From positions 384,001-448,000 of the forward strand of contig CAWJWJ010000002.1 of NCBI GenBank assembly GCA_963846575.1: a DNA stretch of 64,000 bases. The letters are read 5' to 3'. Positions within the stretch are counted from its first letter, which is position 1. Every line of letters begins with the position of its first letter. Under the pieces are notes generated by a model, which worked only from the letters and a program-made list of their open reading frames with translations, did no database searches and was not told where the DNA came from. A program made the translations under genes and the position numbers. Below are positions 1 through 64,000 of this stretch, piece after piece. This DNA is from an uncultured Nitrospiraceae bacterium. GTDB lineage: Bacteria > Nitrospirota > Nitrospiria > Nitrospirales > Nitrospiraceae.

Positions 1-376
1 AGAGCACCCGGCTTATGAGGTCGTCGGTCGAAGTACTGTCTGATTGACTCCATCGGCTGAACGTGTCCTGGGCGATCAGCTGAAAGGCCTCCGGTTCCGG
101 CGTTCCCAGCAATGTGCCGAGGGAGGCCAGGTATTCTCCCTGTCCACGGGCCAGATCTGTTTCCAGGTTCGGTGCATTGTAGGCCACAAACGCAGCAACT
201 GTGTGTTCGGGCTGAAGCAGGCCGTCCTCGTTCCACCAGACACGTCCTGACGTCGTCCCCGTAATATTCGAAGTGGTGTCGGTGGTTTGTTTAAAGGTGG
301 CCTTCACGGAACAGCCTGAGAGCAACATCACGAGGGAGACGCCGATCAAGGCCGTGAGGGTGTGACGAGGATTCAT
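1..376 (-). CDS. DUF3015-like lipoprotein (3' end runs off the window)
   Basis: Translated by hand: ATG 376 with AAGGAG RBS, MNPRHTLTALIGVSLVMLLSGC lipobox, and motif NLETDLARGQGEYLASLGTLL; no stop before base 1. Confidence 0.7.
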   Translation of the reverse strand, partial: MNPRHTLTALIGVSLVMLLSGCSVKATFKQTTDTTSNITGTTSGRVWWNEDGLLQPEHTVAAFVAYNAPNLETDLARGQGEYLASLGTLLGTPEPEAFQLIAQDTFSRWSQSDSTSTDDLISRVL

Positions 377-672
377 GGTCCGAAGCTCCTTTCGTGGGGC
401 AGACCTATCCACCCGACTCCGATGTGGCGCGACTATACCATAGTGGCAATGTCCGTGACCCTGGGGAAATACCGAGCGGAGGCGGGTGTCATCCCGTGGT
501 CGTGGCGCCGTCTCGTTGGCGCATGGCATCGTGAGGATGGCGATTGACAATCTTTCGGTGCCTGCGCACAATCGAGGAATAAAGCTGAAGAGGAGGGCAG
601 GGACGGGCAGTGGTTCAGATGAGCACACTAGTCCAGACCAGGATCCAATCGATATGGCAGGGAGGCCTGAGA

Positions 673-1113
673 ATGAAGACAGCGATGTTGCTAGGCATGA
701 TCACAGGGATGACGGTTGGGGCTGCGCCGGTGTGGGCGGAGTCGATTCCACTGAAGCCGGGTGAATATCAGATCACGGCCGTGACGGAAGCCAGCAATGG
801 AGAGACGGGCAAACCTGACAGTCATACCCGTTGTCTGAAAGACGAGCACCTGACCAATCCCGATGCCGTGTTCAATTATTATGTGAAGCAGGGATTCAAG
901 CCCAGACCGTCTAACAAGGTGACGAACGTGTCCATACAGGATGGAACGGTGAGTTATGACATCGAGGGGCCACATGCGATCACCCGCGTGGAAGGCACGG
1001 TCTCCAGTACCTCCTTCTCTGTGGTGCGCAAGGCGCAGCCCCCCTCAGGAAAAGGGGTATTGGTTACGATGAAGGTCGACGGGAAACGGACGGGGGAGTG
1101 CAAGCATAAATAA
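673..1113 (+). CDS. Secreted DUF3617-like protein
   Basis: GGAGG RBS, signal peptide ending VWA, LKPGEYQIT...RCL N-terminal motif and C-terminal GKRTGEC. Confidence 0.7.
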   Translation: MKTAMLLGMITGMTVGAAPVWAESIPLKPGEYQITAVTEASNGETGKPDSHTRCLKDEHLTNPDAVFNYYVKQGFKPRPSNKVTNVSIQDGTVSYDIEGPHAITRVEGTVSSTSFSVVRKAQPPSGKGVLVTMKVDGKRTGECKHK

Positions 1114-1157
1114 TCGAGTTCCGTGGCTCGGGGCCGCGTGTCATCAAAGCAGTGTGC

Positions 1158-1183
1158 CGGAGGCCGGGTTCGTCCGGCCTCCG
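1158..1183. terminator. GC-rich hairpin between convergent genes (candidate bidirectional terminator)
   Basis: CGGAGGCCGG-gTTCGt-CCGGCCTCCG, 10-bp stem; no clear U-tract. Confidence 0.45.
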
Positions 1184-1208
1184 CAGGTTCGCCGCCCGCC
1201 TCGTATCG

Positions 1209-2555
1209 TTAGTTCCCCCACAATCGCTGATACCACCTCTTCTCTTCTCCGTCCGGTCGTGACGCGAGATGCATGGTCCTGCGGATGTCGCCGATATTCC
1301 AGCCCGTCAGAGAAGCCAACATTTCGGCTTGCCGCTCATGGAGCTCGCGCAGCCGGTGCCGGTAGGCGGTGGCGGCGGCGCATGCATCCTGGCCGGTCCA
1401 GGGGTGCCGCACGATGTAGCGGGCCTGAAAGTTCCCACGATCGGATGTCTCCTGAAACATCAGATCGTCGGGAAAGTGCGCGGCGTCATAGCGGGCGTGC
1501 AGCCGGGTGAGAAACACAGGCTGCGCTCCGCCCATGCCCCCGGCTGAACGAGCGTCCCGCTCCTGCCAGAAGACGCCCAACCCCTTCAGTTCGTCGGCTG
1601 AGAGGGGATCCGCGGCACAGGGGTCGCACCAGTTCGTGTCCCAGGCATATTCGAGAAACAGGCCCCGCTGGTCCTCACGCTTCACCTGTTGAGTGAAGAG
1701 ATCCCGGTAGAAGTCGCCGAACTTCTCCTTCACGTAGAGGGGAATCTCCTGTGATTCCGGCAGCCGCACCGTCCGATAGTTCGTCGTTTCGACGCGGCCC
1801 TGCTTGGTCAAAAAATAGATGAAGAGCTCCTGAGGTCCCTCGGCGTTGACCGTGCCGAGGCGGATCGGCAGCATGAACTTTGGCGAGTCAAACGCGATCT
1901 GGAGTGGTCTCAACCGCGTCAGGCCGAGGGTCGCCTGCTCGCCAAGATTCACTTTTGCCACGAAGAATTTCATGCCCTGTTTGAGATAGCTCCGCAGAAC
2001 AGACGACGCTCCGCCCGGAGTACGGTAGCCGTTTTCAGCCAGCCAGGTTTCGAGCCCGCCGCTTTCCTTTGCCGACAGAATCAGAATGTCATATTCGCCG
2101 ACCGTATACTGGGCCTCGACGGTGACGCCTAAGGCACGGTCGCGTTCCGGTTTTCTGATGCTGGCCGGCGCCAGACTCTTCGCCCCGTCCATGCTGCGGC
2201 GCTCCATCATTTCGTCCCGCAGGCACGGATTCGCATCGAAATATTCCACCAGCCTCGGCGCGGAATAGTCAGCCAGATGCTTCAGCACCGCCGGATCCCC
2301 GACGTGAATCTGATCCTTCTCCAGCAGCGTCGGCACCGGCACCACCAGCGCGAATTCTTTTACCTCGCCCCTGAAATCGTTGGCCATCGTGATGACGGTT
2401 TTGTTGTCGTGACGTGCAATGGCCACTTCGGATGCCTTGTTGAACAGTTTCGTGTCGGCCTTGCCCACATAAAAGCCGCAGAAGGCCGAGGCTCCGCTGC
2501 TCCAGGCAAACAGGCTCACGAGGACAGCCAGGAAGGGAATGATCGTACGTTTCAT
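1209..2555 (-). CDS. DUF2330 domain secreted protein
   Basis: Signal peptide then AFCGFYV, VGEYDILILSA, FFVAKVN, MLPIRLG, EYAWD and CDPC motifs. Confidence 0.85.
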   Translation of the reverse strand: MKRTIIPFLAVLVSLFAWSSGASAFCGFYVGKADTKLFNKASEVAIARHDNKTVITMANDFRGEVKEFALVVPVPTLLEKDQIHVGDPAVLKHLADYSAPRLVEYFDANPCLRDEMMERRSMDGAKSLAPASIRKPERDRALGVTVEAQYTVGEYDILILSAKESGGLETWLAENGYRTPGGASSVLRSYLKQGMKFFVAKVNLGEQATLGLTRLRPLQIAFDSPKFMLPIRLGTVNAEGPQELFIYFLTKQGRVETTNYRTVRLPESQEIPLYVKEKFGDFYRDLFTQQVKREDQRGLFLEYAWDTNWCDPCAADPLSADELKGLGVFWQERDARSAGGMGGAQPVFLTRLHARYDAAHFPDDLMFQETSDRGNFQARYIVRHPWTGQDACAAATAYRHRLRELHERQAEMLASLTGWNIGDIRRTMHLASRPDGEEKRWYQRLWGN

Positions 2556-3460
2556 CAGAACCTCCTATGGTGGGGAACGGGTGGATAGGGGGAAGCGAAA
2601 AGGGAACGGGCCGACATCGTCGTCGATCGGGAGTTCAGGTCATGCAGGTGCCATTCGAAGCGAATGCCGGGAAAGAGGCGATCAAGGACCGGCACGAGCG
2701 GCGCACAGGCCATCAGTCCCCAGAGCGGGCCATTGGGGCGGAACAGACCGAATTGTACAGAGAGGGCAGCGAGCGCGATGATCAGCGCATAGGCGATCCG
2801 GCCGCTCCTGGAATCCGGCGTCGTCTTCGGATCCGAGAGCATGAAGAAGGCAAAAATGAGCAGTGCGCCGCTTTCAATCTGATGAAGCGGAATTGCCAGC
2901 GGATCGCCGAGCCACAGCGCCCGTGCGAGCTGCAAGCCGACATAGAAGCACAGAAATGCCACCGTGACGTCGGCTCGTTCGGCCCGGGTGACCACGAGAC
3001 TGCCGAGGCAAGCGACCAGAAACCCGAACCAGGCAACCTGTCCCCACTGTCCCGCCGAGATCCACCCAAGTCCGCTTGCGAGCATGACGGCCAGCGCGAA
3101 GTTGGTTGGATGGAACAGGTGCTTGTGACGCCAGCGGAACAGAAATTTGCTGCCGATGGCCATGAACGAGGCGAGCGCGGCGACCATGAGCTGGTCGGTG
3201 CGAAGCAGCAGGCAGAGGGATACGGCCGAGATGAGCGGACTCCGGGGATCGAAGGAGAGCAGGTTATAGGCGCGCGTTCCTGCATATTGCGTCAGGAGCG
3301 CCGTGCCGAGCGTGATGGCAATTTGCCAGGGCGACACATCGAAGTCCAGCCACAACAGGCCATAGAGGAGCAGGGCGCTGAGGCTCGCGAGTTGGTAGAG
3401 GCGGGGATCGAATGATTTCGCGGGCTTCGTTGGCCGGGACGGCTCGTTCTCTTGCGCCAT
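2555..3460 (-). CDS. NqrB/RnfD-like integral membrane protein (stand-alone)
   Basis: Multi-TM; SKF..R...KHLFHPTNF and FAFFMLSDPKTTP motifs; abuts the DUF2330 gene. Confidence 0.75.
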   Translation of the reverse strand: MAQENEPSRPTKPAKSFDPRLYQLASLSALLLYGLLWLDFDVSPWQIAITLGTALLTQYAGTRAYNLLSFDPRSPLISAVSLCLLLRTDQLMVAALASFMAIGSKFLFRWRHKHLFHPTNFALAVMLASGLGWISAGQWGQVAWFGFLVACLGSLVVTRAERADVTVAFLCFYVGLQLARALWLGDPLAIPLHQIESGALLIFAFFMLSDPKTTPDSRSGRIAYALIIALAALSVQFGLFRPNGPLWGLMACAPLVPVLDRLFPGIRFEWHLHDLNSRSTTMSARSLFASPYPPVPHHRRF

Positions 3461-3956
3461 GGCATCCTCCGTTCACAGGAGGATATGGTGCGAGGAGGAG
3501 AATCCTTTCAGAGGGGGAGGGGTGGGCCAGGAGGCCGGCGTAGCTTCGGTGCTCGCCGCCCGCGCGCCCTTCAACGGGCAGATCTTTACGGCAAGGGGGA
3601 TGCTCGGTCGAGGCGCGCGGTAAGGCCCATGCCGGTCCCCTCGCTGGATTGGGGTGGAAAGGGGAAGGGCCGAACGCAGGAATTGGTCCACCGGCCCCTT
3701 GGGTTTCAGCTGGACACTTGAGTTGCCCATGCGACCCGGTGTGCGGTACTTTCGTTATGTTTTACCGTTCCCCCATCCGGCCGGTTCCCACTGAGCTGTC
3801 CCTGTGTCGAGTCAGGCAGTCATGCGTTGGGCGGGAGTGGCCTGCGGACATCGTGGGAGCTACGTTGTCAGCAGTCACCCCACGATGTGAGGACTGTGAC
3901 CGGGGCTTGTCAGGATTGTGTGAGTTGTCGCGTCGTGGACTGCACAAGGATATGGA

Positions 3957-4340
3957 ATGCATCACCACAAACGCATCACCCGCTATCTATTCGGTGCCTT
4001 GTTTGTCGCGGCGGGAACCAACCATTTCCTTAACTGGCCGTTTTACGTGAGCATCATGCCGCCGTATCTGCCGTGGCAGGTCGAATTGGTCTACCTCAGC
4101 GGCGTGGCGGAAATTGGTTTGGGCGGGCTGCTGCTATTCGAGCGATGGTCCCGGGTGGCGGCCTGGGGACTGATGGCGTTGCTGATCGCTGTGTTCCCGG
4201 CGAATGTTCACATGACCCTGCATCCCGAAAAATACCCATGGGCATCGCCCGTCCTGCTCTTCCTCCGGCTTCCCCTTCAAGGGCTGCTCATCGGCTGGGC
4301 TTACTGGTACACGAGACCGGAGCCGGAGAGAGGGGAGTGA
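3957..4340 (+). CDS. DoxX-like small membrane protein
   Basis: AGTNHF, MPPYLP, SGVAEI, AVFPANVHM and LRLPLQ motifs. Confidence 0.8.
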   Translation: MHHHKRITRYLFGALFVAAGTNHFLNWPFYVSIMPPYLPWQVELVYLSGVAEIGLGGLLLFERWSRVAAWGLMALLIAVFPANVHMTLHPEKYPWASPVLLFLRLPLQGLLIGWAYWYTRPEPERGE

Positions 4341-4533
4341 CGCTTTCCGTCGCCGGGTGCGTTCGAATTCCGAACCGCTCACCGGCGGGTTGGGAAAGAT
4401 TGCAGAAAGTGATGAATTTGAAATGACAGGTCGGCTCGGTTACCCTGTGTGAACTGATAGGTTGGCTTGCTTGTCCATCTGAATTTGAGAGTGAGAGAGT
4501 CTGATTCACCTCGTAGGAGGGTGGTGCACGGTC

Positions 4534-4950
4534 ATGGATAGGTCGCCCGCCAGACAGCGTCGACAGGGTGCCCTGCTTCTAACGGCAGTCCTCCTTCTCT
4601 CCGCTTGCTCCGAACGATCCACCCCGAGTGAACCGCCCCCTCAGGCAGCCGCGGAATCTGCGGTCGGATTCGTCAACCGTGTCTGGACGGTCAGCCAGTC
4701 GTCCAGCGTGACGCCAGGGACGCTCTATGTCTTCTTGTCCGACGGCACCCTGGTGATCACGTCTCCACATGATAAGCCGGCGCTCGGAATCTGGAGAGAT
4801 GAAACAGGGGTCTTGACCATGGTGGAACAGGGGCTGCCCTACCAGGTGGATGTGCTGAGCCTGAGCCAGGACGAGTTCAAAATCAGAAGTCACAATCCCG
4901 GGCAACCCGCGGAGATCACGCTCATCCCTGCCGAAAGACCCGCCCGCTGA
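4534..4950 (+). CDS. Hypothetical lipoprotein
   Basis: GGAGG upstream; lipobox LSAC. Confidence 0.65.
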   Translation: MDRSPARQRRQGALLLTAVLLLSACSERSTPSEPPPQAAAESAVGFVNRVWTVSQSSSVTPGTLYVFLSDGTLVITSPHDKPALGIWRDETGVLTMVEQGLPYQVDVLSLSQDEFKIRSHNPGQPAEITLIPAERPAR

Positions 4951-5109
4951 TGGGAGGGTCGCGCGGATGACCTGGACGTACGGGACCGCGCGGAACCGTA
5001 TCGCGTGACGATCTGGCGCACTCGCCGGGCCTCGGGATCCGTTGGTTGGCTCGCCGCAGTGCGTTCTCTTGGGTGGCGCGTTTGCGATCGGTTGCGGAAG
5101 GAAGCCCTG

Positions 5110-6426
5110 TTACCGGTTGAGCGGAATCTCCACTGCGATCTGGCTCGTTGGCGATGACTCCGGGCTCACCACGTAGGTTGCTTGCTCCGGGCGGGTTGCA
5201 GTGGCGGGAGACACCGCTTCCGTAATGAGATTCGTGGAGAAGCGATCGAGCATGCCGACTTCCTGCATCGTCAGGGGGGCAAACGGCTTCGGAGACAGGC
5301 GGATCGTCAGACTGAGCAGACCGCCCTCCGCCGGTGGGGGCAACGGGATCTCGGTTCGTTTTCCAGCCGCGATCTTGAGGGAGATTTTCCCGGTCTCCTG
5401 CGGAGGCCACCAGAGTCGGGTGCCGGCAGCGCCAAGGTTTTGAAGGAGTTGAAGGAAGGCGTCCTGACTGGCTTCAACACTGATCCGCACCGGGCCTGAA
5501 CTCTTCACGGCTGTGACTGGGTCCACTTCTCTCGGCTGCCCATCCTGTCCCTGAATGACGAAGCTATACCGTAAGCCTAAGGGCCTGGTTGGTGCAGTCG
5601 CTCCGGATTTGTTTGCGTCCGCAAATCGTTCCCGCTTCGCTTCAGGACGACGGGCCTGTGATGTCGACTCCGACGGGGTCTGCAGCGCTCGGTCCTGGGC
5701 TGCCTTTGATGCCGCTTCGACATTCGGCGCCTCCCCATAGAACAACGCGCGTGCACTGAGGGGTGGCGTGATAATGCTGTCGGCGGAAGTGCCGGCGGGA
5801 GCCTGCAGGCTCTTGGACGCCGTAGCGGTGGCTGACGGCGCCGGACGTTTTCCGGCGCTCCTTCCGGCTTCATCTCGTTCGGCTCGCTGCTCGCGGGATG
5901 TAGAGGGTGTCACAGGTTTCCTGCTGTCGGCGGACTTGTCGGTACGCGCATCGTGTTCCGATGGCGCATCAGCGGAGTCCGGACTCGTCGTCCGATTGAC
6001 CCGGAGTTCGGCGTCGGAGACCTTTTCCGCCGGGGATGCTTGCGGCCCGGGAGCATGAGCCTTTTCGGTAGCCACCGGTTGCGCGGCCCGATCGAGAGTC
6101 TCCAGGTAGATTTTCGTTCCGAAGGCGACGGCCACAATGGCCACGGCGACACCGCCTGCCAACGCGAGCCCTGCGGGCCGCCTGATCCAGTTCCACCAGG
6201 AGCTGGACCCCCCCGCATCTGAGGGGACGGGTTTCTGCAAGGCCTGCAGCAGTCTGCGCCGCACGAGCGGGTCGGCCAATAGCTCCTTGAGCGCCTGTTC
6301 GTCGGCCATGGCATTGAACAGCTGTTGGTCCTGCATGGCGGCCGTATAGAGCCGGATGCGTTCCTCCGGCATCAAGGTATCGGCGGCGAATCCGCCCAGC
6401 AGCTTTTCCAGGTCATGTTCGGACAT
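5110..6426 (-). CDS. Putative anti-sigma factor, single TM, low-complexity linker, C-terminal DUF4384-like domain
   Basis: Directly downstream of the ECF sigma gene; N-terminus LLGGFAADTL..EER, one TM, C-terminal LGLRYSFV beta domain. Confidence 0.6.
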   Translation of the reverse strand: MSEHDLEKLLGGFAADTLMPEERIRLYTAAMQDQQLFNAMADEQALKELLADPLVRRRLLQALQKPVPSDAGGSSSWWNWIRRPAGLALAGGVAVAIVAVAFGTKIYLETLDRAAQPVATEKAHAPGPQASPAEKVSDAELRVNRTTSPDSADAPSEHDARTDKSADSRKPVTPSTSREQRAERDEAGRSAGKRPAPSATATASKSLQAPAGTSADSIITPPLSARALFYGEAPNVEAASKAAQDRALQTPSESTSQARRPEAKRERFADANKSGATAPTRPLGLRYSFVIQGQDGQPREVDPVTAVKSSGPVRISVEASQDAFLQLLQNLGAAGTRLWWPPQETGKISLKIAAGKRTEIPLPPPAEGGLLSLTIRLSPKPFAPLTMQEVGMLDRFSTNLITEAVSPATATRPEQATYVVSPESSPTSQIAVEIPLNR

Positions 6427-6506
6427 GAGGCTCCATCGGTTGCGTGCGCATCTGATCGGTCAAAGATGCAAGGTTCAGGTGCCGGTTCTAGTTGAACATC
6501 CGACGT

Positions 6507-7004
6507 CTAGTTCCAGCTTCCACCCATCAGCTCGAGTAACTGCCTCCGACAGCGCAGGTCCCACGTGTAGATCGTGTTGATCGATGGCTGTCCGAGTGTC
6601 CTTTGAATGGCTGGAAAGCTCTGACCCTCCAGCTTCAGTCTGAACAGTTCGCGACAACGCTCGCCCAGCTGAGCCACCGCTTTCAAAAGCCTGTCCACCC
6701 GTTGCTTCTGATCCAGTTGTCCGGCGGGGTCGTCTCCGGGATGCGCGAGCGGATGGTCTTCGATCGGCTCTTGATTATACTCGCCTCGACGCAGCGACTT
6801 CCGATGGGCGTCCAGCATTTTGAAACGCAGCACCTGAAAGGCCAGCGGAACCAACTCGGTGAGTTCGGCGACGTTCGCATACTTCTCATGCAAGAGCGTC
6901 AACACGTCCTGGGTCAGATCTTCGGCAGCGTCTCTTCTCAATCGTAATGTGGCGAAGGCCAGGACCCTTTCGCGCAGTTGGATGAGTATCTGATCCCGGT
7001 CCAT
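6507..7004 (-). CDS. ECF RNA polymerase sigma-70 factor
   Basis: Region 2 DAAEDLTQD; region 4 LGERCRELFRLK...TIYTWDLRCRRQL. Confidence 0.85.
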   Translation of the reverse strand: MDRDQILIQLRERVLAFATLRLRRDAAEDLTQDVLTLLHEKYANVAELTELVPLAFQVLRFKMLDAHRKSLRRGEYNQEPIEDHPLAHPGDDPAGQLDQKQRVDRLLKAVAQLGERCRELFRLKLEGQSFPAIQRTLGQPSINTIYTWDLRCRRQLLELMGGSWN

Positions 7005-7194
7005 AGGTCAAACGTAGAAGGTTGACGACGGTCGTTGTGAAGGTGTGGAGCCTAGGCGTATCTGAATGCCCGGACAAGCATAACACAGGATAGAGCAGCG
7101 TCGCGCCCACGGGCGCGTCGAGAAACGTACCCTGCGTTCGACATCCCGAGCGTGTCCCCGAGTGAGGCCTCGATTCTGGCCGTCACCGGATCTG

Positions 7195-8196
7195 TTAACC
7201 GCCCCGCGGGAGTGTCTCTGGGGAATGAGACGAGAGGACTTCCCCGATTGAGCGGAAGGAAAGCCCCAATCCTCGACAGACCTCCACCTGCCGGTCGAAG
7301 CGATTGGTGGTGCGGATCATTCTTCCCAGCGCCCGCAGTCCGACCCGCCCCCAGGCTGCGAGATGGAATACCGACAGCGGGTAGTCGGTCCCGAACAGCA
7401 GCCGGTCCTGGAGGTCCGGGTGATGTCTGAGATGCAGCAACATGCCCAGGCGGTTGGGCAACGTGAGTGCGGAAATGTCGGCGTAGAAATTTGGATACTG
7501 CTGTGCCAGGTCTCGAAAGGTCGGCAGGAACTTCTCGTAGAGAATCAGGCCATAGCTGCAGGCATGGGCGGCAATGACGGTTGCGCCTTCATCGAGGGCG
7601 GTACGGAGCCGGTCGGGCTCGCCGACGGACTGGTCCTTTCCGATGAGACTGAATTCATAGCCGACATGACTCAACAACGGCAGCTTCCGCTCTGCCAGGG
7701 CGCGATAAAACGGTCTGTATCGCAAATCGGCCGGATTGAACTGCTGCGCATTGGGCAGAACTTTTATGAGAACGGCACCGGCGTCGGCGCAACGATGGAC
7801 CTCATCGATCGCATCGGCCCGCTGCGGATTGATCGAAGGACCGGGCAGAAACAGGTCCGGATAGGCCCGGACGGTCTTCAAGACATAGTCGTTGCTGATG
7901 AGAAACTCCGTATGGGCACGATTCAGCAGGCCGGTCCGGTCGTAGAATCCGTCCATGCCGAGGAGGACGGCTTTCTGCACATGGCGCGAGGCCCGAAGCT
8001 CCGTGACGAGATGTTCGAGATATTTGCGATTGGCTTCGCGGGGATGAGCCGGTGAGAGGTCTTGTTTCCATAACAGAAACCGGAATAACGGACTCTTGAG
8101 CAGTTTCGGCGAGATGAAACAGCCATTGTCGCCATCCGGCAGAGCCGCCAGGTGCACATGACAGTCGATCAACGACTTGTTGTCTGCTGCGCTCAT
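7195..8196 (-). CDS. Amidohydrolase_2 family metallohydrolase
   Basis: IDCHVH, IAAH, YADISAL and LLFGTDYP motifs; start at MSAADNK. Confidence 0.85.
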   Translation of the reverse strand: MSAADNKSLIDCHVHLAALPDGDNGCFISPKLLKSPLFRFLLWKQDLSPAHPREANRKYLEHLVTELRASRHVQKAVLLGMDGFYDRTGLLNRAHTEFLISNDYVLKTVRAYPDLFLPGPSINPQRADAIDEVHRCADAGAVLIKVLPNAQQFNPADLRYRPFYRALAERKLPLLSHVGYEFSLIGKDQSVGEPDRLRTALDEGATVIAAHACSYGLILYEKFLPTFRDLAQQYPNFYADISALTLPNRLGMLLHLRHHPDLQDRLLFGTDYPLSVFHLAAWGRVGLRALGRMIRTTNRFDRQVEVCRGLGLSFRSIGEVLSSHSPETLPRGG

Positions 8197-8215
8197 TGCT
8201 GTGAAGCAAGGCCGG

Positions 8216-11200
8216 TCACGATCCCGGCTCTCCCAATCGTTCCGTGGCGATGCGTTTGAGAGCCCTGAGGTCCAGCTTGCCCGTCCCCAGCACCGGTAAT
8301 GCATCGACCTTGATGAAGTGGCTGCGGGACGGCATGAACAGATTCGGCAGCCCGCTTGCCGCGACTTTGGTGATGATTTGCGCGATCCGTTGTTCATCGA
8401 GCGTGTGGAGCACCGCAAGCTGCTCACCCCGGCGATCGTCAGGCACCCCGGTGACGGCACAGATTTGCAGCTCCTCCCCCGACGCCTGTTGAAAGGCCTC
8501 CTCCACCTGACGATGGGGCACCATTTCTCCCCCGATCTTGGAGAAACGCGACAGGCGGTCCGTAATGGTCAGAAAGCCGTCATCGTCGAGGGTGGCGATA
8601 TCACCGGTAATGTACCAACCGTCGCGCATGGCCTGCGCCGTCAGGTCTTCGCGCCCCAGATATCCGATCATCACGTTCGGTCCCTGGACAAGCAACATTC
8701 CGGCTGTGCCTGGTGGCAGCCCAACGAAGGTCTCCGGGTCGACGATGCGGACGGAGACGCCCGGCAGCGGCCTGCCGACGGTCCCCCGACGAGAGGCAGG
8801 TTGAAAAAATCCGGCCGCCCGGAAGTCAGGGCAGTTCACGGCTATGACCGGCGCGCATTCCGTGACCCCATACCCTTCGATCGGGACGATGCCGAAGCGG
8901 TCTTCGAACGACTGGCAGAGACGGAGGGGTAGTTTTTCCGCTCCCGTGAGGACCACCCGCAAGGAGCTGAACTGCTCCGGAGTGCAGCGTCGCTGGTAAA
9001 GTTGCAGAAACGTCGGGGTACAGACCAGGAAGGTGAGGCGATGCCGGGCGCAGAGTTCACCGATCGCCGTCACGTCGAGGGGCGAGGGATGAAACACAAT
9101 GGCGGCGCCATTGAGCGTCACGTACCAAAACACGAGATTCCCGAACGAATGGAACAGCGGGAGGATTCCGAGAATCCGATCCTTCGCATCCAGGGGGAGG
9201 ACTTGCGATACGGCTTGCACGTTCGCATCGATATTGAAATGCGAGAGCATCACGCCCTTCGGCTCACCGGTGCTGCCGCTGCTGAAAATGACGGTGGCGA
9301 GATGATCCATCGTGACGCGGGTCTGTTGTCCGCAGGCGGATTCCAGGAGCCGAACCGGAGCCAGGATGGCCAACGCGGCCGCCGCAGCTTTCTGTGAGCC
9401 GCCGATGGTATGGGCAATGTCCTCCAGCCACAGAATGGTCGGACCGTCCGGGAGATCGAGCTTGGCCTTCTCCACGAACTTCCGGCTGGTGACGATGGTG
9501 CGAAGCTTCGCCTGTCTGACGGCCGACTCGAGGCCCTGTTTGCCGACGGTGTAGTTGAGATTCACGGTCGTGTGTCCGGCCAGGGTGGCGGCGACGTTCG
9601 TCAAGGCTCCTGCGACAGTCGGTGGCAGGAGGAGGCCCACACATTCCTGCTCCCGCCAGTGAGTCTTCAGCGCCCGGGCGAGGGCGATGGCGCCGATGAG
9701 GGCCTGCAGGCAGGTGACATGCGGTCTCGTCACGTCGGCCATCACCAGACGGAACGGATGACGACGCATGGATGTGACGAAGGCCCTGTGCAGGGGGCGT
9801 CGATCTGGTTTTCGTAGTTCCCAGGCCGCCTCGCCAAGTCCCAACACGAGCCGGCGGAGCTCGTGCGCGGGGGTGGTCGAGGGAACGGGTGAACCAAACG
9901 AGACGGTGACAGGATAGGGAATGCGTTCCGGCCACTTCGTCAGGAACCGGCCGCCGACAAAACTGAAGATGCTTCCCCAGACGCGGTCCAGATGAACCGG
10001 AACGATAGGGACGTCGCGGCCTTTTACGATCCGCTCGAATCCGCGACGGAACGGTAGCAGATTGCCGGTGCGGGTGATTTGGCCTTCGGGAAAGATGCAG
10101 ACGAGGTCTCCCGCGTCGAGGGCGTCGCCCGCCTGGCGCAAGGCCTTCAATATGACGCGGGGGCCGAGGGACGACGAGATGGGGATGACGTGCAGAACCT
10201 CCATGAATGGTTTGAACAGAGGATGGTTGACGTATTCCGCGTCGACGACGAACCGGATGGGGCGGTCCAGACTGGCGATCAGAAGAAATCCGTCGATGAA
10301 GGAAATGTGATTCGGGACCAACAGGGCGCCGCCGGTCACCGGCACATGTTCGTGCCCGACGATGCGGAGCCGATAGAGGGTATTGGTCAACAGGACGAGC
10401 ATCAACCGGAGAAAGGTTTCGGGCATGAGCCACATCGCCCATGCGGTACCGAGCGTCGTGGCCAACGCAGTGGCGAGGAAAATGCCGACGGTCGAGAGGC
10501 CGACATTGGCCAGGAGGCCCCCGCTCAGCGAGCCCAGCAGAATGCCGGTGAACACACAAATGTTCTCGAGGGCGATGACCGAACCTCGTCGATCGTGAGG
10601 GGCGCGCCACTGGATCAAGGCATTGATCGGAATGAAGATGAGCGCGCTCGACATGCCCAAGGCGATCATCAACGCCAGGGTGCCGCTGAACGGCGGGACC
10701 CACCAGCCGAGAATCAAGAGGAACAGGGCGACCCCGGACGCGCCGAGCGGGACCAACCCGTATTCCACGTGCGATCGGGAGAGGCGACCCACGATAAGGG
10801 CACCCAGGCCGATGCCCACGGAGATCATGGCCGAGGGCACGGTCGCCAGCGCATCCGAGAGGCCGAGCACGGCCTTCGCATAGACCAGCACGTTCTGCAC
10901 GACCAGGCTGGCGATGGTCCAGAAAAAGACCGCCCCGGTGATGGCGAGACGTAGCAGGCGATCGGCACGCAAGGCGGACAGGGCTCCGCGCAAGGTGTCG
11001 AAGAGGCCGCCGCTCGCCCGTGCGGCGGGAACCGTCGGCACCGCCAAGGCCGCCGCTAATCCGACCACTGTCAGGCCGGTTAATATGAGCGGCGCCAGCC
11101 AGGGCATGTCTCCCGCTCCGGCCAATAAAAATCCGCCGGCCGTCGTGCCAGTGAGAATCGCGAGGAACGTGAACAGTTCCAGAACACTGTTGCCCTGCGC

Positions 11201-11734
11201 GAGCTGTTCGTGCCGCAGCAGTTCCGGAAGGATCCCGTATTTGGCAGGGCTGAAAATGGCGCTCTGAATGCCCATACCGGCAAGCACGACCAAACCCCAG
11301 AGGCCACCCGTGGGATCGGCCAGGAGCGCGAGGGTTGCGCCGGCCATGAGCAGCACTTCCACACCTTTCATGGCGATGATGACCGTGCGTTTGCTGAGGC
11401 GGTCGGCAAAGAAGCCGGCGACGAATGAAGTCAGGACCAACGGCAGGGTGAAGACGACCATCGCAAGAGTGGTTTGAGACTGCGAGGCGGTTTCGAGATC
11501 CTGCCCAGGCGAAAGGGTCGCCGTCGCCACCCTGATCCCCAGGAGTGCCACAATGAATTTCCAGGCGTTGTCGTTAAACGCGCCGCAGAACTGCGCAATC
11601 AAGAGCCCGCGCAGGGGAAGGCGAGGTGGCGGGGTGACGTCGGGCTGCGGCTCGATGGGAGGCTCCTTCAAGTGATTGTACCGGTGCTCGGGAGCATGAC
11701 ATCTCAGTCTGCCGAAACAGCGGGCACGATGCAA
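8216..11734 (-). CDS. aas: Aas-like fusion: MFS (LplT-like) + PlsC acyltransferase + acyl-ACP synthetase
   Basis: QFCGAFNDN and FSPAKYGILPE (MFS); NHISFID and FPEG (PlsC); FSSGSTGEPKG, EGYGVTE and SRFSKIGGEMV (AMP-binding). True start probably slightly downstream of the ORF start. Confidence 0.85.
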   Translation of the reverse strand: MHRARCFGRLRCHAPEHRYNHLKEPPIEPQPDVTPPPRLPLRGLLIAQFCGAFNDNAWKFIVALLGIRVATATLSPGQDLETASQSQTTLAMVVFTLPLVLTSFVAGFFADRLSKRTVIIAMKGVEVLLMAGATLALLADPTGGLWGLVVLAGMGIQSAIFSPAKYGILPELLRHEQLAQGNSVLELFTFLAILTGTTAGGFLLAGAGDMPWLAPLILTGLTVVGLAAALAVPTVPAARASGGLFDTLRGALSALRADRLLRLAITGAVFFWTIASLVVQNVLVYAKAVLGLSDALATVPSAMISVGIGLGALIVGRLSRSHVEYGLVPLGASGVALFLLILGWWVPPFSGTLALMIALGMSSALIFIPINALIQWRAPHDRRGSVIALENICVFTGILLGSLSGGLLANVGLSTVGIFLATALATTLGTAWAMWLMPETFLRLMLVLLTNTLYRLRIVGHEHVPVTGGALLVPNHISFIDGFLLIASLDRPIRFVVDAEYVNHPLFKPFMEVLHVIPISSSLGPRVILKALRQAGDALDAGDLVCIFPEGQITRTGNLLPFRRGFERIVKGRDVPIVPVHLDRVWGSIFSFVGGRFLTKWPERIPYPVTVSFGSPVPSTTPAHELRRLVLGLGEAAWELRKPDRRPLHRAFVTSMRRHPFRLVMADVTRPHVTCLQALIGAIALARALKTHWREQECVGLLLPPTVAGALTNVAATLAGHTTVNLNYTVGKQGLESAVRQAKLRTIVTSRKFVEKAKLDLPDGPTILWLEDIAHTIGGSQKAAAAALAILAPVRLLESACGQQTRVTMDHLATVIFSSGSTGEPKGVMLSHFNIDANVQAVSQVLPLDAKDRILGILPLFHSFGNLVFWYVTLNGAAIVFHPSPLDVTAIGELCARHRLTFLVCTPTFLQLYQRRCTPEQFSSLRVVLTGAEKLPLRLCQSFEDRFGIVPIEGYGVTECAPVIAVNCPDFRAAGFFQPASRRGTVGRPLPGVSVRIVDPETFVGLPPGTAGMLLVQGPNVMIGYLGREDLTAQAMRDGWYITGDIATLDDDGFLTITDRLSRFSKIGGEMVPHRQVEEAFQQASGEELQICAVTGVPDDRRGEQLAVLHTLDEQRIAQIITKVAASGLPNLFMPSRSHFIKVDALPVLGTGKLDLRALKRIATERLGEPGS

Positions 11735-11738
11735 TCCA

Positions 11739-13622
11739 TTATCGCGGCGGCGTCGAGGACGGGATTTCTATGGGCAACCCTTCCAGCGCCATAATCCGCA
11801 GGGCGTTGGTCGTGGGGCAGGGCCCAGGTCTCAGCCGGTAGTCGAAATGCAGCGCGCCTTCGGACACGGTTTCCTGAAAGTGCACGTTCGTCACGGTGGG
11901 GAGCTGGCGCTCCAGTTCCGCCAGTTCCAAGTCGTGGGTCGTGACCAGACCGAAGCCGTTTCCTCCCGCGAGGCTGGCGATGAGGGCGCGGCCTCCGATA
12001 AGACGTTCGCGGTTGTTGGTCCCCTTGAAGACTTCGTCGATCAGCCACAGCACCGGAGGCCCCTGTGCTTCCCGCGTGCGGTCCAAAATGGTCTTGAGCC
12101 GTTTGACCTCAGCGTAAAAAAACGAAAGCCCGCCGTCGAGAGAATCGTCCACGCGAATGCAGCTGCCGATTTGGACGTGTGACCAACGAAACGATCTGGC
12201 GCAGACCGGGCCTCCGGCTTGCGCCAGGCAGACACTGATGCCGATGGTTCTGAGAAAGGTGCTCTTGCCAGACATGTTGGAGCCGGTCACGAGAAAAATG
12301 CGTCCTCGCCCCTGGAGCAGAATGTCGTTACCTACGCGGACGGTGGCGGGAATCAGCGGATGAGCCAACTCCCGGGCGTCAAGAATCGGCCGATCGCCGT
12401 TGGACTGCGCCGTGCTGTCTGGTTGGTACAGGGAGGGCCACACATAGTCGGGATGCAGATAGGCGAAGGTTGCCAGGGAAGCTGCGGCATCCAATTCGGC
12501 GAGCGTTTCAAACCATTGCGGAGCAACGGCGGTGATCCGGTCTTGGAGTTGCTGCAAGCGGTAGGTGTGCAGGAGATCCCAAGGACCGATACCATTGATC
12601 AGGTAATGCACCAACGGATGGGCTCGCACGCTGAGCCGATTCATGATGGAGGCCGCCTGCTTGAGGGAGGTGGAAGGTCTGCTCCGCTGTTGCAGCAGCG
12701 GTTCACACAGTTCGGCCAATCGGGGGGATGTGCGGTAGGACCGCCGTTCCAGATAGCCGAGGACTGCGCTGAGCCGGTCCAGTTGGCGGTGCAGAGACTG
12801 CGCATGGTCGAAAATTTCCTCTGACCGGCTGCGGACTGAGAGAAACAGGAAGGCATAGAGTCCGAACGAGAGCATCCAGTAGTTCCCGATTCCACTGAGG
12901 AGATCGGCAAGGAGGAGCCCCGCGGTGAGAATCGCAAGCCCGGTTTCCGTGACGAGCATGGGCATGAGGCTGCCGGTATCCACCCGCTTCTGGAGCAGCG
13001 CGAGCAACCGGCGACCGTCGATGTCGGCGTCTTCGACCGCCTGGGCTTCCAGAGACAACCGGTCACGGAGCAGCGAGAGGGGAGCCAGTTCCCGGATCAG
13101 CGTCTGCCGTGCGGCCCACCGGGCGGCCTGCGGCGGTTGATCAAACAGCCAGGCGGTCAGACGTTCCTGGCCTTGCGATGAAATGGTGTGATCGATCAGG
13201 TGCAGCAGTGAACGCGGGCCTGCCAGGTCGAGGTCTATGGCATAACCATGCCGTTCCGGCATGGCAACCTGGCGGAGGGGGATCTCCGACCAATTCAATC
13301 GTATGCGTGCGATGTGCGCCTGTTTGATGCGCTGCCAGCGGTGGAGTCGATGCAACCGGTCTTCCAGTTTGTTATGATGCCAGGCCAGGATCAGGAACAC
13401 GAGGAAGAAGGTTGCGAGCGCGCCGTTGCCGAGCTGAGTCCACCCCAGTTTGTGGATGACAATGGATGCCACCAAGCCTGCGGCAAAGGTCGCCAACCGC
13501 CACGTGGTGAACCGTTCGCTGATGCGACGGCCCCTTGCCTCGAGGACGCCGAGGCGGCGTAATTGCCGCACGAGACCGCGTTCTCTGGCTGGTGCACCCT
13601 GCGACTGCGTACTCGGCAACAT
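11739..13622 (-). CDS. Membrane-anchored MutS-like ATPase (MutS domain V only)
   Basis: TGSNMSGKSTFLR, SFFYAEVKRLK, IDEVFKGTN and TTHDLEL motifs; N-terminal TM segments. Confidence 0.85.
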   Translation of the reverse strand: MLPSTQSQGAPARERGLVRQLRRLGVLEARGRRISERFTTWRLATFAAGLVASIVIHKLGWTQLGNGALATFFLVFLILAWHHNKLEDRLHRLHRWQRIKQAHIARIRLNWSEIPLRQVAMPERHGYAIDLDLAGPRSLLHLIDHTISSQGQERLTAWLFDQPPQAARWAARQTLIRELAPLSLLRDRLSLEAQAVEDADIDGRRLLALLQKRVDTGSLMPMLVTETGLAILTAGLLLADLLSGIGNYWMLSFGLYAFLFLSVRSRSEEIFDHAQSLHRQLDRLSAVLGYLERRSYRTSPRLAELCEPLLQQRSRPSTSLKQAASIMNRLSVRAHPLVHYLINGIGPWDLLHTYRLQQLQDRITAVAPQWFETLAELDAAASLATFAYLHPDYVWPSLYQPDSTAQSNGDRPILDARELAHPLIPATVRVGNDILLQGRGRIFLVTGSNMSGKSTFLRTIGISVCLAQAGGPVCARSFRWSHVQIGSCIRVDDSLDGGLSFFYAEVKRLKTILDRTREAQGPPVLWLIDEVFKGTNNRERLIGGRALIASLAGGNGFGLVTTHDLELAELERQLPTVTNVHFQETVSEGALHFDYRLRPGPCPTTNALRIMALEGLPIEIPSSTPPR

Positions 13623-13684
13623 CGTACTGCTGACGATAACGATAGTCTGAGATGGCGTCAACCACCAAGACAACTGGCCCCGCC

Positions 13685-14587
13685 ATGGACGGTAGTCCTT
13701 CGCAGCCTTCAGGCGACTGGATCCAGGTCGACGTGCAGACCTCGCTCGATGCCGGGGAACTTCTTGGCCTGCTGGACGATCCGGCTGTGACGGGCGCCTG
13801 GCAGGAATACGACTGTATCCACCTCTACTGGCCAACAGGCCGTTGCGGGCCGGATACCTGGCAGGCCCTTCGACGGGCCCTGACCCAACTTGGTCATTCC
13901 GATCCCGACGGTGCCATCACGATCAATGACCTGGCAAACCAGGATTGGAATGCCCAATGGTCGCGTCTGGTCGAGCCGATCCGAATCGGCCGCGTGGTCA
14001 TCAGGCCGAGTTGGAAAGCCCTGACGCTGCAGCCCGATGAGATTGAATTGATTTTAGATCCCAAGCAGGCTTTCGGTACGGGCCATCATGCGACGACGCA
14101 ACTGTTGATCGAATGGCTGCAGGAGGTGGTGACCCCGAACGACCTGGTGCTCGACGTGGGAACCGGAAGCGGGGTGCTGGCGATGGTGGCGTTGCGGCTT
14201 GGGGCTGCGGAGGCTACGGGAGTGGACAGTGATCCGGTCGCCATCGACTGTGCGAGAGACTATGCGCAGGTGAACGGGTTCGATCGCAGGCTGACGTTTT
14301 CGGTGGGGCATGCTCAAATGCAGCAGGCCCACGATTCATCGGTCCCCTCACTCGTTGTCGCCAATTTAGATCGACAGACACTGCTGGATTCCGCCGAGAC
14401 GCTCTGCCGTTATGCGGCCGGCGGCGCGCGGTTATTGCTGTCCGGTCTGTTGATCGATCAGCGCGCGGAGATCGAAGCCGCCTATGCGTCCCGGGGAGTC
14501 TACGTGAAACGAGTGCGGGTTCGCGAGGGATGGGGTGCCCTGGAGGCGGTCGGCATGGAGTCCTGCGAGGGAGGGCTCTGTTCCTGA
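13685..14587 (+). CDS. prmA: Ribosomal protein L11 methyltransferase
   Basis: DW...W, LDPKQAFGTGHHATT, VLDVGTGSGVL, VVANL and LSGL motifs. Confidence 0.85.
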   Translation: MDGSPSQPSGDWIQVDVQTSLDAGELLGLLDDPAVTGAWQEYDCIHLYWPTGRCGPDTWQALRRALTQLGHSDPDGAITINDLANQDWNAQWSRLVEPIRIGRVVIRPSWKALTLQPDEIELILDPKQAFGTGHHATTQLLIEWLQEVVTPNDLVLDVGTGSGVLAMVALRLGAAEATGVDSDPVAIDCARDYAQVNGFDRRLTFSVGHAQMQQAHDSSVPSLVVANLDRQTLLDSAETLCRYAAGGARLLLSGLLIDQRAEIEAAYASRGVYVKRVRVREGWGALEAVGMESCEGGLCS

Positions 14588-15090
14588 TGGGCGCCACGAA
14601 GCCGCGGGCCGGTGCCCACGTGCACCAGGTGAGTGTCTCCGATGGCGGGGTGCCGAAGCGTGCGGTGCCGGAGGCGCGGGTGACGGTCGCAGGGTTGAGC
14701 GGGGATCGCCAACGCAACCGAACGTTCCATGGCGGACCGGATCGAGCCGTCTGTCTGTATTCTCTGGAGGCGATCGAGGCGCTGCGGGCGGAGGGCCATA
14801 CGATGAGTCCCGGTGCCGCCGGTGAGAACCTCACGATCACCGGACTCGAGTGGGCGAACCTTCAGCCTGGCGATCGCCTCGGCATTGGCCTCCATGTGCA
14901 GCTGGAAATCATGAGTTACACAGCCCCCTGCCGATTAAACGGACAGTGGTTCAAGGATGGAAACTCCAAGCGGATCGCGCAGGAGCTCCATCCCGGATGG
15001 AGTCGCCTCTATGCGCGAGTGCTCGCCGAAGGTGCCGTTCGTCCGGGTGATCAGGTCATATTGAACGACTCGCCCCGGGGAGAAGGATAG
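14587..15090 (+). CDS. MOSC domain protein (YiiM-like)
   Basis: HGGPDRAVCLY, GENLT, PC and RLYARVL..G.V.PGD motifs. Confidence 0.85.
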   Translation: MGATKPRAGAHVHQVSVSDGGVPKRAVPEARVTVAGLSGDRQRNRTFHGGPDRAVCLYSLEAIEALRAEGHTMSPGAAGENLTITGLEWANLQPGDRLGIGLHVQLEIMSYTAPCRLNGQWFKDGNSKRIAQELHPGWSRLYARVLAEGAVRPGDQVILNDSPRGEG

Positions 15091-15093
15091 AGC

Positions 15094-15753
15094 GTGAAGC
15101 GGATACTTGAGCGGGAAGTGATGGATGATGTCGCGCAGGCCAAAGCCTACGCGCAAGCGGATTTTGCCGATGAAAACCAAGGCTTCGTGGATCGGTTCCG
15201 GGAGTATTTTCCCGATTGGAGCGGGGAGCATGTCGTTGACCTGGGCTGTGGTCCCGGAGATATTCCCATTCGGCTGCTTCGCGCATTCCCCCAGGCGCGA
15301 GTGACCGGCGTGGATGCCAGCCGTCCCATGTTGGATCTGGCGACAGAAGCCATCGGCAAAGCCGGACTGACGGACCGGATCACGTTGTGCTGTGACAGGT
15401 TTCAATCGTTGGTCTTGCCTGAGCAGGCCGATGCCCTCCTGTCCAATAGTCTGTTGCACCATGTGCCGAATCCGCTGCAGTTCTGGTTCCACCTGAAGCA
15501 ATGGGCCAAGCCGGGGGCGGCTATCCTTGTGATGGATTTATTGCGGCCGGAAAGTCCCGAGGACGCCCGATCCTTGGTGGAGCAGTATGCTTCCGGAGAG
15601 GATCCGATCCTACAGCGGGATTTCTACAACTCCTTGCTGGCGGCGTTCACGGAGGACGAAGTCGCGGCGCAGCTCGCCGAAATGAACTTGTCCCGGCTCC
15701 TGATCGATGTCCCCGACGATCGCCATTGGGTCGTCGGCGGCATCATTCCCTAA
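15094..15753 (+). CDS. Class I SAM-dependent methyltransferase
   Basis: VVDLGCGPG, GVDAS and SNSLLHH motifs. Confidence 0.85.
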   Translation: MKRILEREVMDDVAQAKAYAQADFADENQGFVDRFREYFPDWSGEHVVDLGCGPGDIPIRLLRAFPQARVTGVDASRPMLDLATEAIGKAGLTDRITLCCDRFQSLVLPEQADALLSNSLLHHVPNPLQFWFHLKQWAKPGAAILVMDLLRPESPEDARSLVEQYASGEDPILQRDFYNSLLAAFTEDEVAAQLAEMNLSRLLIDVPDDRHWVVGGIIP

Positions 15754-15764
15754 GCGACATCCAT

Positions 15765-16607
15765 ATGTACGGTTTCGTTCCTCTCCTGTTCACCTGCCTC
15801 CTGACCCTGCTGCTCAGCCAGTCCGTCGGGACTGTCTGGGGACAGCTTCAGCAGTTGCGTAATCCGCGATCCGTCCCTGAGGCGCCGGTCCTTCCTGCCG
15901 CTCCTATGGTGGTGATTCCTGAAGGGGGCTTTGCCATGGGAGCCGACGGAACAGCCGCTTTGGAGGACGAACGGCCCCAGCACACCGTTTGGTTGGATCG
16001 CTTCGAGATGGATCGGTATGAGGTGACGACCGGACAATATGCCGAATTTTTGACCATCCTCCACCACCCGCCTCCCTGGCAATGGGAGAACGTGCAACTG
16101 GCACAACATCGCGACCGTCCGGTCGTGGGCGTGAGTTGGTTCGATGCCGACGCCTATTGCCGCTGGCGAGGCAAACAACTTCCGACGGAAGCCCAATGGG
16201 AAAAGGCGGCGCGGGGGACCGACGGGCGACTGTTTCCCTGGGGTAATCAAGCGCCGGCTGAAGGACTCGCGAATTTTGCCCTGGGCGCCAGGTTCGACTA
16301 TAGCCAGGCGCTCATGCCGGTCCAGCATTATGAGGCCGGAGTCAGCCCCTATGGGATCTATCAGATGGCGGGGAATGTCGGAGAATGGGTCGCTGACTGG
16401 TACGGATCGAACTATTATGACACCGGCCCGCACAGAAACCCGCCCGGTCCAGCCGTCGGATCATTCAGAGTCTTGCGTGGCGGGTCCTGGTCGGACCTTC
16501 CGAAATACCTGCTCACCTATGGGCGGTTCAAACTGCCGCCGGGAACTCGTAACAGCTATACGGGGTTTCGTTGTGCCAAAACGGCTGCTCCATCCACTCC
16601 ACCGTGA
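15765..16607 (+). CDS. Formylglycine-generating enzyme (FGE-sulfatase) domain protein, secreted
   Basis: YEVT, PVVGVSW, LPTEAQWEKAARG, MAGNVGEW, RGGSW and GFRC motifs. Confidence 0.9.
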   Translation: MYGFVPLLFTCLLTLLLSQSVGTVWGQLQQLRNPRSVPEAPVLPAAPMVVIPEGGFAMGADGTAALEDERPQHTVWLDRFEMDRYEVTTGQYAEFLTILHHPPPWQWENVQLAQHRDRPVVGVSWFDADAYCRWRGKQLPTEAQWEKAARGTDGRLFPWGNQAPAEGLANFALGARFDYSQALMPVQHYEAGVSPYGIYQMAGNVGEWVADWYGSNYYDTGPHRNPPGPAVGSFRVLRGGSWSDLPKYLLTYGRFKLPPGTRNSYTGFRCAKTAAPSTPP

Positions 16608-16664
16608 GCCGGGCGCCCCTGCGCACCAGCTCACGGGATGTCGCTCTTGCCGCTGCATCGTCGC

Positions 16665-18441
16665 TTAAAACAGACTCTTGCTGACCTCGGCTGATTTGCT
16701 GCTTTCGTTACCCGTCGTGTCGAACGCGGTGACGGCAAAGTAGTAGGTCGTGCCCTTGGGAAGGTTCGGCACGGTGAAGCTGGTCCTACCGGTAACTTCA
16801 AAGGGCCCGGCAAAACTGTAGATCCCCGATTGGGTTCCGACATACACACGATAGCCTGCCAGATCGGCCTCGGTGTTGGCGTTCCAACTGACGGTGGCGC
16901 TGGCCGTGCCGGTGGAGGGAATGGTGGCCACCGGTGCCGGCGCAGTGGGGGTGGCCGGCGGCGGCGGCGGTGGCGTGATCGTGGGCTGACTCGGTGTGGT
17001 CGAGGGAGTGTTCGAGGCAGAGGCGGGAGCCGTCTGACCGGCGGCAATCGTAAATGTCACCGGAATCCGAATGGTGTTGGAGTAATTGTTGGGCCCGGAC
17101 TCGACGATATACACCACCGCCGAGTGTGTGCCGGCTGCAAGTCCGGCGGACTGAGCAGTGATGACGAGCTGATCAGTTTCAGTCGAAATGGTTTGCGTAC
17201 TGCCATAGGGCGGATTCATCCAGACCCATGACTGGCTGGCGCTGAGCGAATAGACATGCTGGTCGGTTCCCGATTTCTTCAGCGTCAAGGTGCCGACGGC
17301 GTTTGAACCCGTCAGTGCCAGCGAAGACGGAGTGACCTGGATCGGCCCCGTCGCGCTAATGACAGGCGCGGGCGGCGGCGGCGGAGTGGCTGCAGCAGGC
17401 GGCGGCGGGGGCGGCGTGACCGACGACCGGGGGCGGCGGGGGAGGAGTGGCTGCAGGGGGCGCCGGCGGCGGGGGCGGCGTGGCGGACGCGCTTGAGGCC
17501 GTCACGGTCAAGCTGACCGGAAGACGCAGCATGTTCGTAAAGTTATTCGGGCCTGATTCGACAATGTAGACCGTCGCCGAATAGGTGCCGGCCGACAGCC
17601 CGGCCGTCTGGGCATTGATCACGAGCTGGTCCGTTTCGGTAGAGATGCTCTGCGTGCTCCCGTAGGGCGGATTCATCCAGACCCATGACTGGTTGGTACT
17701 CAGGTAATAGGTGTGCTGGTCTGTGCCACCCTTGCGTAGCGAGAAGGTGCCGACAGCCGTTTGACCCTTTACCGCGGTCAGCGCCAAGGACATCGGACTG
17801 GCCGAGATGCCGGTGGTGGGGACGACCGGCGGGGGCGGCGGAGGAGTGGCTGCAGCAGGCGGCGGCGGGGGCGGCGTCACCACCGCGGGGGGCGGCGGGG
17901 GAGGAGTGGCCGAAGGGGGCGCCGGCGGCGGGGGCGGCGTAGCGGACGCGGCCGTCACGGTCAAGCTGACCGGAACGCGTAGCATGTTTGTGAAGTTATT
18001 CGGACCGGAATCAACGATATAGACCACCGCCGAATGGGTGCCGGCCGGCAGCCCGGCTGTTTGGACGGTGATCACGAGCTGATCCGTTTCCGAAGAAATG
18101 GTTCGGGTGCTTCCGTAGGGTGGATTCATCCACACCCAGGACTGGTTGGTGCTGAGATAGTAGGTATGTTGATCGCCGCTTGATTTCGTGAGGGCGAGTG
18201 TCCCGACAGCGGTCTGCCCCTTCGGGGCGGTCAGGAACAACGCGCTTGGACTGGGCACGATAGGAGCGGTTCCGCTGGCCTGAGCCTTGACGGCGGCTGC
18301 GGTCAGGGAAGATTGTTGAAGCAGGCTGAGCGCGGTCGAGCTGTCGGCGGCCAGAGCGGTTGGAGCCAGCGCGGTATGGAGCAGCGCAGAAGAAAGGCAG
18401 CCGGCAAAACCTATTGCGAACACACTCATTGACGTCTTCAT
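16665..18441 (-). CDS. Secreted protein with three BACON/Ig-like repeats, Pro-rich linkers and a C-terminal FN3 domain; one frameshift near 17422
   Basis: ORFs 17356-18441 and 16665-17288 share the repeat QSWVWMNPPYGST..IS.ETDQLVI; removing one G in the GC-rich linker joins them; FN3 signature W.ANTEADLAGYRVY...YYFAVTAFD.GNES. Confidence 0.8.
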
Positions 18442-18477
18442 TGTGTTTCCTCCAGGGAAAATGCAAGACGCTTAGAT

Positions 18478-18493
18478 AGCAACCGGCATGCCA
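18478..18493 (-). promoter_or_regulatory. Sigma-54 (-24/-12) promoter for the repeat/FN3 gene
   Basis: Minus strand TGGCAT-GCCGG-TTGCT matches TGGCAC-N5-TTGCW with exact spacing, about 37 nt upstream of the ATG. Confidence 0.7.
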
Positions 18494-18718
18494 TGTAATG
18501 GATGAGTGAGAATCGCCAGAAGGCCCCGTCACGCGCCATTTTGCGGGCTAATCTTCGCTGGAATCTTATGACGCTAACAGTGCCGTGCAAGATGGAGCAG
18601 CCGCTGCAGGAGAAACCCTTCGTCGCAGGTCCGCTGCTCAGCGCACGTGGGGCACTATGTCCGCAGTCTCGCGATCTTCTGCGGCGAATGGTCGAGCCGG
18701 GTGGTGGAAGGGATCCTG

Positions 18719-19519
18719 TTACGCGATGGGGTGCCGAGTGATCCACTCGGTGAGAGAGGCCAGCATCAGCTCAAAGTCTGCGGCCTTGGTAAATCGGTGA
18801 TCGGCCCCAGGTAGAATTTTCAGCCGCTTAGGGCCTGGTAGGGAGTCGAACAGTCGCTGGCTCTGGTGGAGGGGGACAAATTCATCGCGATCACCTTGGA
18901 CGATCAAGGTAGGAACGGTCAGGTTCCTGGCCGGCTCATACGCGATCCGCTCAAGGCAATCCTGGTAGAAGGCATAGTCGAGGGAAAGACGGGCCGGTCC
19001 GCCGTGAAGATCCGGGATCGTGTTGGTTAGTTTCCATTGTTGCATTCCTTCCTCACCCAGTTCTAAGCGAAGTTCCTCTGCGAAGTCGACCACCGGACAC
19101 TTCAGCGCGAGACAGGCGAGTGGAGGGACGGCCCCGGGGTTTGCCGCATGCGTCGTGGTCCAGTCGGCGGCAGCGAGGAGTGCCATGAGGCCACCGAAAC
19201 TGGAACCGGCTAAGGCCAGCCGGCGATATCCACGATCGAACATGTGGTGCAAGGCCGTCAGCACCTGGCCGACGGCGAGGGTCGTCGTCAGCTTGGCGAA
19301 GGGCCCGTCGCTGTCGCCGTGGCCGAAACAATCGAATCGGAATGACGCGATACCTCGCTCCATCAAGCGGGCGGTCAGGGCCTGATTACTTGAGCTGTTC
19401 TTGTGGGAGAGGAAGCCATGGCAAAGGACGGCGCCGTGGTCGGTGGGCTGATCCGGCCTGACCAGGACCGCCGCCATGCGGTGTCCGGATGCATCGTGAA
19501 GGTATAAGGATTCTTCCAT
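18719..19519 (-). CDS. Alpha/beta hydrolase
   Basis: LCHGF, GHGDSDG, nucleophile GSSFGG, GDRDEFVP and GADH motifs. Confidence 0.85.
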   Translation of the reverse strand: MEESLYLHDASGHRMAAVLVRPDQPTDHGAVLCHGFLSHKNSSSNQALTARLMERGIASFRFDCFGHGDSDGPFAKLTTTLAVGQVLTALHHMFDRGYRRLALAGSSFGGLMALLAAADWTTTHAANPGAVPPLACLALKCPVVDFAEELRLELGEEGMQQWKLTNTIPDLHGGPARLSLDYAFYQDCLERIAYEPARNLTVPTLIVQGDRDEFVPLHQSQRLFDSLPGPKRLKILPGADHRFTKAADFELMLASLTEWITRHPIA

Positions 19520-19552
19520 GGTGTAGGGGCTCCGCGGCGCAAGAAATCGAAA

Positions 19553-20845
19553 TCAATGGGTGGTCGGCCGTTCGCCTCCCGGTTGCGTTGCCACCACCTG
19601 CGTGATCTTCATCGTAAACAAGGTGAGGCTGATCAGAAGCAAACCGATTGTGCCCCAGCTTGCCGTAAGGATCCAGGGTGAAGAGAGTGGCAGCTTCCAT
19701 GTCAAAGTCGCCACGAGCACCAGTCCCAAGGTCCCAAAGCTCAGTGTCGAAATCTGCAGGGCCCGCCAGCGATTGAGGATTCGATTGAGACCTTCCCGAT
19801 AGGCCGGGCGCTTTTTCTGATTACTGACGCGTTGCGCCGCCAGGAGCGTTGGCAACGCATAGGACAATCCTCCCACGAACGCCTGCAACAGGAAACCAAT
19901 GAAGGCGGCATGGGTGTAGGCGACGACGTGAAGGGTGCCATAAGGCATAACCGGCGGTGTCCATAAGACATTGGCACCGACCGCCATGCCGAGGAGCGTC
20001 ATGAAAACCAGGAGGAACAGGGCCGTCATCAGGTGATCGGTGGCAGACGAACCTGGTTGTCCGGCCTGACTCCAGGTACTGAGCAGATTCCAGGTGCAGA
20101 GTGCCAACATGATGAGCAGGACGCTTCCCGCGGCCATCTGGATGTGAACCGAGGAAAGAATAAATCCGGTCACCAGCCCGGCAGCACCGGCCGGCAACAG
20201 AAGCAGCACCGCCTGCCCCAGGCCCGCACTCCGCAGCGGGCGGTTTAAGATAGCCGGCACTGCGAGTTGAATCGTCCCGACCGTCCCCAGCGTGAGGAAT
20301 AACAACAGGCCGGCATGTAAATGTCCCAGTCGGAGCATGCCATGCCAGGTTGGGAACCAGGCTCCGACGAGTATCTCTCCAAGGATCATGTTTCCGAGCA
20401 GGCCGGTCAAAGCAATGCCGAAAAACAATCCGGTCAGCGAGGTCCATTCCGGAGAGGTCCGGAGCGCCCGTACCATATGACGCGCCATGGGAATGAAGCA
20501 CAGTAGGAGGATCAGCCCGCCCGTGATGAGGAGATTGGCATGGCGGAACCAGGATCCGGCGGCCAAAGCGAACGCGGCGAGATTCAGCCCGATCAACAGT
20601 CCACGATACGCCGGGCGTTTTGTGTCCTGACCGGCCAGTTCGATCGCCGTCAGGGACAAACCGGTCATCATCTGGATGAGTCCGCCGACCAGCGCCCCGT
20701 GAACGTGAAGCATGCGGAGGCCGGGAGGCAATGGAGAACCGCGGACGATGCCGAGAAAGGTCGCCAAACCGATCAGGGCAGTCAGCAGCAGCCAAGTCCA
20801 TCCCGTAAGGAGAAACGACAATGGCGACCCGAGCCCTCGGCTCAT
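19553..20845 (-). CDS. About 12-TM membrane protein with three His-containing pseudo-repeats (possible heme/metal binding)
   Basis: HVHGALVGG, HLHAGLLLF and YTHAAFIGF at repeated positions; ATGA overlap with the thiD stop. Confidence 0.6.
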   Translation of the reverse strand: MSRGLGSPLSFLLTGWTWLLLTALIGLATFLGIVRGSPLPPGLRMLHVHGALVGGLIQMMTGLSLTAIELAGQDTKRPAYRGLLIGLNLAAFALAAGSWFRHANLLITGGLILLLCFIPMARHMVRALRTSPEWTSLTGLFFGIALTGLLGNMILGEILVGAWFPTWHGMLRLGHLHAGLLLFLTLGTVGTIQLAVPAILNRPLRSAGLGQAVLLLLPAGAAGLVTGFILSSVHIQMAAGSVLLIMLALCTWNLLSTWSQAGQPGSSATDHLMTALFLLVFMTLLGMAVGANVLWTPPVMPYGTLHVVAYTHAAFIGFLLQAFVGGLSYALPTLLAAQRVSNQKKRPAYREGLNRILNRWRALQISTLSFGTLGLVLVATLTWKLPLSSPWILTASWGTIGLLLISLTLFTMKITQVVATQPGGERPTTH

Positions 20846-21645
20846 AGGGGGTGGTCCTGATTGAGAAAATAGAAGTGATTTGTAGGACCCTTGCCATGTC
20901 CGATCGACAGGCTGTGCCTGATCGCCTCGGTGAGGTAAGTTTTCGAGGTCTGAACAGCGTCGGGGACCGTTTTGCCCCGGGCAAGATGCGCCGCGATGGC
21001 TGAGGCGAAGGTGCAACCGGTGCCGTGGGTGTGCGGCGTGTCGATGAATTCGCCCTTATAGATATGAAAAAACCGGCCGTCGTACAGAAGATCTGTCGCG
21101 CGATCACTGGCAAGATGGCCGCCTTTGATGAGCACATTGGCGCAACCGAATTGGTGGATGATCTTGGCGGCGCGGCGGGCGTCAGCCAGGGAGGTAATTT
21201 CTATGCCTGAGAGCTGCTGGGCTTCATACACATTGGGCGTGACCAGCAGGGCTAAAGGAAAGAGGTCTTTCTTGATGCTGTCGATGGCGTCCGGTTGTAA
21301 GAGGGGTTGTCCGCCTTTGGCGATCATGACCGGATCTACGACCAGGTTTTTGACCTGTTGCGGTTTCAATAGCTTCACCACGATCTTGATGATGTCCGTC
21401 GATGACAGCATTCCCGTCTTGACGGCGGCCACCTCAAAATCGTCGAAGATGGCATCGATCTGAGCGGCGACGATCGACGTCGGCAGCTCGAACACATCGG
21501 TGACTTCTTCGGTATTCTGGGCCGTGATGGCGGTTATGACCGACATGGCATAGACCCCGTTGGCCGACATGGCCTTCAGATCCGCCTGAATTCCTGCTCC
21601 GCCGCCTGAATCTGAGCCTGCTATCGTCAATACTTGTCTGATCAT
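20842..21645 (-). CDS. thiD: Hydroxymethylpyrimidine/phosphomethylpyrimidine kinase
   Basis: LTIAGSDSGGGAGIQADLK, VKTGML, VVDPVM, KGGH and THGTGCT motifs. Confidence 0.95.
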   Translation of the reverse strand: MIRQVLTIAGSDSGGGAGIQADLKAMSANGVYAMSVITAITAQNTEEVTDVFELPTSIVAAQIDAIFDDFEVAAVKTGMLSSTDIIKIVVKLLKPQQVKNLVVDPVMIAKGGQPLLQPDAIDSIKKDLFPLALLVTPNVYEAQQLSGIEITSLADARRAAKIIHQFGCANVLIKGGHLASDRATDLLYDGRFFHIYKGEFIDTPHTHGTGCTFASAIAAHLARGKTVPDAVQTSKTYLTEAIRHSLSIGHGKGPTNHFYFLNQDHPL

Positions 21646-21681
21646 CGATAATTCCTATGCAATGGTTCCGGAGGTAGTGGG

Positions 21682-22659
21682 TTATGGCGCGGGGGAAACG
21701 GACTCTTGCGGCGCGGAGGGCTCGGCCTCGGCGGCTGCTGGGGTGTCCACTGTGAGTCCATCCAGACTGACGACACGATCGGGCCTGGGCGAAGTTTCAT
21801 GGTAATGCAGCGTCAGGGGGCCTGTGGTCGATGTCCGAGGTACCGAAAAGAGGAGTCTCGCCGGTTGGCCCTTCCGGGGATACAATTCCATGCCGCGGGT
21901 ACAGAGGGTTTCCCGGCTCTGTTCGATATCCTGCGGCCATTGTTCGCCATGCTCGTCCAGCAGGTAGGTGTCCCGCAATTGACAGCCGAGTTTGATCGGA
22001 TGCGAGGAGCGGTTGACGAACAACAGGTCCAGCGCGAGCTGATCGTCCTGCCGGGAGAGGCCCACCACGCTGACCTTGTACCACTCATTCTCATGACCAC
22101 TCAATACCGGTCCCGCGGGCTCGATCTCAGCTGTCGCGACAGGTGTCTTCGGGGCATTGGCCTGTTTGAATAAGGCAGCGAGCGGGCCCGCCTTCGGTAC
22201 GATGGCCCGGGCCGCTCCGACCGGAAACACGGTATAGGGGCCGATCAACTTGGCCGTCACTCGAACGCCTTCCGGGATTTCCAGATAGCTCCCGGTCACG
22301 AACAGGTCCGCCCGGAGTGCCTTCGCCACTTTCTTGGCGGCCTTGGCCTGGGAGGTGTCCAGATGGGTGAGTTGGTGCTTTGCCATGGTGGCGGCCAGCA
22401 GTTTGTGATCGACAACCTTCAGTTCGCCCGCTACGAGGAGTTGCGTGGACAGCTCTTCGGCCAGGAATTGTCCGATCGGCGTCACGTCTCCCTTGTTATC
22501 GGCGAAATCCAGCACCGCCAATCGTGACTTCTTCATCTTGATGGCCTCGGCGGCCACGCCTTCGGCCAATTCACGCAGGCTGTCTTCATACTTTGAGGCA
22601 GCGTGGACAGGCGAGTAGCCGAAGGCGAGGACGAGGGCACAACAGAGGATCCGTGTCAT
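21682..22659 (-). CDS. Secreted FlgO-like domain protein with C-terminal beta domain
   Basis: Signal peptide; RLAVLDF...IGQFLAEELSTQL...VTGSY...VTAKLI. Confidence 0.65.
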   Translation of the reverse strand: MTRILCCALVLAFGYSPVHAASKYEDSLRELAEGVAAEAIKMKKSRLAVLDFADNKGDVTPIGQFLAEELSTQLLVAGELKVVDHKLLAATMAKHQLTHLDTSQAKAAKKVAKALRADLFVTGSYLEIPEGVRVTAKLIGPYTVFPVGAARAIVPKAGPLAALFKQANAPKTPVATAEIEPAGPVLSGHENEWYKVSVVGLSRQDDQLALDLLFVNRSSHPIKLGCQLRDTYLLDEHGEQWPQDIEQSRETLCTRGMELYPRKGQPARLLFSVPRTSTTGPLTLHYHETSPRPDRVVSLDGLTVDTPAAAEAEPSAPQESVSPAP

Positions 22660-22782
22660 CAGCATGTACTCAGGGACGAACTCATGGCACACATTATACT
22701 CACGCGGTCGACCCTGTCCAGCCCGCGCCTTCGTCACGCCGGCTCAGACCCCTGCTGAATGAGGATGCGCCCGGACTTGTTT

Positions 22783-23283
22783 TTATGAGGCGCCAGGAGG
22801 CAGGAGCGCTTTTGCCACGACCCGTCCGCTTACATACCCCACGGGCAGCAGAAGCAGGAGAATGGGCGGCAGAAAAAAGTAGGCGAGCGCGCCTTGGGCA
22901 TCGGGGTGGATGAGAACATCGACATGAATCCAGGTGGTGACAGCCATCATACCGACGCCCGCACAGACAAGGCCTACCATCCGTCGACGAGCGGTCATGA
23001 TGGCCCGGGTCGACGTGGTACCCATGTGCACAAGGATCACCACAGCCAAGACGAGAAACGGAACGGCCGTAAGGATGCCCACGAGAAACAGGTTATAGCC
23101 AGGCGCGAACAGGTGGAGGCAAAAGGATTGCCACGCCCGAGTGAGCGGCAGATGGTGGACGAAACGGTCCACCGCGAGCATGATCGCCCAGGGCAGAACC
23201 AAGCCTCCAAGCACACTCACCCACGCGCCCAATAGGGTCAGCACCCGGAGTTGCGCCACGGTGTTGAATGCTGTGACGATCAT
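22783..23283 (-). CDS. Hypothetical 4-TM membrane protein
   Basis: Hydrophobic segments; overlaps the HEAT gene stop (ATGA). Confidence 0.65.
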   Translation of the reverse strand: MIVTAFNTVAQLRVLTLLGAWVSVLGGLVLPWAIMLAVDRFVHHLPLTRAWQSFCLHLFAPGYNLFLVGILTAVPFLVLAVVILVHMGTTSTRAIMTARRRMVGLVCAGVGMMAVTTWIHVDVLIHPDAQGALAYFFLPPILLLLLPVGYVSGRVVAKALLPPGAS

Positions 23284-24329
23284 TCCGGGGAACCTTTTGG
23301 GGGTGATTGCCCGGATGTCGTCGGTTCGGACTCAATCGCCGCGAGCGCGTCCGCGATACTCCCCCGGACAACCGGATCCGGATCGTGACGCTGCTGCCGG
23401 AGGGCGGCGAGCGCGTCCTTTGCGGACGGTCCCATGGAACCAAGCGTTTCCGCAACCAGATACCGCACCAACGGCCGTTCATCCTGAAGCAGGGGCAGGA
23501 TGGTGGATAATGCTTCGCCGGTTGAGGGGCCCGATTGAGCAAGCTGATGCAACGCATAGTCGCGCGCAGTCGATTGCTCAACCATCAGACTCAATGATTG
23601 GATATGAGCGCGATCGTCCGGCTTCGGCTTGTTGAGCGCGCTCCGGGCCAATCCGGCAATTGCCGCGTCCGGATCGCCGACGAGTTCCCGGAGTGAAGCC
23701 TCAGCCGCCGCCGGCACGGGAGTCGTGAAGGCAAATTGAGCGACGGCGGTGTGGCGAACGAGGCTTGATGGCGCATGCAGCCCGGCGATGAGCGCATCTG
23801 CGATCGGTGTCGCCGGGATGCCGATACCTGCCAGAGCCGTCAGTGCATTGCGGCGTACGAGCTCATCAGGGTCCCGGGCGGCAGCGAGCAAGGAAGCGAC
23901 GGCGGGTTTCGCGACCGGCCCAAGATTCCCCAGCACCGCACAAGCCGTGCGACGTTGCTGCACGTCCGCATCGTGAAGCCGGGGCATAAAGTGGGTCATG
24001 ACGATCCGGGCCGCCGTGAGATCGATCGACTTGATGGCTGCTGCCGCGGTGGTATTGGCATGTTGGCTGCCGTCCCGAGTGGCCTGGGCCAGGAGTGCGG
24101 GCACCGCTGCGCTCGCCGCCGGTCCGACCAGCCCTAACTGCTCCGCTGCGACGATACGTGTCGAGGGATCGTCATCCGAGAGCATCTGGATCAAGGTGGG
24201 CACGGCCCGCGCTCCGGTGGAAAACCAATACCAGAGGGCCAGCAGGGCAAGGAACAGGAAGAGCCCTCCCAGGTGCAGACCGATCTCGCGAGGACTCAAG
24301 AGGGTCGGTGATGGGGCGGAATTGGTCAT
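23280..24329 (-). CDS. Membrane-anchored HEAT-repeat protein
   Basis: Repeated AVP.L...L.D.D..VR..A...LG units after an N-terminal TM. Confidence 0.8.
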   Translation of the reverse strand: MTNSAPSPTLLSPREIGLHLGGLFLFLALLALWYWFSTGARAVPTLIQMLSDDDPSTRIVAAEQLGLVGPAASAAVPALLAQATRDGSQHANTTAAAAIKSIDLTAARIVMTHFMPRLHDADVQQRRTACAVLGNLGPVAKPAVASLLAAARDPDELVRRNALTALAGIGIPATPIADALIAGLHAPSSLVRHTAVAQFAFTTPVPAAAEASLRELVGDPDAAIAGLARSALNKPKPDDRAHIQSLSLMVEQSTARDYALHQLAQSGPSTGEALSTILPLLQDERPLVRYLVAETLGSMGPSAKDALAALRQQRHDPDPVVRGSIADALAAIESEPTTSGQSPPKGSPE

Positions 24330-24729
24330 GCGGGATGACAATGGGTGATGCCAGTGGAAGGGACATACGTAAGGTATCACAAAGCCGAGCGGCGCGGGCA
24401 GACAGGAAGCGGGCTCGAGGGTGGACTGGCGCTACGCTCTCCGGCGAACCGTCCATCTGCTCGGCGCCTTCATGGCTGGAAACGCGGGAATACGTGGCGA
24501 AAGCCGCTTGATGAGAGGGGGCATGGATAAGCAGAGAATCAAGCCCCGCCGTGCGGGAGGGCGGCTCAGCGGAACCGGAGTCATCCCTGTTGGTGAGATG
24601 GATGCCAGCAAGCGTGAGGTCGCTGCAACGCACTGTGGAAAATTGACCCAGTCATTTACCTAGTTGTATAGGCTTGCCTGGATGAGTAGCATTCTGGACA
24701 GGAAGTAGCTGCAACCGAGGGAGGTCACT

Positions 24730-24891
24730 ATGCCGGCCTATATCCTAGGTGCATTGACGATCCTGTTTTGCCTGATTGCGGTGTGGGCTTCTGTGACCCA
24801 GGAGAGTGATTCGTCCATGATAGGGGAGGACGAGCCTGACTGGGGGCTGGAACCACTGGAGCAGCTCCAAGACTACCGCAAGACCGGCTAA
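24730..24891 (+). CDS. Small single-TM protein, 53 aa (not in ORF track)
   Basis: GGAGGT RBS; MPAYILGALTILFCLIAVWASVTQESDSSMIGEDEPDWGLEPLEQLQDYRKTG*. Confidence 0.6.
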   Translation: MPAYILGALTILFCLIAVWASVTQESDSSMIGEDEPDWGLEPLEQLQDYRKTG

Positions 24892-25036
24892 GCGTGGCCG
24901 GGTATCGCGGTGGATCGACGCTAGTGGAGCACATCCTATTCCCTCAGCTCTTCCCGGGGAGGACGTGTGACTGACTGGTGGAGTGGGGGCGAAGCGTGGG
25001 GCGTCAACACGAAGAGATCGCCCCCTCGCCCGTTCC

Positions 25037-25705
25037 TCATACCGGCCACTGCTCCTCGTTCCAGGCCATTTCCCAAAACATCCACTCGTATTTCGAACTG
25101 ATCAGGAACGACTGCTCCATCCGTTTTTTTTCTTCATGCCCTGCCGTGCGCGCCCACGTGTCCACCCTGGCCCGCATCCACTCCTGCACCGCCTCGAACT
25201 CCGGCGAGGCATAGAGCAGGAGCCACTCTCGATAAGGATGTTTGGCCGGCGGCGGGCCGTTCTTGAGAAGGTGTTTGCCGACGACACAGTAGATCCAAGC
25301 GCAGGGCAGGGCCACCACCGCGATTTCCGTGGCGGTGCCTCCCTGGGCGACCGCCAGCATATGGCGGGTGTAGGCGTAGTTGGTGGGGGCCATCGGCTCA
25401 TTCAACATCGTCTGCGGAGAGAGTTTCCAACGTTTGCCGTAATTTTCATGGAGGCTTCGTTCGACGGTGATGGTCTCTTCGGCGAGCTTGGCGAAACGCA
25501 GCGCCGACTCGGAATCGGGCGCGCGCAGCGCCCCCGCTGCGAACACGCGCGCGAGATCCGCCAGGAAGCGCGCATCCTGGAGAATGTAGTAGCGGAACTT
25601 TCGCTCCGGCAGCGTGCCCTTTCCGAGTGCGAGCACGAACGGATGGGTCAACTGTGCGTCCCACACGGGTTGCGCTAATTTGCGAAGATGATTGGAGAAT
25701 GACAT
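25037..25705 (-). CDS. tenA: Thiaminase II / aminopyrimidine aminohydrolase
   Basis: HPFV..L..GTL, FRYYILQD, LPCAWIY (catalytic Cys), YREW..Y and YEWMFWEMAW motifs. Confidence 0.92.
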   Translation of the reverse strand: MSFSNHLRKLAQPVWDAQLTHPFVLALGKGTLPERKFRYYILQDARFLADLARVFAAGALRAPDSESALRFAKLAEETITVERSLHENYGKRWKLSPQTMLNEPMAPTNYAYTRHMLAVAQGGTATEIAVVALPCAWIYCVVGKHLLKNGPPPAKHPYREWLLLYASPEFEAVQEWMRARVDTWARTAGHEEKKRMEQSFLISSKYEWMFWEMAWNEEQWPV

Positions 25706-25797
25706 TCAGTTCCTCCTTCGTCGGTCCGGATACGGCTCACTGTCCGGTGAAAGATGGGCAAGAGTCATCGAGTATTGCGCAGGGCAGTCGGCCGGCC

Positions 25798-27201
25798 TTA
25801 CGCTCGCGGTGTCCAGGGCCTGGGTAGTTGATTGATGCCGTCCAGTGCAGCGACTCGGTAGCATTCCGCCAGCGTGGGGTAATTGAAGACGGCATCCACG
25901 AAATAGTCGATCAGGCCATGGTAGGCCATGACAGTCTGTCCGATGTGAATGAGTTCCGTGGCTCCGTCGCCGATCGCATGGACGCCCAGGAGTTCGTGTG
26001 TCCTCTGGTGAAAGAGGAGTTTCAGCATGCCGATGTCATCACCGATGAGCTGCCCGCGGGCGATCTCCCGGTAGCGGGCGATGCCGACGGCGTAGGGCAC
26101 TCCATTCTTGGTGAGTTCGTCTTCGTTGCGGCCGACCATGGAAATCTCGGGAATCGAATAGATGCCATAGGGCATGAGCTCGGACTGTGTCTGGATGGAG
26201 ACTCCGAACGCGTGGCAGGCGGCGTGGCGTCCCTGCTGCATGGACGTCGACGCCAGGGCGGGAAAGCCGATGATGTCACCTACCGCATAGACGTGGGGAA
26301 CCGCCGTTTGATAGTGCTCATTGACTTGAAGGCGTCCGCGGGTATCCGCCAAAAGGCCGATCGCCTCAAGGTTGAGGGCGGCGCTGGCCCCGGTCCGGCC
26401 CACTGAATAGAGCACGGTGGTGGCGCCGACTTCTTTGCCGCTCTTGAGGCCGACGACGACCTGTTGCGTGGGATGCGCTTCAACCGACAGCACCTCCTCG
26501 TTGAGGCGCAAGGTGATTCCGATGCTGCGCATCTGGTACTGCAACGCCTCGATGATTTCAGTGTCGACAAACTCCAGCAGACGTGGTCGACGCTCGATCA
26601 AGGTGACATGAATGCCCATTGTGGCCAGGATCGAAGCGTACTCGGTCCCGATCACACCCCCGCCGATGATGGTAATGGATTTGGGGAGTTGTTTAATGGT
26701 GAGCAGACCGTCCGTATCGATGATGGTCTCATCGTCAAACGGAATATGCGCAGGTCTGGCTGGTATGGTCCCGCAGGCGATGACGATAAAGTCGGCCGTA
26801 TGTTCGACCTGGTCGCGCGGGCGCTCGATCTTGAGGCGATGGGGGTCCACGAATGCGGCGGTGCCGAAGAACATCTCAACCCTGTTCCGTGCCATCTGGT
26901 TGTGGATGATTTCGATTTCGCGCTTGATGACGTGATTGGAACGGAAGGTCAGGTCCTCCATGGTGATGTCTTGTTTGACGCGATAACTCGCGCCATAGAG
27001 GGCACGCTGATGGAACCCGGAGAGATAGAGAACCGCCTCCCGTAGGGATTTGCTGGGAATCGTACCGGTATTGGTACAGACGCCGCCGACCACCAGTTTG
27101 CGTTCGACGATGCCGACTTTCTTGCCGAGTTTGGCCGCCTGGATCGCGGCCTTCTGGCCCGCCGGGCCGGTGCCGATCACGAGCAGATCGTAATGCGCCA
27201 T
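25798..27201 (-). CDS. sthA: Soluble pyridine nucleotide transhydrogenase
   Basis: GTGPAGQKAAIQAAKLGK, GGVCTNTGTIPSKSLRE (single Cys), ELIHIGQ and FNYPTLAE motifs. Confidence 0.9.
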   Translation of the reverse strand: MAHYDLLVIGTGPAGQKAAIQAAKLGKKVGIVERKLVVGGVCTNTGTIPSKSLREAVLYLSGFHQRALYGASYRVKQDITMEDLTFRSNHVIKREIEIIHNQMARNRVEMFFGTAAFVDPHRLKIERPRDQVEHTADFIVIACGTIPARPAHIPFDDETIIDTDGLLTIKQLPKSITIIGGGVIGTEYASILATMGIHVTLIERRPRLLEFVDTEIIEALQYQMRSIGITLRLNEEVLSVEAHPTQQVVVGLKSGKEVGATTVLYSVGRTGASAALNLEAIGLLADTRGRLQVNEHYQTAVPHVYAVGDIIGFPALASTSMQQGRHAACHAFGVSIQTQSELMPYGIYSIPEISMVGRNEDELTKNGVPYAVGIARYREIARGQLIGDDIGMLKLLFHQRTHELLGVHAIGDGATELIHIGQTVMAYHGLIDYFVDAVFNYPTLAECYRVAALDGINQLPRPWTPRA

Positions 27202-27369
27202 GTCCCTCCTACTGCCAGAAGATGAGAAGGACGGAGGACTTCGTTCTCATGTCATACCGGGTCCCATCTTCGCATCCGAACCAAACGCTGCATGTTTTAG
27301 CGCCCAGGGTTCAGTTGGTTGCCGAGCCTGAGCATCACACCGGTCCGACGTCCATGGTCGATGCCCGCA

Positions 27370-28053
27370 TCAGCTGTCGGTCACCAGCGAGTGCGCGAAA
27401 CGGAATACCTCATCCATGTCCGGCAGTTGGGCCAGTTCGGGGGTGATCTGAAGGTACCGAACGGTGTTGTGCTTGTCTACCACCATCACGGCGCGGCTCA
27501 GCAGATGGGGGTCCTTCAGCAAGAGACCGTGCGCCTTGCCGAAATCGGCGGCGCGAAAATCAGATAAGAACGTGACGTTGGCGATCTTGGCCTCTTCCGC
27601 GAAACGCCTCTGGGCAAAGGGCGTATCGATGCTGATAGTGATTAATTCCACCATTCGATCCAATCCCTTGTTCTTTTCACTCAGATAGTGCGTTTGCTGT
27701 TCGCAGACTTTGGTGTCGAGGGAGGGAACGATACTAATGATACGAACTTTTCCCTTGCCGGTGGTCTCATTGATGTTGACCATCGAAAGATCGGGTCGCA
27801 CCAGCTTCACGTCTCGCAGCGTGTCACCGACCTTGATCGCCATGCCCGACAATGCCATGGGTTTGCCTTGGAAGAGGATGTTGCTGCCTTCGCCGGCCAT
27901 GGCGCTGCCATTGGCCACGGTCAGATTCTTATAAGCGAAGTCTGGATTGCCTGCGCCCGGCAGTGTCCCGCAGCTGGAGAGACCCAGGCTGAGTGCGGTG
28001 AAGAGCGATGGCAGGAAGTACGTAGCTAGGGAGCGTAAAGGTGTTGGTCGCAT
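27370..28053 (-). CDS. tpx: Thiol peroxidase (Tpx family), lipoprotein
   Basis: VPSLDTKVC, SIDTPFAQ.RF, LSDFR and LLSRAV motifs; lipobox LSSC. Confidence 0.85.
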   Translation of the reverse strand: MRPTPLRSLATYFLPSLFTALSLGLSSCGTLPGAGNPDFAYKNLTVANGSAMAGEGSNILFQGKPMALSGMAIKVGDTLRDVKLVRPDLSMVNINETTGKGKVRIISIVPSLDTKVCEQQTHYLSEKNKGLDRMVELITISIDTPFAQRRFAEEAKIANVTFLSDFRAADFGKAHGLLLKDPHLLSRAVMVVDKHNTVRYLQITPELAQLPDMDEVFRFAHSLVTDS

Positions 28054-28122
28054 AGGAAGTCTCCATCGATGAACGAATGATGCCGATACATTCAGTCACT
28101 TTATGGAGCGTTCGGCGCCCTG

Positions 28123-29082
28123 TCAAGGTTGCAGAAATGCGCGGAGATGCCGGTTGACGGTCTCGGGTTGTTCCCATTGAGGGATGTGGCCGGAATCGGG
28201 AATCACGATCAGCCTGGATCGGGGAATGGCGGCTTGGAGGTCACGGCCGACTTGAGGGGGGAAGAGCCGGTCGTGCTCCCCCCACATAATCAGAGTGGGA
28301 TGTGGTATCTCATGGAGTCTGGTCGCAAAGTGCTGTTCCCATAAGGGCAGGTTGTCTCGAATGGAGAGCAGCGGCGCGATAAGGTTCGGCCGCTGCCGGT
28401 TACGGTTGGACCGATCAAGTACCGCCGGTGTCAGCAAGGTTTGGTTGAAGACAATCTCATTGAGGATCGCTTCCGTTCCACTACGTGGGAAGAGCCAATT
28501 GCCCAAGCGGGCAAGCCAGACTGGTACGTCTGTATTCACGGCGCGCTGCATCAGCGGGCTGGCCAGGCGTTCCCGCACATGGTCGGGTAATCCATCGATC
28601 AGGACGAGCCGATCGACTCGGTGAGGATGACTCAAGGCCATGCCGATTGCGAGCCCGGCCCCCATGGAGTTCCCCACCAGGGTGGCGGTGGAGAGGCCCA
28701 GGGTATCCATGAAGCCGCGCACTGATTCGATGAGAGCTTCCGGGCGATAGTCGAGATCCGGCTTGTCGGAGAGACCGGAGCCGATCAAGTCCGGCGTAAT
28801 GACGCGGAAGTGAGTAGCGAGCGATTGCTGATACTCCCATTGCCACATAGATCCGCCGAAGCCGTGGATCAGGATCAGCGGCGGGCCCTGGCCTTCATCG
28901 AGATAGGCCAGGCGGTGACCGTCGACAAAGGCGGTCTTGATGGGGAATCGCTGAATGCCGTCGAACCAGGGAGGAATGTCCGGCACGCTCGCACAGCTGC
29001 TCATAAGGATCGCCGTGGTACACAGGGTTGCGATCGTCGTTGATGCGAGCGTTGCAAGCGGAGCGAGCCACGCCGAGAGCAT
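28123..29082 (-). CDS. Alpha/beta hydrolase, probably exported
   Basis: LIHGFGG, PDLIGSGLS, GNSMGA, WGEHD and GHIPQWE motifs. Confidence 0.85.
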   Translation of the reverse strand: MLSAWLAPLATLASTTIATLCTTAILMSSCASVPDIPPWFDGIQRFPIKTAFVDGHRLAYLDEGQGPPLILIHGFGGSMWQWEYQQSLATHFRVITPDLIGSGLSDKPDLDYRPEALIESVRGFMDTLGLSTATLVGNSMGAGLAIGMALSHPHRVDRLVLIDGLPDHVRERLASPLMQRAVNTDVPVWLARLGNWLFPRSGTEAILNEIVFNQTLLTPAVLDRSNRNRQRPNLIAPLLSIRDNLPLWEQHFATRLHEIPHPTLIMWGEHDRLFPPQVGRDLQAAIPRSRLIVIPDSGHIPQWEQPETVNRHLRAFLQP

Positions 29083-29088
29083 GACCCG

Positions 29089-31075
29089 CTACTCCAGTTG
29101 CATGACGGTCTCGTCGATCTTGACGTTGTCTCCCTCGGCGACGAGGATAGCCGTCACCCGCCCATCCATGGGCGCAGGAACCTGGCTCTCCATCTTCATC
29201 GCTTCGATAATCAGCAGCGGTTCGCCGGTTTTCACCTGGGCACCTTCGCTCACCAGCACCTTCACGACGCGGCCCGGCATGGGGGGTGCGACGTCGCCCG
29301 GCTTGGTGGGCTTAGGACGTTTCGGTTTGGCCGCGCTCCCGGTGGCGGGCGCTTCGGGCACCCCTGCGAGTACTTCCTGCAACGGCTCCAACGAAACTTC
29401 CTGCAATCGGTCGTTGACGCGGATGTAGTACGGCTTGCGACCGTCGGTGGTGCGGCCTGAACCGGAGACGACGACGTGGTAGGTTTCGCCGTGCACGGTG
29501 ATGTTGAACTCGGCCGGGGCGAGATGGAGGTCGTGTGCCACGGCAGGACCTTTGGTTTCGGTCGGCTCGAGCGGTTCGGCGTTGGAGTTCCCCTCGCTCC
29601 CGCGCCTCAAAGAAATCTCTCGCGATCGCCGGGAACAGGGCGAACGACAGTTCGTCCTCCGGTGTGGTGGCCGTCTCCGGCATGTCCTTCCGCAGCTTGT
29701 CAAATTCGGGGTCCAGCCGGTCCGCGGGCCGGCCTTTGACCGGTTCCTCGTCGCCAATGGCGCGGGCCATGATTTCCTGATCGAGCGGTCCCGGTGCCCG
29801 ACCGTAGAGTCCCAGGAAATAGTTTTTAGTTTCGGTGGTGATGACCTTGTACCGCTCACCCTGCGCGCCGGTCAGCACGTTGAGCGTGGCCTGCGTGCCG
29901 ACGATCTGGCTGGTCGGCGTCACGAGCGGGGGATAACCCATCTCTTTGCGCACACGCGGGACTTCGTCGAGCACTTCCTTCATGCGATCGATCGCATTCT
30001 GCTCGGCCAGTTGCGCCGCAAGGTTCGATAACATGCCGCCGGGAATTTGCGAGGTCAGAATTTCCGCGTCCACGCCGGTGAAGTCGCTTTCAAATTGCCG
30101 ATACTTTCGGCGCACATTGCGAAAGTGTTCGGTAATGGGTTCGAACTGCCGCAGATCCAGCCCGGTATCGTACGGGGTATTGCGCAGGCCGGCGATCAAC
30201 GTTTCGGTCGGAGGATGCGACGTGCCTCCCGCAAGCGGCGAGACGGAGGTATCCAACATGTCCAATCCGCCGAGGATCGCCATGAGGGAGGACATCGAGG
30301 CCATCCCGGAGGTGTAATGGGTATGCAGATGGATCGGAACCTTGACGGCGGCTTTGAGCCGGCGTATCAAGTTGATAGGCGTCGAGTGGAGCGAGTAGGC
30401 CGGCCATGTCCTTGATGCAGAGGGTATCGGTACCCAGATCCTCCAGTTGTTTGGCCATGGAGACAAACCGGTCGATGTTGTGGACGGGACTCACGGTGTA
30501 GCAAATCGTTGCTTCGACATGTTTGCCGCAGGCCTTGACCTCGCGAATGGCCCGGTCGAGGTTGCGAACATCGTTCAGTGCATCAAAAATGCGGAAGACG
30601 TCAATGCCATTGGCTGCCGACCGTTCGATGAATTTGTCCAGGACGTCGTCGGCATAATGTCGATACCCCACGAGATTCTGACCGCGTAGCAGCATCTGCA
30701 GTTTGGTGTTCGGCATTGCCTCCCGTAGGGCGCGCAGGCGTTCCCAGGGATCTTCCTTGAGAAATCGCAGGCAGGTATCGAACGTCGCCCCGCCCCACAC
30801 TTCCAGCGACCAATACCCGACCGCGTCGAGCTTTTGGGCGATGGGAAGCATGTCCTCTGTCCGCATCCGTGTGGCCAAGAGCGACTGATGTCCGTCGCGG
30901 AAGGCCACGTCGGTCAGTAACAGTTTCTTGGCTGGAGCCGGTTCCAAGGCGAACTCCGGCTTCGTCGGCGTGCACGCTTGACGCTGCGTATAGGCGCGGG
31001 GCGAACAGATTTGGACGACAGTTTCTTTGAGGAACGTTGTTTGGGAGTGGCTTTCTTAGGTTTTTTCGTTGCCAT
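29089..31075 (-). CDS. pycB: Pyruvate (or 2-oxoglutarate) carboxylase, carboxyltransferase/biotin-carrier subunit B; three frameshifts near 30970, 30370 and 29585
   Basis: RDGHQSL.ATRM, WGGATFD, IKDMAG, HLHTH, QIPGGM, PPLVTPTSQIVG and EAMKM found across consecutive frames; each junction is repaired by deleting one base. Confidence 0.85.
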
Positions 31076-31143
31076 ACTGGCGGCCTTGGGCGGCAAATCC
31101 GCTTACGTGACAGGGTTAAGTGCTGTCCTGGTGGTTGGAGAGA

Positions 31144-32566
31144 TCAGAGTCCTTCGTAGGCGGCGATTGCTGCGGAAATCGCCAAGACCAGGTCCTCGGG
31201 TTCCTCGAGACTCTTCGTATTGATAGAGGTCTGGATGAGTATCCAGGTAGGACGTGTCAAATCGTCCGGCCTGAAAGTCCTGCTCCATCATAATGTTCAT
31301 CATGAACGGGATCGTTGTCTTCACTCCTCGCAGGACATACTCTTCGAGCGAGCGCCTCATGCGGCTGACGGCTTCTTCCCACGTGCGTCCGCGGACGGTG
31401 AGTTTCGCCAGCAGGGCATCGTAATAGGGGGGAATCGTATAGTCCCGATACACAGCGCCGTCAATCCGGACGCCGATGCCTCCAGGAGACAAGATAGGCC
31501 GTGATGGTTCCGGTGCAGGGCATGAAGTTATTCCGTGGATCCTCGGCATTGATGCGGCACTGGATCGCATGGCCTTGCAGCGTGACATCTTTCTGGCGGA
31601 TCTCCAGACGGTTTGCCCGGCCGCAATAGAGATCTGATTGCGGACGATGTCGATGGCGGTAATTTGTTCCGTGACGGTATGTTCGACCTGGAGTCGCGGA
31701 TTCATTTCCATGAAGTAGAAATGCCCCTCGTGGTCCAAGAGAAATTCGACCGTGCCGGCGTTGTCATAGTGCACCGCTTTGGCAATGGCAATGGCGGCGT
31801 CGCCCATCTGCGCGCGCAGTTTCGGCGTCAGGACCAGGGAGGGGGCGATTTCGATCAGCTTCTGGTGCCGGCGTTGGATGGAGCAATCCCGCTCACCCAG
31901 GTGGATGATGTTGCCGTGTTTGTCGCCCAGTATTTGAAATTCGATATGGTGCGGCCGCTCGATATACTTCTCGATGAAAATGCTGCCGTCACCGAAGGCC
32001 GCCTGCGCCTCCCGCGACGCGACTTCCATATTGTCACGCAGCTCCTGGTCGGACCGGACGACCCGGAGGCCACGTCCTCCGCCGCCGGCGCTGGCCTTAA
32101 TCATGACCGGATAGTTGATCCGGTGGGTGAATGCCAGGGCCTCTTCGAGGCTGGTCACTCCGCCTTCGGTGCCTGGCACAATCGGGACGCCCGCCTGTTG
32201 AGCGATTTGCCGCGCCTTTACCTTGCTGCCCATGAGGTCGATCGTTTCCGGCGACGGACCGATGAAGGTAATGCCGGATGCTTGGCAGAGGCGGGCGAAG
32301 CTTGCGTTTTCTGACAGGAACCCGTATCCGGGATGGATCGCATCGGCGCCAATGCGCTTGGCGATTTCCACGATCTGTTTCCCGTCCAGGAAGCCTTTGA
32401 CGGGTCCCGGGCCTACGAGGTAGGACTCGTCGGCTTTCTTGACATAGATACCGGAGGAATCGGCTTCGGAATAGATCGCCGCCGTCGCGATCTTGAGTTC
32501 GCGACAGCCACGGATAATGCGCATGGCGATTTCGCCACGATTTGCCACGAGGATCTTCCGGAACAT
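31144..32566 (-). CDS. pycA: Biotin carboxylase subunit A of the two-subunit carboxylase; insertions near 31615, 31610, 31492 and 31208
   Basis: [38 protein letters not shown] and [23 protein letters not shown] and terminal [18 protein letters not shown] lie in alternative frames. Confidence 0.85.
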
Positions 32567-32741
32567 AACGGGTTTGCGAGAGGAGTGGAGCCGCAGCTCA
32601 CCTCTGGACCGCCTCCAAAAAAGATCGCGTAACCTAGCATAGGGTCAAGAGAGTTGTCGAGACGAACGAGGACGAAACGATAGTTGCTGGAGCGGAGGAG
32701 AGAACGGGGGCAGGATGGGGGTATCCTGCCCCGGGAGAGTC

Positions 32742-33197
32742 CTACTTGGTGTGGATGAGTACCGGCTTGGACTGCGCGCTACCTCCGCCCGCCACAACGA
32801 TGATAAACGACATGCCGGCTTTCGCTTCCGGCACCACGGCTTCGATGGTGGTGTCATTTAGAAAATTATAGTCGACCTTTTCCTTGGAGGCGGCGCTGAA
32901 CGTGACTCCGTGGAAACACTCCTTGCTGCCGAAATTCTCGCCCTTGATCGTGACCTTTTCGCCTGGTTTGGCTTCGTCCGGCTCGACCTTGGCGATGGAA
33001 GGACGCTTCGAGCGGTCGCAGACCGGATCTTTTTCGAGTTTCGACGCATCCGATCCCTTGATGGATTCCGTATCGAACATGCTAAATCCCGCCCCCTCCA
33101 CCATCGCGCCCTCTTGAGCGTGACCCGTTTGCGCGGAAATAAAGAGCAGGCCCAGAACAAGGGTGATGCCGATGATGGCCGATAGCATAGTGCGCAT
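32742..33197 (-). CDS. Secreted IPT/TIG-domain protein
   Basis: Signal peptide; P.I.KVEP....PGEKVTIKGENFG...DTTIEAVVP; GGAGG RBS. Confidence 0.75.
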   Translation of the reverse strand: MRTMLSAIIGITLVLGLLFISAQTGHAQEGAMVEGAGFSMFDTESIKGSDASKLEKDPVCDRSKRPSIAKVEPDEAKPGEKVTIKGENFGSKECFHGVTFSAASKEKVDYNFLNDTTIEAVVPEAKAGMSFIIVVAGGGSAQSKPVLIHTK

Positions 33198-33208
33198 GAA
33201 TGCCTCCT

Positions 33209-34036
33209 TCATGGGGATGATGTCTTCGGGAGGGGCGTATAAAACTCGCTGATGATTTTTTGCCCCGGATCCGAAAGGATAAATTGCTCAAACGCCTCGA
33301 CGAGCGGGTCGGGCTCATTGGGCGATATCAACAGGACTGGACGGCGGAGTGGATAACGGCCATCTTTGACGGTGGGGGTTTCGGGCTCCACCTTATCCAC
33401 CGGTAGGAGACGGACAGGCACGCCGGAGGCGACGGCTTCCAACGCCTGGCCGAGGGAGACGTAGGCGACAGCCGAGTTGGGTGGGAGGGTGCCGGCGACT
33501 GTCTTGATGACCTTTTCGTCCTTGGCAATGATTTTGGCTCCCTCGGGAATCTTGCCGACTATATTGAGCTGTTGTTCGAAGGCATCTCGATTGTTTTCGT
33601 TGCGAGGCCGGTCGATGAGGAGGATTTTCGTATCCGGCCCGCCCAGGTCGGCCCACATTTTAAACTTTCCGGAAAATAGCTCGGCCACATCTTGTGTGGT
33701 GACTTCTTTTGTGAAGTTCGAGCGGTGCACCATGATGGTGATCCCGTCCCAGGCAATTTGACGGGACCGAAGGCCCGGCTCCGGTGTTCCGGCGACGGCG
33801 ATCTTGGCCTGATTCGTTTTGACCATCTCGATAGGTTTCGAATTGTCATCCCACAGCACGTCCAAATAGACACGCGGATTGGATTTTTCAAAGGCGTGGG
33901 CCAGTGCCTCCATCATGCGTTGTTCGGGACCGTGACCGGCGATGGTTAAAGATCCTGCCAATTCTGCTGAGGCAGGGACGGAGAGGAGAAAAAAGAGGGC
34001 TGGGTATATAACGAATCGGTCGATAAGCGCATGCAT
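33209..34036 (-). CDS. PstS-like periplasmic substrate-binding protein
   Basis: IAWDGI, LFSGK...WADLGG, AVAYVS and G.YPLRRP motifs. Confidence 0.8.
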   Translation of the reverse strand: MHALIDRFVIYPALFFLLSVPASAELAGSLTIAGHGPEQRMMEALAHAFEKSNPRVYLDVLWDDNSKPIEMVKTNQAKIAVAGTPEPGLRSRQIAWDGITIMVHRSNFTKEVTTQDVAELFSGKFKMWADLGGPDTKILLIDRPRNENNRDAFEQQLNIVGKIPEGAKIIAKDEKVIKTVAGTLPPNSAVAYVSLGQALEAVASGVPVRLLPVDKVEPETPTVKDGRYPLRRPVLLISPNEPDPLVEAFEQFILSDPGQKIISEFYTPLPKTSSP

Positions 34037-34141
34037 GCTGAACCTGTCTCCCTGTCGGTCCTGGCCGTTCTGCTTCTCTGCGGGGCGGCGGGAAGAGTGG
34101 GCGAAGCAAGGGAGCGGCCTTCTCAATCCTTCAATCTTTGT

Positions 34142-34459
34142 TCAAAACCCGTTGCCTTCCGGGGGTGCGGAGCCTCCGCCACCGGACATCATGTCCGAGG
34201 TGACATCCACACGTTTGCCCATTGCGGGGGGAAGTTTAGAGAAACGGTCCATCCGCTCGTTCAGCATATTATACGCTTTCATCTCCTCGAATCCCGGCTT
34301 GTGTGAGCCTTTCACCTTCGAGGCGAACGCAGACAGTACCCTGGTGGCACCGACTCCATTGCATTGCGGGCATACGGTATCTTCAGGCCTCGCATGAATG
34401 GATTGCGTGGCCTCAAACTGCTGAGTGCAATGCTCACAACGATATTCGTAGACCGGCAT
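34142..34459 (-). CDS. FmdB-family zinc-ribbon protein
   Basis: MPVYEYRCEHC...FE...CPQC; AAGGAG RBS. Confidence 0.85.
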   Translation of the reverse strand: MPVYEYRCEHCTQQFEATQSIHARPEDTVCPQCNGVGATRVLSAFASKVKGSHKPGFEEMKAYNMLNERMDRFSKLPPAMGKRVDVTSDMMSGGGGSAPPEGNGF

Positions 34460-34610
34460 AGCCGACTCCTTGGATAAGACCCCATGGCCGGGCGCTAAGA
34501 TGGATAAAGCGACGACGTCTGGCAGTATCGCTTGACCCTGTGCATATCTTTGAACTATTGTACCGAAAATCTGTGTCGAAACGCGAGTCACAATTGGAGG
34601 ACTGTTTCAA

Positions 34611-34787
34611 ATGCCCCTGTTAATTCGGAAATACAAAGGCAATAGTGGCATCATGCAGGAAGAGCGGATCGACGATCCGGACAGGATCGAACGCTACTTG
34701 CGGCTATTTGACGAGAAGGACGTCAAGAAGCTCGAGACGGGCGTCAAGACCGTGATTGAGAAGGATGAGTGGCTGCTCCTGCCGTAG
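34611..34787 (+). CDS. Small hypothetical protein, 58 aa (not in ORF track)
   Basis: GGAGG RBS; MPLLIRKYKGNSGIMQEERIDDPDRIERYLRLFDEKDVKKLETGVKTVIEKDEWLLLP*. Confidence 0.65.
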   Translation: MPLLIRKYKGNSGIMQEERIDDPDRIERYLRLFDEKDVKKLETGVKTVIEKDEWLLLP

Positions 34788-34929
34788 AGCGAACTCCTCG
34801 TATCACCTAACAATCTTACGTTTCTCATCGTCACTGATTGCGGGGAGGAGGCGCCTTTGGCGCATTGCCCTCCTGCCTTTTCGCATGGTAGGCTCTCGCC
34901 CAGCGACCGTGACGCAGCAGCGGGGTACC

Positions 34930-35133
34930 ATGGTTTATTGGGTTCACATTGCCCGGGCAATTGACCGAGTCACCCTCCATCGGGATCGTTGCTCGGAGGT
35001 GCCCTCCAGCGTGTCGAGCAGTGATTTTTGGGAGGGCGGGTGGTTCGACTACCCGGATAAGGAACGGGCGCTGGCGGCGATGGAGCAGGCCGGTACCAGT
35101 GATGAGCGCAAGTGTGCGCTCTGCAAGCCGTAA
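34930..35133 (+). CDS. Small hypothetical protein with H..C / CxxC (possible Zn binding)
   Basis: MVYWVHI...VTLHRDRC...GGW...CALCKP. Confidence 0.6.
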   Translation: MVYWVHIARAIDRVTLHRDRCSEVPSSVSSSDFWEGGWFDYPDKERALAAMEQAGTSDERKCALCKP

Positions 35134-35200
35134 TGTGGATATGATCCCTGTTGAATCGCCCGTTGGCAGGCCCTAGGCCTCGCAATTTTTTCCCTTCGCC

Positions 35201-36076
35201 ATGCCTCAACTCGCGCTACTCCTCACGACGTTTGTGTGGGGAGCGACGTTTCCTGCCACCAAAGCGGCGCTTGATCAAATTTCCCCGCTCTCGTTCCTCT
35301 TTTTACGGTTCCTCCTGGGGTTGATGCTCGTCCTCGCGATCCTTCTGATTGCGCGACGGGGCTTGGTCAGGGATTCCTTTACCCTGCGGATCAGCTTCAT
35401 CGCCACATGCTGGCTGTTTCTCGGCTATGTATTGCAGACGGTCGGTCTCAGCTTCACGACAGCCTCCAATTCCGCCTTCATCACCGTGCTCTACGTCGTG
35501 TTCGTCCCGTTGTATTTGCGCCGTATGGGCCTACATGCCTGGGTCTCCACGGGGATCGCGCTGGTTGGACTGTGGTTGCTGGTCCGTCCGAGTGCTTCCG
35601 CCAATTGGGGAGATCTGATGACCTTGGCGAGTGCCGCAGCCTTTGCTGCCCATATTGTCTGTCTGGAGCGATATACCCGCATCGTAGATCCCATTTCGCT
35701 CTTCGCATGGCAATTGCTGTTCATTACGTTGGCCATGTTGGGGACCATGTGGGGGGAAAGTCCGACCCTGCCGATGTTTGAACCGACCCGTGTTTTGGTC
35801 GTAGGGTTAGTCGTGACCGGTGTCCTGGCAACGGGAGCGTTTGCGATTCAAATGTGGGCCCAGCGATTGCTGCCGGCGCAGCAAGTCGCGCTGTTGTTTG
35901 CTGCGGAACCGGCTGTCGCGGCCTGGCTGGCATGGTATTTCCTGGGCGAGACACTCGATGCGCAGGGGTGGTTCGGCAGCGCGATGATTCTGGGCGGGGT
36001 GCTGTTCGGGTCGTGGACGACTGGGGATGTGTCGCCTGCTCAGGTCGGATCACCGGCACCTACAGAAGGAGGCTGA
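35201..36076 (+). CDS. DMT/EamA-family transporter
   Basis: VWGATF, RF, QTVGL.FTTASNSAFIT, GDL and EP motifs; about 10 TM. Confidence 0.9.
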   Translation: MPQLALLLTTFVWGATFPATKAALDQISPLSFLFLRFLLGLMLVLAILLIARRGLVRDSFTLRISFIATCWLFLGYVLQTVGLSFTTASNSAFITVLYVVFVPLYLRRMGLHAWVSTGIALVGLWLLVRPSASANWGDLMTLASAAAFAAHIVCLERYTRIVDPISLFAWQLLFITLAMLGTMWGESPTLPMFEPTRVLVVGLVVTGVLATGAFAIQMWAQRLLPAQQVALLFAAEPAVAAWLAWYFLGETLDAQGWFGSAMILGGVLFGSWTTGDVSPAQVGSPAPTEGG

Positions 36077-36077
36077 A

Positions 36078-36548
36078 GTGGCGCAGAAATTCGGGAACAG
36101 TCGATGGGTGCAAGAGGGATTTTTGGACAATCGACAGGAGGGCGCAGTCATCGGCAGGATCACGTTCGCGGTATTAGGCCCCGTGGAGTTTTACCTGGCC
36201 GGTAATGGTCGGGGAGAGGTATTCGGCAAGGTGATACGATTTCAGAATAGCCGGTTTGCCGACGAGGACCTCGCCGGCCAAGTATTGGGAGATGTGGAGA
36301 TTCCTCAGATCGGCGAGGTGAGTTTGATTTCCTTCGACCCGCATCCGCACCTGGTGCCGCATCCCTACTTCGAATGGTTCTCGATGCGCAAGAATCACTA
36401 TCGCATCGAACTCGTGCCGGAAGATGCCTGGATTGCGACGGCGGAGGAAGTTGCGGAACTCGATGGCATGAGTCGGGAGATTCGGGATCGATTGGCCTCT
36501 CGGTACGGACGTCCGACCTTGCCAGTCGATGACTCAGAGTGGGTGTAG
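36078..36548 (+). CDS. Hypothetical protein
   Basis: GTG start with AAGGAGG RBS right after the EamA stop; globular composition. Confidence 0.7.
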   Translation: MAQKFGNSRWVQEGFLDNRQEGAVIGRITFAVLGPVEFYLAGNGRGEVFGKVIRFQNSRFADEDLAGQVLGDVEIPQIGEVSLISFDPHPHLVPHPYFEWFSMRKNHYRIELVPEDAWIATAEEVAELDGMSREIRDRLASRYGRPTLPVDDSEWV

Positions 36549-36561
36549 GCGGGGGGTGGAG

Positions 36562-36584
36562 AGGCGGGCGCCGGGCGCCCGCCT
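36562..36584. terminator. Hairpin between convergent genes
   Basis: AGGCGGGCGC-cgg-GCGCCCGCCT. Confidence 0.4.
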
Positions 36585-36594
36585 TGGCCCTTGG

Positions 36595-37596
36595 TTAAGC
36601 GAGTTTATTCTTGCCTTCCCGCACGTGAACGGGCACTTCCCGGATGTCCCAGATCAGCCCCATCGCTTGCATGGCCCGCAACATGTAATAGGTGATGTCG
36701 ATTTCCCACCAAAAGAAGCCTTGGCGGGTCGAGGCTGCATAGTAGTGGTGATTATTGTGCCATCCCTCGCCCAGGGTAATCATGGCAAGGAAGAAATTAT
36801 TCTTGCTGTCGTCCCCGGTCTTGTAGCGCTGAGAGCCGTACACATGCGAGAGCGAATTGATGGTGCAGGTGCCGTGAAGCAGGGCCACCGTGGAGACGAA
36901 GAATCCCCAGATCAACATTTGGGGGCCATTGGTGCCGAGGCTGGGCGCGTAGGCCTCGAGTAATTTACCCAGGCCGAACATGCCGAACCCGCAGATCGTG
37001 GGGACGAGCGTGTCGAATCGATCCAGGAAGCGCAGTTCTGGAAACTTGGCGAAATCACCGATACTCTTGAGGCGTGGAGGAAAGAATTTCTTGGAGGAGA
37101 TCCAGCCGATATGAGCCCACAGAAATCCGCCTTGGCGCACCGAGTGAGTGTCTTCCGGCTTGTCAGAGTAGACGTGGTGATGGCGATGATGGCCGGCCCA
37201 CCAGAGGGGACCGCGCTGGGCGCAAGACGCTCCGAGGAGGGCAAAGGCAAACTGACAGGCCCGTGACGTCTTGAATGTCCGGTGAGAGAAATAGCGGTGA
37301 TACCAGCCTGTGATTGCGAACATGCGCACGAAGTAGAATGCGGCAGCCACGCCCACGGCCACCCAACTCCAGCCGACAATGAATACGCCCAGGCAAATCA
37401 GGTGCACAATAATCAGGGGAATGGCCCGCAGCCAATCGACACTTGCAGGGGCGGCATCAGTTCGCATCTTGTCGATTCCAGCCCAGGAGTCAAACCAGCG
37501 TAAGACGGTGAGCCAGGGAGCGTCGCTGGTGGGTTGCTCATCGCCTTTGGAAAGCTCACCTTCCGGTAAGGTGAGCGGATGCAGATCACTACTCAT
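36595..37596 (-). CDS. Delta-9-type acyl-CoA/lipid desaturase
   Basis: His boxes YHRYFSH, HHRHHH and GEGWHNNHH; INSLSH. Confidence 0.92.
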   Translation of the reverse strand: MSSDLHPLTLPEGELSKGDEQPTSDAPWLTVLRWFDSWAGIDKMRTDAAPASVDWLRAIPLIIVHLICLGVFIVGWSWVAVGVAAAFYFVRMFAITGWYHRYFSHRTFKTSRACQFAFALLGASCAQRGPLWWAGHHRHHHVYSDKPEDTHSVRQGGFLWAHIGWISSKKFFPPRLKSIGDFAKFPELRFLDRFDTLVPTICGFGMFGLGKLLEAYAPSLGTNGPQMLIWGFFVSTVALLHGTCTINSLSHVYGSQRYKTGDDSKNNFFLAMITLGEGWHNNHHYYAASTRQGFFWWEIDITYYMLRAMQAMGLIWDIREVPVHVREGKNKLA

Positions 37597-37970
37597 GCCA
37601 CCTCCACATTTAGTGCGAATCAGAATGTATTACTGACAGGTCGCGCCGTGGTTTCACGTCACTTTGTCATCGCGGCGCTTGTAAGTGATACGATGAGGCA
37701 GGCCGCTGAATGCGTCGGCTTGTGTTGCTCACTTGAGCGATGTCACTGGGGCTCGACAACACGTGCCGTGAGTATACACGGATTCGAGAGGAAATGTCGT
37801 GAGATTTTTTACCGTTTGCAAACCCATGGTTTCACGGGCAGCCGTGGGCCGCGGCCGGCAGATGAGGCTTACGTGGATTCTCGTGTCCATGGCCTGGGCG
37901 ACCTGCGCGTTCAAGGCGGTACAGAATCGTTTGACTCCGTTTACAGTGCCCCTCTAAAATGCGCCCCACT

Positions 37971-38996
37971 ATGAACGATCGATTTCTGAAAGCCTGCCGG
38001 CGCGAACCCGTTGATTGCACGCCAGTGTGGTTCATGCGCCAGGCTGGCCGTTACATGATTGAATATCGCCGGTTGAGGGAGAAACATTCGATCCTCGACC
38101 TTTGTAAGACACCTGAACTCGCGGCAGAGGTCACGCTGCAGCCGATCGACCGTTTCGCGCTCGATGCCGCGATCATCTTTGCCGACATCCTCCTTCCCCT
38201 GGAACCGATGGGACTTTCACTGGAATTTGCGGAGGGTGAAGGGCCGATCATTCATAATCCTCTACGGGATCGAGCGGCGGTGGACCGGCTCAAATTAATC
38301 GATGACACCGAACTCCAATACGTGATGGACGCGATCAGCCTCACCCGTACCAGGCTGGCCGGTCGAGTGCCGTTGATCGGTTTTGCCGGAGCGCCCTTCA
38401 CGCTAGCGAGTTATGCCATCGAAGGTGGTAGTTCCCGGAACTATATCCATACGAAACAGATGATGTACAGCGAACCGGAGGTCTGGCATCGGTTGATGGA
38501 TAAGTTTGCGCGGGTGATTACCGGGTACCTCCGTCGTCAGATCAAGGCTGGCGCACAGGCCGTGCAGTTGTTTGATAGTTGGGTGGGATGTCTGTCTGCC
38601 GGTGACTATGCCGAGTACGTCATGCCCCATGTTCAGCTGATATTTGAGGGATTGAAGCATGAAGGCGTCCCGCTGATTCACTTCGGTACAGGCACCACGG
38701 CCATTCTGAAGTCGATGCGTCAGGCGGGCGGTGATGTCATCGGGATTGACTGGCGAATCCCTCTCGACGAGGCTTGGGCTCTGGTGGGGCATGATCGTGC
38801 CGTGCAGGGAAATCTCGATCCTGTCACGTTGTTCGGGCCAATCCACGAGATCGAGCGCCGGGTGACGGATATTCTGAGCCGCGCCGCAGGACGTCCGGGA
38901 CATATCTTTAACCTCGGCCATGGTATTCTTCCCAACACGCCGGTTGAGCACGTCTCCGCGACGATCGATCTGGTACACAAATTAAGCGCCCGCTAG
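37971..38996 (+). CDS. hemE: Uroporphyrinogen decarboxylase
   Basis: PVWFMRQAGRY, DAAIIFADIL, GFAGAPFTLASY, QGNLDP and IFNLGHG motifs. Confidence 0.97.
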   Translation: MNDRFLKACRREPVDCTPVWFMRQAGRYMIEYRRLREKHSILDLCKTPELAAEVTLQPIDRFALDAAIIFADILLPLEPMGLSLEFAEGEGPIIHNPLRDRAAVDRLKLIDDTELQYVMDAISLTRTRLAGRVPLIGFAGAPFTLASYAIEGGSSRNYIHTKQMMYSEPEVWHRLMDKFARVITGYLRRQIKAGAQAVQLFDSWVGCLSAGDYAEYVMPHVQLIFEGLKHEGVPLIHFGTGTTAILKSMRQAGGDVIGIDWRIPLDEAWALVGHDRAVQGNLDPVTLFGPIHEIERRVTDILSRAAGRPGHIFNLGHGILPNTPVEHVSATIDLVHKLSAR

Positions 38997-39117
38997 GGTG
39001 TGAACACTCGGCGGTCTTGTCCTGGTTCAATCGAGCGTTGAGGTTGAGAAGGACGCTCGAACCTCATCGGGCGTTCCGGGCTCGTTCGACAAGTGAACAT
39101 TACCCACGAAGGTGACG

Positions 39118-40062
39118 ATGCCTGAAACACAACGACCCGTTGCGGTGCTGCTGATGGCTATGGGTGGCCCAGACAGTCTGGAGAATGTCGAGGCCTACCT
39201 CAAGGACGTGCGGGGAGGCAGGGCGACTTCGCCCGAGCTCGTTGAGGAAATCCGCAATCGGTATCGTGTCACCGGCGGCAAATCTCCCGTGCTCGGCATC
39301 ACGCGCGAGGTCGCGCGGGCTTTGGAAGCGCGACTGAACGGGCCTGATGAGGCCCGTTACCGGTGTTATGTGGGGCTGCGGCATTGGCATCCTTTTATCA
39401 GGGAAACCTATGACCAGCTGCTGGTGGATTCGCCGGAACGAATCATTGGCCTCTGCATGGCCCCGCAGTATTCCTCGTTGAGCATCGGGGCATACGTCAA
39501 GAAAGTTGAAGACGCGCGGACCGAGCTCTCTGATGACACTCCGATCACCTTCGTGACAAGTTGGCATCGCCACCCGCTCCTGATTGCGGGTATTGCCGAC
39601 AACATTCGACTGACGTTGAAGAGTTTTCCGACGGAAGCGCGCACCCAGGTCCCCATCCTGTTTACCGCTCATAGTTTGCCGGAACGGGTGGTCGCCCTGA
39701 AGGACCCATACCCGGAGGAGGTCAGAGGGACGGTTGAGGCAGTGTGCGACCGTCTCAGGAGTCAACCGACCAGGTTCGCCTATCAAAGCCAGGGCCGGTC
39801 CGGCGAGAAGTGGCTCGGACCGTCGGTGGAGGACGCGCTGGCTGAACTGGCTCACGAAGGGCATCGTCACGTGCTCGTGGCCCCGATCGGCTTCATTTGC
39901 GATCACGTGGAGACATTGTATGATATCGATGTCGAGTTGAAGCAGCTGGCCCATGCGAAGGGTATGCAGCTGGAACGTATTCCGATGTTCAATGCCTCAG
40001 CTCGGCTGATCGACATCATCACGTCGATAGTGGAGGCGCACGAAACCTCCCTCAGTCACTAG
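39118..40062 (+). CDS. hemH: Ferrochelatase
   Basis: LLMAMGGP, Y...GGKSP, FTAHSLP, DPY, YQS, WLGP and GFICDHVETLYDID motifs. Confidence 0.95.
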   Translation: MPETQRPVAVLLMAMGGPDSLENVEAYLKDVRGGRATSPELVEEIRNRYRVTGGKSPVLGITREVARALEARLNGPDEARYRCYVGLRHWHPFIRETYDQLLVDSPERIIGLCMAPQYSSLSIGAYVKKVEDARTELSDDTPITFVTSWHRHPLLIAGIADNIRLTLKSFPTEARTQVPILFTAHSLPERVVALKDPYPEEVRGTVEAVCDRLRSQPTRFAYQSQGRSGEKWLGPSVEDALAELAHEGHRHVLVAPIGFICDHVETLYDIDVELKQLAHAKGMQLERIPMFNASARLIDIITSIVEAHETSLSH

Positions 40063-40073
40063 CGGCACCACCC

Positions 40074-41528
40074 GTGGCGCGTACCCCCAAGTCAGTGGTT
40101 ATCGTTGGCGGAGGCATCTCCGGGCTCTCTACCGCCTTTGCTCTACTCGAGCAGGCTTCGGCGGCTGTTGTCCCGTTAACCTGCACTATTCTCGATGCCG
40201 CGCCGACTTGGGGCGGAAAGATCCAAACGCATCGCGTGGGACAGCTGGTCATGGAAGCCGGGCCGGATTCGTTTCTGTCGCAGAAACCGTGGGCCATGGA
40301 TCTGTGCCGACGCCTCGGTCTACTCGATCAACTCGTGAATACCAAGCCGGTCGCAAAAAAGGCGAGCGTGTTATGGGGGAACCAGCTCCACGAGTTGCCT
40401 GAAGGACTGGTGACGTTTACCCCGACTCAACTGGGGCCGTTTTTCCGTAGCGGGTTATTGTCGTGGCTCGACCTGGCGCGCATGGGCTGCGATCTGGTGA
40501 TTCCGCCGCGCCGCTCCACGGACGACGAATCGCTCGCCGCATTTTTCCGCCGCCGGTTCGGGCGACATGCCTGCGATCGGGTCATGGAGCCGCTTATGGC
40601 TGGCATCTATGCCGGTGATGCCGAGCAAATGAGTTTGCGCGCGACCTTTCCACGCTTTTCTGAGTTGGAACAGGCACACGGCAGCGTGATTCGGGGCATG
40701 ATGGAGGCCCGGCGTGCCAAGGCCCGGCAGGGGGCCGCAGCGGGCCCCCCGCATACGATGTTCGTTACCTTGAAAAACGGTCTCGGAGATTTGGTGACGG
40801 CGCTTGGCGGTCACATCCAAAAGACAGGCGGGATTCTGAAAGCAGGCGTTCAGGCGGAAGCCGTGCGTGTGCGATCGCACCAAGCCGGGCGCTGGATGTA
40901 CGACATCATCTGCAGCGACGGCACGGCCCTTTCTGCCGAAGCATTGGTGCTGGCCACGCCGGCCTATGTGAGTGCCGAATTGGTCCGGCCCTTATCACCC
41001 CTGGCGGCTGGACTGATGGATCGGATTCCCTATGCCTCGACGGCGACCATTTCCCTGGTGTATGAGGCCGGGGCGGTGGGCGACCGGCTGCAAGGGTTCG
41101 GCTTCGTGGTTCCCCGGATCGAGGGCCGGGACCTGATTGCTGCAACGTGGACGTCAAATAAATGGCCCCATCGGGCGCCTCCGCAGCAGGTGTCCGTGCG
41201 TTGTTATCTCGGAGGGGTCGGGCGGGAAGCCATTCTGCAGCGCGACGATGAGGCGTTGGCGCAGTGTGTGCGCAAGGAGTTGGCCGATATCGTGGGATTG
41301 CAGGCGGTGCCTCATTATACCGAGGTGAATCGGTGGCATCGAGCGATGCCGCAGTATACGATTGGCCACCTCGACAGGCTGTCGCAGCTGGAGGCGGCGC
41401 TCTCTCGATTCGGAGGCCTGAACATCACGGGAGCGGGCTATCGCGGAGTAGGAATTCCCGATTGTATCCGGGACGGTACGGAGATAGCGGCGCAGACACT
41501 GCGTTATCTACACACCACGATGGCGTAA
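40074..41528 (+). CDS. hemY: HemY-type proto/coproporphyrinogen oxidase
   Basis: GGGISGL, EAGPDSF, GIYAGD, GFG.VVP, MPQY..GH and GVGIPDCI motifs. Confidence 0.92.
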   Translation: MARTPKSVVIVGGGISGLSTAFALLEQASAAVVPLTCTILDAAPTWGGKIQTHRVGQLVMEAGPDSFLSQKPWAMDLCRRLGLLDQLVNTKPVAKKASVLWGNQLHELPEGLVTFTPTQLGPFFRSGLLSWLDLARMGCDLVIPPRRSTDDESLAAFFRRRFGRHACDRVMEPLMAGIYAGDAEQMSLRATFPRFSELEQAHGSVIRGMMEARRAKARQGAAAGPPHTMFVTLKNGLGDLVTALGGHIQKTGGILKAGVQAEAVRVRSHQAGRWMYDIICSDGTALSAEALVLATPAYVSAELVRPLSPLAAGLMDRIPYASTATISLVYEAGAVGDRLQGFGFVVPRIEGRDLIAATWTSNKWPHRAPPQQVSVRCYLGGVGREAILQRDDEALAQCVRKELADIVGLQAVPHYTEVNRWHRAMPQYTIGHLDRLSQLEAALSRFGGLNITGAGYRGVGIPDCIRDGTEIAAQTLRYLHTTMA

Positions 41529-41571
41529 GGGCCGGAACTGATTCGGACTTCCTGGAAAAAGGATTACCGCA

Positions 41572-41988
41572 ATGTTGAACGACCAATTAGTGATTTCCAC
41601 TGTGACAGGCCCTTTCCGCGAGCCGCGGGAGCCGGCATTGTCTTACGATTATTCCATTCAGCGGGCGACCTGGGCCGCGACTCATGCGGTTCGAGTGAAA
41701 ATCGCATTGGCGGAGGAACTGGATTATGTCAAAGAGAAATTGCTGGGGCCGGTCGTGGGGAGCCCCGGTCAACAATTGATGTTGAACAAATTTCTATCCC
41801 GCAAGATCGGTGACCAGAAGATTCGGATCGCGGAAGCGGAAGGTATGTTGAAAGAGCGCGGTGACGTCTTGCTGCCGGCGTTCACCGGACCCTGGGCGCA
41901 ATACTTTCAGCAATTGGAGTCCTGGGTTCAGGCGGAGCATGATGCGCTCCGGGCCGAGATCCGGAAAGTCACTGGCCTCTCGTTCTGA
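41572..41988 (+). CDS. Hypothetical protein
   Basis: 138-aa ORF with RBS, co-oriented with the hem genes. Confidence 0.7.
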   Translation: MLNDQLVISTVTGPFREPREPALSYDYSIQRATWAATHAVRVKIALAEELDYVKEKLLGPVVGSPGQQLMLNKFLSRKIGDQKIRIAEAEGMLKERGDVLLPAFTGPWAQYFQQLESWVQAEHDALRAEIRKVTGLSF

Positions 41989-42146
41989 TCCTTCCTGGCA
42001 ACGACTGTGTGAGGGACGTGTTTGCGGTCGCACAGATCAGAGGCCTATCCCGTGCGACTGATCGTACGGTCCACGTGTCTGTCCCGCGGATCACCGTCAC
42101 GCCTGGGCGACTTGCTGCCGATTCTCTCCCATGGTGCTGCAGTCAT

Positions 42147-42181
42147 TCGCTCACAGAATCTGTGGATAAGCATGTGTATAT
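42147..42181. promoter_or_regulatory. DnaA-box cluster (one perfect, two degenerate)
   Basis: TGTGGATAA at 42161-42169 (TTATCCACA on minus), TGTGTATAT at 42173-42181, opposed TCGCTCACA at 42147-42155. Confidence 0.45.
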
Positions 42182-42375
42182 TCGCCTTCCCCCAGCCGGA
42201 TGTCCCTATCAGACTGCTTCTTCAGCAGCCTGCACAAGTTTTAGGCATTGGGGTCACTGACTTCACGACCCCCTAGATCCTGTAGAGGATGAAAACACCT
42301 AGGGATATGTTTCAGGGCCAGGTGGCGTCTGGGGATAATGGAGGCAATCGGGACGAGGCGTTTTGGCGCAGCGGC

Positions 42376-42990
42376 TCAAAAAATACGGCGGTATTGTCTG
42401 CTGTGTACGCCGGAATCGTCGGCGAATCCGAGGGAGCCGGTGTCAGGATTGCTGGTGTCATTGAGATCGATCCGATAATGTCCCGCTACATGTTCCATGG
42501 CTTCTTCGAACGGAATCGCCTGAGGATAGAGGTTGCCTGGAGCGTGGGCACCACGAGCCAATGTACCGAGCACATCCGGCGTGGCATATTTCGCTTCCGA
42601 AAATATGTAGAGGTCGGCGACAGCCTGGTCGCCCAGTTTGTGGCCGGGGCTGGTCGCCGGGAGCATGGTCTCGAGGGTGTGATTCAGTCTGGCTTGCTTG
42701 AACTGCTTCAGGAGGCCGACGACCTGGCTGGTCGTCACCTGGGCCGGTACGACGATGCTCATGGCATTGAACTCCGTCAATGTCGTCTCAACTTTGAACA
42801 TCACCGGGGCTGCATCAGGGTCTTCCGTGACGACTTGTGAAATCTCCGGTCCTGCGGCTTGCTTTTGCTTCCCGCTCGGGACCGCCAGGTTAATCAGCAG
42901 CCACATCACGATAATAACGCCGAAGAGGACGATGAGCGGGTGGAGCCCCGCCCGTTTACCTTCTTCGTACGGATTGTCTTCATCGCTCAT
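42376..42990 (-). CDS. Hypothetical single-TM periplasmic protein
   Basis: MSDEDNPY start overlapping the mazG stop (ATGA overlap not exact but adjacent); one TM. Confidence 0.7.
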   Translation of the reverse strand: MSDEDNPYEEGKRAGLHPLIVLFGVIIVMWLLINLAVPSGKQKQAAGPEISQVVTEDPDAAPVMFKVETTLTEFNAMSIVVPAQVTTSQVVGLLKQFKQARLNHTLETMLPATSPGHKLGDQAVADLYIFSEAKYATPDVLGTLARGAHAPGNLYPQAIPFEEAMEHVAGHYRIDLNDTSNPDTGSLGFADDSGVHSRQYRRIF

Positions 42991-43880
42991 GTGATTGCCT
43001 GCGTTGTTCCTGTCGACGGGGGATTCGACGAGGGCGACTTGGCAGACTGGCCCACCTCCAACTGTTTGGCCGCCTCCCACTGCTGATTCATTTCTGTCAG
43101 GGTAAGGTCGTTCACGCGACGTCCCTCGCGCGCCGCTTCTCGTTCGATAAACTGAAAGCGGTTTGTGAACCGGTTAGTCGCCTGACGAAGCGACTCTTCT
43201 GGATTCACTTTGAGGTGCCGAGAGACGTTGACCAGTGAAAATAGGAGATCTCCCAGTTCATCTGCCATTTCGCTCGTGGGGTCCCCCACGGTCGTTGCCC
43301 CGGCCGCGTCGTTGATGGCTTCTCGGAGTTCGCCGATCTCCTCTTCCACCTTCGCAAGGACCTCGGTCAGGCCCTGCGGGCTGTCAGGCCAGTCGAACCC
43401 GACGCGTGCCGCCCGGACCTGGCTTTGATAAGCGCGGAGTAGGGCCGGGAGCGCTTGGGGAATGTCGTGAAGGACTGATTCGGGTTGTCCTGCATTTTTG
43501 CGCTCGGCCCGCTTGATATCCTCCCAGCGATGAACGACTTGATCGGAATCGAGCCCAGACTCGGCTGGGGACGCATCGCCAAAGACATGGGGATGCCGGC
43601 GCACCAGTTTGTCCCCCAATTGCTGCACCACATCCGTTATGGTGAAGGTTCCCTCTTCCGAGCCGATTTGGCTGTGAAACAGGACCTGGAGGAGTACGTC
43701 GCCCAATTCTTCCTTGAGTTTGGCAAAATCTCGCCGGTCGATCGTATCCAGCGCCTCATAGGTTTCCTCAATCAGGTAGGGCTTGAGGGATTCGTGCGTC
43801 TGATTGCGATCCCATGGGCACCCGCCGGGCGCACGAAGCTGCGCCATGATGGCTACGACTCTATCAAACTCGTCGGACAT
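42987..43880 (-). CDS. mazG: Nucleoside triphosphate pyrophosphohydrolase
   Basis: LR..GGCPWD..QT, EE.YE, EELGDVLLQV, KL.RRHPHVF, GFDW and second ELGDLLF. Confidence 0.95.
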   Translation of the reverse strand: MSDEFDRVVAIMAQLRAPGGCPWDRNQTHESLKPYLIEETYEALDTIDRRDFAKLKEELGDVLLQVLFHSQIGSEEGTFTITDVVQQLGDKLVRRHPHVFGDASPAESGLDSDQVVHRWEDIKRAERKNAGQPESVLHDIPQALPALLRAYQSQVRAARVGFDWPDSPQGLTEVLAKVEEEIGELREAINDAAGATTVGDPTSEMADELGDLLFSLVNVSRHLKVNPEESLRQATNRFTNRFQFIEREAAREGRRVNDLTLTEMNQQWEAAKQLEVGQSAKSPSSNPPSTGTTQAIT

Positions 43881-44014
43881 GAAGATCCCCCTTGATGGCG
43901 TCACTCTAGCTGAGTTCCGTGGCGCCTTCAACGGGGCAGCTGTCTTGCGCGCGTCACAGGCCTATGGTAGGGTACCGCCCTGTCTTTGAAGGTTGGTTGA
44001 TCGGAGGCATTAGC

Positions 44015-44437
44015 ATGGGCGAAGAACAGGACCAGGGATTTGTGATTCGGGATCGTCGTGGACGAAGTGAGGGCGCGCCTTCCCCTTCCGAGGCTGCACC
44101 TCCGGCCCAGTCCGGACCGCCGCCGGCGGCCGAAGCTCATCACGAACATGGAGACTCGAGGGCCGGTCACCTTCCGGTAAACTTTTCTTCCTTCGTCATT
44201 TCCATGGGAAGCTCGGCCTTAATGCTTATGGGCGAACAACTGGATCCCGGTCAGCCGGCCATGCCCTTGAATCTCCCGCAAGCCAAAGAAATCATCGACC
44301 TGCTTTCAATGCTCGAGGAAAAGACGCGAGGCAACCTCACTTCGGATGAGCAAGTCGTCATGAAGGACATGCTCTATGCCTTGAGGATGAAATTCGTGAG
44401 TTTGACCTCTGGAAAATCAGCCATTCATACGCCCTAG
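44015..44437 (+). CDS. DUF1844 domain protein
   Basis: F.IRDRR; FS.FVIS...AL..MG; AKE.IDLL.ML.EKTRGNL..E...L..LRMKFV. Confidence 0.85.
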   Translation: MGEEQDQGFVIRDRRGRSEGAPSPSEAAPPAQSGPPPAAEAHHEHGDSRAGHLPVNFSSFVISMGSSALMLMGEQLDPGQPAMPLNLPQAKEIIDLLSMLEEKTRGNLTSDEQVVMKDMLYALRMKFVSLTSGKSAIHTP

Positions 44438-44638
44438 TCCCGTGACCTCTGCTTCGCTGCCCGTCCTGCTTGGCGCCGTCCCGGTTTCTCCGGTCGCATC
44501 GGTGTCCCGCGTTCCCTGGTACAAGAATCTTCCTAGATGAGAACGCACCCCATATCAGTCGTTGCCTTTTTGAGACTCCCCTCGAAATTCGTTATGATGC
44601 TAGGTCGCGCGAAGGGGAGGTGAGCCGGAGGCTGCCGG

Positions 44639-46936
44639 ATGCCCGAATCGATGGACATGACCAAACTCGTCCCGCCCGGCGTGCTGCGGGAGGAAAAGCC
44701 GTTGTCCTCCGCCTCCGCGGAAAGCGAGCGGCGTAAACGCCATGTCCGGCCGGTCTGGATCGTGCTCATCCTGCTACTGCCCTGTCTCGTCCTGACGTTC
44801 TACTATGCCCAGACCGCTATCCCGCTAGGTGAGGAGTCGGATTCCTTTCTGCCCAGCACCGGGTACGCCTTCGTGCTTCTGCTGGTCAATCTCGATTTGA
44901 TCGGCTTCGTCGTTCTCACGCTCCTGCTGTCACGCAATCTCATTAAGGCCTATTTCGAACGGCGGCATCGGCTGGTGGGGTCCGGCTTCCGCGCGAAACT
45001 GGTCGCGGCGTTTATCGGATTTTCGCTGATTCCGACCGTCTTGCTGGCACTGGTCGCGAGCGGGTTGGTGAATAAGGCGGTCGACGTCTGGTTCAACGAT
45101 CAAATCGAACATGTCATGAAGGATTCCTACGAGGTCGCGCGGATGCATCATGCCGGCCATGTGTCGCTGGCGATCAATAGCGCACGCGCCATCAGTCACG
45201 AAATCTTCCGCGAAGAGCTGCTGTTACCTGAGCAACGTGACCTACTTGTCGCGGCAATCGCGAGGAAACGTGCGGAATATGCCACGGCCGGGATCGAAGT
45301 CTTTTCTTCGAAAATGGAAACTCTGACCAAGTCGCTCGATCCGGAGGTGCCGGTCACCGTGCTTGATCTGCCGATCGGCCAGTTGGTATTGCAGGTGATT
45401 AACGGCAAGCAGGAACTCACGTCGGTGCAGGAAGCGCAGACTGGCCGTCTGGTGAGGGCCGGGGTCCCCATCGCTTCGAGCATCCACCGTGGTGAGATCG
45501 ATGGTGTGGTGGTGGTGGACGCTTACGTGCCTGAATCTTTGCTCGGGAAGATGGAGAGCATCGGGCGCCAGTACTCCGAGTATAAACAGATGAAGGCCAT
45601 GAAGAATCCGATCAAGGCCGGGGCCTATTTGCTGGTAGCTGTCATTACCGTCATGATCCTGTTCAGTGCCACCTGGTTCGGCTTCTACGTGGCCCGTGGT
45701 ATCACCGTTCCGATTCAACGGCTGGCCGAGGCAACGGAATCCATTGCCCAGGGCGATCTCTCCGTGCGCATTGAAGCGAAAGCGACCGATGAAATCGGCA
45801 CCCTGGTCGAATCCTTCAATCGCATGACAGGCGATCTGCAGAGCAGCAAGACGAAAGTGGAAGAGGCCAACGTGTCGCTTCGGCAATCCAACCTCGAGTT
45901 GGATCGCCGGCGTGCCTATATTGAAACGGTGGTGGATACGATTGCTGCGGGGCTGCTCTCCATTGATCGGCAGGGGATCATCACTACCTTCAATCCGTCC
46001 GCGGAGCGCATGCTCGGGCTTTGGGCCGACCGGTTTCGCGGGCGGCCGGCCAATGAGGCGTTTAAGGAATATAAGCTGGACCTGTTTCAGTCCGTGTATG
46101 ATCGTATGCTGGCCGACCAGCGCGACAATATAGCGGTCGAGGGTCAGTTGGACCTGCAGGGGCGATTCCTGACCATCGGCGTGCACTGTTCGCGGATGAA
46201 GGATGAAGCGGCGAGGGATCTGGGGTTCGTGCTGATTTTTGAGGACCTTTCGGAATTGATCAAGGCGCAGAAGGCGGCGGCCTGGCGTGAGGTCGCGCAG
46301 CGCATCGCCCATGAGATCAAGAATCCGTTGACGCCCATCCAGCTCTCAGCCCAACGGCTGCGGAAAAAGTTCCAGGATAAGGCTCCGGATTTTGACCGGA
46401 TTTGCGACGAATCCACCCAGGTGATCGTGAATGAGGTGGGTAGTCTGAAGCAGATGCTGGACGAGTTCTCCAAATTCGCGCGCATGCCGGCGCCTCACAT
46501 GACGATGGGCTCATTGGACGACGTGGTGAAAGAAGTGGTCGCGCTGTATCAGAGCGCGCATCGCGAGATCGACTGTGTGGTGGATTTGGATCCTGACCTG
46601 CCGTCGTTTAATTTTGACCGGGAGCAGATCAAGCGCGTGCTGGTCAATTTGTGCGATAACGGTATTCACGCGATGAACCACAAGGGCCGGCTCTGGATTA
46701 CCACCCGCTACGACACGAAACAGCGAAGGGCGGTCGTAACCGTCGCGGATGAAGGATCAGGGATCGCGCCCGAGGATCAAGAGAAGTTATTCGTGCCGTA
46801 CTTTTCGAGAAAAAAGACCGGAACGGGGCTGGGACTAGCTATTGTACGGCGAATTGTGACCGATCACGACGGCCAGATTCACTCGGGAAACCATCAGCCC
46901 AAAGGCGCGCTGTTTACCTTTGAGCTGCCGGTGTAA
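44639..46936 (+). CDS. ntrY: NtrY-like sensor histidine kinase (TM, HAMP, PAS, HisKA, HATPase)
   Basis: AWREVAQRIAHEIKNPLTPIQLSAQRL; HAMP DEIG.LV.SFN.M; GTGLGLAIV. Confidence 0.85.
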   Translation: MPESMDMTKLVPPGVLREEKPLSSASAESERRKRHVRPVWIVLILLLPCLVLTFYYAQTAIPLGEESDSFLPSTGYAFVLLLVNLDLIGFVVLTLLLSRNLIKAYFERRHRLVGSGFRAKLVAAFIGFSLIPTVLLALVASGLVNKAVDVWFNDQIEHVMKDSYEVARMHHAGHVSLAINSARAISHEIFREELLLPEQRDLLVAAIARKRAEYATAGIEVFSSKMETLTKSLDPEVPVTVLDLPIGQLVLQVINGKQELTSVQEAQTGRLVRAGVPIASSIHRGEIDGVVVVDAYVPESLLGKMESIGRQYSEYKQMKAMKNPIKAGAYLLVAVITVMILFSATWFGFYVARGITVPIQRLAEATESIAQGDLSVRIEAKATDEIGTLVESFNRMTGDLQSSKTKVEEANVSLRQSNLELDRRRAYIETVVDTIAAGLLSIDRQGIITTFNPSAERMLGLWADRFRGRPANEAFKEYKLDLFQSVYDRMLADQRDNIAVEGQLDLQGRFLTIGVHCSRMKDEAARDLGFVLIFEDLSELIKAQKAAAWREVAQRIAHEIKNPLTPIQLSAQRLRKKFQDKAPDFDRICDESTQVIVNEVGSLKQMLDEFSKFARMPAPHMTMGSLDDVVKEVVALYQSAHREIDCVVDLDPDLPSFNFDREQIKRVLVNLCDNGIHAMNHKGRLWITTRYDTKQRRAVVTVADEGSGIAPEDQEKLFVPYFSRKKTGTGLGLAIVRRIVTDHDGQIHSGNHQPKGALFTFELPV

Positions 46937-47083
46937 ACGACGCTGGGACCAGGGACCCATAGGATATTCCGCGCGGTCATCCGGCAAGGGCCGGTCAGGA
47001 TCGCAAGCCGGTAGGTTGGTGTCACAGTGGCGAGCCGCAAAGCACGGGACTTTTTCCTCACGTCCTCCTAGCCTGGAGAAGAC

Positions 47084-48484
47084 ATGTCTGCCTCGATCCT
47101 CATAGTAGACGATGAAGTGTCGATTCTGAATTCACTGAGCAGCATCCTGGAGGATGAAGGCTATGAGGTGAGTGTGGCCAAGAGCGGAACGGAGGCTCTC
47201 CGGTTGTGCGCGGTGAGTCCGCCGGAGTTGATGATGCTCGATATCTGGATGCCTGAGATGGACGGGCTGGAAACTCTCAGGCGCTTGCGTGAACTGGTTC
47301 CGAATACGCAAGTCATGATGATGTCGGGGCATGGGTCGATCGAGACGGCGGTCAGGGCTATTAAGCTGGGAGCCTATGATTACATCGAAAAGCCTCTGTC
47401 ACTCGAAAACGTCACGCTGCGGGTCAAGCATGCCTTGGATCAACACAGGCTCGAACAGGAGAACCGGACGCTTCGCACCAAGGTGGAACGCAAGTTCGAG
47501 TTGATTGGACGTGCTCCGGTCATGCAGCAATTAAAACAAATTATCGAAACGGCCGGTCCGACCAACAGTCGTGTATTGATCGGCGGTGAGAATGGAACCG
47601 GAAAAGAACTCGTCGCCAGGGCGATCCATCAACATAGTGCCAGAGTCGACCGTCCATTCGTGGCCGTGAACTGCGCCGCCATTCCCGAAACCTTGATCGA
47701 GAGCGAGCTCTTCGGGCACGAACGAGGGTCGTTCAGCGGCGCCACGGCCATGAAGCGCGGCCAATTCGAGCAGGCCGACAGCGGCACGCTGTTTTTAGAT
47801 GAAATCGCGGACATGAGCCTCAGCACCCAGGCGAAGGTCTTGCGGGCTCTTCAGGAGCAACAGTTTACGCGGGTTGGCGGAAGCAAGTTGATCAAGGTGG
47901 ATGTGCGGGTGTTGGCAGCGTCCAATAAGGATCTGTTGAAGGAAATTGACAAGGGTACCTTTCGGGAAGACCTGTTTTATCGCCTGAACGTGGTGCCGAT
48001 CGTGGTGCCGACGCTGCGCGACCGTCGTGAAGATATTCCATTGCTCGTGAAACATTTTCTCCATGTGCATGCCGAAGAACAAGGCTTGAAGATCAAGCAG
48101 GTGTCGCCGGAGGCGATGGACGTATTCATGCACTACGAGTGGCCGGGTAATATTCGCGAATTGCGCAATTTGATCGAACGACTCATGATCATGGTGCCGG
48201 GTCCGGTCATCGAGGGCACGCATGCATCGGTGGCATTACACGTCCGTCCTAATCTGTCGGCGCCGCCGGTCATGGCGGGTGTTCCACCGGCCAATGCCCT
48301 GCTGACGAGGCATTACGACTCCCTTCGCGACGCCCGCAATGCGTTCGAGAAGGAATTTATCGCACGCAAGCTGCGCGAGCACCATTGGAATATTTCCCGC
48401 ACGGCCGAAGACCTCAAGATCGAGCGCAGCCACCTCCATCGCAAGATCAAGTTGCTGGATGTGGAGATGCGCCCTGAAATCTGA
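47084..48484 (+). CDS. ntrX: NtrX-like sigma-54 family response regulator
   Basis: REC domain (DIWMP, SGHG), AAA+ GENGTGKE, GSFSGA in place of GAFTGA, C-terminal HTH. Confidence 0.85.
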   Translation: MSASILIVDDEVSILNSLSSILEDEGYEVSVAKSGTEALRLCAVSPPELMMLDIWMPEMDGLETLRRLRELVPNTQVMMMSGHGSIETAVRAIKLGAYDYIEKPLSLENVTLRVKHALDQHRLEQENRTLRTKVERKFELIGRAPVMQQLKQIIETAGPTNSRVLIGGENGTGKELVARAIHQHSARVDRPFVAVNCAAIPETLIESELFGHERGSFSGATAMKRGQFEQADSGTLFLDEIADMSLSTQAKVLRALQEQQFTRVGGSKLIKVDVRVLAASNKDLLKEIDKGTFREDLFYRLNVVPIVVPTLRDRREDIPLLVKHFLHVHAEEQGLKIKQVSPEAMDVFMHYEWPGNIRELRNLIERLMIMVPGPVIEGTHASVALHVRPNLSAPPVMAGVPPANALLTRHYDSLRDARNAFEKEFIARKLREHHWNISRTAEDLKIERSHLHRKIKLLDVEMRPEI

Positions 48485-48667
48485 GCCGCAGCCGGAACCT
48501 GTGCACCCCATGTTTTCCGGTTCGAGCTGCCTCCCACTTTTCCTCCGTGCTCCGCAATTTCCTCCCGTCTGCGGCCTGAACGGCAGCCCGCTGTTCGAGT
48601 GTCCGGGACATCTCTCAGGCTTCCACTGTTGACCAACTGTCTGCCGCATCGCTAAGATGCGACCCCT

Positions 48668-49705
48668 ATGACTACCTATCGCGATGCCGGGGTCGATATC
48701 GATGCCGGTGATGAATTTGTGGAACGGATCAAACCGCATGTGCGGGCTACGTTTCGTCCTGAGGTCCTTACCGATCTTGGCGGGTTTGGAGGATTGTTCC
48801 GGCTACAGGCGCATCGCTACCAGGAGCCCGTTCTCGTGTCCGGAACCGACGGCGTGGGGACGAAGCTGAAAATCGCGTTCCTCATGGACAAACACGATAC
48901 GGTCGGAATTGATCTGGTCGCGATGTGCGTGAACGATATCGCCGTGAGTGGCGCAGAGCCGTTGTTTTTTCTCGACTACTTCGCTACCGGGAAATTATCG
49001 TTGGGCACGGCGGAGGCCGTGGTGCGAGGAATTTCGGATGGGTGCCGCCAGGCAGGCTGTGCGCTTATCGGAGGGGAAACAGCCGAGATGCCGTCTTTCT
49101 ATGCCGAAGGGGAATACGATCTGGCCGGTTTTGCCGTCGGGGTGGTTGATCGCCCGAAGATGATTGACGGCCGACAGATTGCGCCGGGTGATGCCGTCAT
49201 CGGCCTCGCCTCGACCGGCGTGCATAGTAATGGGTTTTCACTGGTGCGGAAAGTACTCTTTGAGCGGAGCGGCCTAGGGGTCGAAAGTGTGCTGCCGGAA
49301 CTCGGCGGACCATTGGGTGAGACGTTGCTCACCCCCACGCGTATTTATGCCAAACAGGTGCTTTCGCTGGCAGAAACCTGTCCGATCAAAGGGATGGCGC
49401 ATATAACGGGTGGTGGAATCACCGATAATCTGCCCCGAGTCTTCCCGGCTCGTTGCGGGGCGCGCATCCGCCGCGGGTCGTGGCCAGTACTGCCGATTTT
49501 TCAGGTGATCCAGGACCGCGGGGCCGTTGGGGTGGATGAGATGTACCGGGTATTCAACATGGGTATCGGAATGATTCTGATCGTCGCCCCTGAACATGTT
49601 GATGCGGTTCTGGCCAAGGCTTCGCAGTTGGGCGATCACGCTTACTCCATCGGTGAGATGGTAGCGCAAACGGCGAACGAAGGTGTGGTGGAGTATGTCG
49701 GGTAG
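48668..49705 (+). CDS. purM: Phosphoribosylformylglycinamidine cyclo-ligase
   Basis: [36 protein letters not shown] and FNMGIG motifs. Confidence 0.97.
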
Positions 49706-50369
49706 GCCGGCGCAACTGGTACGACTCGGCGTGTTACTGTCAGGCCGAGGGTCGAATCTCCAAGCAATTATTGATGCCATTGAAAGCGGAACACTCTCGG
49801 CTGAAGTCGCCGTGGTCGTCAGCAACAAACAGGATGCCGGTGGTCTCGACCGGGCACGGAAGCACGGGGTGCCACATGTGTGGCTGGATCCGAAGCCCTT
49901 CGCCGGCCGGCCGGAAAGTCGTGAGGCGTATGATCGGGCGGTGCTGGACGTCCTGCGGAAATACGAAGTGGATCTGGTACTCTTGGCCGGGTACATGAAA
50001 ATTGTGACGGGCGCGCTCGTAACCGCTTATCAGAACCGGATGATGAATATTCATCCGTCGCTGCTTCCCTCATTTCCCGGGCTGGAGGTACAGAAGAAGG
50101 CGATCGACCATGGGTGTAAAATCGCCGGCTGCACGGTGCATTTCGTGACCGAAGGCGTCGACGAGGGGCCGATCATCATCCAGGCTGCCGTGCCGATTCT
50201 GGAAGGCGACAGCCCGGATGTCCTGGCAGCCCGCATCCTGGAGCAGGAACACCGGATCTATCCCCGAGCGGTTCAACTGTTCGCTGAGGGACGGTTGCGG
50301 GTCGAGGGACGGCGAGTGATCGTGGATGAGCCAGGACTGGCCGCGGACGGTTTTCACAATCCGGTGTAA
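49695..50369 (+). CDS. purN: Phosphoribosylglycinamide formyltransferase
   Basis: [38 protein letters not shown] and EH motifs. Confidence 0.97.
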
Positions 50370-50376
50370 CTTGGTA

Positions 50377-50405
50377 TGGAGACCCTGACGTCGGTTGTGT
50401 ATAAT
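50377..50405 (+). promoter_or_regulatory. Sigma-70 promoter of tRNA-Ala
   Basis: TGGAGA-17 nt-TATAAT, 15 nt before the tRNA. Confidence 0.6.
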
Positions 50406-50420
50406 GCCCCTGAGAATTGT

Positions 50421-50496
50421 GGGGGGCTAGCTCAGTTGGGAGAGCACTACGTTCGCAACGTAGGGGTCGGGGGTTCAACTCCCCTGCCCTCCACCA
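50421..50496 (+). tRNA. tRNA-Ala (anticodon CGC)
   Basis: 76-nt cloverleaf: acceptor GGGGGGC/GCCCTCC with G3:U70, anticodon arm CTACG-TTCGCAA-CGTAG, TTCAACT T-loop, encoded CCA. Confidence 0.97.
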
Positions 50497-52159
50497 CTTT
50501 CGTTGATGACTTCAACGCCTGTCAGTAGACGATCGAATGTACCCGTGGCCGTGAAACGATAGCCTCGTTTCCCGCCTTTCTCAACGGGCTCGCACACAAT
50601 ATGTCCATCTAAAAGCTTCCTGAGCATTTGGCGGGCAAGAGGAATCTGTCTGGCAAACAGGGCAGGGATGTCTCCCACACGATTTCTTAGTTCCTTGGCC
50701 AGACGATTCTCGTCTACCTGAACCAGTTCGACAAGCTCATCAAGTTTTACTAATTCTGCCAATAACGTCTTCTTCCTTGCTTCCTCATGATGTAGGGACT
50801 CATCTATAGCATCAGTTGCTCTACCGTTTGCGATGTGTTCAACGAGATGATGTAGCCGCGTTTGTATCAAGGAGAGTTCTCGCTCAATAGCGACGCGCTG
50901 ATCAGGAAATTTCTTCTGTTCATTCCTGACTCGTTCGAGAGCTTTGGCTACTGAAGCTTCTAGCACCTGCTCATCTAGCACGTCGTTTATTGCGTGAAGA
51001 ATTGCGGAATCGAGGATATCCTGTCGGACTTCCACACTGTTGGTACACACAGCATGGCCCCGCTTATGATGATAGGCACAGCGATATGCGATTCGTGTGT
51101 AATGCTGTTTGGAGGTTCGCTTGATTGCCACGATTGACCCGCCGCAGGTGACACATTTTGCAATGCCGCTGAGCAAATAAGTAGACCTTAAATCCTCGCC
51201 TGTCGGTCGCGAAATGAGACGGCCACTTTTCTCTCGAAGGTACGCGCATTTGTTACTCAACCTGCGCGCTTCGACCTTTTCCCACAGCGTCTCGGAGATA
51301 ATCTTCAATTCTGGCGCTTCTAATCGAAGCCATTCCGACTGCGGACGTTTTCGTTGCTTACGGGTTCCACCCAGCTGGACGGTTTGAGTCCGATTCCAGA
51401 GCACCACTCCACGATAAAGATCACGGTGCAAAATGTCTCGAAGGGCTGTCGGGCACCACCCAAGAACCCCGCCGTGCGGAGGTGCGATGTGATCTTCATT
51501 TAATGCTTTTGCGATGCGGGCGAGCCCAAGCCCTGACGCGTACATTTCGAAAATCGGACGACGACCTTAGTTTGTTCAGTATTAATTCTTCTCACCACGT
51601 GTTGACGATGTGGTGTCCCGTCCGCGTTCGCCTGGTTACCGTATATGGGGACATTGTCATAGCCAAACACCTTATTCCCCGTTACGTGAAGAGCCTTGGC
51701 TTTTCGAAACATGGCGTCATAGGTTCTTTGACTCGCTTTCTCTCGCTCCATTTCTGCCGAGAAATTCGTGAGGCTGAGCATCACTTTGTCGAGAGCATTG
51801 TCGAGCTTTCGTTCTTGATTGGTCAGATAGAAGAATATGCGCACGCCACTGTCGATAATTTGCTTAAAGGCATAACTTGATTGAATGGCCTCGCGGCCCA
51901 ATCGAGACTCTTCGCTCATAATAAGAACTTGGAAAGCTGGACGTGGCTTAAGAGCATTCATCAGTCGAAGAAAGCCCTGTCGCTTTAAGAATTCCGCGCC
52001 AGACACGCCGTCATCAGAGTAAATATGCTCCTTAGAAACGGTCCAGCCCTTTTGTTCGGCATAGGCAATACCGTGTTCTATTTGACGAGTAACCGACTTC
52101 TCTTCATCACTGAACCCTACCTGTTCAGTCGACTTTCTACAGTAGATGGCCGCAATCAT
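50475..52159 (-). CDS. Large serine recombinase (integrase), about 560 aa, one frameshift near 51555
   Basis: Catalytic IYCRKST, SDDGVSG and ESRLGR; recombinase domain (FGY...IFEMY..G.G...IAK.LN); Zn ribbon CVTCGG...YRC; coiled coil. One added base joins the two ORFs. Confidence 0.88.
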
Positions 52160-52232
52160 CCCACTGCTCCTTTCAATTCCAAGTCGCCGCGTTTCGGCGA
52201 GGGAACATGAATGTTCCGACGCTGAGGGATTA

Positions 52233-52451
52233 TTAGCTTTCAGTGGACGGTGTCAACGCTAATTTACGGTTGGTTCGGGAAGGGGAATCGACCGTAAACA
52301 CTGTATGTGCTTGAAGATCCAAGAGAAGTAAATCATCAAGCAATGAAGAAATGTCATCGCGGAGTTGAGCGGAAATAGCTGTCTTGTCGGTTGGTGTCCA
52401 TTGTATTGATTTCTCTCTCACATGGATCGACCTAGCGTTACATCGTTTCAT
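52233..52451 (-). CDS. Small hypothetical protein upstream of the integrase (possible directionality factor)
   Basis: 72-aa ORF co-oriented with the integrase; amphipathic LRDDISSLLDDLLLLDL; function is positional inference only. Confidence 0.35.
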   Translation of the reverse strand: MKRCNARSIHVREKSIQWTPTDKTAISAQLRDDISSLLDDLLLLDLQAHTVFTVDSPSRTNRKLALTPSTES

Positions 52452-52713
52452 ATAAATGCTCTTCAGATTTAATTGGACCGGTGCCATTTACAAGATCCCA
52501 GTTCCATCGACTGAACCGTCTGCCGGTCCAACGGCTCCACGCCAAGAGTAAATCTCAGTAGGTGCGACCCGCGGCCGGGGAGCAGGGGATCAGGCCTTCC
52601 CGTCCGTTCGTCCAGGCCTGCCCGCTGCGAGAGCCTCGTGCCGCCTCTTCTTCTACGCCCCACCCTCGGTGTGTGAAGGGTGGGGCTACATAGCAATGAA
52701 GAAGGAGGCGCAC

Positions 52714-53217
52714 ATGTCTGTTGAAGGCTCTCTCGGTTCCTCGAACGGTGGACGGCCACTGAGCCAAAAATCCCGCTACGGCGTGCCTCGGTACCGCGTC
52801 ACGCTCGTGCGCGAGGGCCGTGCCATTCCCGCGACCGAGTCCATCACGACGTCGGAGGGCGCTGCGGAGCTCCTGCGTCCCTTGTTCGCCGGTCTGGACC
52901 GGGAGCAGTTCCTGTTCTGTGGCCTGGATGCGAAGCATCGGCTTATCGGCATCAATGTGGTGTCCACCGGGTCGCTCACCCTGGCCATTGTCCATCCCCG
53001 CGAAGTCTTCAAACCGCTGATCCTGATGAATGCCGGGGCCTGGATTTGTTCGCACAACCACCCCTCTGGCGATACCATGCCCAGCCCGGAAGATCGCGTC
53101 CTGACCACACGGCTGCGCGAAGCGGCTGATCTGTTCGGCATTCCGCTGCTGGACCATCTCATCTTGGCTGACGACCGCTATTACAGCTTCGCCGACCAGG
53201 GCTGGTTCGGCGCCTAG
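52714..53217 (+). CDS. RadC-like JAB/MPN domain protein
   Basis: DREQF....LD.KHR.I, VHPREVFK, HNHPSGD..PS.ED and LLDHLI motifs; AAGGAGG RBS. Confidence 0.92.
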   Translation: MSVEGSLGSSNGGRPLSQKSRYGVPRYRVTLVREGRAIPATESITTSEGAAELLRPLFAGLDREQFLFCGLDAKHRLIGINVVSTGSLTLAIVHPREVFKPLILMNAGAWICSHNHPSGDTMPSPEDRVLTTRLREAADLFGIPLLDHLILADDRYYSFADQGWFGA

Positions 53218-53342
53218 CGGAGCAGCCGCACCACCCAGGTCGCTCCGGCGGCTACCAAGGCGAGCCCGATCGCTGCCGTGCCCCAGGCGACCAGGTCGGT
53301 GGCCAACGCGTTCCCGATGTTTTGAATCTGTTGCGCCGTCAT
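53214..53342 (-). CDS. Leaderless coat-like protein, 42 aa, paralog of the adjacent major coat (not in ORF track)
   Basis: AAGGAG RBS; MTAQQIQNIGNALATDLVAWGTAAIGLALVAAGATWVVRLLR*; DL..W.TA.IG.AL shared with 53436-53648. Confidence 0.7.
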   Translation of the reverse strand: MTAQQIQNIGNALATDLVAWGTAAIGLALVAAGATWVVRLLR

Positions 53343-53435
53343 CACGAAACTCCTTTGCCGCCACCCTCTCGATGTTGTCGTAGGATGCGAGAAAAGGAGG
53401 CAGGCTGCTGCTCAGCCCGCCTCGATGGGCTCTTC

Positions 53436-53648
53436 CTAGCCCACAATCGCGCGCACGCGCTTAAAGGCGTAGATCGCCAGGGCCACGCCGATCAGGGCCG
53501 TAGCCCACAAGAGCAGATCAGCCCGCACTGTGGCCACATCCGCCGACACCGGAAACAACTGCGCCTGTGACAGCGCCGGGATGCCCAGGGCGAACACGAA
53601 CGCCATGAGCACGCCCCCAAGCCCCTTGACCCAACCCCATCCCTTCAT
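53436..53648 (-). CDS. Major coat protein (pVIII-like) with signal peptide, 70 aa
   Basis: Strong AAGGAGGTG RBS; leader ending SQA; mature part has amphipathic N-term, TM and basic C-term FKRVRAIVG. Confidence 0.8.
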   Translation of the reverse strand: MKGWGWVKGLGGVLMAFVFALGIPALSQAQLFPVSADVATVRADLLLWATALIGVALAIYAFKRVRAIVG

Positions 53649-53715
53649 ACTGCACCTCCTTGTGCTGTGGTGGTCACGTCCACCCACGCCGCCGGAATGC
53701 TCGCCGGCGGACGAG

Positions 53716-53759
53716 TGCCTCAAGGCCTTGAGGCAGAATCAGTGCTGAGGCAGAATCAG
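53716..53759. repeat. 20-bp perfect palindrome overlapping a 14-bp direct repeat
   Basis: TGCCTCAAGGCCTTGAGGCA at 53716-53735; TGAGGCAGAATCAG at 53729-53742 and 53746-53759. Confidence 0.85.
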
Positions 53760-53843
53760 CTTGATAATCAGACCGACGGCAAACCCGCCGAGCCAGAAGA
53801 TCGCTGTGAAGTAGGTCATCATCTCAATCGCCTGCTGGTCCAT
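53739..53843 (-). CDS. Small single-TM protein, 34 aa (pVII/pIX-like; not in ORF track)
   Basis: AAGGAG RBS; MDQQAIEMMTYFTAIFWLGGFAVGLIIKLILPQH*. Confidence 0.65.
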   Translation of the reverse strand: MDQQAIEMMTYFTAIFWLGGFAVGLIIKLILPQH

Positions 53844-54831
53844 AGAACACTCCTTCGCCGATCAGCTGCATCGATCCCTCTTCATAGACTTCCGACACGA
53901 CGACGCCATACCGGCCGGTGATCTGAGCCGCCGTGAGGATCTCGCCACTGTCCAACAGATAGCGCCAGCCTTGACGGTTCGCCGACATGCCGGCGCCGCC
54001 AAGAATGCGCACGGGGCGTTTGGGAAGTGACGGTGTGGCCACGGAGGGAGCGAACGCGCCCAAGGGATTCACCAGACTGCCCGGCGTCGATGCAGACGGC
54101 AGCGAAGACAATGTCGCGGTGCTACTCACGCTCGTTGCCGGCACTCCCTTGGTGCTGCTTAATGACGACCAGGGCCGCCAAACCATGAGGGTGAGAGCAA
54201 ACAGCCCTGCCGCAATGCCGATCGCCACCCGCGCCGACTTGAAGACCGTATGGCTGCGTTTCTCTTCCCGGATCGCCGCCGACGCGTAACTGGAATAGTA
54301 GGCGTAGATCGCCGGCGAATAGGTCCCGACGAAGGCCCGAATGACGTCATGGTCTTCGGGGTTCCCGCGCACCTTGCCCTGATATTTTTTCGCCAAGCCC
54401 ACGAAGGCGAGTTTTCGAAACTTCACCGTGGCTTCGATGAGCCGGGTCACACCTTGGGACATCTGGCGGAAATCCTGGCTCATGAGCAGAATGTCCACGC
54501 CGTAATGCCGATGGGTTTCGAGCCAGCGGAGGAGACCTGGCTCCACCTTCTGCATCGACCGAAACACGGTCTGGGCTTCGTCGATAATCACCGCCGAGCC
54601 CGGTTCGACATGTGGAAAGGCCTGCAGGACTTCCACGGAATCCTTCCAGATCGTGATCTGCTGTTCGAGGACGGAAAGTTCGATGCCCGTGAACAAGGCC
54701 AGCCGATCCAGATAGATCCCATCGACCGCGATGTAGAGTCGCCGGCCTTGCCGCACCCAGGGCAAGAATTTCTCGCAGATCGCGTGGTAGGACTTGCCCG
54801 AGCCCGGCACGCCTTCATACAGTTCAATCAT
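53824..54831 (-). CDS. Zot/pI-like morphogenesis ATPase
   Basis: Walker A GVPGSGKS at the N-terminus, Walker B VIIDEAQ, HRHYGVDILLMSQ, single TM then Ser/Pro-rich tail. Confidence 0.92.
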   Translation of the reverse strand: MIELYEGVPGSGKSYHAICEKFLPWVRQGRRLYIAVDGIYLDRLALFTGIELSVLEQQITIWKDSVEVLQAFPHVEPGSAVIIDEAQTVFRSMQKVEPGLLRWLETHRHYGVDILLMSQDFRQMSQGVTRLIEATVKFRKLAFVGLAKKYQGKVRGNPEDHDVIRAFVGTYSPAIYAYYSSYASAAIREEKRSHTVFKSARVAIGIAAGLFALTLMVWRPWSSLSSTKGVPATSVSSTATLSSLPSASTPGSLVNPLGAFAPSVATPSLPKRPVRILGGAGMSANRQGWRYLLDSGEILTAAQITGRYGVVVSEVYEEGSMQLIGEGVFYGPAGD

Positions 54832-54914
54832 CGGAGACTCCTCAGATACACCCAGATCCACAGGGCTAAGACGACGGTCCAGGCATAGGCCCACCCGATC
54901 ACGAGCTGGTTCAT
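54828..54914 (-). CDS. Small single-TM protein, 28 aa
   Basis: MNQLVIGWAYAWTVVLALWIWVYLRSLR*; ATGA overlaps with both neighbours. Confidence 0.65.
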   Translation of the reverse strand: MNQLVIGWAYAWTVVLALWIWVYLRSLR

Positions 54915-55186
54915 GAACCCCACCGGACAAATGGAATAGTCTGTAAGATGAATCGGGTCCCCATGGCGCTCGCCAGGATGGCCAGCGCCTGACTCATGCC
55001 CGTCGCGCCCAGCACCCACGCGTACTGATCGGGGATGACCGGCAGCGTGAGGCCTGCCGTCCCCACGGTCGCGAGCGTGCTGTCCGCCGCGGAGAGCAGC
55101 GAATCCCAGATGCTCAATCCCCAATCGGTGAGGGAGAAGAAGAACTCCTGCAGCCAGCAATAGATCAGGGTCAGAATGGCGGTCAT
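54911..55186 (-). CDS. pVI-like (DUF2523-type) minor coat protein, 91 aa
   Basis: MTAILTLIYCWLQEFF...AWVLGATGMSQALAILASA...RFILQTIPFVR; ATGA overlap with the upstream stop; lies between the pIII-like gene and pI. Confidence 0.75.
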   Translation of the reverse strand: MTAILTLIYCWLQEFFFSLTDWGLSIWDSLLSAADSTLATVGTAGLTLPVIPDQYAWVLGATGMSQALAILASAMGTRFILQTIPFVRWGS

Positions 55187-55819
55187 GAGCTGGTCTGGCC
55201 TCCCACAAAGATGATGCGGTACGCCGCAATGGAAGCCGCCGCAATGACCAATGTCCGGAGCACAGTGAAGAACCAGGCCCATTGATTGAAGTCGACGTGC
55301 TGACTGCCGAAGAAGGCGGAGGGCAGCGCAATCACCGGCAACGTCGACCGCACAGAGGGGAACATTGGTCGTGCTGAATTGGATGCTCGCATTGAGGTAA
55401 TTCGCATTGGCCGGGGTGCTGGTCCCGAGACCCGGAAAGGTCTGGATGCCGGCGTTGCTGCTCGTGACTTGCCAGCCGCCGGGTGTTGAAGCCGCCGATT
55501 TAATGGCCGACAGGTCGGATTGCGAATAGTACATCTGAGCCAGGACTAAGCCGGCCCCCACGCCGAGTGCGGCCCACCCAACCGGACCGGCGACCATGCG
55601 GACGGCTACAGAGGCGGCCGAGGGCGCCACTGCAGCGGAGGCCACCTGACCCGCCAAGGCGGACCGTTGCGCGGCGAGATAGGCAATGCGTTCGGCTTGC
55701 GCGACCACCCTGGAATACTGCGTGGCGGTTTGTGCGAGGGATTCTCCAGGTGCCAGACAGAACGAGACCAAAAGGCCCCAGATAAGTGAGAGATAACTGG
55801 TGAGTGAAAGCAGTTTCAC
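55183..55819 (-). pseudogene. pIII-like attachment protein, frameshifted and probably internally deleted near 55348
   Basis: Signal peptide and ~155-aa N-part in one frame; C-terminal anchor STLPVIALP...VDFNQWAWFFTVLRTLVIAAASIAAYRIIF in another. Confidence 0.65.
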
Positions 55820-55890
55820 AATCGTCCAACTCCAAGGCCGGTGAGGAAGGCCAGTAACAGGACCGCCACGAGAATAATGGTGAGATCCAC
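55816..55890 (-). CDS. Small single-TM protein, 24 aa (pVII-like)
   Basis: GGGAGG RBS, GTG start, MDLTIILVAVLLLAFLTGLGVGRL*; GTGA overlap with the pIII-like start. Confidence 0.6.
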   Translation of the reverse strand: MDLTIILVAVLLLAFLTGLGVGRL

Positions 55891-56394
55891 CGGCCTTCCT
55901 CCCTCTGCCGTTATTTCAAGACTTCCAGCCCAGAGAGGTCGAAGAAGACCCGTCCGGTCTGCTCGAACTTCCGGACTTCGATCGAGACTTTCGCTTGCTT
56001 GCCCTCGGCTTGCTTGCAGGCTTCGATTAAGGGCATCTGATCGTCCGGAATCCCCAATCGAAGCACCCCCGGATCTCGGCCCTTCACATAGAGATCCACC
56101 GATCGGTAGACTTTCCCTTCCCGACTCCTCCGCTCCACATAGCCCTGGACCGCTCCCTCCGCTTTGACTTGCATCGTCGTCCCCTCCTGAATAATGGATT
56201 GAATTCGGATCAGCCAAGCGCCTGACCCACACGCCCCGGCCTTCAGACCGGGCTTTTGGTCGAAAGCAGAATTCCGAATCGCATTCCCGACAGCTCAGAT
56301 ACAAGGCGCCCTGTTCCCACTTGCACCGACAGCCTCTCGCGCCACATCCCGGACACATGCGTCGCCAGTAGCCGTTATGAAACTCTAAGGACAT
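55816..56394 (-). CDS. Zn-ribbon ORF (CPGC...CREC) reading through the SSB gene in another frame
   Basis: Two CxxC pairs in the first 40 aa; true extent uncertain. Confidence 0.35.
   Translation of the reverse strand: MSLEFHNGYWRRMCPGCGARGCRCKWEQGALYLSCRECDSEFCFRPKARSEGRGVWVRRLADPNSIHYSGGDDDASQSGGSGPGLCGAEESGRESLPIGGSLCEGPRSGGASIGDSGRSDALNRSLQASRGQASESLDRSPEVRADRTGLLRPLWAGSLEITAEGGRPVDLTIILVAVLLLAFLTGLGVGRL
55911..56174 (-). CDS. ssDNA-binding protein (pV-like), 87 aa
   Basis: Size, beta-rich pattern (SREGKVY hairpin), position after Rep, GGAGG RBS. Confidence 0.65.
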   Translation of the reverse strand: MQVKAEGAVQGYVERRSREGKVYRSVDLYVKGRDPGVLRLGIPDDQMPLIEACKQAEGKQAKVSIEVRKFEQTGRVFFDLSGLEVLK

Positions 56395-57367
56395 AGGGCG
56401 TGCCTTTTCGTCGTTCCTTCAGCAGGGCATAGTGTTTCTGCTTCCATTTCTTGGTGCCGGCATAGATCAACTCCTTCAGGAACTGATCACCTCGGCAGGC
56501 CACCACCACGGCCAGCATCGAGGCAACGGATTGGGCGAGCCAGGCGGCCACGTCATCTAGCCGTTGCTGAATCCGTTCAACCACCAGGCGGCAGCGCTTG
56601 AAGCCTTCGGTCAGGGCGTGCCACCACCCCAACAGCGGCGCCCGATATTTTTCGTAGGATTCCGCTTCCCGCGTCGTCTCGCGGAAATCCACATAGGAGC
56701 GGAGCACCCCCACCATAAAGGCCCGCCAGTCTTCGGCATCGAGCGTGAGCAGAGCTTTGGCGCAGGCTTGGGCCCGGTCTTGTTTGAATTCCATTTCCCA
56801 CCGGACTCCATAGGAGGCCGCGTCTTCCCGGCCTTCGACTCTGCAGTTCCAGTCGTTTGTCATAGACCCGCAGCATGCTTTGGCTTTCCCGGCTGCCAAA
56901 GTAGAGGGTTTCACCGGTCCGGACCCCGTCGCGTGATTGGAGGCTTGGATCACTTTGAATTGCTTAGACCGACTCACGACCTGTCCGGCTTCCACGGCTT
57001 GCCGGACGGTCTCAACTGCGACCGTGGCCTCCCGGTCGTCCAGGGCCACGTCGGTCCGAGTCACATGGCCCTTCTGCGCGAAGATCCAGGCCAGGACCGT
57101 CTTCAGCTTGATCTCATCCCACTGGGAGATAATTCCGGCCGACAGATCCACGTGCACTTCCTTCGGACTGCGAGGCGCACCCGTCCCCAGTTTCCCCACG
57201 CCGGTCTTGCCCTGCGTCATGAGCCGTGCGACGGGATAGCCGCGAAAGCCCGTCTCACTCTGGAACCAATCGCCCCCAATCGTCTTGATGACCTCGTCCA
57301 CGTCAGCCTTCGGCAGTGTGAACGCCAGCCAATCAATCGTGTGAGTGAATCCGCCAGAACCCGTCAT
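56375..57367 (-). CDS. Rep_trans-family rolling-circle initiator; two compensating frameshifts near 56930 and 56836
   Basis: IDWLAFT, TRTDVALDD and RWEMEFK; the catalytic segment GETLYFGSRESQSMLRVYDK is in an alternative frame. Confidence 0.88.
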   Translation of the reverse strand: MTGSGGFTHTIDWLAFTLPKADVDEVIKTIGGDWFQSETGFRGYPVARLMTQGKTGVGKLGTGAPRSPKEVHVDLSAGIISQWDEIKLKTVLAWIFAQKGHVTRTDVALDDREATVAVETVRQAVEAGQVVSRSKQFKVIQASNHATGSGPVKPSTLAAGKAKACCGSMTNDWNCRVEGREDAASYGVRWEMEFKQDRAQACAKALLTLDAEDWRAFMVGVLRSYVDFRETTREAESYEKYRAPLLGWWHALTEGFKRCRLVVERIQQRLDDVAAWLAQSVASMLAVVVACRGDQFLKELIYAGTKKWKQKHYALLKERRKGTPYVLRVS

Positions 57368-57396
57368 TTTTTGCTCCTTGGCTTGCGTGCGATAGA

Positions 57397-57423
57397 CGCC
57401 CCCGTCTTACCAAGTCGGGGGCG
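57397..57423 (-). other. Predicted double-strand origin (nick-site hairpin)
   Basis: Minus strand CGCCCCCG-ACTTGGTAAGA-CGGGGGCG, 30 nt upstream of rep; resembles the C-run/TAA/G-run nick hairpins of Rep_trans/MOBT enzymes. Confidence 0.7.
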
Positions 57424-57676
57424 GGGTCGGCTGCGCGCGCCGCCGGCTGGCGCCGCCTTGCGCGCTGCGCGATCCCGTCTTTCTCCCGGCTTCGACAAAA
57501 GACGGACCATTCCCTTTGGCCTGCAGCGCTTCCTTGACGCGTTCAAGATCGAAACGGACGAACCGACAGAAGCGATCAACCGGAATCTCGCCTTTGCGGT
57601 AAGCGCGGCGGATCGACTTCGGGCTGACTTTGAGGACGGCGGCCAACTCATCGACGGTTAACCATGTTTGTTCCAT
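57407..57676 (-). CDS. Xis-like/HTH_17 DNA-binding protein
   Basis: WLTVDELAAVLKVSPKSIRRAYRKGEIP...VRFD; AAGGAG RBS. Confidence 0.85.
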   Translation of the reverse strand: MEQTWLTVDELAAVLKVSPKSIRRAYRKGEIPVDRFCRFVRFDLERVKEALQAKGNGPSFVEAGRKTGSRSAQGGASRRRAQPTPPPTW

Positions 57677-57765
57677 CACGTCTCCTTTGTGAGTGCAGCA
57701 CACGATGTATGGCGGAACCATACGCATCTGCGTGCGGTGGTGAAAAGAGGCCGGTTCATGGACCT

Positions 57766-57795
57766 GGGGACACCAGGGGACACTGAGGGACACTA
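57766..57795. repeat. Three tandem 10-bp direct repeats
   Basis: GGGGACACCA GGGGACACTG AGGGACACTA, upstream of the HTH gene. Confidence 0.8.
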
Positions 57796-58432
57796 CGGCA
57801 TTCCATTCCAAGCCGTGATCAGAGCAGGAATGGGAGTCGAAGGAATCTATGCAAAAAGATTGTCAGGAGGATGAGTCGCTACTGAAGAATGACGAAAGGC
57901 CACGCTGGGCTTGATGGTTCGACGGCTGGTACGAATAAGGCCTATGGAAATTTATAGGGCAAATGGAACTGAGATGAGGCGAATCATCTTTAGCGCCCCG
58001 ATCAAAATACGGCGCAATCATGCAAAAAATAGTCATCGGGCCAAATTACTTTGAATAGGGCCAAATGGCTCTGGCCTCAACAGGGCGAATTCGAGCCTCG
58101 TGCTTTGGGCAATAGAGAGAAGTCACAGTGGACGGTGTTGCAAGAAAGTAATGGTTGATGGCCTTCCAACGAGCGAAGACTGGAAAACTGTAGAGCCCGA
58201 GATAATCGACTTCACCTTCGGGTGAGTGTGAAGTGGGTATGGTCCTGGCCGACCAATGCGGCTGAAGAAAATAATCACGACTACAGTGGGCTTGCAAGCG
58301 ATTAAGTTCGCACATGCGGTACAAGAGGTTCTTATCTCTCAGCCTTAAACAGAAACCCCCCTACTGCACGTTTGGCACTTCGCGGCAGTTGGGAGCACTC
58401 GATCAGCAGTGGCAGGAAGACTCTGTGAAACT

Positions 58433-58575
58433 TTAGCCCGGCTGAATAGCAGTGAATTCCAGAACGAAGGTTGTCCCTTCGTCTTCTGAACTGTGCACGC
58501 GAATTCTCCCTTTGTGATCCTCCACGACGGCTTGCACGAGGGTCAGCCCGAGGCCCCAGCCTGGAAGTTGTGAAT
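58433..58575 (-). pseudogene. C-terminal remnant of a histidine kinase ATPase domain
   Basis: GWGLGLTLVQAVVEDHKGRIRVHSSEDEGTTFVLEF; no upstream kinase domains. Confidence 0.7.
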
Positions 58576-59120
58576 GGGAAGTCCTCGTCGGCCTAGAATA
58601 ACCGCTTAAAAAATCTAATTGACCAGAGAGTTCAAGAAGCGTAATCCGCGTCACAACGGGAATCGTGCACCTTGATATTGAGCAAGAAGCGTCATCAGGA
58701 AGCTTGGTTTAGCATCGCCTGCGGTGAGAGTTCGGCAATCGTATGGCCGCAAAAACTGCCTGAAACGTTTCAAGTGGACGACAGAAGAGGGCCACTAGAT
58801 GCACCGAGCAACCCATCGTTATCAAAAACTCCTTTGGCAAATCCCATGGGATGTCTTTGAATGAATCGATAACACTATTGCGGAGGCGCCGAAGGCGGGA
58901 TGTGATTCACACACCCTAGACGGGCTTAAATATCTAGAAACCCTCTCATCAGCTGTCCAAGATCGCAGAGGTTCTCTCCGAAGCGACCGGACGATCGCGA
59001 AGAATTCGATGAGGATTTGGACGATGAGACCGCGATTGAAATCCGCCAGCCTGCTCCATGGCATCAAGAAAGATAACAAAGGTGACTGTTCCTGGGAGAC
59101 CGGGTCGTCGGAAGGTGCCG

Positions 59121-59272
59121 ATGTTTTTCATGTGGGCCGCAATCTTCTTTCTAATCGCACTGGCTGCAGGCGCCGTCGGGTTTACTGACATTTCTGCCGA
59201 CGCCTCGCATATTCCAGAATCCTGTTCTGTATTTCATGGGCGATTTTTCTCTTTTTACTCAGTCCTGGTTGA
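59121..59272 (+). pseudogene. DUF1328-type small membrane protein, frameshift near 59213
   Basis: WAAIFFLIALAAGAVGFTDI...ASHI continues as RILFCISWAIFLFLL in the shifted frame. Confidence 0.65.
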
Positions 59273-59704
59273 TTTTAATCAAAATATCAAGTCGGTCGCG
59301 CGTGGCGTCGGGATCAATGGCAATTGGAGAGGGCTGCTTCGAAACATAAAAATAAGATGCTCAAGTACCGCTGCCTGGCCAAATCTCCGGAAAGCGCTAT
59401 ACTTCTACTATGCTCGCGCCGGAATTCATCCTCTTCCTGATGCTCGATGTCATGGTGCTGACGTGGACCGTCTTGAAGGTCTTGGTCAACCGTATGATTG
59501 ATTCGGATCCCCATCTCCCCCCTCGTGTCACAGCACAACCCTCAGAGCCTTCTGATCATCTTCGGCGAGTGGCCTAACTTGTAGGCCCGTGCATCATCCT
59601 CGTTCCAATCTATCCTGCTGACTAAATATATACGCAACATGTCTCCAGGGCGACATGTCCCTTCCACTCCCCGCGGATTAATATTGAGGAGGCCATTCCC
59701 GTCT

Positions 59705-60064
59705 ATGGACCAGGTCGACGCACACCTAGAGATCCTTCTGCAAGACTTTATGCGACTGTGTCCCGAGGACGCGCCCTTAGAGGCAGACGACTGGACCGGC
59801 CTGCATGAAATTTATGTGTTTATCTACGAGCAGGGGATTCAGTGCGTACCTTCGACCTTTCGAGATTTCTTGATTCAGCACGGCTATTCCGAGAATAAGG
59901 CGAGAGCCGTGAGTCAGCACTATAGTCAGTACCTTCACCAGCTGAAGGTGCGTGGTCACGATCCCCAGACCTCTGTCCAGAAGCTGGACGAGACGCCAAC
60001 GCAAACTGGCGCTGAGGCTCACTCTCAGAATAAAGGGGCGACGGATGTGTCGGTTCCAATTTAA
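59705..60064 (+). CDS. Hypothetical protein
   Basis: 119-aa helical-looking ORF, GAGGAGG upstream. Confidence 0.55.
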   Translation: MDQVDAHLEILLQDFMRLCPEDAPLEADDWTGLHEIYVFIYEQGIQCVPSTFRDFLIQHGYSENKARAVSQHYSQYLHQLKVRGHDPQTSVQKLDETPTQTGAEAHSQNKGATDVSVPI

Positions 60065-60221
60065 CCGTAAGAATCATGATTCCGTTGTCGTCGAGGGGAG
60101 CCGGGTCGACATAGTGGACGGCTATATCACAGTCGTGGATGCGCAAGACCGGCCTCTTGCGACGTTTGACCCAGCCGAGCTGTCGAGTTGGTACCGAGTC
60201 ATGGACCCGTTCAGAACTTAA
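60045..60221 (+). CDS. Small hypothetical protein, 58 aa
   Basis: AAGGGG RBS; beta-rich MCRFQF...VDGYITVVD...LATF..AELSSW. Confidence 0.45.
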   Translation: MCRFQFNRKNHDSVVVEGSRVDIVDGYITVVDAQDRPLATFDPAELSSWYRVMDPFRT

Positions 60222-60300
60222 TTCTTTTTCGTACGCCGGTCAGCAGTCGGCCCCCGATGATAATGGTTGACCCATGGACGCAAAAGGGGTGTTTGTCTCA

Positions 60301-60882
60301 TCAGTCGCGCTGTATCTCAACCTCCCTCCATCCGAGCCTATCAGACAGTAAGACGGTGTCGTGGCATTCCCATACCTTGAGGGTGTCGTCTGGAGTCCAG
60401 GCGTCAACTGGATACGTGCAGAGGGCCACAATATTCGCCTCCCCGACTGCCTCGGTCACGCCGCGTTCATAGGCGAGGAATCGCGCGCGCTGCTCCGGGG
60501 ACTGCAGCCACGATGAATCGCCTGTTACGCGAAATCCTGTGAAGCGGGGCGCCACCTGTACCACCTTCCGCATGCACGTCGCGAACATCGTCTCTGGATC
60601 GAGCGGGGCCTCCGGCCGGTACCATTCGCTGGAGGCGACGAGGTCCAACTGTCCCGTCTGAAGGTAATCGTACACGTTTGGAACAGTGCGCTGAAGGAGG
60701 ATCGTGGCCGCGGACGGGCTCAGCCAGGGCGGAAGGATCCAGTGGCAACCTTCGTGGTCGGCTAATCCGGCCTCGATATAAGAACAGATGAGCATGTGCA
60801 AGTCAGCGGCAGATCGGTAGAAGGCACATAGATGACTGCCCCAGGGCAGTGTCTGAGAAAGGGTTGTGCTGAGACGGGGCAT
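60301..60882 (-). CDS. Stand-alone MEDS sensory domain protein
   Basis: PWGSHLCAFY, YIEAGL...E.C.WI, FRVTGD..W, YE and ALCTY motifs. Confidence 0.85.
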   Translation of the reverse strand: MPRLSTTLSQTLPWGSHLCAFYRSAADLHMLICSYIEAGLADHEGCHWILPPWLSPSAATILLQRTVPNVYDYLQTGQLDLVASSEWYRPEAPLDPETMFATCMRKVVQVAPRFTGFRVTGDSSWLQSPEQRARFLAYERGVTEAVGEANIVALCTYPVDAWTPDDTLKVWECHDTVLLSDRLGWREVEIQRD

Positions 60883-61263
60883 GGCGTCCTTACGGTGGAG
60901 GTCTAAGTTCCGCTGCGCGATCAGCCTGCGTCTCTAAGGTGGCGAGAGCGCGCTCCCGCTCGCGCAATCCTTCGGACAGAAATGGGGGACCAGAAAATTT
61001 GGGTGAGCCACTGTCTGAATAAAAGTGGACGGTAGGGGACAGAGAAAGGGACGCTGACAGGCGAGGTGCCATGATGGCGTCACTCTATCATTATTTACGT
61101 AGTCGTCAGCTAGTAAGTCCTCTAGAGCAGAGTGTATGGTTTGGCCAACGCCTGTTCGGCCTAGCTGGCAGAAGAGGAAGGACCGTGGTCAGCGGGAAGC
61201 TAGAAGATTCGCGTGGGAACTCCAAGACAGGCGTACCGAGACCTTATCGTAGCGGAGTTGCGT

Positions 61264-61668
61264 TTAGTGCGTCGGACCAAGGAGTGTTTGCATAGTCATG
61301 CGCAACTGGTCGACGCCAAGCGGCTTCGTCAGCACGGCGTCAGCTCCGCGTCGCTCCCGGGAGGTCAGCATTGCCTCCGGCTCTGGTAAGCCAGACACGG
61401 CAAGGATTTTCAGGGCTGGACACGCTGCTCGTAACTCACGAATGACTTCCCAGCCGTCGCCGTTCGGCATGTGCATATCGGTGATCACGGCGTCGGTGGG
61501 CGACGCTCGAAAGCGGCACACGCCCGCTCGGCCGTTCTCGGCTTCGACGATCGTATAGCCGACGGGTTCCAGAATCGCCCGGATGAGAGTGCGCACGGCC
61601 TCCTCATCGTCAATCACCAGAATCGACGCGACGGCAGGAGACGAGATTGGTTCGAGGGTATGCTGCAC
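61264..61668 (-). CDS. Single-domain response regulator (CheY-like)
   Basis: ILVIDD, ITDMHMP..DG, AVSG and TKP motifs; GTG start with GAAGGG RBS. Confidence 0.85.
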   Translation of the reverse strand: MQHTLEPISSPAVASILVIDDEEAVRTLIRAILEPVGYTIVEAENGRAGVCRFRASPTDAVITDMHMPNGDGWEVIRELRAACPALKILAVSGLPEPEAMLTSRERRGADAVLTKPLGVDQLRMTMQTLLGPTH

Positions 61669-61839
61669 GGTGTCCCTTCGTGAAAACGAGTAACCTTTTA
61701 ATATTACCAGTATAATAGCCCTCGAATGGCTGTGAGAAGCCCTAGTTTTTGTCATCCTTCCGTTGCTGTCATCCCGAGGTGCCAAGGATATACCCTCGAT
61801 GCTGGTGAACACATGCTCTTACCTGTAGATTGTGGACGC

Positions 61840-62352
61840 ATGAGAACCATATCCCGCTATTGGGGCTATCGCGCCACTGGGTTACTGCTGGTTCTTGTCG
61901 TCGCGCCGAGCCTCGCACATGCGGAGTATATCGGGACAGTGGTGGGCGTGATCGACGGCGATTCCATCCGAGTCATCCACGATGGCCAGGCCGAGCAGAT
62001 TCGCCTCCTCGGGATCGACTGCCCCGAGAAACGTCAGCCATTCGGCACACGGGCCAGGGAATATACCTCTGAGCTGGCCTTTGGGCAGGATGTCACGGTG
62101 TACGGAGACAAGCGAGATCGCTATGGCTGACGGCTGGCCGAAGTCCTCCTCCCCGACGGCCGTAGCCTGAATCAGGAACTGGTCAAGGCTGGTTTCGCCT
62201 GGTGGTTTCGAAAGTATTCGAAGAATCTACGGTTGGGAGAGTTGGAACGGCAGGCGAGAATAGCGAAGAGAGGCTTATGGGTTGATCCGCGGCCGGAGCC
62301 ACCCTGGGAGTGGCAGAACAGCATTAAGCAGTCCAACGATGGGAATCAATAG
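61840..62352 (+). pseudogene. Secreted thermonuclease (SNase/ParB-nuc type) with internal TGA at 62128-62130
   Basis: IDGDSI, IRLLGIDCPE..QPFG, DRYG*RLA, LNQELVKAG.AW and A.RGLW...PWEW all in one frame. Confidence 0.85.
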
Positions 62353-62429
62353 ATGCATTGCGTCCCACTAGAACTCCTAAATTACTTTAAGCCACATCGA
62401 GAAGCACGTGAGGCAGTTCGGACACCTAC

Positions 62430-63221
62430 TCAACCAAGAGTTCGTGACATGATGTCGGTAGAAATCACGTGCGCCACGTGGATCACCCGCGAAGGTGCAA
62501 GGCCTCCCCAGCGTCCCCAGGGCCGAAATGTCAACGTCCAGACGCGGCGTGTATTGGCCGACGTGTTCGTATGGGCGGTGTGCAACGTCAGCGCACCATG
62601 GACCATGGCTCCCCCTGCTGACAGCGGACAGTTCACTGCCTTAGACGCATCCACATAATCCGTCATCAAGGATGAGGGATCATTGGGAAAGAAGGGGCGA
62701 TGCGGCAGGACGGCTTGATTTCGCTCCAGAGGGATATACTGCATACACCCGTTTTCGGTACCGACATCGTGCAAGGGAATCCAAAAGACGATGCTGTTGT
62801 GGCGACTGTACTTTCCATGAAAGCCTGCGTCCTGATGCCAGGGGCTCCCGACGCTACCATGCGCTTCCTTGTAGAGAGCTCGATCGTTTCCATAGAGGGC
62901 CGTGGGCCCGAGCAATTGCCTCGCGATAACCTGACAGGATTGAAAGACGCGAGTGTTGAGTAAGGCAGGCACTAGCCGCGTCGGTCGGTCAATGGCTCCA
63001 TAGGCAAGCCCTTGGTCAGCATACAGGCGGTCAATCCTACTGCCTATCCACGCAATCTCGCTCCGCCTGGTGAGTGTAGGGACGCGTAAGAAGCCTTCTT
63101 CTCGGTATCTACTGACCTCTTCCCTTGTCAAAATTCGGTGCCCGTATCTGTCGAACTGCAGAGACACATGAGAAGGCAGGAAAGTAGTATGTATGCGTGG
63201 CTCCAAGGTCGCAGGGTTCAT
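62430..63221 (-). CDS. PhyH-family Fe(II)/2OG dioxygenase
   Basis: YREEGF, PWHQD, WIPL.D...ENGCM.YIP and G...H..LTLH...N...RR motifs. Confidence 0.85.
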   Translation of the reverse strand: MNPATLEPRIHTTFLPSHVSLQFDRYGHRILTREEVSRYREEGFLRVPTLTRRSEIAWIGSRIDRLYADQGLAYGAIDRPTRLVPALLNTRVFQSCQVIARQLLGPTALYGNDRALYKEAHGSVGSPWHQDAGFHGKYSRHNSIVFWIPLHDVGTENGCMQYIPLERNQAVLPHRPFFPNDPSSLMTDYVDASKAVNCPLSAGGAMVHGALTLHTAHTNTSANTRRVWTLTFRPWGRWGGLAPSRVIHVAHVISTDIMSRTLG

Positions 63222-63326
63222 GGCTACACCTCCAGAGAGCCCTAGGCTATCGAGGAGTTAAGGATACAGCTAGCCTACAGAAGGGATCGGACAGATCCCT
63301 TAGAGGTAGGCTCCACTGAAGCGTGA

Positions 63327-63821
63327 TTATCGGCTGAGTTCCGCGACACGCAGGTCGCGTTCTTTCATGTTGCGTGCCGACGTGAGGTCAGGGTGCCCCA
63401 ACAGGGTGTGCAATACCTCCTGTCGGAGTTGCCCTCGCAACGCTTTGCTCGCCATGGAAGAGACCGCAGGATCTTGCAAGAGGTTTAGCCAACCAATGGT
63501 AGCGGCATCATAGCGGCTAGTGGGCATAGCCGTGTGCAACTCCTGAAACACCCGAATCGCATCGGCACGATTTTCGAAAAGGGCCACCAACCCGCGGGCA
63601 TAGTACGCATCTTCACACGCAGACCCTTTGTGACAAGTTTTCATTCGAGTGTCCTGTGCCTGGGCAATCGCCTTGAGCGGAGTGAGTTCGGCCGCGTCGC
63701 TGGAAAAGTAGGCGCTACTCGGTAGGGTCGTGGACGAGCCAGCCTTCATCATCGTACAGCCTGCTATCCCCCCGGCCAGGAGGACCCCGAGTGCAAAACC
63801 GAGGATCGTTCGTTGGGACAT
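63327..63821 (-). CDS. Hypothetical lipoprotein with a TPR-like segment
   Basis: AGGAGG RBS; lipobox IAGC; AYYARGLVALF...A...F..L....P.SRY. Confidence 0.7.
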   Translation of the reverse strand: MSQRTILGFALGVLLAGGIAGCTMMKAGSSTTLPSSAYFSSDAAELTPLKAIAQAQDTRMKTCHKGSACEDAYYARGLVALFENRADAIRVFQELHTAMPTSRYDAATIGWLNLLQDPAVSSMASKALRGQLRQEVLHTLLGHPDLTSARNMKERDLRVAELSR

Positions 63822-64000
63822 GGCGTGCCTCCTAAAAAGTGACGGTGTAGGCTTGCGTTTACTATCTCTGTCGACACTCTGATTGTAGCGATGAACTTCG
63901 ACCGGTCATGATGCGGAGGATGTACTGCTTCGGTACGGTGTCTCTCGGCAAGCAAGATTAAGGCGAGCTAGTAATGCTGAGCATGAGTCATCTCTGAGAG

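What the first reader, a model, noticed from the sequence alone, without database searches (positions are those of the whole stretch)
50421..57800. Inovirus-like prophage linked to a large serine recombinase at tRNA-Ala, with non-canonical gene order and no secretin
Seen, on the minus strand: HTH, dso, Rep_trans, Zn-ribbon, SSB, 24-aa TM, pIII-like, pVI-like, 28-aa TM, pI/Zot, 34-aa TM, coat, second coat, antisense RadC, small ORF, serine integrase, tRNA. Known: well-studied filamentous phages place the major coat before pIII and integrate via host XerCD/dif, tyrosine integrases or transposases. Here the coat genes follow pI, there is no pIV, and the only recombinase is an LSR. Inference: a distinct filamentous-phage lineage in a probable Nitrospira host that borrows a host secretin. 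The LSR segment looks more AT-rich than the phage genes, so the phage may be nested in, or have captured, an LSR island.
Basis: partly seen in the sequence, partly recalled or inferred. Interest (0 to 1): 0.85.

Follow-up and report, generated by a model that had tools for sequence, protein, structure and literature searches.

The report
Filamentous prophage inside swappable-integrase tRNA island
A decayed filamentous-phage (inovirus) prophage of Nitrospira sits at the integrase end of a roughly 28-kb island inserted in a tRNA-Ala gene, and the same phage core recurs across the genus joined to many different integrases and tRNA targets.

Summary
They are HTH, Rep_trans, Zn-ribbon, an OB-fold SSB, pIII, pVI, pI/Zot, three small membrane or coat proteins, antisense RadC, a large serine recombinase (LSR) and tRNA-Ala(CGC).

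Three things were missed:
- This copy is damaged. The LSR is split by a 1-nt frameshift, and pIII has a 633-nt deletion.
- The conserved phage core runs from 52,561 to 58,073, not to 57,800.
- The LSR's second att site lies about 20.8 kb past the phage, at window coordinate about 78,824, outside the window. The LSR-bounded unit is therefore a 28.4-kb island, with the phage at its integrase end.

The core occurs in 21 of 39 genomes of the genus, which is Nitrospira. It always lies next to an integrase and a tRNA. I found two LSR types, several tyrosine-integrase types and ten tRNA targets. Core phylogeny does not follow integrase type. Both island ends were found for 15 of 16 copies examined, giving sizes of 12.8-35 kb.

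Best reading: these are inovirus-based integrative islands with exchangeable integration modules. Serine-recombinase integration of an inovirus at a tRNA 3' end is already known (phiRSM), as is the lack of a phage secretin. I rate this a new variant of a known kind, of moderate to high interest.

The parts
50421..50496 (+). tRNA-Ala(CGC); integration target (attL side)
   Evidence: ARAGORN. Identical or 1 mismatch in 9 relatives, occupied or empty.
50485..50512 (+). attL: 12-nt core TGCCCTCCACCA (the tRNA 3' end) followed by the P' arm CTTTCGTTGAT...
   Evidence: The core is repeated at genome C2:462824-462835. The P' arm matches the attP-like junction in L113.
50475..51545 (-). LSR C-terminal part (Recombinase + Zn_ribbon_recom + coiled-coil region); its stop codon lies inside the tRNA
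   Evidence: Pfam PF07508 at 4e-17 and PF13408 at 7.5e-12; PHROG 95 integrase.
51546..51560 (-). Frameshift site: a 1-nt deletion relative to the intact relatives
   Evidence: Alignment A1; translation; single 567-aa ORF in L065.
51500..52159 (-). LSR N-terminal part (Resolvase catalytic domain)
   Evidence: Pfam PF00239 at 2.9e-23.
52233..52487 (-). orf84, a small ORF that travels with the LSR module; function unknown
   Evidence: No family hit. About 46% aa matches lie only beside LSR-type copies.
52561..52620 (.). Left end of the conserved inovirus core (GGTGCGACCC...CAGGCCTTCCCG)
   Evidence: Homology with the other copies starts here.
52669..53217 (+). RadC-like JAB protein, antisense to the phage genes and part of the conserved core
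   Evidence: Pfam PF04002 at 8e-39. Present in all flanked copies.
53214..53342 (-). 42-aa coat-like protein without a signal peptide (hydrophobic core, basic C-terminus)
   Evidence: Translation. Open in 36 of 37 loci at 88-95% identity.
53436..53648 (-). 70-aa coat-like protein with a signal peptide (...SQA|Q), a TM segment and a basic tail. The ORF as listed runs to 53723.
   Evidence: Sequence features. Open in 36 of 37 loci at 87-99% identity.
53739..53843 (-). 34-aa TM protein
   Evidence: Translation. Open in 37 of 37 loci.
53824..54930 (-). pI/Zot assembly ATPase; the likely start is Met34, near 54831
   Evidence: Pfam PF05707 at 2.5e-29; PHROG 197 at 8e-47.
54911..55189 (-). pVI-like minor coat protein (92 aa). 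In this copy it is read through from the pIII remnant.
   Evidence: PHROG 306/974. 92-97% identity in 36 of 37 loci.
55183..55819 (-). pIII remnant: the N-terminal 159 aa (55342-55819) and, out of frame, the C-terminal anchor (55183-55341). The 633-nt deletion junction is at 55341/55342.
   Evidence: Alignment with L065, L010 and L066. The two halves lie about 520-625 nt apart in every other copy. Metagenome contigs diverge at 55347.
55816..55920 (-). Small TM protein upstream of pIII (p7/p9-like position)
   Evidence: Open in 37 of 37 loci at 82-100% identity.
55911..56174 (-). 87-aa OB-fold ssDNA-binding protein
   Evidence: AF2 pLDDT 90. Foldseek top hits are SSB or PriB. 89-99% aa identity across most flanked copies; lower in the decayed copy L011.
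56215..56394 (-). Zn-ribbon-like N-terminus (CxxC...CxxC) of ORF 55816-56394. The rest of that ORF overlaps the SSB in another frame.
   Evidence: Sequence. 34 of 37 loci at 41-92% identity. No family hit.
56375..57367 (-). Rep_trans rolling-circle initiator
   Evidence: Pfam PF02486 at 1e-21.
57389..57422 (.). Conserved hairpin upstream of Rep; candidate double-strand origin or operator
   Evidence: 29 of 37 loci, 19 of them identical. DNA fold -17.7 to -18.3 kcal/mol for the 61-nt stretch 57385-57445 around it.
57407..57676 (-). HTH_17 (excisionase/MerR-type) regulator. The likely start is the ATG at 57676, preceded by AAAGGAG. The ORF as listed runs to 57811.
   Evidence: Pfam PF12728 at 6.6e-8; sequence.
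57766..57792 (.). Three GGGGACA-type repeats
   Evidence: Sequence. Conserved in the copies aligned.
58035..58073 (.). Right end of the conserved core: a TAGGGCC-type repeat plus the palindrome TAGGGCCAnnTGGCCCTA (degenerate here: TAGGGCCAAATGGCTCTG)
   Evidence: The motif sits at the same place in most copies, whatever the integrase. Collinear homology among different integrase types ends about 700 nt upstream of Rep.
58074..64000 (.). Start of the 20.8-kb accessory region of the LSR island: histidine-kinase fragment, MEDS, response regulator, PhyH and others. It continues to window coordinate about 78,823, outside the window. attR is at genome C2:462824-462835.
   Evidence: Pfam; att analysis.

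Best explanation
Window 52,561-58,073 is a decayed copy of a Nitrospira inovirus core. On the minus strand it carries an HTH regulator, a Rep_trans initiator with a conserved upstream hairpin, a Zn-ribbon protein, an OB-fold SSB, a small TM protein, pIII, pVI, pI/Zot and three small membrane or coat proteins. RadC lies antisense, and an intergenic region with GGGGACA and TAGGGCC repeats closes the core.

On its RadC side the core is joined to an integration module made of orf84 and a large serine recombinase. That module placed the element in the 3' end of tRNA-Ala(CGC), with a 12-13-nt core TGCCCTCCACCA. The partner att site (attR: a conserved P arm plus the same core) lies about 20.8 kb beyond the phage. 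The unit that integrated is therefore a 28.4-kb circle made of the LSR module, the inovirus and accessory genes.

The same core is common in the genus. It always sits at the integrase end of a tRNA island, and the attP+integrase modules are interchangeable.

Shown: the gene identities, the defects, the boundaries, the recurrence, the direct repeats, and the decoupling of core and integrase.

Inferred: the whole island excises by its integrase, replicates by Rep_trans, and leaves through a host secretin as a long filament. Also inferred: lineages spread within a genome by switching integrase modules. This window's copy is probably inert, because of the LSR frameshift and the pIII deletion.
For: Gene calls rest.

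Recurrence.
- Three further copies lie in the own genome at 83-91% identity. None contains the LSR segment.
- 21 of 39 genus genomes have the Zot (16 of 29 among high-quality genomes).
- Of the 37 flanked loci, 36 have a recombinase on the RadC side and 34 have a tRNA within 7 kb. Five of the 36 are LSR-type: 4 at Ala(CGC) and 1 at Glu(TTC).
- Of the 27 metagenome loci with more than 3.3 kb downstream of Zot, all 27 have RadC and 26 have an integrase hit.

Att sites.
- No tRNA repeat lies near the phage end in any copy.
- Repeats lie far beyond it: 40-nt and 53-nt perfect repeats for own copies A and B, giving 32.0 and 25.3 kb.
- A 39-nt repeat in G024 gives 17 kb.
- Repeats were found for 8 of 10 further copies, giving 12.8-35.1 kb.
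- For the LSR type, the 12-13-nt core with a conserved P arm was found in G000, G029, G006 and G040.
- A P'-core-P junction in L113 shows inverted repeats ATCAACGA/TCGTTGA 28 nt apart.
- The exact core with its P arm occurs only once in the own genome.

Empty tRNA-Ala sites in 6 genomes lack the LSR.

The core and its cargo travel together while the integrase changes. The same 6.9-kb Rhs-type cargo follows the palindrome at Ala(CGC) in G029 and G006 and at Arg(CCT) in G024. The W and A islands share about 2 kb of cargo at 86-91.5% identity.

The core tree does not follow integrase type. It needs 19 label changes against a minimum of 10; the shuffled mean is 20.6.
Against: - No circular or episomal form was found. 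None of the 13 IMG/VR fragments carries integrase-module genes upstream of its HTH, so none looks like a circle (no terminal-overlap test was run on them). None of the 80 metagenome loci has terminal overlaps. Excision, replication and packaging of a 13-35-kb molecule are therefore unshown.
- Characterised inoviruses are roughly 5-12 kb (recalled).
- The W attR rests on a 12-nt core. Alone it scores E 0.39 in 53 kb. It is supported by about 40 nt of P-arm similarity, not by an experiment.
- Cores cluster by host genome: W, B and A form a well-supported clade. This would also fit a core that hops between resident islands.
- The accessory genes look like ordinary host signalling genes.
- One of 16 copies examined gave no repeat within 40 kb (L086).
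- The frameshift could be an assembly error; no reads of this genome were available.
Confidence: 0.65

Rival explanations
1. An integrase-less 5.5-kb inovirus core (52,561-58,073) is itself the mobile entity. It has inserted secondarily, by an unknown and possibly Rep-dependent route, next to the integrase genes of pre-existing tRNA islands. The LSR and the cargo would then belong to the island, not to the phage.
For: - The two ends of the core are sharp and identical in every copy, whatever lies outside them.
- Core phylogeny is decoupled from integrase type, and co-resident copies are each other's nearest relatives.
- The same LSR family heads islands without inovirus genes: L108, L113 and L114. 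LSR2-like genes occur in G045, which has no Zot.
- The LSRs of G040, G006 and G029 are 99-100% identical while their cores differ.
Against: - The core was never seen away from an integrase. Among the loci with enough flank there were none: 36 in the genus set and 27 in the metagenome set.
- No target-site duplication or common target motif appears at the junctions.
- No island was found that is homologous on both flanks but lacks the core.
- The core plus Rhs cargo occurs together under two different integrases.
- No recombinase other than Rep lies in the core.
Confidence: 0.2
2. One reading: a compact prophage of about 7.4-8 kb (LSR plus inovirus, 50421 to about 58073) is the complete element, and everything to its right is host DNA or older unrelated islands.
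For: - All phage functions and one integrase fit within 8 kb, a typical inovirus size.
- The DNA right of 58,073 has no mobility genes.
- A truncated kinase gene lies just outside the palindrome.
Against: - No att repeat or P arm lies next to the palindrome in any of the 4 LSR-type copies. The P arm plus core lies 8.4-20.8 kb further on.
- The tyrosine-type copies have perfect 40-55-nt repeats 12.8-35 kb away and none at the phage end.
- The DNA just outside the palindrome is shared between copies at different tRNAs.
Confidence: 0.08
3. Tandem accretion: an integrase-bearing inovirus integrated next to older islands at the same tRNA, and the internal att sites have since eroded.
For: - tRNA genes here are hot spots. 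Other elements with their own integrases and repeats sit at the same tRNAs (L078, L079, L064).
- Extra partial repeats lie at 40-42 kb in G004, and G040 has two attR-like sites.
Against: This would need the internal repeat to be lost in every one of 15 copies while the outer repeat stays perfect or nearly so: 100% identity over 40-55 nt in six of them.
Confidence: 0.05

Closest known systems
Ralstonia phages phiRSM1/phiRSM3 (inovirus with its own serine recombinase)
   Same: A phage-linked serine recombinase integrates a filamentous phage at the 3' end of a tRNA gene through a 13-nt core (PMC3816273, passages). Here the core is 12-13 nt at the tRNA-Ala 3' end.
   Different: - phiRSM Int is a small resolvase/invertase-type enzyme. 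This one has the Resolvase, Recombinase and Zn_ribbon_recom domains (561-567 aa when intact).
- The phiRSM prophage is about 9 kb and bounded by its att sites. Here the att sites bracket 16.6-28.4 kb.
Inovirus integration-gene families of Roux et al. 2019 (PMC6813254)
   Same: That survey lists Y- and S-recombinase families in inoviruses. It says replication and integration genes are the most exchanged (passages). It records one inovirus species in Nitrospirae, 7,503 bp (supplement file 4/5), and a RadC family in 6 sequences (file 6).
   Different: - Its only S-recombinase family is annotated Resolvase/HTH_7, with one DUF4368. No PF07508 or Zn_ribbon_recom was found by my term search of file 6.
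- It does not describe one core carrying about ten tRNA targets, or island-sized att-bounded units. I saw passages and searched the supplements, not the whole text.
Alteromonas phage phiAFP1 (lowest tblastn E-value, 1e-15, among the 15 rows listed)
   Same: Regulator, Rep, SSB, structural genes and Zot all on one strand, followed by a small ORF after Zot.
   Different: - Its annotated major capsid gene lies before the pIII-like gene, which is the canonical order. Here both coat-like genes follow pI.
- Zot is only 31.5% identical over 43% of its length.
- It has no integrase.
CTXphi and Pf-type prophages (recalled, no call)
   Same: No phage secretin, with export through a host secretin; accessory or toxin cargo at one end; chromosomal prophage state; a tRNA site with a tyrosine integrase in the Pf phages.
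   Different: CTXphi uses XerCD/dif. Pf prophages are about 12 kb. Neither is known with an LSR or inside 13-35-kb att-bounded units.
VPI-phi claim for the Vibrio pathogenicity island (recalled, no call)
   Same: The idea that an integrase-bearing island of about 40 kb, sitting next to a tRNA-like gene, is the genome of a filamentous phage.
   Different: That island has no inovirus morphogenesis genes and, as I recall, the claim was not reproduced. Here a complete inovirus gene set lies inside the islands, but no virion data exist.

Membership tests
Inovirus-type filamentous phage (Tubulavirales) | pI/Zot-type morphogenesis ATPase | tested here: met
   PF05707 at 2.5e-29 (102.6 bits against a cut-off of 20.3); PHROG 197 at 8e-47.
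Inovirus-type filamentous phage (Tubulavirales) | Rolling-circle replication initiator | tested here: met
   PF02486 Rep_trans at 1e-21.
Inovirus-type filamentous phage (Tubulavirales) | Small ssDNA-binding protein | tested here: met
   No sequence family hit. The AF2 model (pLDDT 90) is an OB-fold, and its top PDB matches are SSB or PriB. Binding itself was not tested.
Inovirus-type filamentous phage (Tubulavirales) | Small major coat protein with one TM helix and a basic C-terminus | tested here: inconclusive
   Two conserved candidates have the right architecture. Neither hits a family, and which one is the major coat is unknown.
Inovirus-type filamentous phage (Tubulavirales) | pIII-type adsorption protein and pVI | tested here: inconclusive
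   pVI-like by PHROG 306/974 at about 1e-7. pIII is inferred from architecture only, in the intact relative L065 (signal peptide, T/Q-rich linker, C-terminal anchor). It is broken in the window copy.
Inovirus-type filamentous phage (Tubulavirales) | Filamentous virion with a circular ssDNA genome | not testable with these tools
   No circular contigs were found.
Large serine recombinase (serine integrase) | Resolvase catalytic domain plus Recombinase and zinc-ribbon domains in one protein | tested here: inconclusive
   All three domains are present. In the window they lie in two frames. In L065, L062 and L066 they lie in one ORF.
Large serine recombinase (serine integrase) | Short crossover core flanked by inverted-repeat arms; attL/attR hybrids at the element ends | tested here: met
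   A 12-13-nt shared core; a P arm conserved in 4 genomes; a P'-core-P junction in L113 with ATCAACGA/TCGTTGA 28 nt apart. This is from sequence only; no recombination assay was done.
phiRSM-type Int/attP unit | Small resolvase/invertase-type serine recombinase | tested here: not met
   The enzyme here is 561-567 aa and has the PF07508 and PF13408 domains.
XerCD/dif-integrating inovirus (CTXphi type) | No own recombinase; integration at dif | tested here: not met
   Every flanked copy lies beside a recombinase and a tRNA, not at dif. A dif-like site was not searched for.

The most novel reading that the evidence does not exclude
The 13-35-kb tRNA islands are themselves the genomes of extra-long filamentous phages. 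Each island would excise by its exchangeable integrase (LSR or tyrosine type), replicate from the inovirus origin, and be extruded whole through a host secretin. In that way an inovirus would ferry island-sized cargo, including Rhs-type toxin cassettes and signalling genes, between Nitrospira cells. It could build up several prophages in one genome by switching tRNA targets.
Probability: 0.25. Interest if true: 0.85.

Novelty: new variant of a known kind. Interest (0 to 1): 0.6.

Why it matters
Nitrospira are key nitrifiers in soils, waters and treatment plants, and almost nothing is known about their phages. In this genus one inovirus core is present in about half of the genomes, with up to four copies per genome.

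Each copy is welded to a different attP+integrase module and to variable cargo. That makes it a natural, well-replicated case of integration-module exchange.

It also gives a set of matched LSR and tyrosine integrase/att pairs for ten tRNA sites, and a concrete test of whether filamentous phages can move island-sized DNA.

For this window alone the lesson is more modest. The copy is a decaying prophage, and it is only the integrase-proximal quarter of a larger LSR-bounded island.

Tried and rejected
- A repeat of the tRNA-Ala 3' end inside the window: none found.
- Repeats next to the phage end in the flanked loci: none found, although other elements at the same tRNAs were detected.
- Empty-site comparison. 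Synteny downstream of tRNA-Ala is not conserved in 6 relatives. The far flank of L063 is not conserved in 5 phage-free genomes. Ends could therefore not be set this way.
- The TAGGGCC palindrome as the LSR att site: rejected, because it occurs with every integrase type.
- Circular forms. The 13 IMG/VR fragments were only annotated, and none carries integrase-module genes upstream of its HTH. None of the 80 metagenome loci has terminal overlaps.
- Sequencing runs. No run holds more than 9% of the sampled words, and no RNA holder is listed.
- Contigs of 4 metagenome runs laid at 85% likeness. They show relatives only: pieces over the LSR at about 93% identity, and loose ends at 55347, the deletion junction. 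No joint looks like a circle. They cannot settle the frameshift in this genome. The depth figures were not used.
- W's far side has no homology to the G029, G006 or G024 cargo, and the own genome has no Rhs homologue.
- Earlier notes of this scan: none found.
- Literature. I searched 'inovirus' + 'serine recombinase', 'Nitrospira' + 'filamentous phage', 'large serine recombinase' + 'filamentous', and 'Nitrospira' + 'inovir'. No listed title or abstract start describes this lineage or an LSR-linked inovirus. Most hits were seen as listings only.
- Supplements of bioRxiv versions were not consulted.

Full report
**What is in the window.**

ARAGORN finds one tRNA, tRNA-Ala(CGC), at 50421-50496. 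To its right, on the minus strand, Pfam and PHROGs confirm these genes:
- a Resolvase domain (51500-52159);
- Recombinase plus Zn_ribbon_recom (50475-51545);
- Zot/pI (53824-54930);
- a pVI-like C-terminus in ORF 54911-55819;
- Rep_trans (56375-57367);
- HTH_17 (57407-57811).

RadC lies on the plus strand at 52669-53217.

The 87-aa ORF 55911-56174 has no family hit. It folds with pLDDT 90 as a five-stranded barrel with one helix, and its best PDB matches are all SSB or PriB proteins (27 at E <= 0.001).

They are a 34-aa TM protein, a 70-aa coat-like protein with a signal peptide, a 42-aa coat-like protein without one, and a small TM protein before pIII.

A 34-nt hairpin just upstream of Rep (57389-57422) occurs in 29 of 37 loci and is identical in 19. 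It is a fair origin or operator candidate.

GC is 0.46-0.53 over the LSR segment and 0.58-0.65 over the phage genes.

No secretin domain lies in the element. The host has two secretin genes elsewhere.

- The LSR is in two frames. A 1-nt deletion near 51553 separates '...VVVR' from 'IFEMYASG...'. Relatives carry one ORF of 561-567 aa.
- ORF 54911-55819 is not a natural pIII. A 633-nt deletion at 55341/55342 joins the first 159 residues of pIII to the pVI frame and leaves the pIII membrane anchor out of frame. The intact pIII in L065 is 422 aa, with a signal peptide, a T/Q-rich linker and a C-terminal anchor. Every other copy examined has the missing segment. Metagenome contigs diverge from the window at 55347.
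- No reads of this genome were available. The frameshift could therefore be an assembly error. The deletion is harder to explain that way.

**The core recurs, and the LSR is only one of its partners.**

The own genome (4.2 Mb, 2 contigs) holds three more copies of window 52,561-57,792 at 83-91% identity. None includes the LSR segment. They lie beside tyrosine integrases at tRNA-Arg(TCT), tRNA-Phe and tRNA-Lys.

In the genus, 21 of 39 genomes have the Zot. I fetched flanks for 33 of the listed places, leaving out four short contigs and the own-genome partial rows. I analysed these together with the three own copies and the window, 37 loci in all.
- 36 loci have a recombinase on the RadC side.
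- 34 have a tRNA within 7 kb. The three without one end at contig ends.
- Five of the 36 are LSR-type. Four sit at tRNA-Ala(CGC): the window, G006, G040 and G029. One divergent LSR sits at tRNA-Glu(TTC).
- The rest are tyrosine integrases at Arg(TCT), Arg(CCT), Gly(CCC), Phe, Lys(TTT) (two integrase types), Lys(CTT), Thr(TGT) and Ser(TGA).

Among 80 metagenome loci, 27 extend more than 3.3 kb past Zot. All 27 have RadC, 26 have an integrase hit, and 4 are of the Glu-type LSR.

The host is Nitrospira, by the record titles of relatives. One titled contig matches G006:C125 in length and in its LSR locus.

**Where the element ends.**

Homology among copies stops on the left at about 52,561. On the right, for many pairs with different integrases, it stops at a conserved motif: CTAGGGCCAAAAAC, a few bases, then the palindrome TAGGGCCAnnTGGCCCTA. 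In the window this is 58035-58073 and is degenerate. That defines a 5.5-kb core.

No repeat of any tRNA lies near that end. The repeats lie far beyond it.
- Copy A has a perfect 40-nt repeat of the tRNA-Arg 5' half 32.0 kb away.
- Copy B has a perfect 53-nt repeat of the tRNA-Phe 3' part 25.3 kb away.
- G024 has a 39-nt repeat 17 kb away.
- 8 of 10 further copies gave repeats at 12.8-35.1 kb.

For the LSR type the shared core is short, as expected for a serine integrase: (C)TGCCCTCCACCA, the last 12-13 nt of tRNA-Ala.
- It recurs at genome C2:462824-462835, which is window coordinate about 78,824, outside the window.
- There it is preceded by a P arm (…CCAACGATGGG…) that is conserved at the matching places in G029, G006 and G040.
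- In G029 and G006, the sequence after the core resembles the DNA that follows tRNA-Ala in empty sites.
- A tandem remnant in L113 preserves a P'-core-P junction. It has inverted repeats ATCAACGA/TCGTTGA 28 nt apart, centred near the 5' end of the core.
- The exact core with its P arm is unique in the own genome.

The LSR-bounded units are 28.4 kb in G000, 16.6 kb in G029, 16.7 kb in G006 and 20.6 kb in G040. In all, both ends were found for 15 of 16 copies examined. L086 gave none within 40 kb.

**What lies between the phage and the far att site.**

In the window's island it is 20.8 kb of ordinary-looking accessory genes, with no mobility gene. They include a kinase fragment, MEDS, response regulators, PhyH, PilZ-EamA, tyrosinase and PAS/GAF kinases.

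In G029, G006 and G024 it is a 2454-aa protein with SpvB, TcdB-mid, FG-GAP and RHS repeats, followed by a small ORF. That cargo follows the palindrome both at tRNA-Ala (LSR) and at tRNA-Arg(CCT) (tyrosine integrase). The core and cargo therefore stayed together while the integration module changed.

The W and A islands of the own genome share about 2 kb of cargo at 86-91.5% identity, close to the identity of their cores.

**The core and the integrase have separate histories.**

A Rep+Zot tree of 29 copies needs 19 changes of integrase label (minimum 10; shuffled mean 20.6; as low in 31 of 200 shuffles). The three own-genome copies form a well-supported clade although they carry an LSR and two different tyrosine integrases.

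The LSRs of G040, G006 and G029 are 99-100% identical to each other, while their cores sit in different parts of the tree.

The same LSR family at tRNA-Ala(CGC) also heads islands without inovirus genes. These carry a Type ISP R-M system and FRG, CHAT-TPR, or HsdR and DUF3631. It also heads small Rep_trans(-SSB)-RadC-LSR elements.

Empty tRNA-Ala sites in six genus genomes have no LSR.

**Reading.**

The simplest account treats each island as one circular element. In the circle there is a conserved inovirus core and a single variable arc, running from the palindrome through the cargo, attP and the integrase back to the RadC boundary. Integration splits attP. This puts the integrase and the phage at the tRNA end and the cargo at the other end.

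Perfect long repeats around whole islands mean the cargo was in the molecule when it integrated. Exchange of the attP+integrase block would let related phages occupy new tRNA sites in one genome.

That the island-sized circle is replicated by Rep_trans and exported as a filament through a host secretin is inference. No circle was found.

The main rival is a 5.5-kb integrase-less core that hops next to the integrase genes of resident islands. It is favoured by the genome-wise clustering of cores and by LSR islands that lack the phage. It is disfavoured by three things: the core was never seen apart from an integrase, the junctions show no target signature, and the core and cargo travel together.

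**Comparison with what is known.**
- Lack of a phage secretin, and cargo at one end, are familiar from CTXphi (recalled).
- Phage-encoded integrases at tRNAs are familiar from Pf phages (recalled).
- Serine-recombinase integration at a 13-nt tRNA 3' end is established for phiRSM, with a small resolvase-type enzyme (PMC3816273, passages).
- Roux et al. 2019 list one S-recombinase family (Resolvase/HTH_7) and state that integration genes are widely exchanged. They record one Nitrospirae inovirus (PMC6813254; passages and supplement searches).
- Among the closest annotated phages listed, phiAFP1, the one I inspected for gene order, keeps the canonical order with the coat gene before pIII. The coat-after-pI order here is therefore a lineage trait, though a modest one.
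- My four literature searches turned up no title or abstract start describing an LSR-linked inovirus or this Nitrospira lineage.

**Verdict.**

The compact-phage interpretation is wrong in extent.

The window's copy is a decaying member of an abundant, modular family, which I rate a new variant of a known kind. The open and interesting question is whether island-sized DNA travels as filamentous virions.

Noticed in passing
L124:716-8672 (G029); the same cargo is in L125 (G006) and L126 (G024): A 2454-aa ORF with SpvB, TcdB-mid, FG-GAP and RHS-repeat domains, plus a 194-aa ORF, directly follows the inovirus palindrome. It lies inside the att-bounded island at two different tRNA sites. Its C-terminal tip and the small ORF vary, as in polymorphic toxin/immunity pairs.
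   Followed up: partly
L109, L111, L112, L115 (other Nitrospira MAGs): Small elements with HTH/Rep_trans (38-57% identical), sometimes SSB and RadC, then the same LSR family and tRNA-Ala(CGC), but without Zot or coat genes. They may be satellites or plasmid-like integrative elements related to the phage backbone.
   Followed up: partly
L113:3800-4050: A remnant of an LSR C-terminus followed by the 12-nt core and a P arm. This is an attP-like junction left by tandem elements, and it gives the probable attP of this LSR family.
   Followed up: yes
Genome C2:1347616-1348712 (copy A) and C1:2640-3707 (copy C): The Zot genes of two other own-genome copies are broken by a frameshift or stop codons. 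Copy C runs off the start of contig C1, and its tyrosine integrase is in fragments. At most copy B of the four looks intact, and even there the RadC match is split into two overlapping pieces.
   Followed up: partly
Window 59638-60192, and genome C2:460186-460742 (window coordinate about 76,186): A 555-nt segment (ORF of 141 aa, no family) is repeated in direct orientation at 90% identity inside the same LSR island.
   Followed up: no
Genome C2:449255-451205 (window coordinates about 65,330-67,280, outside the window) and C2:2721189-2723137: A 1.95-kb segment of the island (PilZ-EamA gene region) has a 98.4% identical copy elsewhere in the chromosome. An LSR-like fragment (34-50% identical) lies next to that second copy, at C2:2724231-2725446.
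   Followed up: no
G040:C1:656345 and 659728 (L145): Two attR-like sites (core plus P arm) lie 3.4 kb apart beyond the LSR-type island. This suggests a second, largely lost LSR element in tandem.
   Followed up: no
Window 58433-58654: A C-terminal fragment of a histidine kinase (HATPase_c only, 73 aa) lies just outside the degenerate palindrome, in a low-GC stretch (about 0.50). It is a sign of rearrangement at the junction between phage and cargo.
   Followed up: no
L078 (G011) and L079 (G006): Other integrase-bearing elements occupy the opposite (3') side of the same tRNA-Arg(CCT) and tRNA-Gly genes. They have 40-nt and 26-nt repeats, so these tRNAs are used from both sides.
   Followed up: no

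Follow-up and report, generated by a model that had tools for sequence, protein, structure and literature searches.

An antisense radC gene with a conserved two-hairpin leader in an inovirus-like prophage of Nitrospiraceae: a candidate establishment leader for the incoming single strand

We found that an inovirus-like prophage in the 64,000-nucleotide stretch of Nitrospiraceae DNA analysed here (the window) carries one gene, radC, antisense to its phage genes and preceded by a conserved leader of two hairpins, an arrangement that is real and conserved and appears to be undescribed. As the best explanation, to which we give about an even chance, the leader is an establishment leader acting on the incoming single strand. 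The minus strand would enter the cell as virion ssDNA and fold; host RNA polymerase would bind the folded leader and make RNA in the radC direction; and this leader RNA would yield RadC early and may serve as a primer for the second strand as well. The folded structure would then be lost once the DNA became double-stranded, and in the lysogen a stem covering the Shine-Dalgarno sequence (SD) would silence read-through RNA. As the polymerase contact, a sigma-54-like -24/-12 site in hairpin 1, clear in relatives and degenerate here, would be likeliest.

The prophage and its antisense gene

Judged by gene content, the element is an inovirus-like (filamentous) prophage, with a pI-like (Zot) ATPase, a rolling-circle Rep and small coat-like genes sharing one direction. 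The minus strand encodes an xis-like HTH protein, Rep_trans, an SSB-like protein, pIII/pVI-like proteins, the Zot-family ATPase and two coat-like proteins, and past the coat-like genes come radC on the plus strand, its leader and a serine recombinase gene ending at tRNA-Ala. The features, in window coordinates, are:

50421..50496, plus strand: tRNA-Ala(CGC), where the element probably has its left end
50475..52177, minus strand: large serine recombinase, in two parts in this assembly because of a frameshift near 51545
52561..52581, no strand assigned: 5' edge of the leader, a homology boundary; weak pairing with the first radC codons (plus strand) is possible
52582..52628, minus strand: hairpin 1 (CAGGCCT 52591-52597 / AGGCCTG 52614-52620)
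52638..52713, no strand assigned: hairpin 2, with an inner 10-bp G/C stem (52657-52686), a loop ending in GTGA and an outer stem
52714..53217, plus strand: radC, JAB-only RadC protein of 167 aa (REQF...HNHPSGDTMPSPED), from Pfam, PDB, motif and dN/dS
53214..53342, minus strand: small coat-like protein 2, so labelled for its size, its hydrophobicity and where it lies; its stop and that of radC overlap
53436..53650, minus strand: putative major-coat-like protein with a signal-like N terminus
53824..54831, minus strand: pI-like morphogenesis ATPase of the Zot family (PF05707, E 2.5e-29)
54911..55819, minus strand: pVI-like gene and pIII-like gene (DUF2523 weak, below cut-off)
55911..56174, minus strand: putative ssDNA-binding protein in pV-like position, from position and conservation, with no family match
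56375..57367, minus strand: Rep_trans replication initiator (PF02486, E 1e-21)
57398..57422, minus strand: hairpin GCCCCCG-ACTTGGTAAGA-CGGGGGC immediately upstream of rep, a putative double-strand origin
57407..57676, minus strand: HTH_17 excisionase-like regulator (PF12728, E 7e-8)

The coat label of protein 2, which gave no Pfam or PHROG match, is putative, as is the origin role of the hairpin upstream of rep, which recurs unchanged in almost all of the 40 most frequent upstream sequences. Alignments of three siblings that share the recombinase run through the tRNA-Ala region, and no repeat of the tRNA end was found that could mark a right att site. The prophage does not end at the leader, since a variable excisionase/integrase module comes next, and the siblings carry interchangeable tyrosine or serine integrase modules beyond it. 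Like the CTXphi-type Rep_trans filamentous phages (sections of PMC5714925), the element has co-directional genes for Rep_trans, an SSB-like protein, coats and a Zot-family ATPase, but it differs in that an integrase of its own, tyrosine or serine, lies at tRNA genes and that an antisense radC cassette separates the morphogenesis module from the integration module. Four copies of the element were present in the window's genome, and 41 of the 61 genomes searched had some match, including 36 of 36 of the same genus, many of them matching weakly. Three more distant Rep_trans genes were also seen (G000:C2:130722-131664, C2:524615-525557 and C1:849827-850768), with no radC or pI match in the 10 kb examined.

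The pIII-like gene of the window is about 630 bp shorter (deletion at 55343-55347) than those of the siblings, which look whole. In addition, rep is locally out of frame at about 56830-56950, and together with the pIII deletion and the split recombinase this represents either decay or long-read error, sequencing error being possible because other copies in the same assembly also carry frameshifts.

The radC ORF matched PF04002 (RadC) in Pfam with E 7e-39 and 132.9 bits against a cut-off of 22.1, and its product matched PDB entry 2qlc (E 4e-21). When 7 truncated or interrupted copies were dropped from the set of 116 relatives, the catalytic E and the HxH-x7-S-xx-D motif were intact in 108 of the 109 full-length ones, the window copy included, and the median dN/dS of radC was 0.14 (91 pairs). 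On these sequence data, radC is a real, conserved gene whose catalytic motif is intact. Translation likely starts at the ATG at 52714, behind AAGGAGG, in preference to the GTG at 52669. Because the other 13 ATG-started plus-strand ORFs of more than 40 aa in 50501-58100 lack an SD-like motif, radC is the only credible plus-strand gene, as the first-pass annotation of this DNA had maintained. That annotation had also pointed to an overlap of the radC and coat-2 stops: both lie within CTAG at 53214-53217, and the overlap is conserved, reading TTAG in 85 of the 109 full-length relatives. On re-reading of the sequence, all of its hairpin and stop coordinates were correct.

The direction of radC, whose conservation among homologues the same annotation had proposed to check, was fixed: the gene was antisense to pI in all 98 related loci having pI (identity 43-94%) and to rep in all 82 having rep. 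These loci are kin and partly redundant, and therefore represent few independent events. At L119, a locus outside the host's class, radC is antisense to a G2P-type Rep, i.e. a different Rep family. No close RadC relative was found among 46 matches in the 'phages' collection, all of which were below 60% identity. The protein resembles the RadC JAB family (PF04002; PMC3239186, PMC5512222) in its intact metal-binding motif, its presence on mobile elements and its adjoining ArdC, but it is JAB-only, lacks the HhH domain and is inovirus-borne.

The leader and its counterparts in conjugative elements

The conserved leader spans about 52561-52713. Two hairpins had been proposed here by the first-pass annotation, and both were correctly placed and exceed chance, but the second is longer than described, reaching from about 52638 to 52713 and covering the SD. 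Its inner stem (GCCCCACCCT, 52657-52666, with AGGGTGGGGC, 52677-52686) lies within an outer stem in which a CT-rich arm pairs with the SD (AAGGAGG, 52702-52708). All 70 unique sequences carried GTG where the hairpin-2 loop ends, and eight core pairs kept Watson-Crick pairing in 99 or more of the 101 unique leaders. Compared with shuffles, the fold of 241 nt (52480-52720) had z values of -2.2 (minus) and -2.7 (plus), and that of the 88 nt of hairpin 2 had values of -5.4 and -4.5 (25 shuffles). The pairing between the 5' edge and the first codons is weak and register-selected. No Rfam covariance model matched the leader at E up to 5. RNAalifold, applied to the gapped inovirus alignment, returned a weak structure in which 0 of 15 pairs covaried and which was taken for an artefact; helices were therefore counted by anchors instead. 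A tandem GA is invariant on the sense strand (98 of 98 and 97 of 98); a kink-turn reading of it was rejected after the loop geometry, compared by eye with the consensus, did not fit. The pattern CCCCACCC...GGGTGGGG occurred in 16 stretches of viral contigs. Sequencing runs yielded 24 rows, all with a share of at most 0.10, of which 4 were seen as contigs, giving no strand, start or level.

Related JAB-only radC genes were found in conjugative elements that carry virB genes and encode a MobA/VirD2 relaxase, and there they are preceded by a two-hairpin leader of different sequence and similar build. In one such element, L110, near-identical leader copies stand before radC and before ardC, which fits the parallel with plasmid leading regions drawn by the first-pass annotation. 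The 5' edge of the ardC leader (L110:5490-5750) is an inverted copy of about 30 nt of the first ardC codons, and looks as if it had been re-fitted to a new gene by template switching. A model built from 15 conjugative-type leaders (R1) had matches in 43 of 151 family genomes, up to 10 per genome, and L112 had five on one strand within 16.5 kb. The genes read behind 28 R1 matches were the gene of a 78-aa protein (15), radC (4), ardC (3) and DUF6908 (1), the other five being broken, unclear or other. The inverted-repeat leader is repeated before establishment genes in the conjugative group, and each phage has one copy. The presence of a similar leader before radC, ardC and an uncharacterized gene therefore indicates an establishment-gene leader and not a radC oddity.

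R1 also found the window leader at its exact place, weakly (E 0.04), and likewise those of L117, L104 and L119 (10 weak matches), and a GTGA or GCGA end of the hairpin-2 loop is common to the inovirus and conjugative groups. Since the R1 match to inovirus leaders is weak, homology of the two leader groups is likely, not proven. The 78-aa protein, the commonest product encoded behind the leader (L332:1660-1893, and many R1 matches), had no Pfam or PHROG match, unnamed Atlas neighbours and a best fold-search Z of 5.2; its low-confidence model has four strands and one helix. It is a candidate establishment or ssDNA-binding protein. Capsid-less xis-rep-radC-integrase elements (L102:6051-10520 and L103:6322-9924), which keep the same leader as the prophage and adjoin defence-like genes (AAA/REase, nSTAND3-Mrr), are possibly inovirus satellites.

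The incoming strand and its candidate promoter

Filamentous phages package the mRNA-sense strand, and group II introns lacking an endonuclease favour ssDNA. Rep_trans nick sites sit in hairpins (sections of PMC5714925). In 4 of 4 loci (L052:3787-6023, L053, L057 and L117; 3 genomes), group II introns within radC lay on the phage-gene strand, i.e. antisense to radC, at a single site just before HNHPSG, and a scan of two intron proteins found no endonuclease family. The claim of the first-pass annotation that the packaged strand is the template for radC thus stands on indirect evidence: the minus strand is probably both, which fits the position of the putative origin upstream of rep, the orientation of radC and the strand of the introns. 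In two conjugative elements radC was on the relaxase strand, as was ardC in one of them, and the transferred strand would therefore be the template if the relaxase lags (sections of PMC11541004).

A Frpo-type promoter, with -35/-10 elements formed in the folded stem, had also been suggested and was not borne out: when the minus strand was folded, no -35/-10 boxes were found on the 3' arm of either hairpin by scan or by eye. Because no such pair is present in the stems, the leader is not a Frpo as defined in sections of PMC9849209 and PMC11541004. It resembles the Frpo/ssi elements of F and ColIb-P9 described there in being a folded template-strand leader, with a stable stem-loop on that strand, that is repeated before establishment genes and may double as a primer site, whereas the Frpo stem is long and rebuilds sigma-70 -35/-10 elements and the present leader is about 150 nt, phage-borne and has a -24/-12-like candidate. 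Compared by eye, it showed no likeness to the known list of Frpo/ssi sequences.

It is unlikely that the hairpins are instead a single-strand origin and/or packaging signal, with radC transcribed from a weak dsDNA promoter in the downstream arm of hairpin 2, just before the SD. In 62 of the 70 unique leaders of inovirus type, that arm contains a -10-like hexamer, [CT]A...T, usually CATAAT, and a start within the arm would free the SD; however, the window copy lacks the hexamer, a -35-like loop motif is 14-16 nt off with variable spacing, and a sigma-70 scan found no promoter at the window leader and none upstream. As for an origin, the leader is the main non-coding stretch besides the rep origin and is retained by the capsid-less L102 and L103, but an origin would be needed neither before each establishment gene, up to five times in 16.5 kb, nor for pairing with the SD.

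Among the mismatch types of the core helices, those with G retained on the minus strand outnumbered the reverse by 32 to 11 (p 0.002), a count that excludes three rows with stem indels and comes from related sequences in which ssDNA deamination could add bias. A.C versus G.T mismatches alone numbered 13 versus 7 (p 0.26). In hairpin 1, the outer helix, which lies outside the core count, had 8 versus 9, i.e. no minus bias. On the plus strand, the helices that involve the SD and the start codon are rich in G.T; taken with the core bias to the minus strand, both strands may therefore be under selection, minus as DNA and plus as RNA.

In another reading, which we consider quite unlikely, the leader would work at the RNA level, as an EGeRS1-like insulator or attenuator that blocks read-through and hides the SD until triggered. 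All groups have the SD covered by the outer stem, pairing of the 5' edge with the first codons is possible (over about 30 nt in the copy before ardC in L110), and the sense strand has both G.U-rich SD/start helices and the invariant tandem GA. The EGeRS1 leaders of pLS20-family plasmids are likewise G+C-rich inverted repeats that precede ardC and other establishment genes, lack a housekeeping-sigma promoter and block read-through (sections of PMC8708921), and CT-rich anti-SD insulators have been reported near sigma-54 promoters (sections of 10.1101/086108). However, the core-stem mismatches are mainly those stable on the template strand, neither an Rfam match nor an upstream promoter was found, and the constant antisense orientation to the virion strand is left without account. 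EGeRS1 leaders are also 400-600 bp and their transferred strand is the non-template according to the authors, whereas here the incoming strand is probably the template, a comparison made with the published description of EGeRS1.

In the establishment leader, the candidate polymerase contact lies in hairpin 1. The invariant hairpin-1 columns of the conjugative group are TGGC-N8-TGC on the template 3' arm, which is the spacing of the sigma-54 consensus. In 25 distinct hairpins of non-inovirus relatives, selected by a script in which the TGGC, TGC and TG.CA letters were fixed and the base opposite the -24 G was left free, this base was A in 23 (an A.G mismatch), and the pair after -12 was mismatched in 21. 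With A opposite the -24 G, the gene-direction dsDNA copy reads TGTCA; the mismatch would thus spoil the sigma-54-like site in the double-stranded copy, and the stem would rebuild it on the template strand. A -15 T was present in 3 of these 25 (host-phylum set), and the loop of hairpin 1 in relatives ranged from about 4 to 25 nt or more. Pairing in a 15-sequence hairpin-1 alignment exceeded that of shuffles (0 of 500 reached it) and the middle pairs covaried, a test made partly circular by the choice of 6 of the 15 rows by pattern and pairing. A strict hairpin-1 model (R2) had members in 13 of 151 phylum genomes, five of them outside the host family (one a training sequence), and one member sat before a RadC-like start; of 10 inovirus-type loci it matched one, marginally (E 1.2), and it gave no match to the window hairpin 1.

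On its minus-strand 3' arm, hairpin 1 of the window reads AGGC-N9-TGC, followed by two T.C mismatches, and is fully paired at -24, failing the model of TGGC-N8-TGC plus A. The rest of the build is present, with a stem that opens after the -12 GC, a GTGA-ended second hairpin and then the SD. On the template arm, leaders of the inovirus group retain GG and TGC, together with the two mismatches after TGC, with A as the -26 base and a template-arm spacing of 9 in 60 of 103, the extra base of which could be bulged out by the hairpin. These features suggest that the window hairpin 1 is a degenerate counterpart of the sigma-54-like hairpin of its relatives. TGGC-N8-TGC alone occurred 1055 times in the window's genome.

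Known sigma-54 promoters share with the relatives the TGGC-N8-TGC spacing and the fork junction right after -12 (for the fork, sections of PMC5095919), but the candidate site here is built by a hairpin, has a mismatch at -24 and is degenerate in the window's family. Sigma-54 requires an activator even on pre-opened DNA (sections of PMC7057263). A start 12 nt past -12 (52640) would keep the SD-covering stem in the mRNA, and the host encodes RpoN (PF04552, E 5e-56 in G000). A sensor and AAA+ response regulator pair at 44639-48484 of the window, which we take from its translation to be NtrY/NtrX-like, is possibly of the sigma-54 activator type in the host.

When viral contigs were scanned by pattern, 83 stretches were obtained, of which 80 were retrieved and 17 passed an arm-pairing filter; four viral loci among the 17, from three elements, also had the second hairpin, SD and start. 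In a microvirus (L312:1524-1811), the sigma-54-like hairpin and the second hairpin are on the coding strand, before an antisense 62-aa gene; its closest relative, L346, lacks the cassette, which was found in 1 of 78 microviruses picked by Rep. The same build precedes co-directional genes at L275:4001-4043 and L259:3916-3958, and these two of the three elements look like dsDNA phages (with a T7-type terminase in L275 and endonuclease VII in L259), copies that are unexplained under a single-strand model. L669 adjoins DnaB-type replication genes. Among the matches listed, two planctomycete genomes had the full build, in one of them before a weak methyltransferase match, and in a third hairpin 1 and a nearby ardC shared a strand. 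In scans with the mismatch base free, the matches listed were mostly perfect palindromes, which swamp such scans and make them no measure of A enrichment; 10 mismatch cases among the genome matches listed had A (5), T (4) or G (1). A 39-bp perfect inverted pair of sigma-54-like sites was nearly unchanged across Bacteroidales (L429 and others among the matches listed).

It is improbable that hairpin 1 consists of two sigma-54 sites placed back to back in dsDNA, or is a palindromic operator, its good site driving divergent xis/int or virB genes and its structure incidental or cruciform: perfect sigma-54-like pairs are indeed common between divergent chromosomal genes (110 of 120 matches listed were not of the mismatch type), xis/int and virB genes diverge from the leader and dsDNA phages carry the motif, but copies between co-directional genes keep hairpin 1 (L110, L112), the loop is variable, A is opposite -24 in 23 of 25 and the middle pairs covary. 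A repressor-based alternative is described in sections of PMC6294495 and the EGeRS1 alternative in sections of PMC8708921.

Within the establishment-leader explanation, we tentatively propose, as a doubtful possibility, a class of single-strand promoters read by sigma-54, in which the hairpin would rebuild the -24/-12 elements and the fork, the mismatch would silence the dsDNA form and the window would hold a diverged member. That the class would be common to conjugative elements and ssDNA phages (inoviruses and the microvirus) in several phyla, and give ssDNA phages zero-time genes that are read ahead of replication, is put forward with the same reserve.

RadC and the meaning of the leader

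Published context arguments suggest that RadC may be a zinc-dependent enzyme on nucleic acids that aids survival or establishment of the incoming strand, although we put the chance of this somewhat below even. The company of radC and a published domain-context hypothesis also make it a candidate for an anti-defence role. RadC was not named as a leading-region family in the supplements of PMC11541004 that were searched (one mention of RadC and one of JAB), and the main text of PMC6813254 contains no occurrence of RadC. Among literature titles and abstracts, covering few subscription papers, none dealt with RadC in inoviruses, single-strand promoters in phages or sigma-54 single-strand promoters.

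The single-strand promoters described in sections of PMC9849209 and PMC11541004 are all from conjugative plasmids and have sigma-70 boxes. If the present explanation is true, ssDNA phages would express counter-defence genes before second-strand synthesis, and a second sigma factor would be usable for single-strand promoters. The leader is also a marker, by which radC, ardC and the genes of the 78-aa protein and the 62-aa microvirus protein become candidate establishment or anti-defence genes, and its context provides a concrete setting for testing the function of RadC.

Follow-up and report, generated by a model that had tools for sequence, protein, structure and literature searches.

Why does an inovirus prophage carry two tandem coat-like genes, one with a signal peptide and one without, and what could the second contribute? 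The question is raised by a stretch of 64,000 nucleotides from an uncultured Nitrospiraceae bacterium, hereafter the window, in which a sequence-only reading had described two such ORFs on the minus strand; our analysis agrees with it on their coordinates, lengths and ribosome-binding sites. Gene A (53436..53648, minus strand, with its ATG at 53648 and its stop codon ending at 53436) codes for a 70-aa procoat composed of a 29-aa leader and a 41-aa mature coat, likely the pVIII of the element, and is preceded by a ribosome-binding site that is strong by predicted pairing (AAGGAGGTG, 53653..53661, minus strand). Gene B (53214..53342, minus strand, ATG at 53342, stop codon ending at 53214) codes for a 42-aa leaderless paralog of the coat, a single helix resembling the Pf3 coat, and its ribosome-binding site, AAGGAG (53350..53355, minus strand), is predicted to be weaker than that of A. 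A stem scan located a hairpin (11-bp stem, 53423-53397) with a short U-tract between the two genes (53389..53423, minus strand).

The A/B pair belongs to an inovirus prophage of a Nitrospira type adjoining a tRNA-Ala gene at 50421-50496. A pI/Zot ATPase, a rolling-circle Rep and short single-helix structural genes place the element among the inoviruses (Tubulavirales), and its named relatives are nearly all from Nitrospira or Nitrospirota. Along the minus strand, an HTH regulator is followed by a Rep_trans rolling-circle initiator (56375..57367; Pfam PF02486, E 1e-21), a Cys-rich ORF, a likely pV-type single-stranded DNA-binding protein (55911..56174; phrog_378, E 0.07, and gene position), a 24-aa leaderless membrane peptide that is likely the pVII equivalent (55816..55890; profile match to M13 pVII), a broken pIII-like gene (55183..55819), a pVI/Ace-like minor coat gene (54911..55186; phrog_306, E 4.6e-9), a pI/Zot-family assembly ATPase (53824..54831; Pfam PF05707, E 2e-29), a 34-aa leaderless membrane peptide that is likely the pIX equivalent (53739..53843; weak match), A and B. 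The labels pVII, pIX, pV and pIII were assigned by position and weak matches. The resulting order from 53214 to 57673 (minus strand), VII-III-VI-I-IX-VIII-B, is rearranged, with the coat genes located 3′ of the ATPase gene and the pVII- and pIX-like genes apart from each other; no secretin gene was noted in this module and no attachment-site repeat was identified for the element. Beyond B lie a RadC-like JAB gene (52714..53217, plus strand) and a serine recombinase that is split into two ORFs (region 50475-52159). The RadC-like gene, a neighbour outside the coat module, is convergent with B, the stop codons of the two overlapping; it faces the module in 65 of the 68 full-span loci and is missing from the most distant elements.

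In the source genome, the module is present in four copies in which B is 95-100% identical, and a decayed solo remnant of B is found outside the window (G000:C2:463349-463468; 60% identity, no in-frame start codon, no phage neighbours). Because the pIII-like gene has lost about 630 nt through an internal deletion relative to the other copies of this genome, the copy in the window is probably defective on its own, with A and B intact. Frameshifts also occur in the other module copies and may reflect decay or assembly errors. Three further Rep_trans genes of this genome, with HTH genes beside them but lacking a coat match (G000 C2:524615-525557, C2:130722-131664 and C1:849827-850768), belong to other small mobile elements.

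A 42-codon gene such as B is easily overlooked by gene callers. Forty distinct close DNA copies of B gave a dS of 0.59 and a dN of 0.038 (dN/dS 0.064); variable columns were distributed 12/6/38 over the three codon positions, the third position varying in 38 of the 42 codons, and the ratios obtained in the other five frames ranged from 0.17 to 7.8. Two further lineages yielded dN/dS values of 0.107 (23 sequences) and 0.089 (16 sequences). To judge by these substitution patterns, B is a real coding gene under strong purifying selection. We considered whether B might have arisen by chance or as a shadow of the convergent radC gene and rejected this, the two genes overlapping at their stop codons only and B being kept in elements without radC (L239 and L240). 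Among public runs, only three contained 5-6% of the sampled words; the contigs assembled from them, which derive from relatives, covered all 30 bins including A and B but were given no weight, as contigs can neither show transcription nor rank genes.

We analyzed the retention of B in loci chosen by coat A alone, which avoids circularity. The 67 loci of one coat A search and the 30 best-scoring loci of another gave 73 non-duplicate loci, 71 of which were assessable, two being too short. B was located downstream of A in all 71, intact in 69 and damaged in two, one of which (L140) has lost the start region of B as judged by eye. The sequence-only reading had offered itself for refutation by a second gene that is interrupted or poorly conserved in homologous elements; instead, B is intact in 69/71 assessable loci with a dN/dS of 0.06-0.11. 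The loci that span the whole structural block (n = 68) all contain the 34-aa gene; the 24-aa gene and B were each found in 67, and 66 loci have the complete set of four small genes. Where B was not found, the bases at its expected position are withheld, so that this locus was not assessable. More distant metagenomic elements without radC retain the block of pI, 34-aa gene, A, hairpin and B. As these loci are kin, the 71 loci, like the 108 distinct A/B pairs considered below, reflect long retention and not independent events. The broad B profile matched 25 of 401 genomes of the phylum, representing nine genera of one family, and B was not found outside that family with this profile in these genomes; two weak out-of-family matches proved on inspection to be a chance match and a remnant. 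The coat profile matched 70 of the 371 family genomes searched, and one genome (G454) contains five B genes. A tblastn search of 50,697 phage records returned no match to B, and no viral contig was found for a divergent B subgroup.

The relationship between A and B had been proposed from two short segments, which align with 9/14 identities (E 4e-4), a score reached by 1/5000 full shuffles and 5/5000 segment-wise shuffles. In a comparison that took in nine reference phages, the A/B pair of the window (z 4.8) was no more alike than ORF58 and the coat of Pf3 (5.0), ORF83 and the coat of Pf1 (4.2) or the corresponding pair of Dulem virus 54 (4.3), so the paralogy rests on family profiles and on more divergent Nitrospira-type pairs, which gave z values of 5.8, 7.5 and 8.9. 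Alignment of the B and mature A family profiles using hhalign gave 95.6% (E 1e-8, 31 columns), against 0.5% for B and the 34-aa family and 0.06% for B and the 24-aa family; since B matches neither of the other small genes, the relationship is specific to A. Together with the divergent pairs, this confirms the proposed tandem of paralogous coat-like genes. The broad B profile also detects A genes, with E values down to 9e-9 per genome, and the common columns comprise an invariant Asp and Trp, a Gly, an Ile-Gly, an Ala-Leu pattern and a hydrophobic-basic end, in proteins that are about 30% identical. A tree of 26 pairs separated all A from all B by one branch with 99/100 support (47 columns, rough supports), and the A and B distances are correlated (Mantel r 0.84, 0/2000 permutations), partly through shared descent. 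As judged from their sequences, A and B arose by a single split that predates the sampled elements. Pf3 fell on the B side of the tree as a long branch, and its placement was not used.

All 84 distinct A proteins carry leaders of 21-39 aa ending in A/S/T-x-Ala, with Ala at −1 and A, S or T at −3 in 84/84 and a basic n-region in 83/84, as established by counting motifs rather than with a signal-peptide predictor; this motif count supports the claim of a signal peptide followed by a 41-aa mature coat. The AlphaFold model of mature A has an extended N-terminus followed by a helix, and a PDB profile search with A gave chance-level matches only. B proteins are 37-51 aa long, mostly 42-51, and leaderless in 77 of 78. 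Their N-terminal part is net negative in 77/78, which suits N-out insertion without a leader, and their C-terminal tail has a net basic charge of 2 in 74/78 (1-3 over all 78), compared with 3-4 in all 84 A proteins. The length from the Asp to the C-terminus is 27-29 residues in B and 27-28 in A; 14/15 and 18/19 residues precede the Asp of A/B in the two commonest patterns (50/73), but other lineages depart from them and this agreement in length was not used. B is the slimmer of the two, with 9.7 Gly, Ala or Ser out of 19 (5.5 in A) and a mean helix side-chain volume of 120 versus 142 cubic angstroms in A, and its two basic residues are in a shifted register, a near-invariant Trp sitting where A has its basic cluster. 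AlphaFold models B as a single continuous helix from residue 3 to 41 (pLDDT 95.8). With this lone-helix query, Foldseek found no match and a VIA search returned generic helices only (Z ≤ 5.7).

The position and signals of the two genes bear directly on dose. The sequence-only reading had described a weak hairpin with a T-run that could set their stoichiometry. The stem is in fact strong (11 bp, −22 kcal/mol or lower) and it is the U-tract that is weak, but the idea of a stoichiometry device is supported: the best hairpin found by scanning the spacer reaches −22 kcal/mol or better in 108/108 distinct pairs, and against dinucleotide shuffles z is −2 or lower for the region after A in 17 of 18 picked loci, compared with 4 of 18 for the region after B. 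Hairpin sequences differ completely between lineages. Because the U-tract behind the stem is short or absent in several of them, the hairpin is likely a leaky terminator or an mRNA-stabilising stem. The Shine-Dalgarno sequence of A is predicted to pair more strongly than that of B in 108/108 pairs (means of −15.9 and −9.4 kcal/mol), and in each of the three lineages A shows less synonymous divergence than B, as expected for a more highly expressed gene. On the basis of its position before the hairpin, its stronger predicted pairing and its lower synonymous divergence, A is likely the major coat and B its low-dose partner. B has neither mark of a major coat gene, namely a location before the terminator and the strongest ribosome-binding site of the pair, and its location behind the hairpin, together with the weaker predicted site in every pair, speaks against a role as a 1:1 co-major coat. 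No sigma-70-type promoter was found between A and B. In M13 and Pf3, the gene behind the post-coat hairpin is a large pIII-type gene, and likewise in Pf1 after the annotated terminator.

Among known coats, B most resembles that of Pf3 (ORF44; 1IFP; PF05356, Phage_Coat_B), also leaderless, of comparable size (42-47 versus 44 aa) and made of a single helix with an acidic N-terminal and a basic C-terminal part. The Pf3 coat was the sole PDB sequence match of both B profiles (E 0.27 and 0.09), and hhalign scored it at 85.8% with B (0/1000 shuffles) and at 17.9% with A. Atlas gives the PF05356 cluster at 0.91 for B; individual database matches are weak, PF05356 being found in 6 of 25 B members (best E 4e-4). 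The invariant Asp of B aligns with Asp18 of the Pf3 coat and its C-terminal Trp with Trp38; a simulation study, in the excerpt available to us, describes Asp18 as touching YidC (PMC9421054). Unlike the Pf3 coat gene, which is the sole one and precedes the hairpin, B is a second copy located behind the hairpin beside a signal-bearing coat.

These features are those of a pVIII-type protein, B combining homology to known coats with a single helix that has an acidic N-terminus, a hydrophobic middle and a basic C-terminus. By contrast, B departs from pVII and pIX: it is leaderless, yet mostly 42-51 aa long versus about 32 aa, and its profiles score 14-16 bits on the Pf3 coat versus 0.3-3.1 bits on pVII/pIX. 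Those two positions have other candidates. Tested against five M13 and Pf3 reference proteins, the 24-aa family scored best on M13 pVII (hhalign 64%, 12/1000 shuffles) and the 34-aa family on pIX (19/1000 shuffles, hhalign 2.8%); PDB profile searches with both families gave chance-level results only, with no match to pVII or pIX. The Nitrospira element resembles the Ff phages (M13/f1), in which pVIII forms the shaft, pVII/pIX the round tip and pIII/pVI the pointed tip, in that A has a cleaved leader, a strong ribosome-binding site and a hairpin after its stop codon, and in that pIII-, pVI-, pVII- and pIX-like genes are present. It differs from them by its rearranged order, by the lack of any noted secretin gene and by the additional coat paralog in the post-hairpin slot. 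Since there are already candidates for the four minor protein genes, the likeliest reading is that B represents a sixth gene of virion type, the pIX assignment being the weak link in this argument.

What would a sixth virion protein do? We tentatively propose, at a little under even likelihood, that B is a low-copy capsid subunit for the first coat layer or layers next to a tip cap. Transcripts would mostly stop or be trimmed at the hairpin, leaving B well below A; B would insert N-out into the inner membrane without a leader, like the Pf3 coat through YidC; and the pI machine would pack a few B helices where the coat bends and contacts cap proteins instead of coat, with the neighbourhood of the pVII/pIX-like round tip as the likeliest place, before the shaft is built by A. 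The Gly/Ala-rich helix of B and its two shifted basic residues would suit such a tighter site. A duplicate specialised for the first layer would explain retention, constraint, low dose and shape together. Other observations count against this proposal. M13 fills its first coat layer with ordinary pVIII. B itself could be the pIX-role protein, given the weak pIX match of the 34-aa family, and a decent ribosome-binding site behind a short U-tract could raise B above 5-15 copies per particle. Moreover, similarity between the coat and a neighbouring minor protein is also seen in Pf3, Pf1 and Dulem virus 54 (z 4.2-5.0). That a niche for a specialised coat exists is nonetheless suggested by M13, whose first pVIII layer is described, in passages of PMC10480500, as bending by about 34 degrees versus 21 in a completely different contact environment, and whose cap proteins are, according to an excerpt of PMC10175506, leaderless single helices in five copies.

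The end-cap adaptor was one of three roles put forward in the sequence-only reading and fits best; a low-fraction mosaic is possible, and a dominant-negative coat is disfavoured. In the mosaic, B would be scattered at low fraction along the whole shaft and tune DNA packing, length, flexibility or surface, which we consider unlikely, if a serious contender. It would account for the mature-coat length of B, the D, W, G, I, G, A, L register in common with A and the basic tail, and a leaky hairpin combined with a usable ribosome-binding site would yield B at the percent level. Engineered gp8 display particles, as presented in part of PMC4276942, do co-assemble two gene VIII products, but these mosaics are artificial and made of near-identical subunits, unlike A and B, which diverged long ago. 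B displays no extra domain, and the predicted lattice and DNA-contact positions differ, with Y/F, K and R in A versus small residues and the invariant W in B. Loss-free retention and strict conservation would also better suit an essential, fixed site such as the proposed layer next to the cap.

Rather less likely is a B that stays in the inner membrane and off the particle, where it would assist assembly, chaperone the coat or exclude superinfecting phages. Such functions would be compatible with a lone membrane helix that lacks a leader and has many small residues, and the coat duplicate of Stenotrophomonas phage phiSMA7, whose acidic tail is unsuited to DNA, indicates that coat copies may have roles outside the shaft. 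Unlike that duplicate, B retains coat length and a short basic tail; exclusion in particular is difficult to reconcile with the four related elements that coexist in the source genome and the five B genes of G454.

We consider it improbable that B is the true pIX-role cap protein, with another job for the 34-aa gene and no additional slot in the capsid. The resemblance of the 34-aa family to M13 pIX is weak, ORF58 of Pf3 and ORF83 of Pf1 resemble their own coats, and in VGJphi the coat gene is followed by a small gene for a putative minor capsid protein, all of which favour this assignment. However, the 34-aa gene is present in 68/68 full-span loci directly before the coat gene, as is gene IX in M13, B profiles score 14-16 bits on the Pf3 major coat versus 1-3 on pIX, and the family would still have four conserved small membrane genes.

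Still more improbable is a dominant-negative coat that poisons the assembly of rival filamentous phages: a coat-like helix changed at its lattice positions might conceivably stall a foreign filament, but B shows no loss in 71 assessable loci, a dN/dS of at most 0.11 and co-divergence with its own A, and hosts carry coexisting elements with near-identical A that B would poison as well. Finally, B as the full major coat of a second, Pf3-like particle type made under other conditions would fit its closer match to the Pf3 coat (85.8% versus 17.9% for A) but is scarcely credible, given that the search for a sigma-70-type promoter between the genes found none, that the ribosome-binding site of B is the weaker in 108/108 pairs and that none of the loci examined lacks A while having B at the coat position.

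There is also a broader picture that we hold to be somewhat more probable than its negation. The family as a whole would build a six-protein capsid with two true coat paralogs, one M13-like and leader-cleaved, the other Pf3-like and leaderless, each with its own route into the membrane and in a ratio set by the hairpin. Such an inovirus would have two coats by nature and would preserve an intermediate stage in the derivation of minor cap proteins from the major coat, and of coats without a leader from coats with one; leader-bearing B forms (L104 and P0031) and the short 'MVLA/MAWA' stubs would mark steps of the loss. We tentatively infer that B lost the leader of a leader-bearing ancestor. At locus L104 (1660-1860, minus strand), B occurs as a 67-aa form with an apparent leader. 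The 64-aa B homolog P0031 has an apparent leader followed by a TVATDL start, which 47-aa B proteins also have after a four-residue stub, and the B-type protein P0035 likewise has an apparent signal peptide. These three proteins may represent stages in the loss of the leader.

Inoviruses are annotated on the model of the five-protein Ff capsid, a plan that a widespread family with a second, assembly-competent-looking coat would extend, and such elements are common in nitrifying bacteria, judging from the coat profile matches in 70 of 371 family genomes. Such a family would also allow a test of whether duplication of the major coat gives rise to cap proteins. The A/B pair lets coat insertion with and without a leader be compared naturally, side by side within the same cell, and B, if it is a tip or minority subunit, would be a candidate for a new display position. 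In the literature searched, which left most subscription papers outside its scope, we found no account of coat duplication in an inovirus or of the present family; the main text of Roux et al. 2019 (PMC6813254), in the sections available to us, does not mention Nitrospira or coat duplication.

The rule of one major coat per genome, on which the sequence-only reading relied, has exceptions, of which phiSMA7 provides a clear coat duplicate. ORF89 of this phage (HG007973, "putative capsid protein") duplicates its 44-aa coat-like ORF (z 21, 0/1000 shuffles), but a long acidic tail replaces the basic DNA-facing end, whereas B is unextended and basic. Near position 2774 of the phiSMA7 record (L263), the 44-aa coat-like ORF is unannotated, and an acidic, Cys-containing ORF45 in an overlapping region is labelled putative capsid. 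Orf5 of Neisseria phage NgoPhi6, a structural protein encoded after the coat gene orf4, has a limited coat-like C-terminal end and is reported in the filament according to excerpts of PMC7561177; unlike B, a bare coat-length helix behind a hairpin, it is far larger and described there as fusing with Orf4. Coat duplication is recurrent in inoviruses, as ORF89 of phiSMA7 and a further coat-like gene in four Nitrospiraceae loci indicate. Particular to the present case is an unextended, Pf3-like copy with a basic tail that the whole family keeps next to a coat with a leader. In the four Nitrospiraceae loci (L103:1827-2024, minus strand, L264, L265 and L266), the further coat-like gene lies between pVI and pI; three of these genes have acidic tails like that of ORF89, one has a basic tail and one an apparent leader. 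L103 and L266 have three coat paralogs per element.
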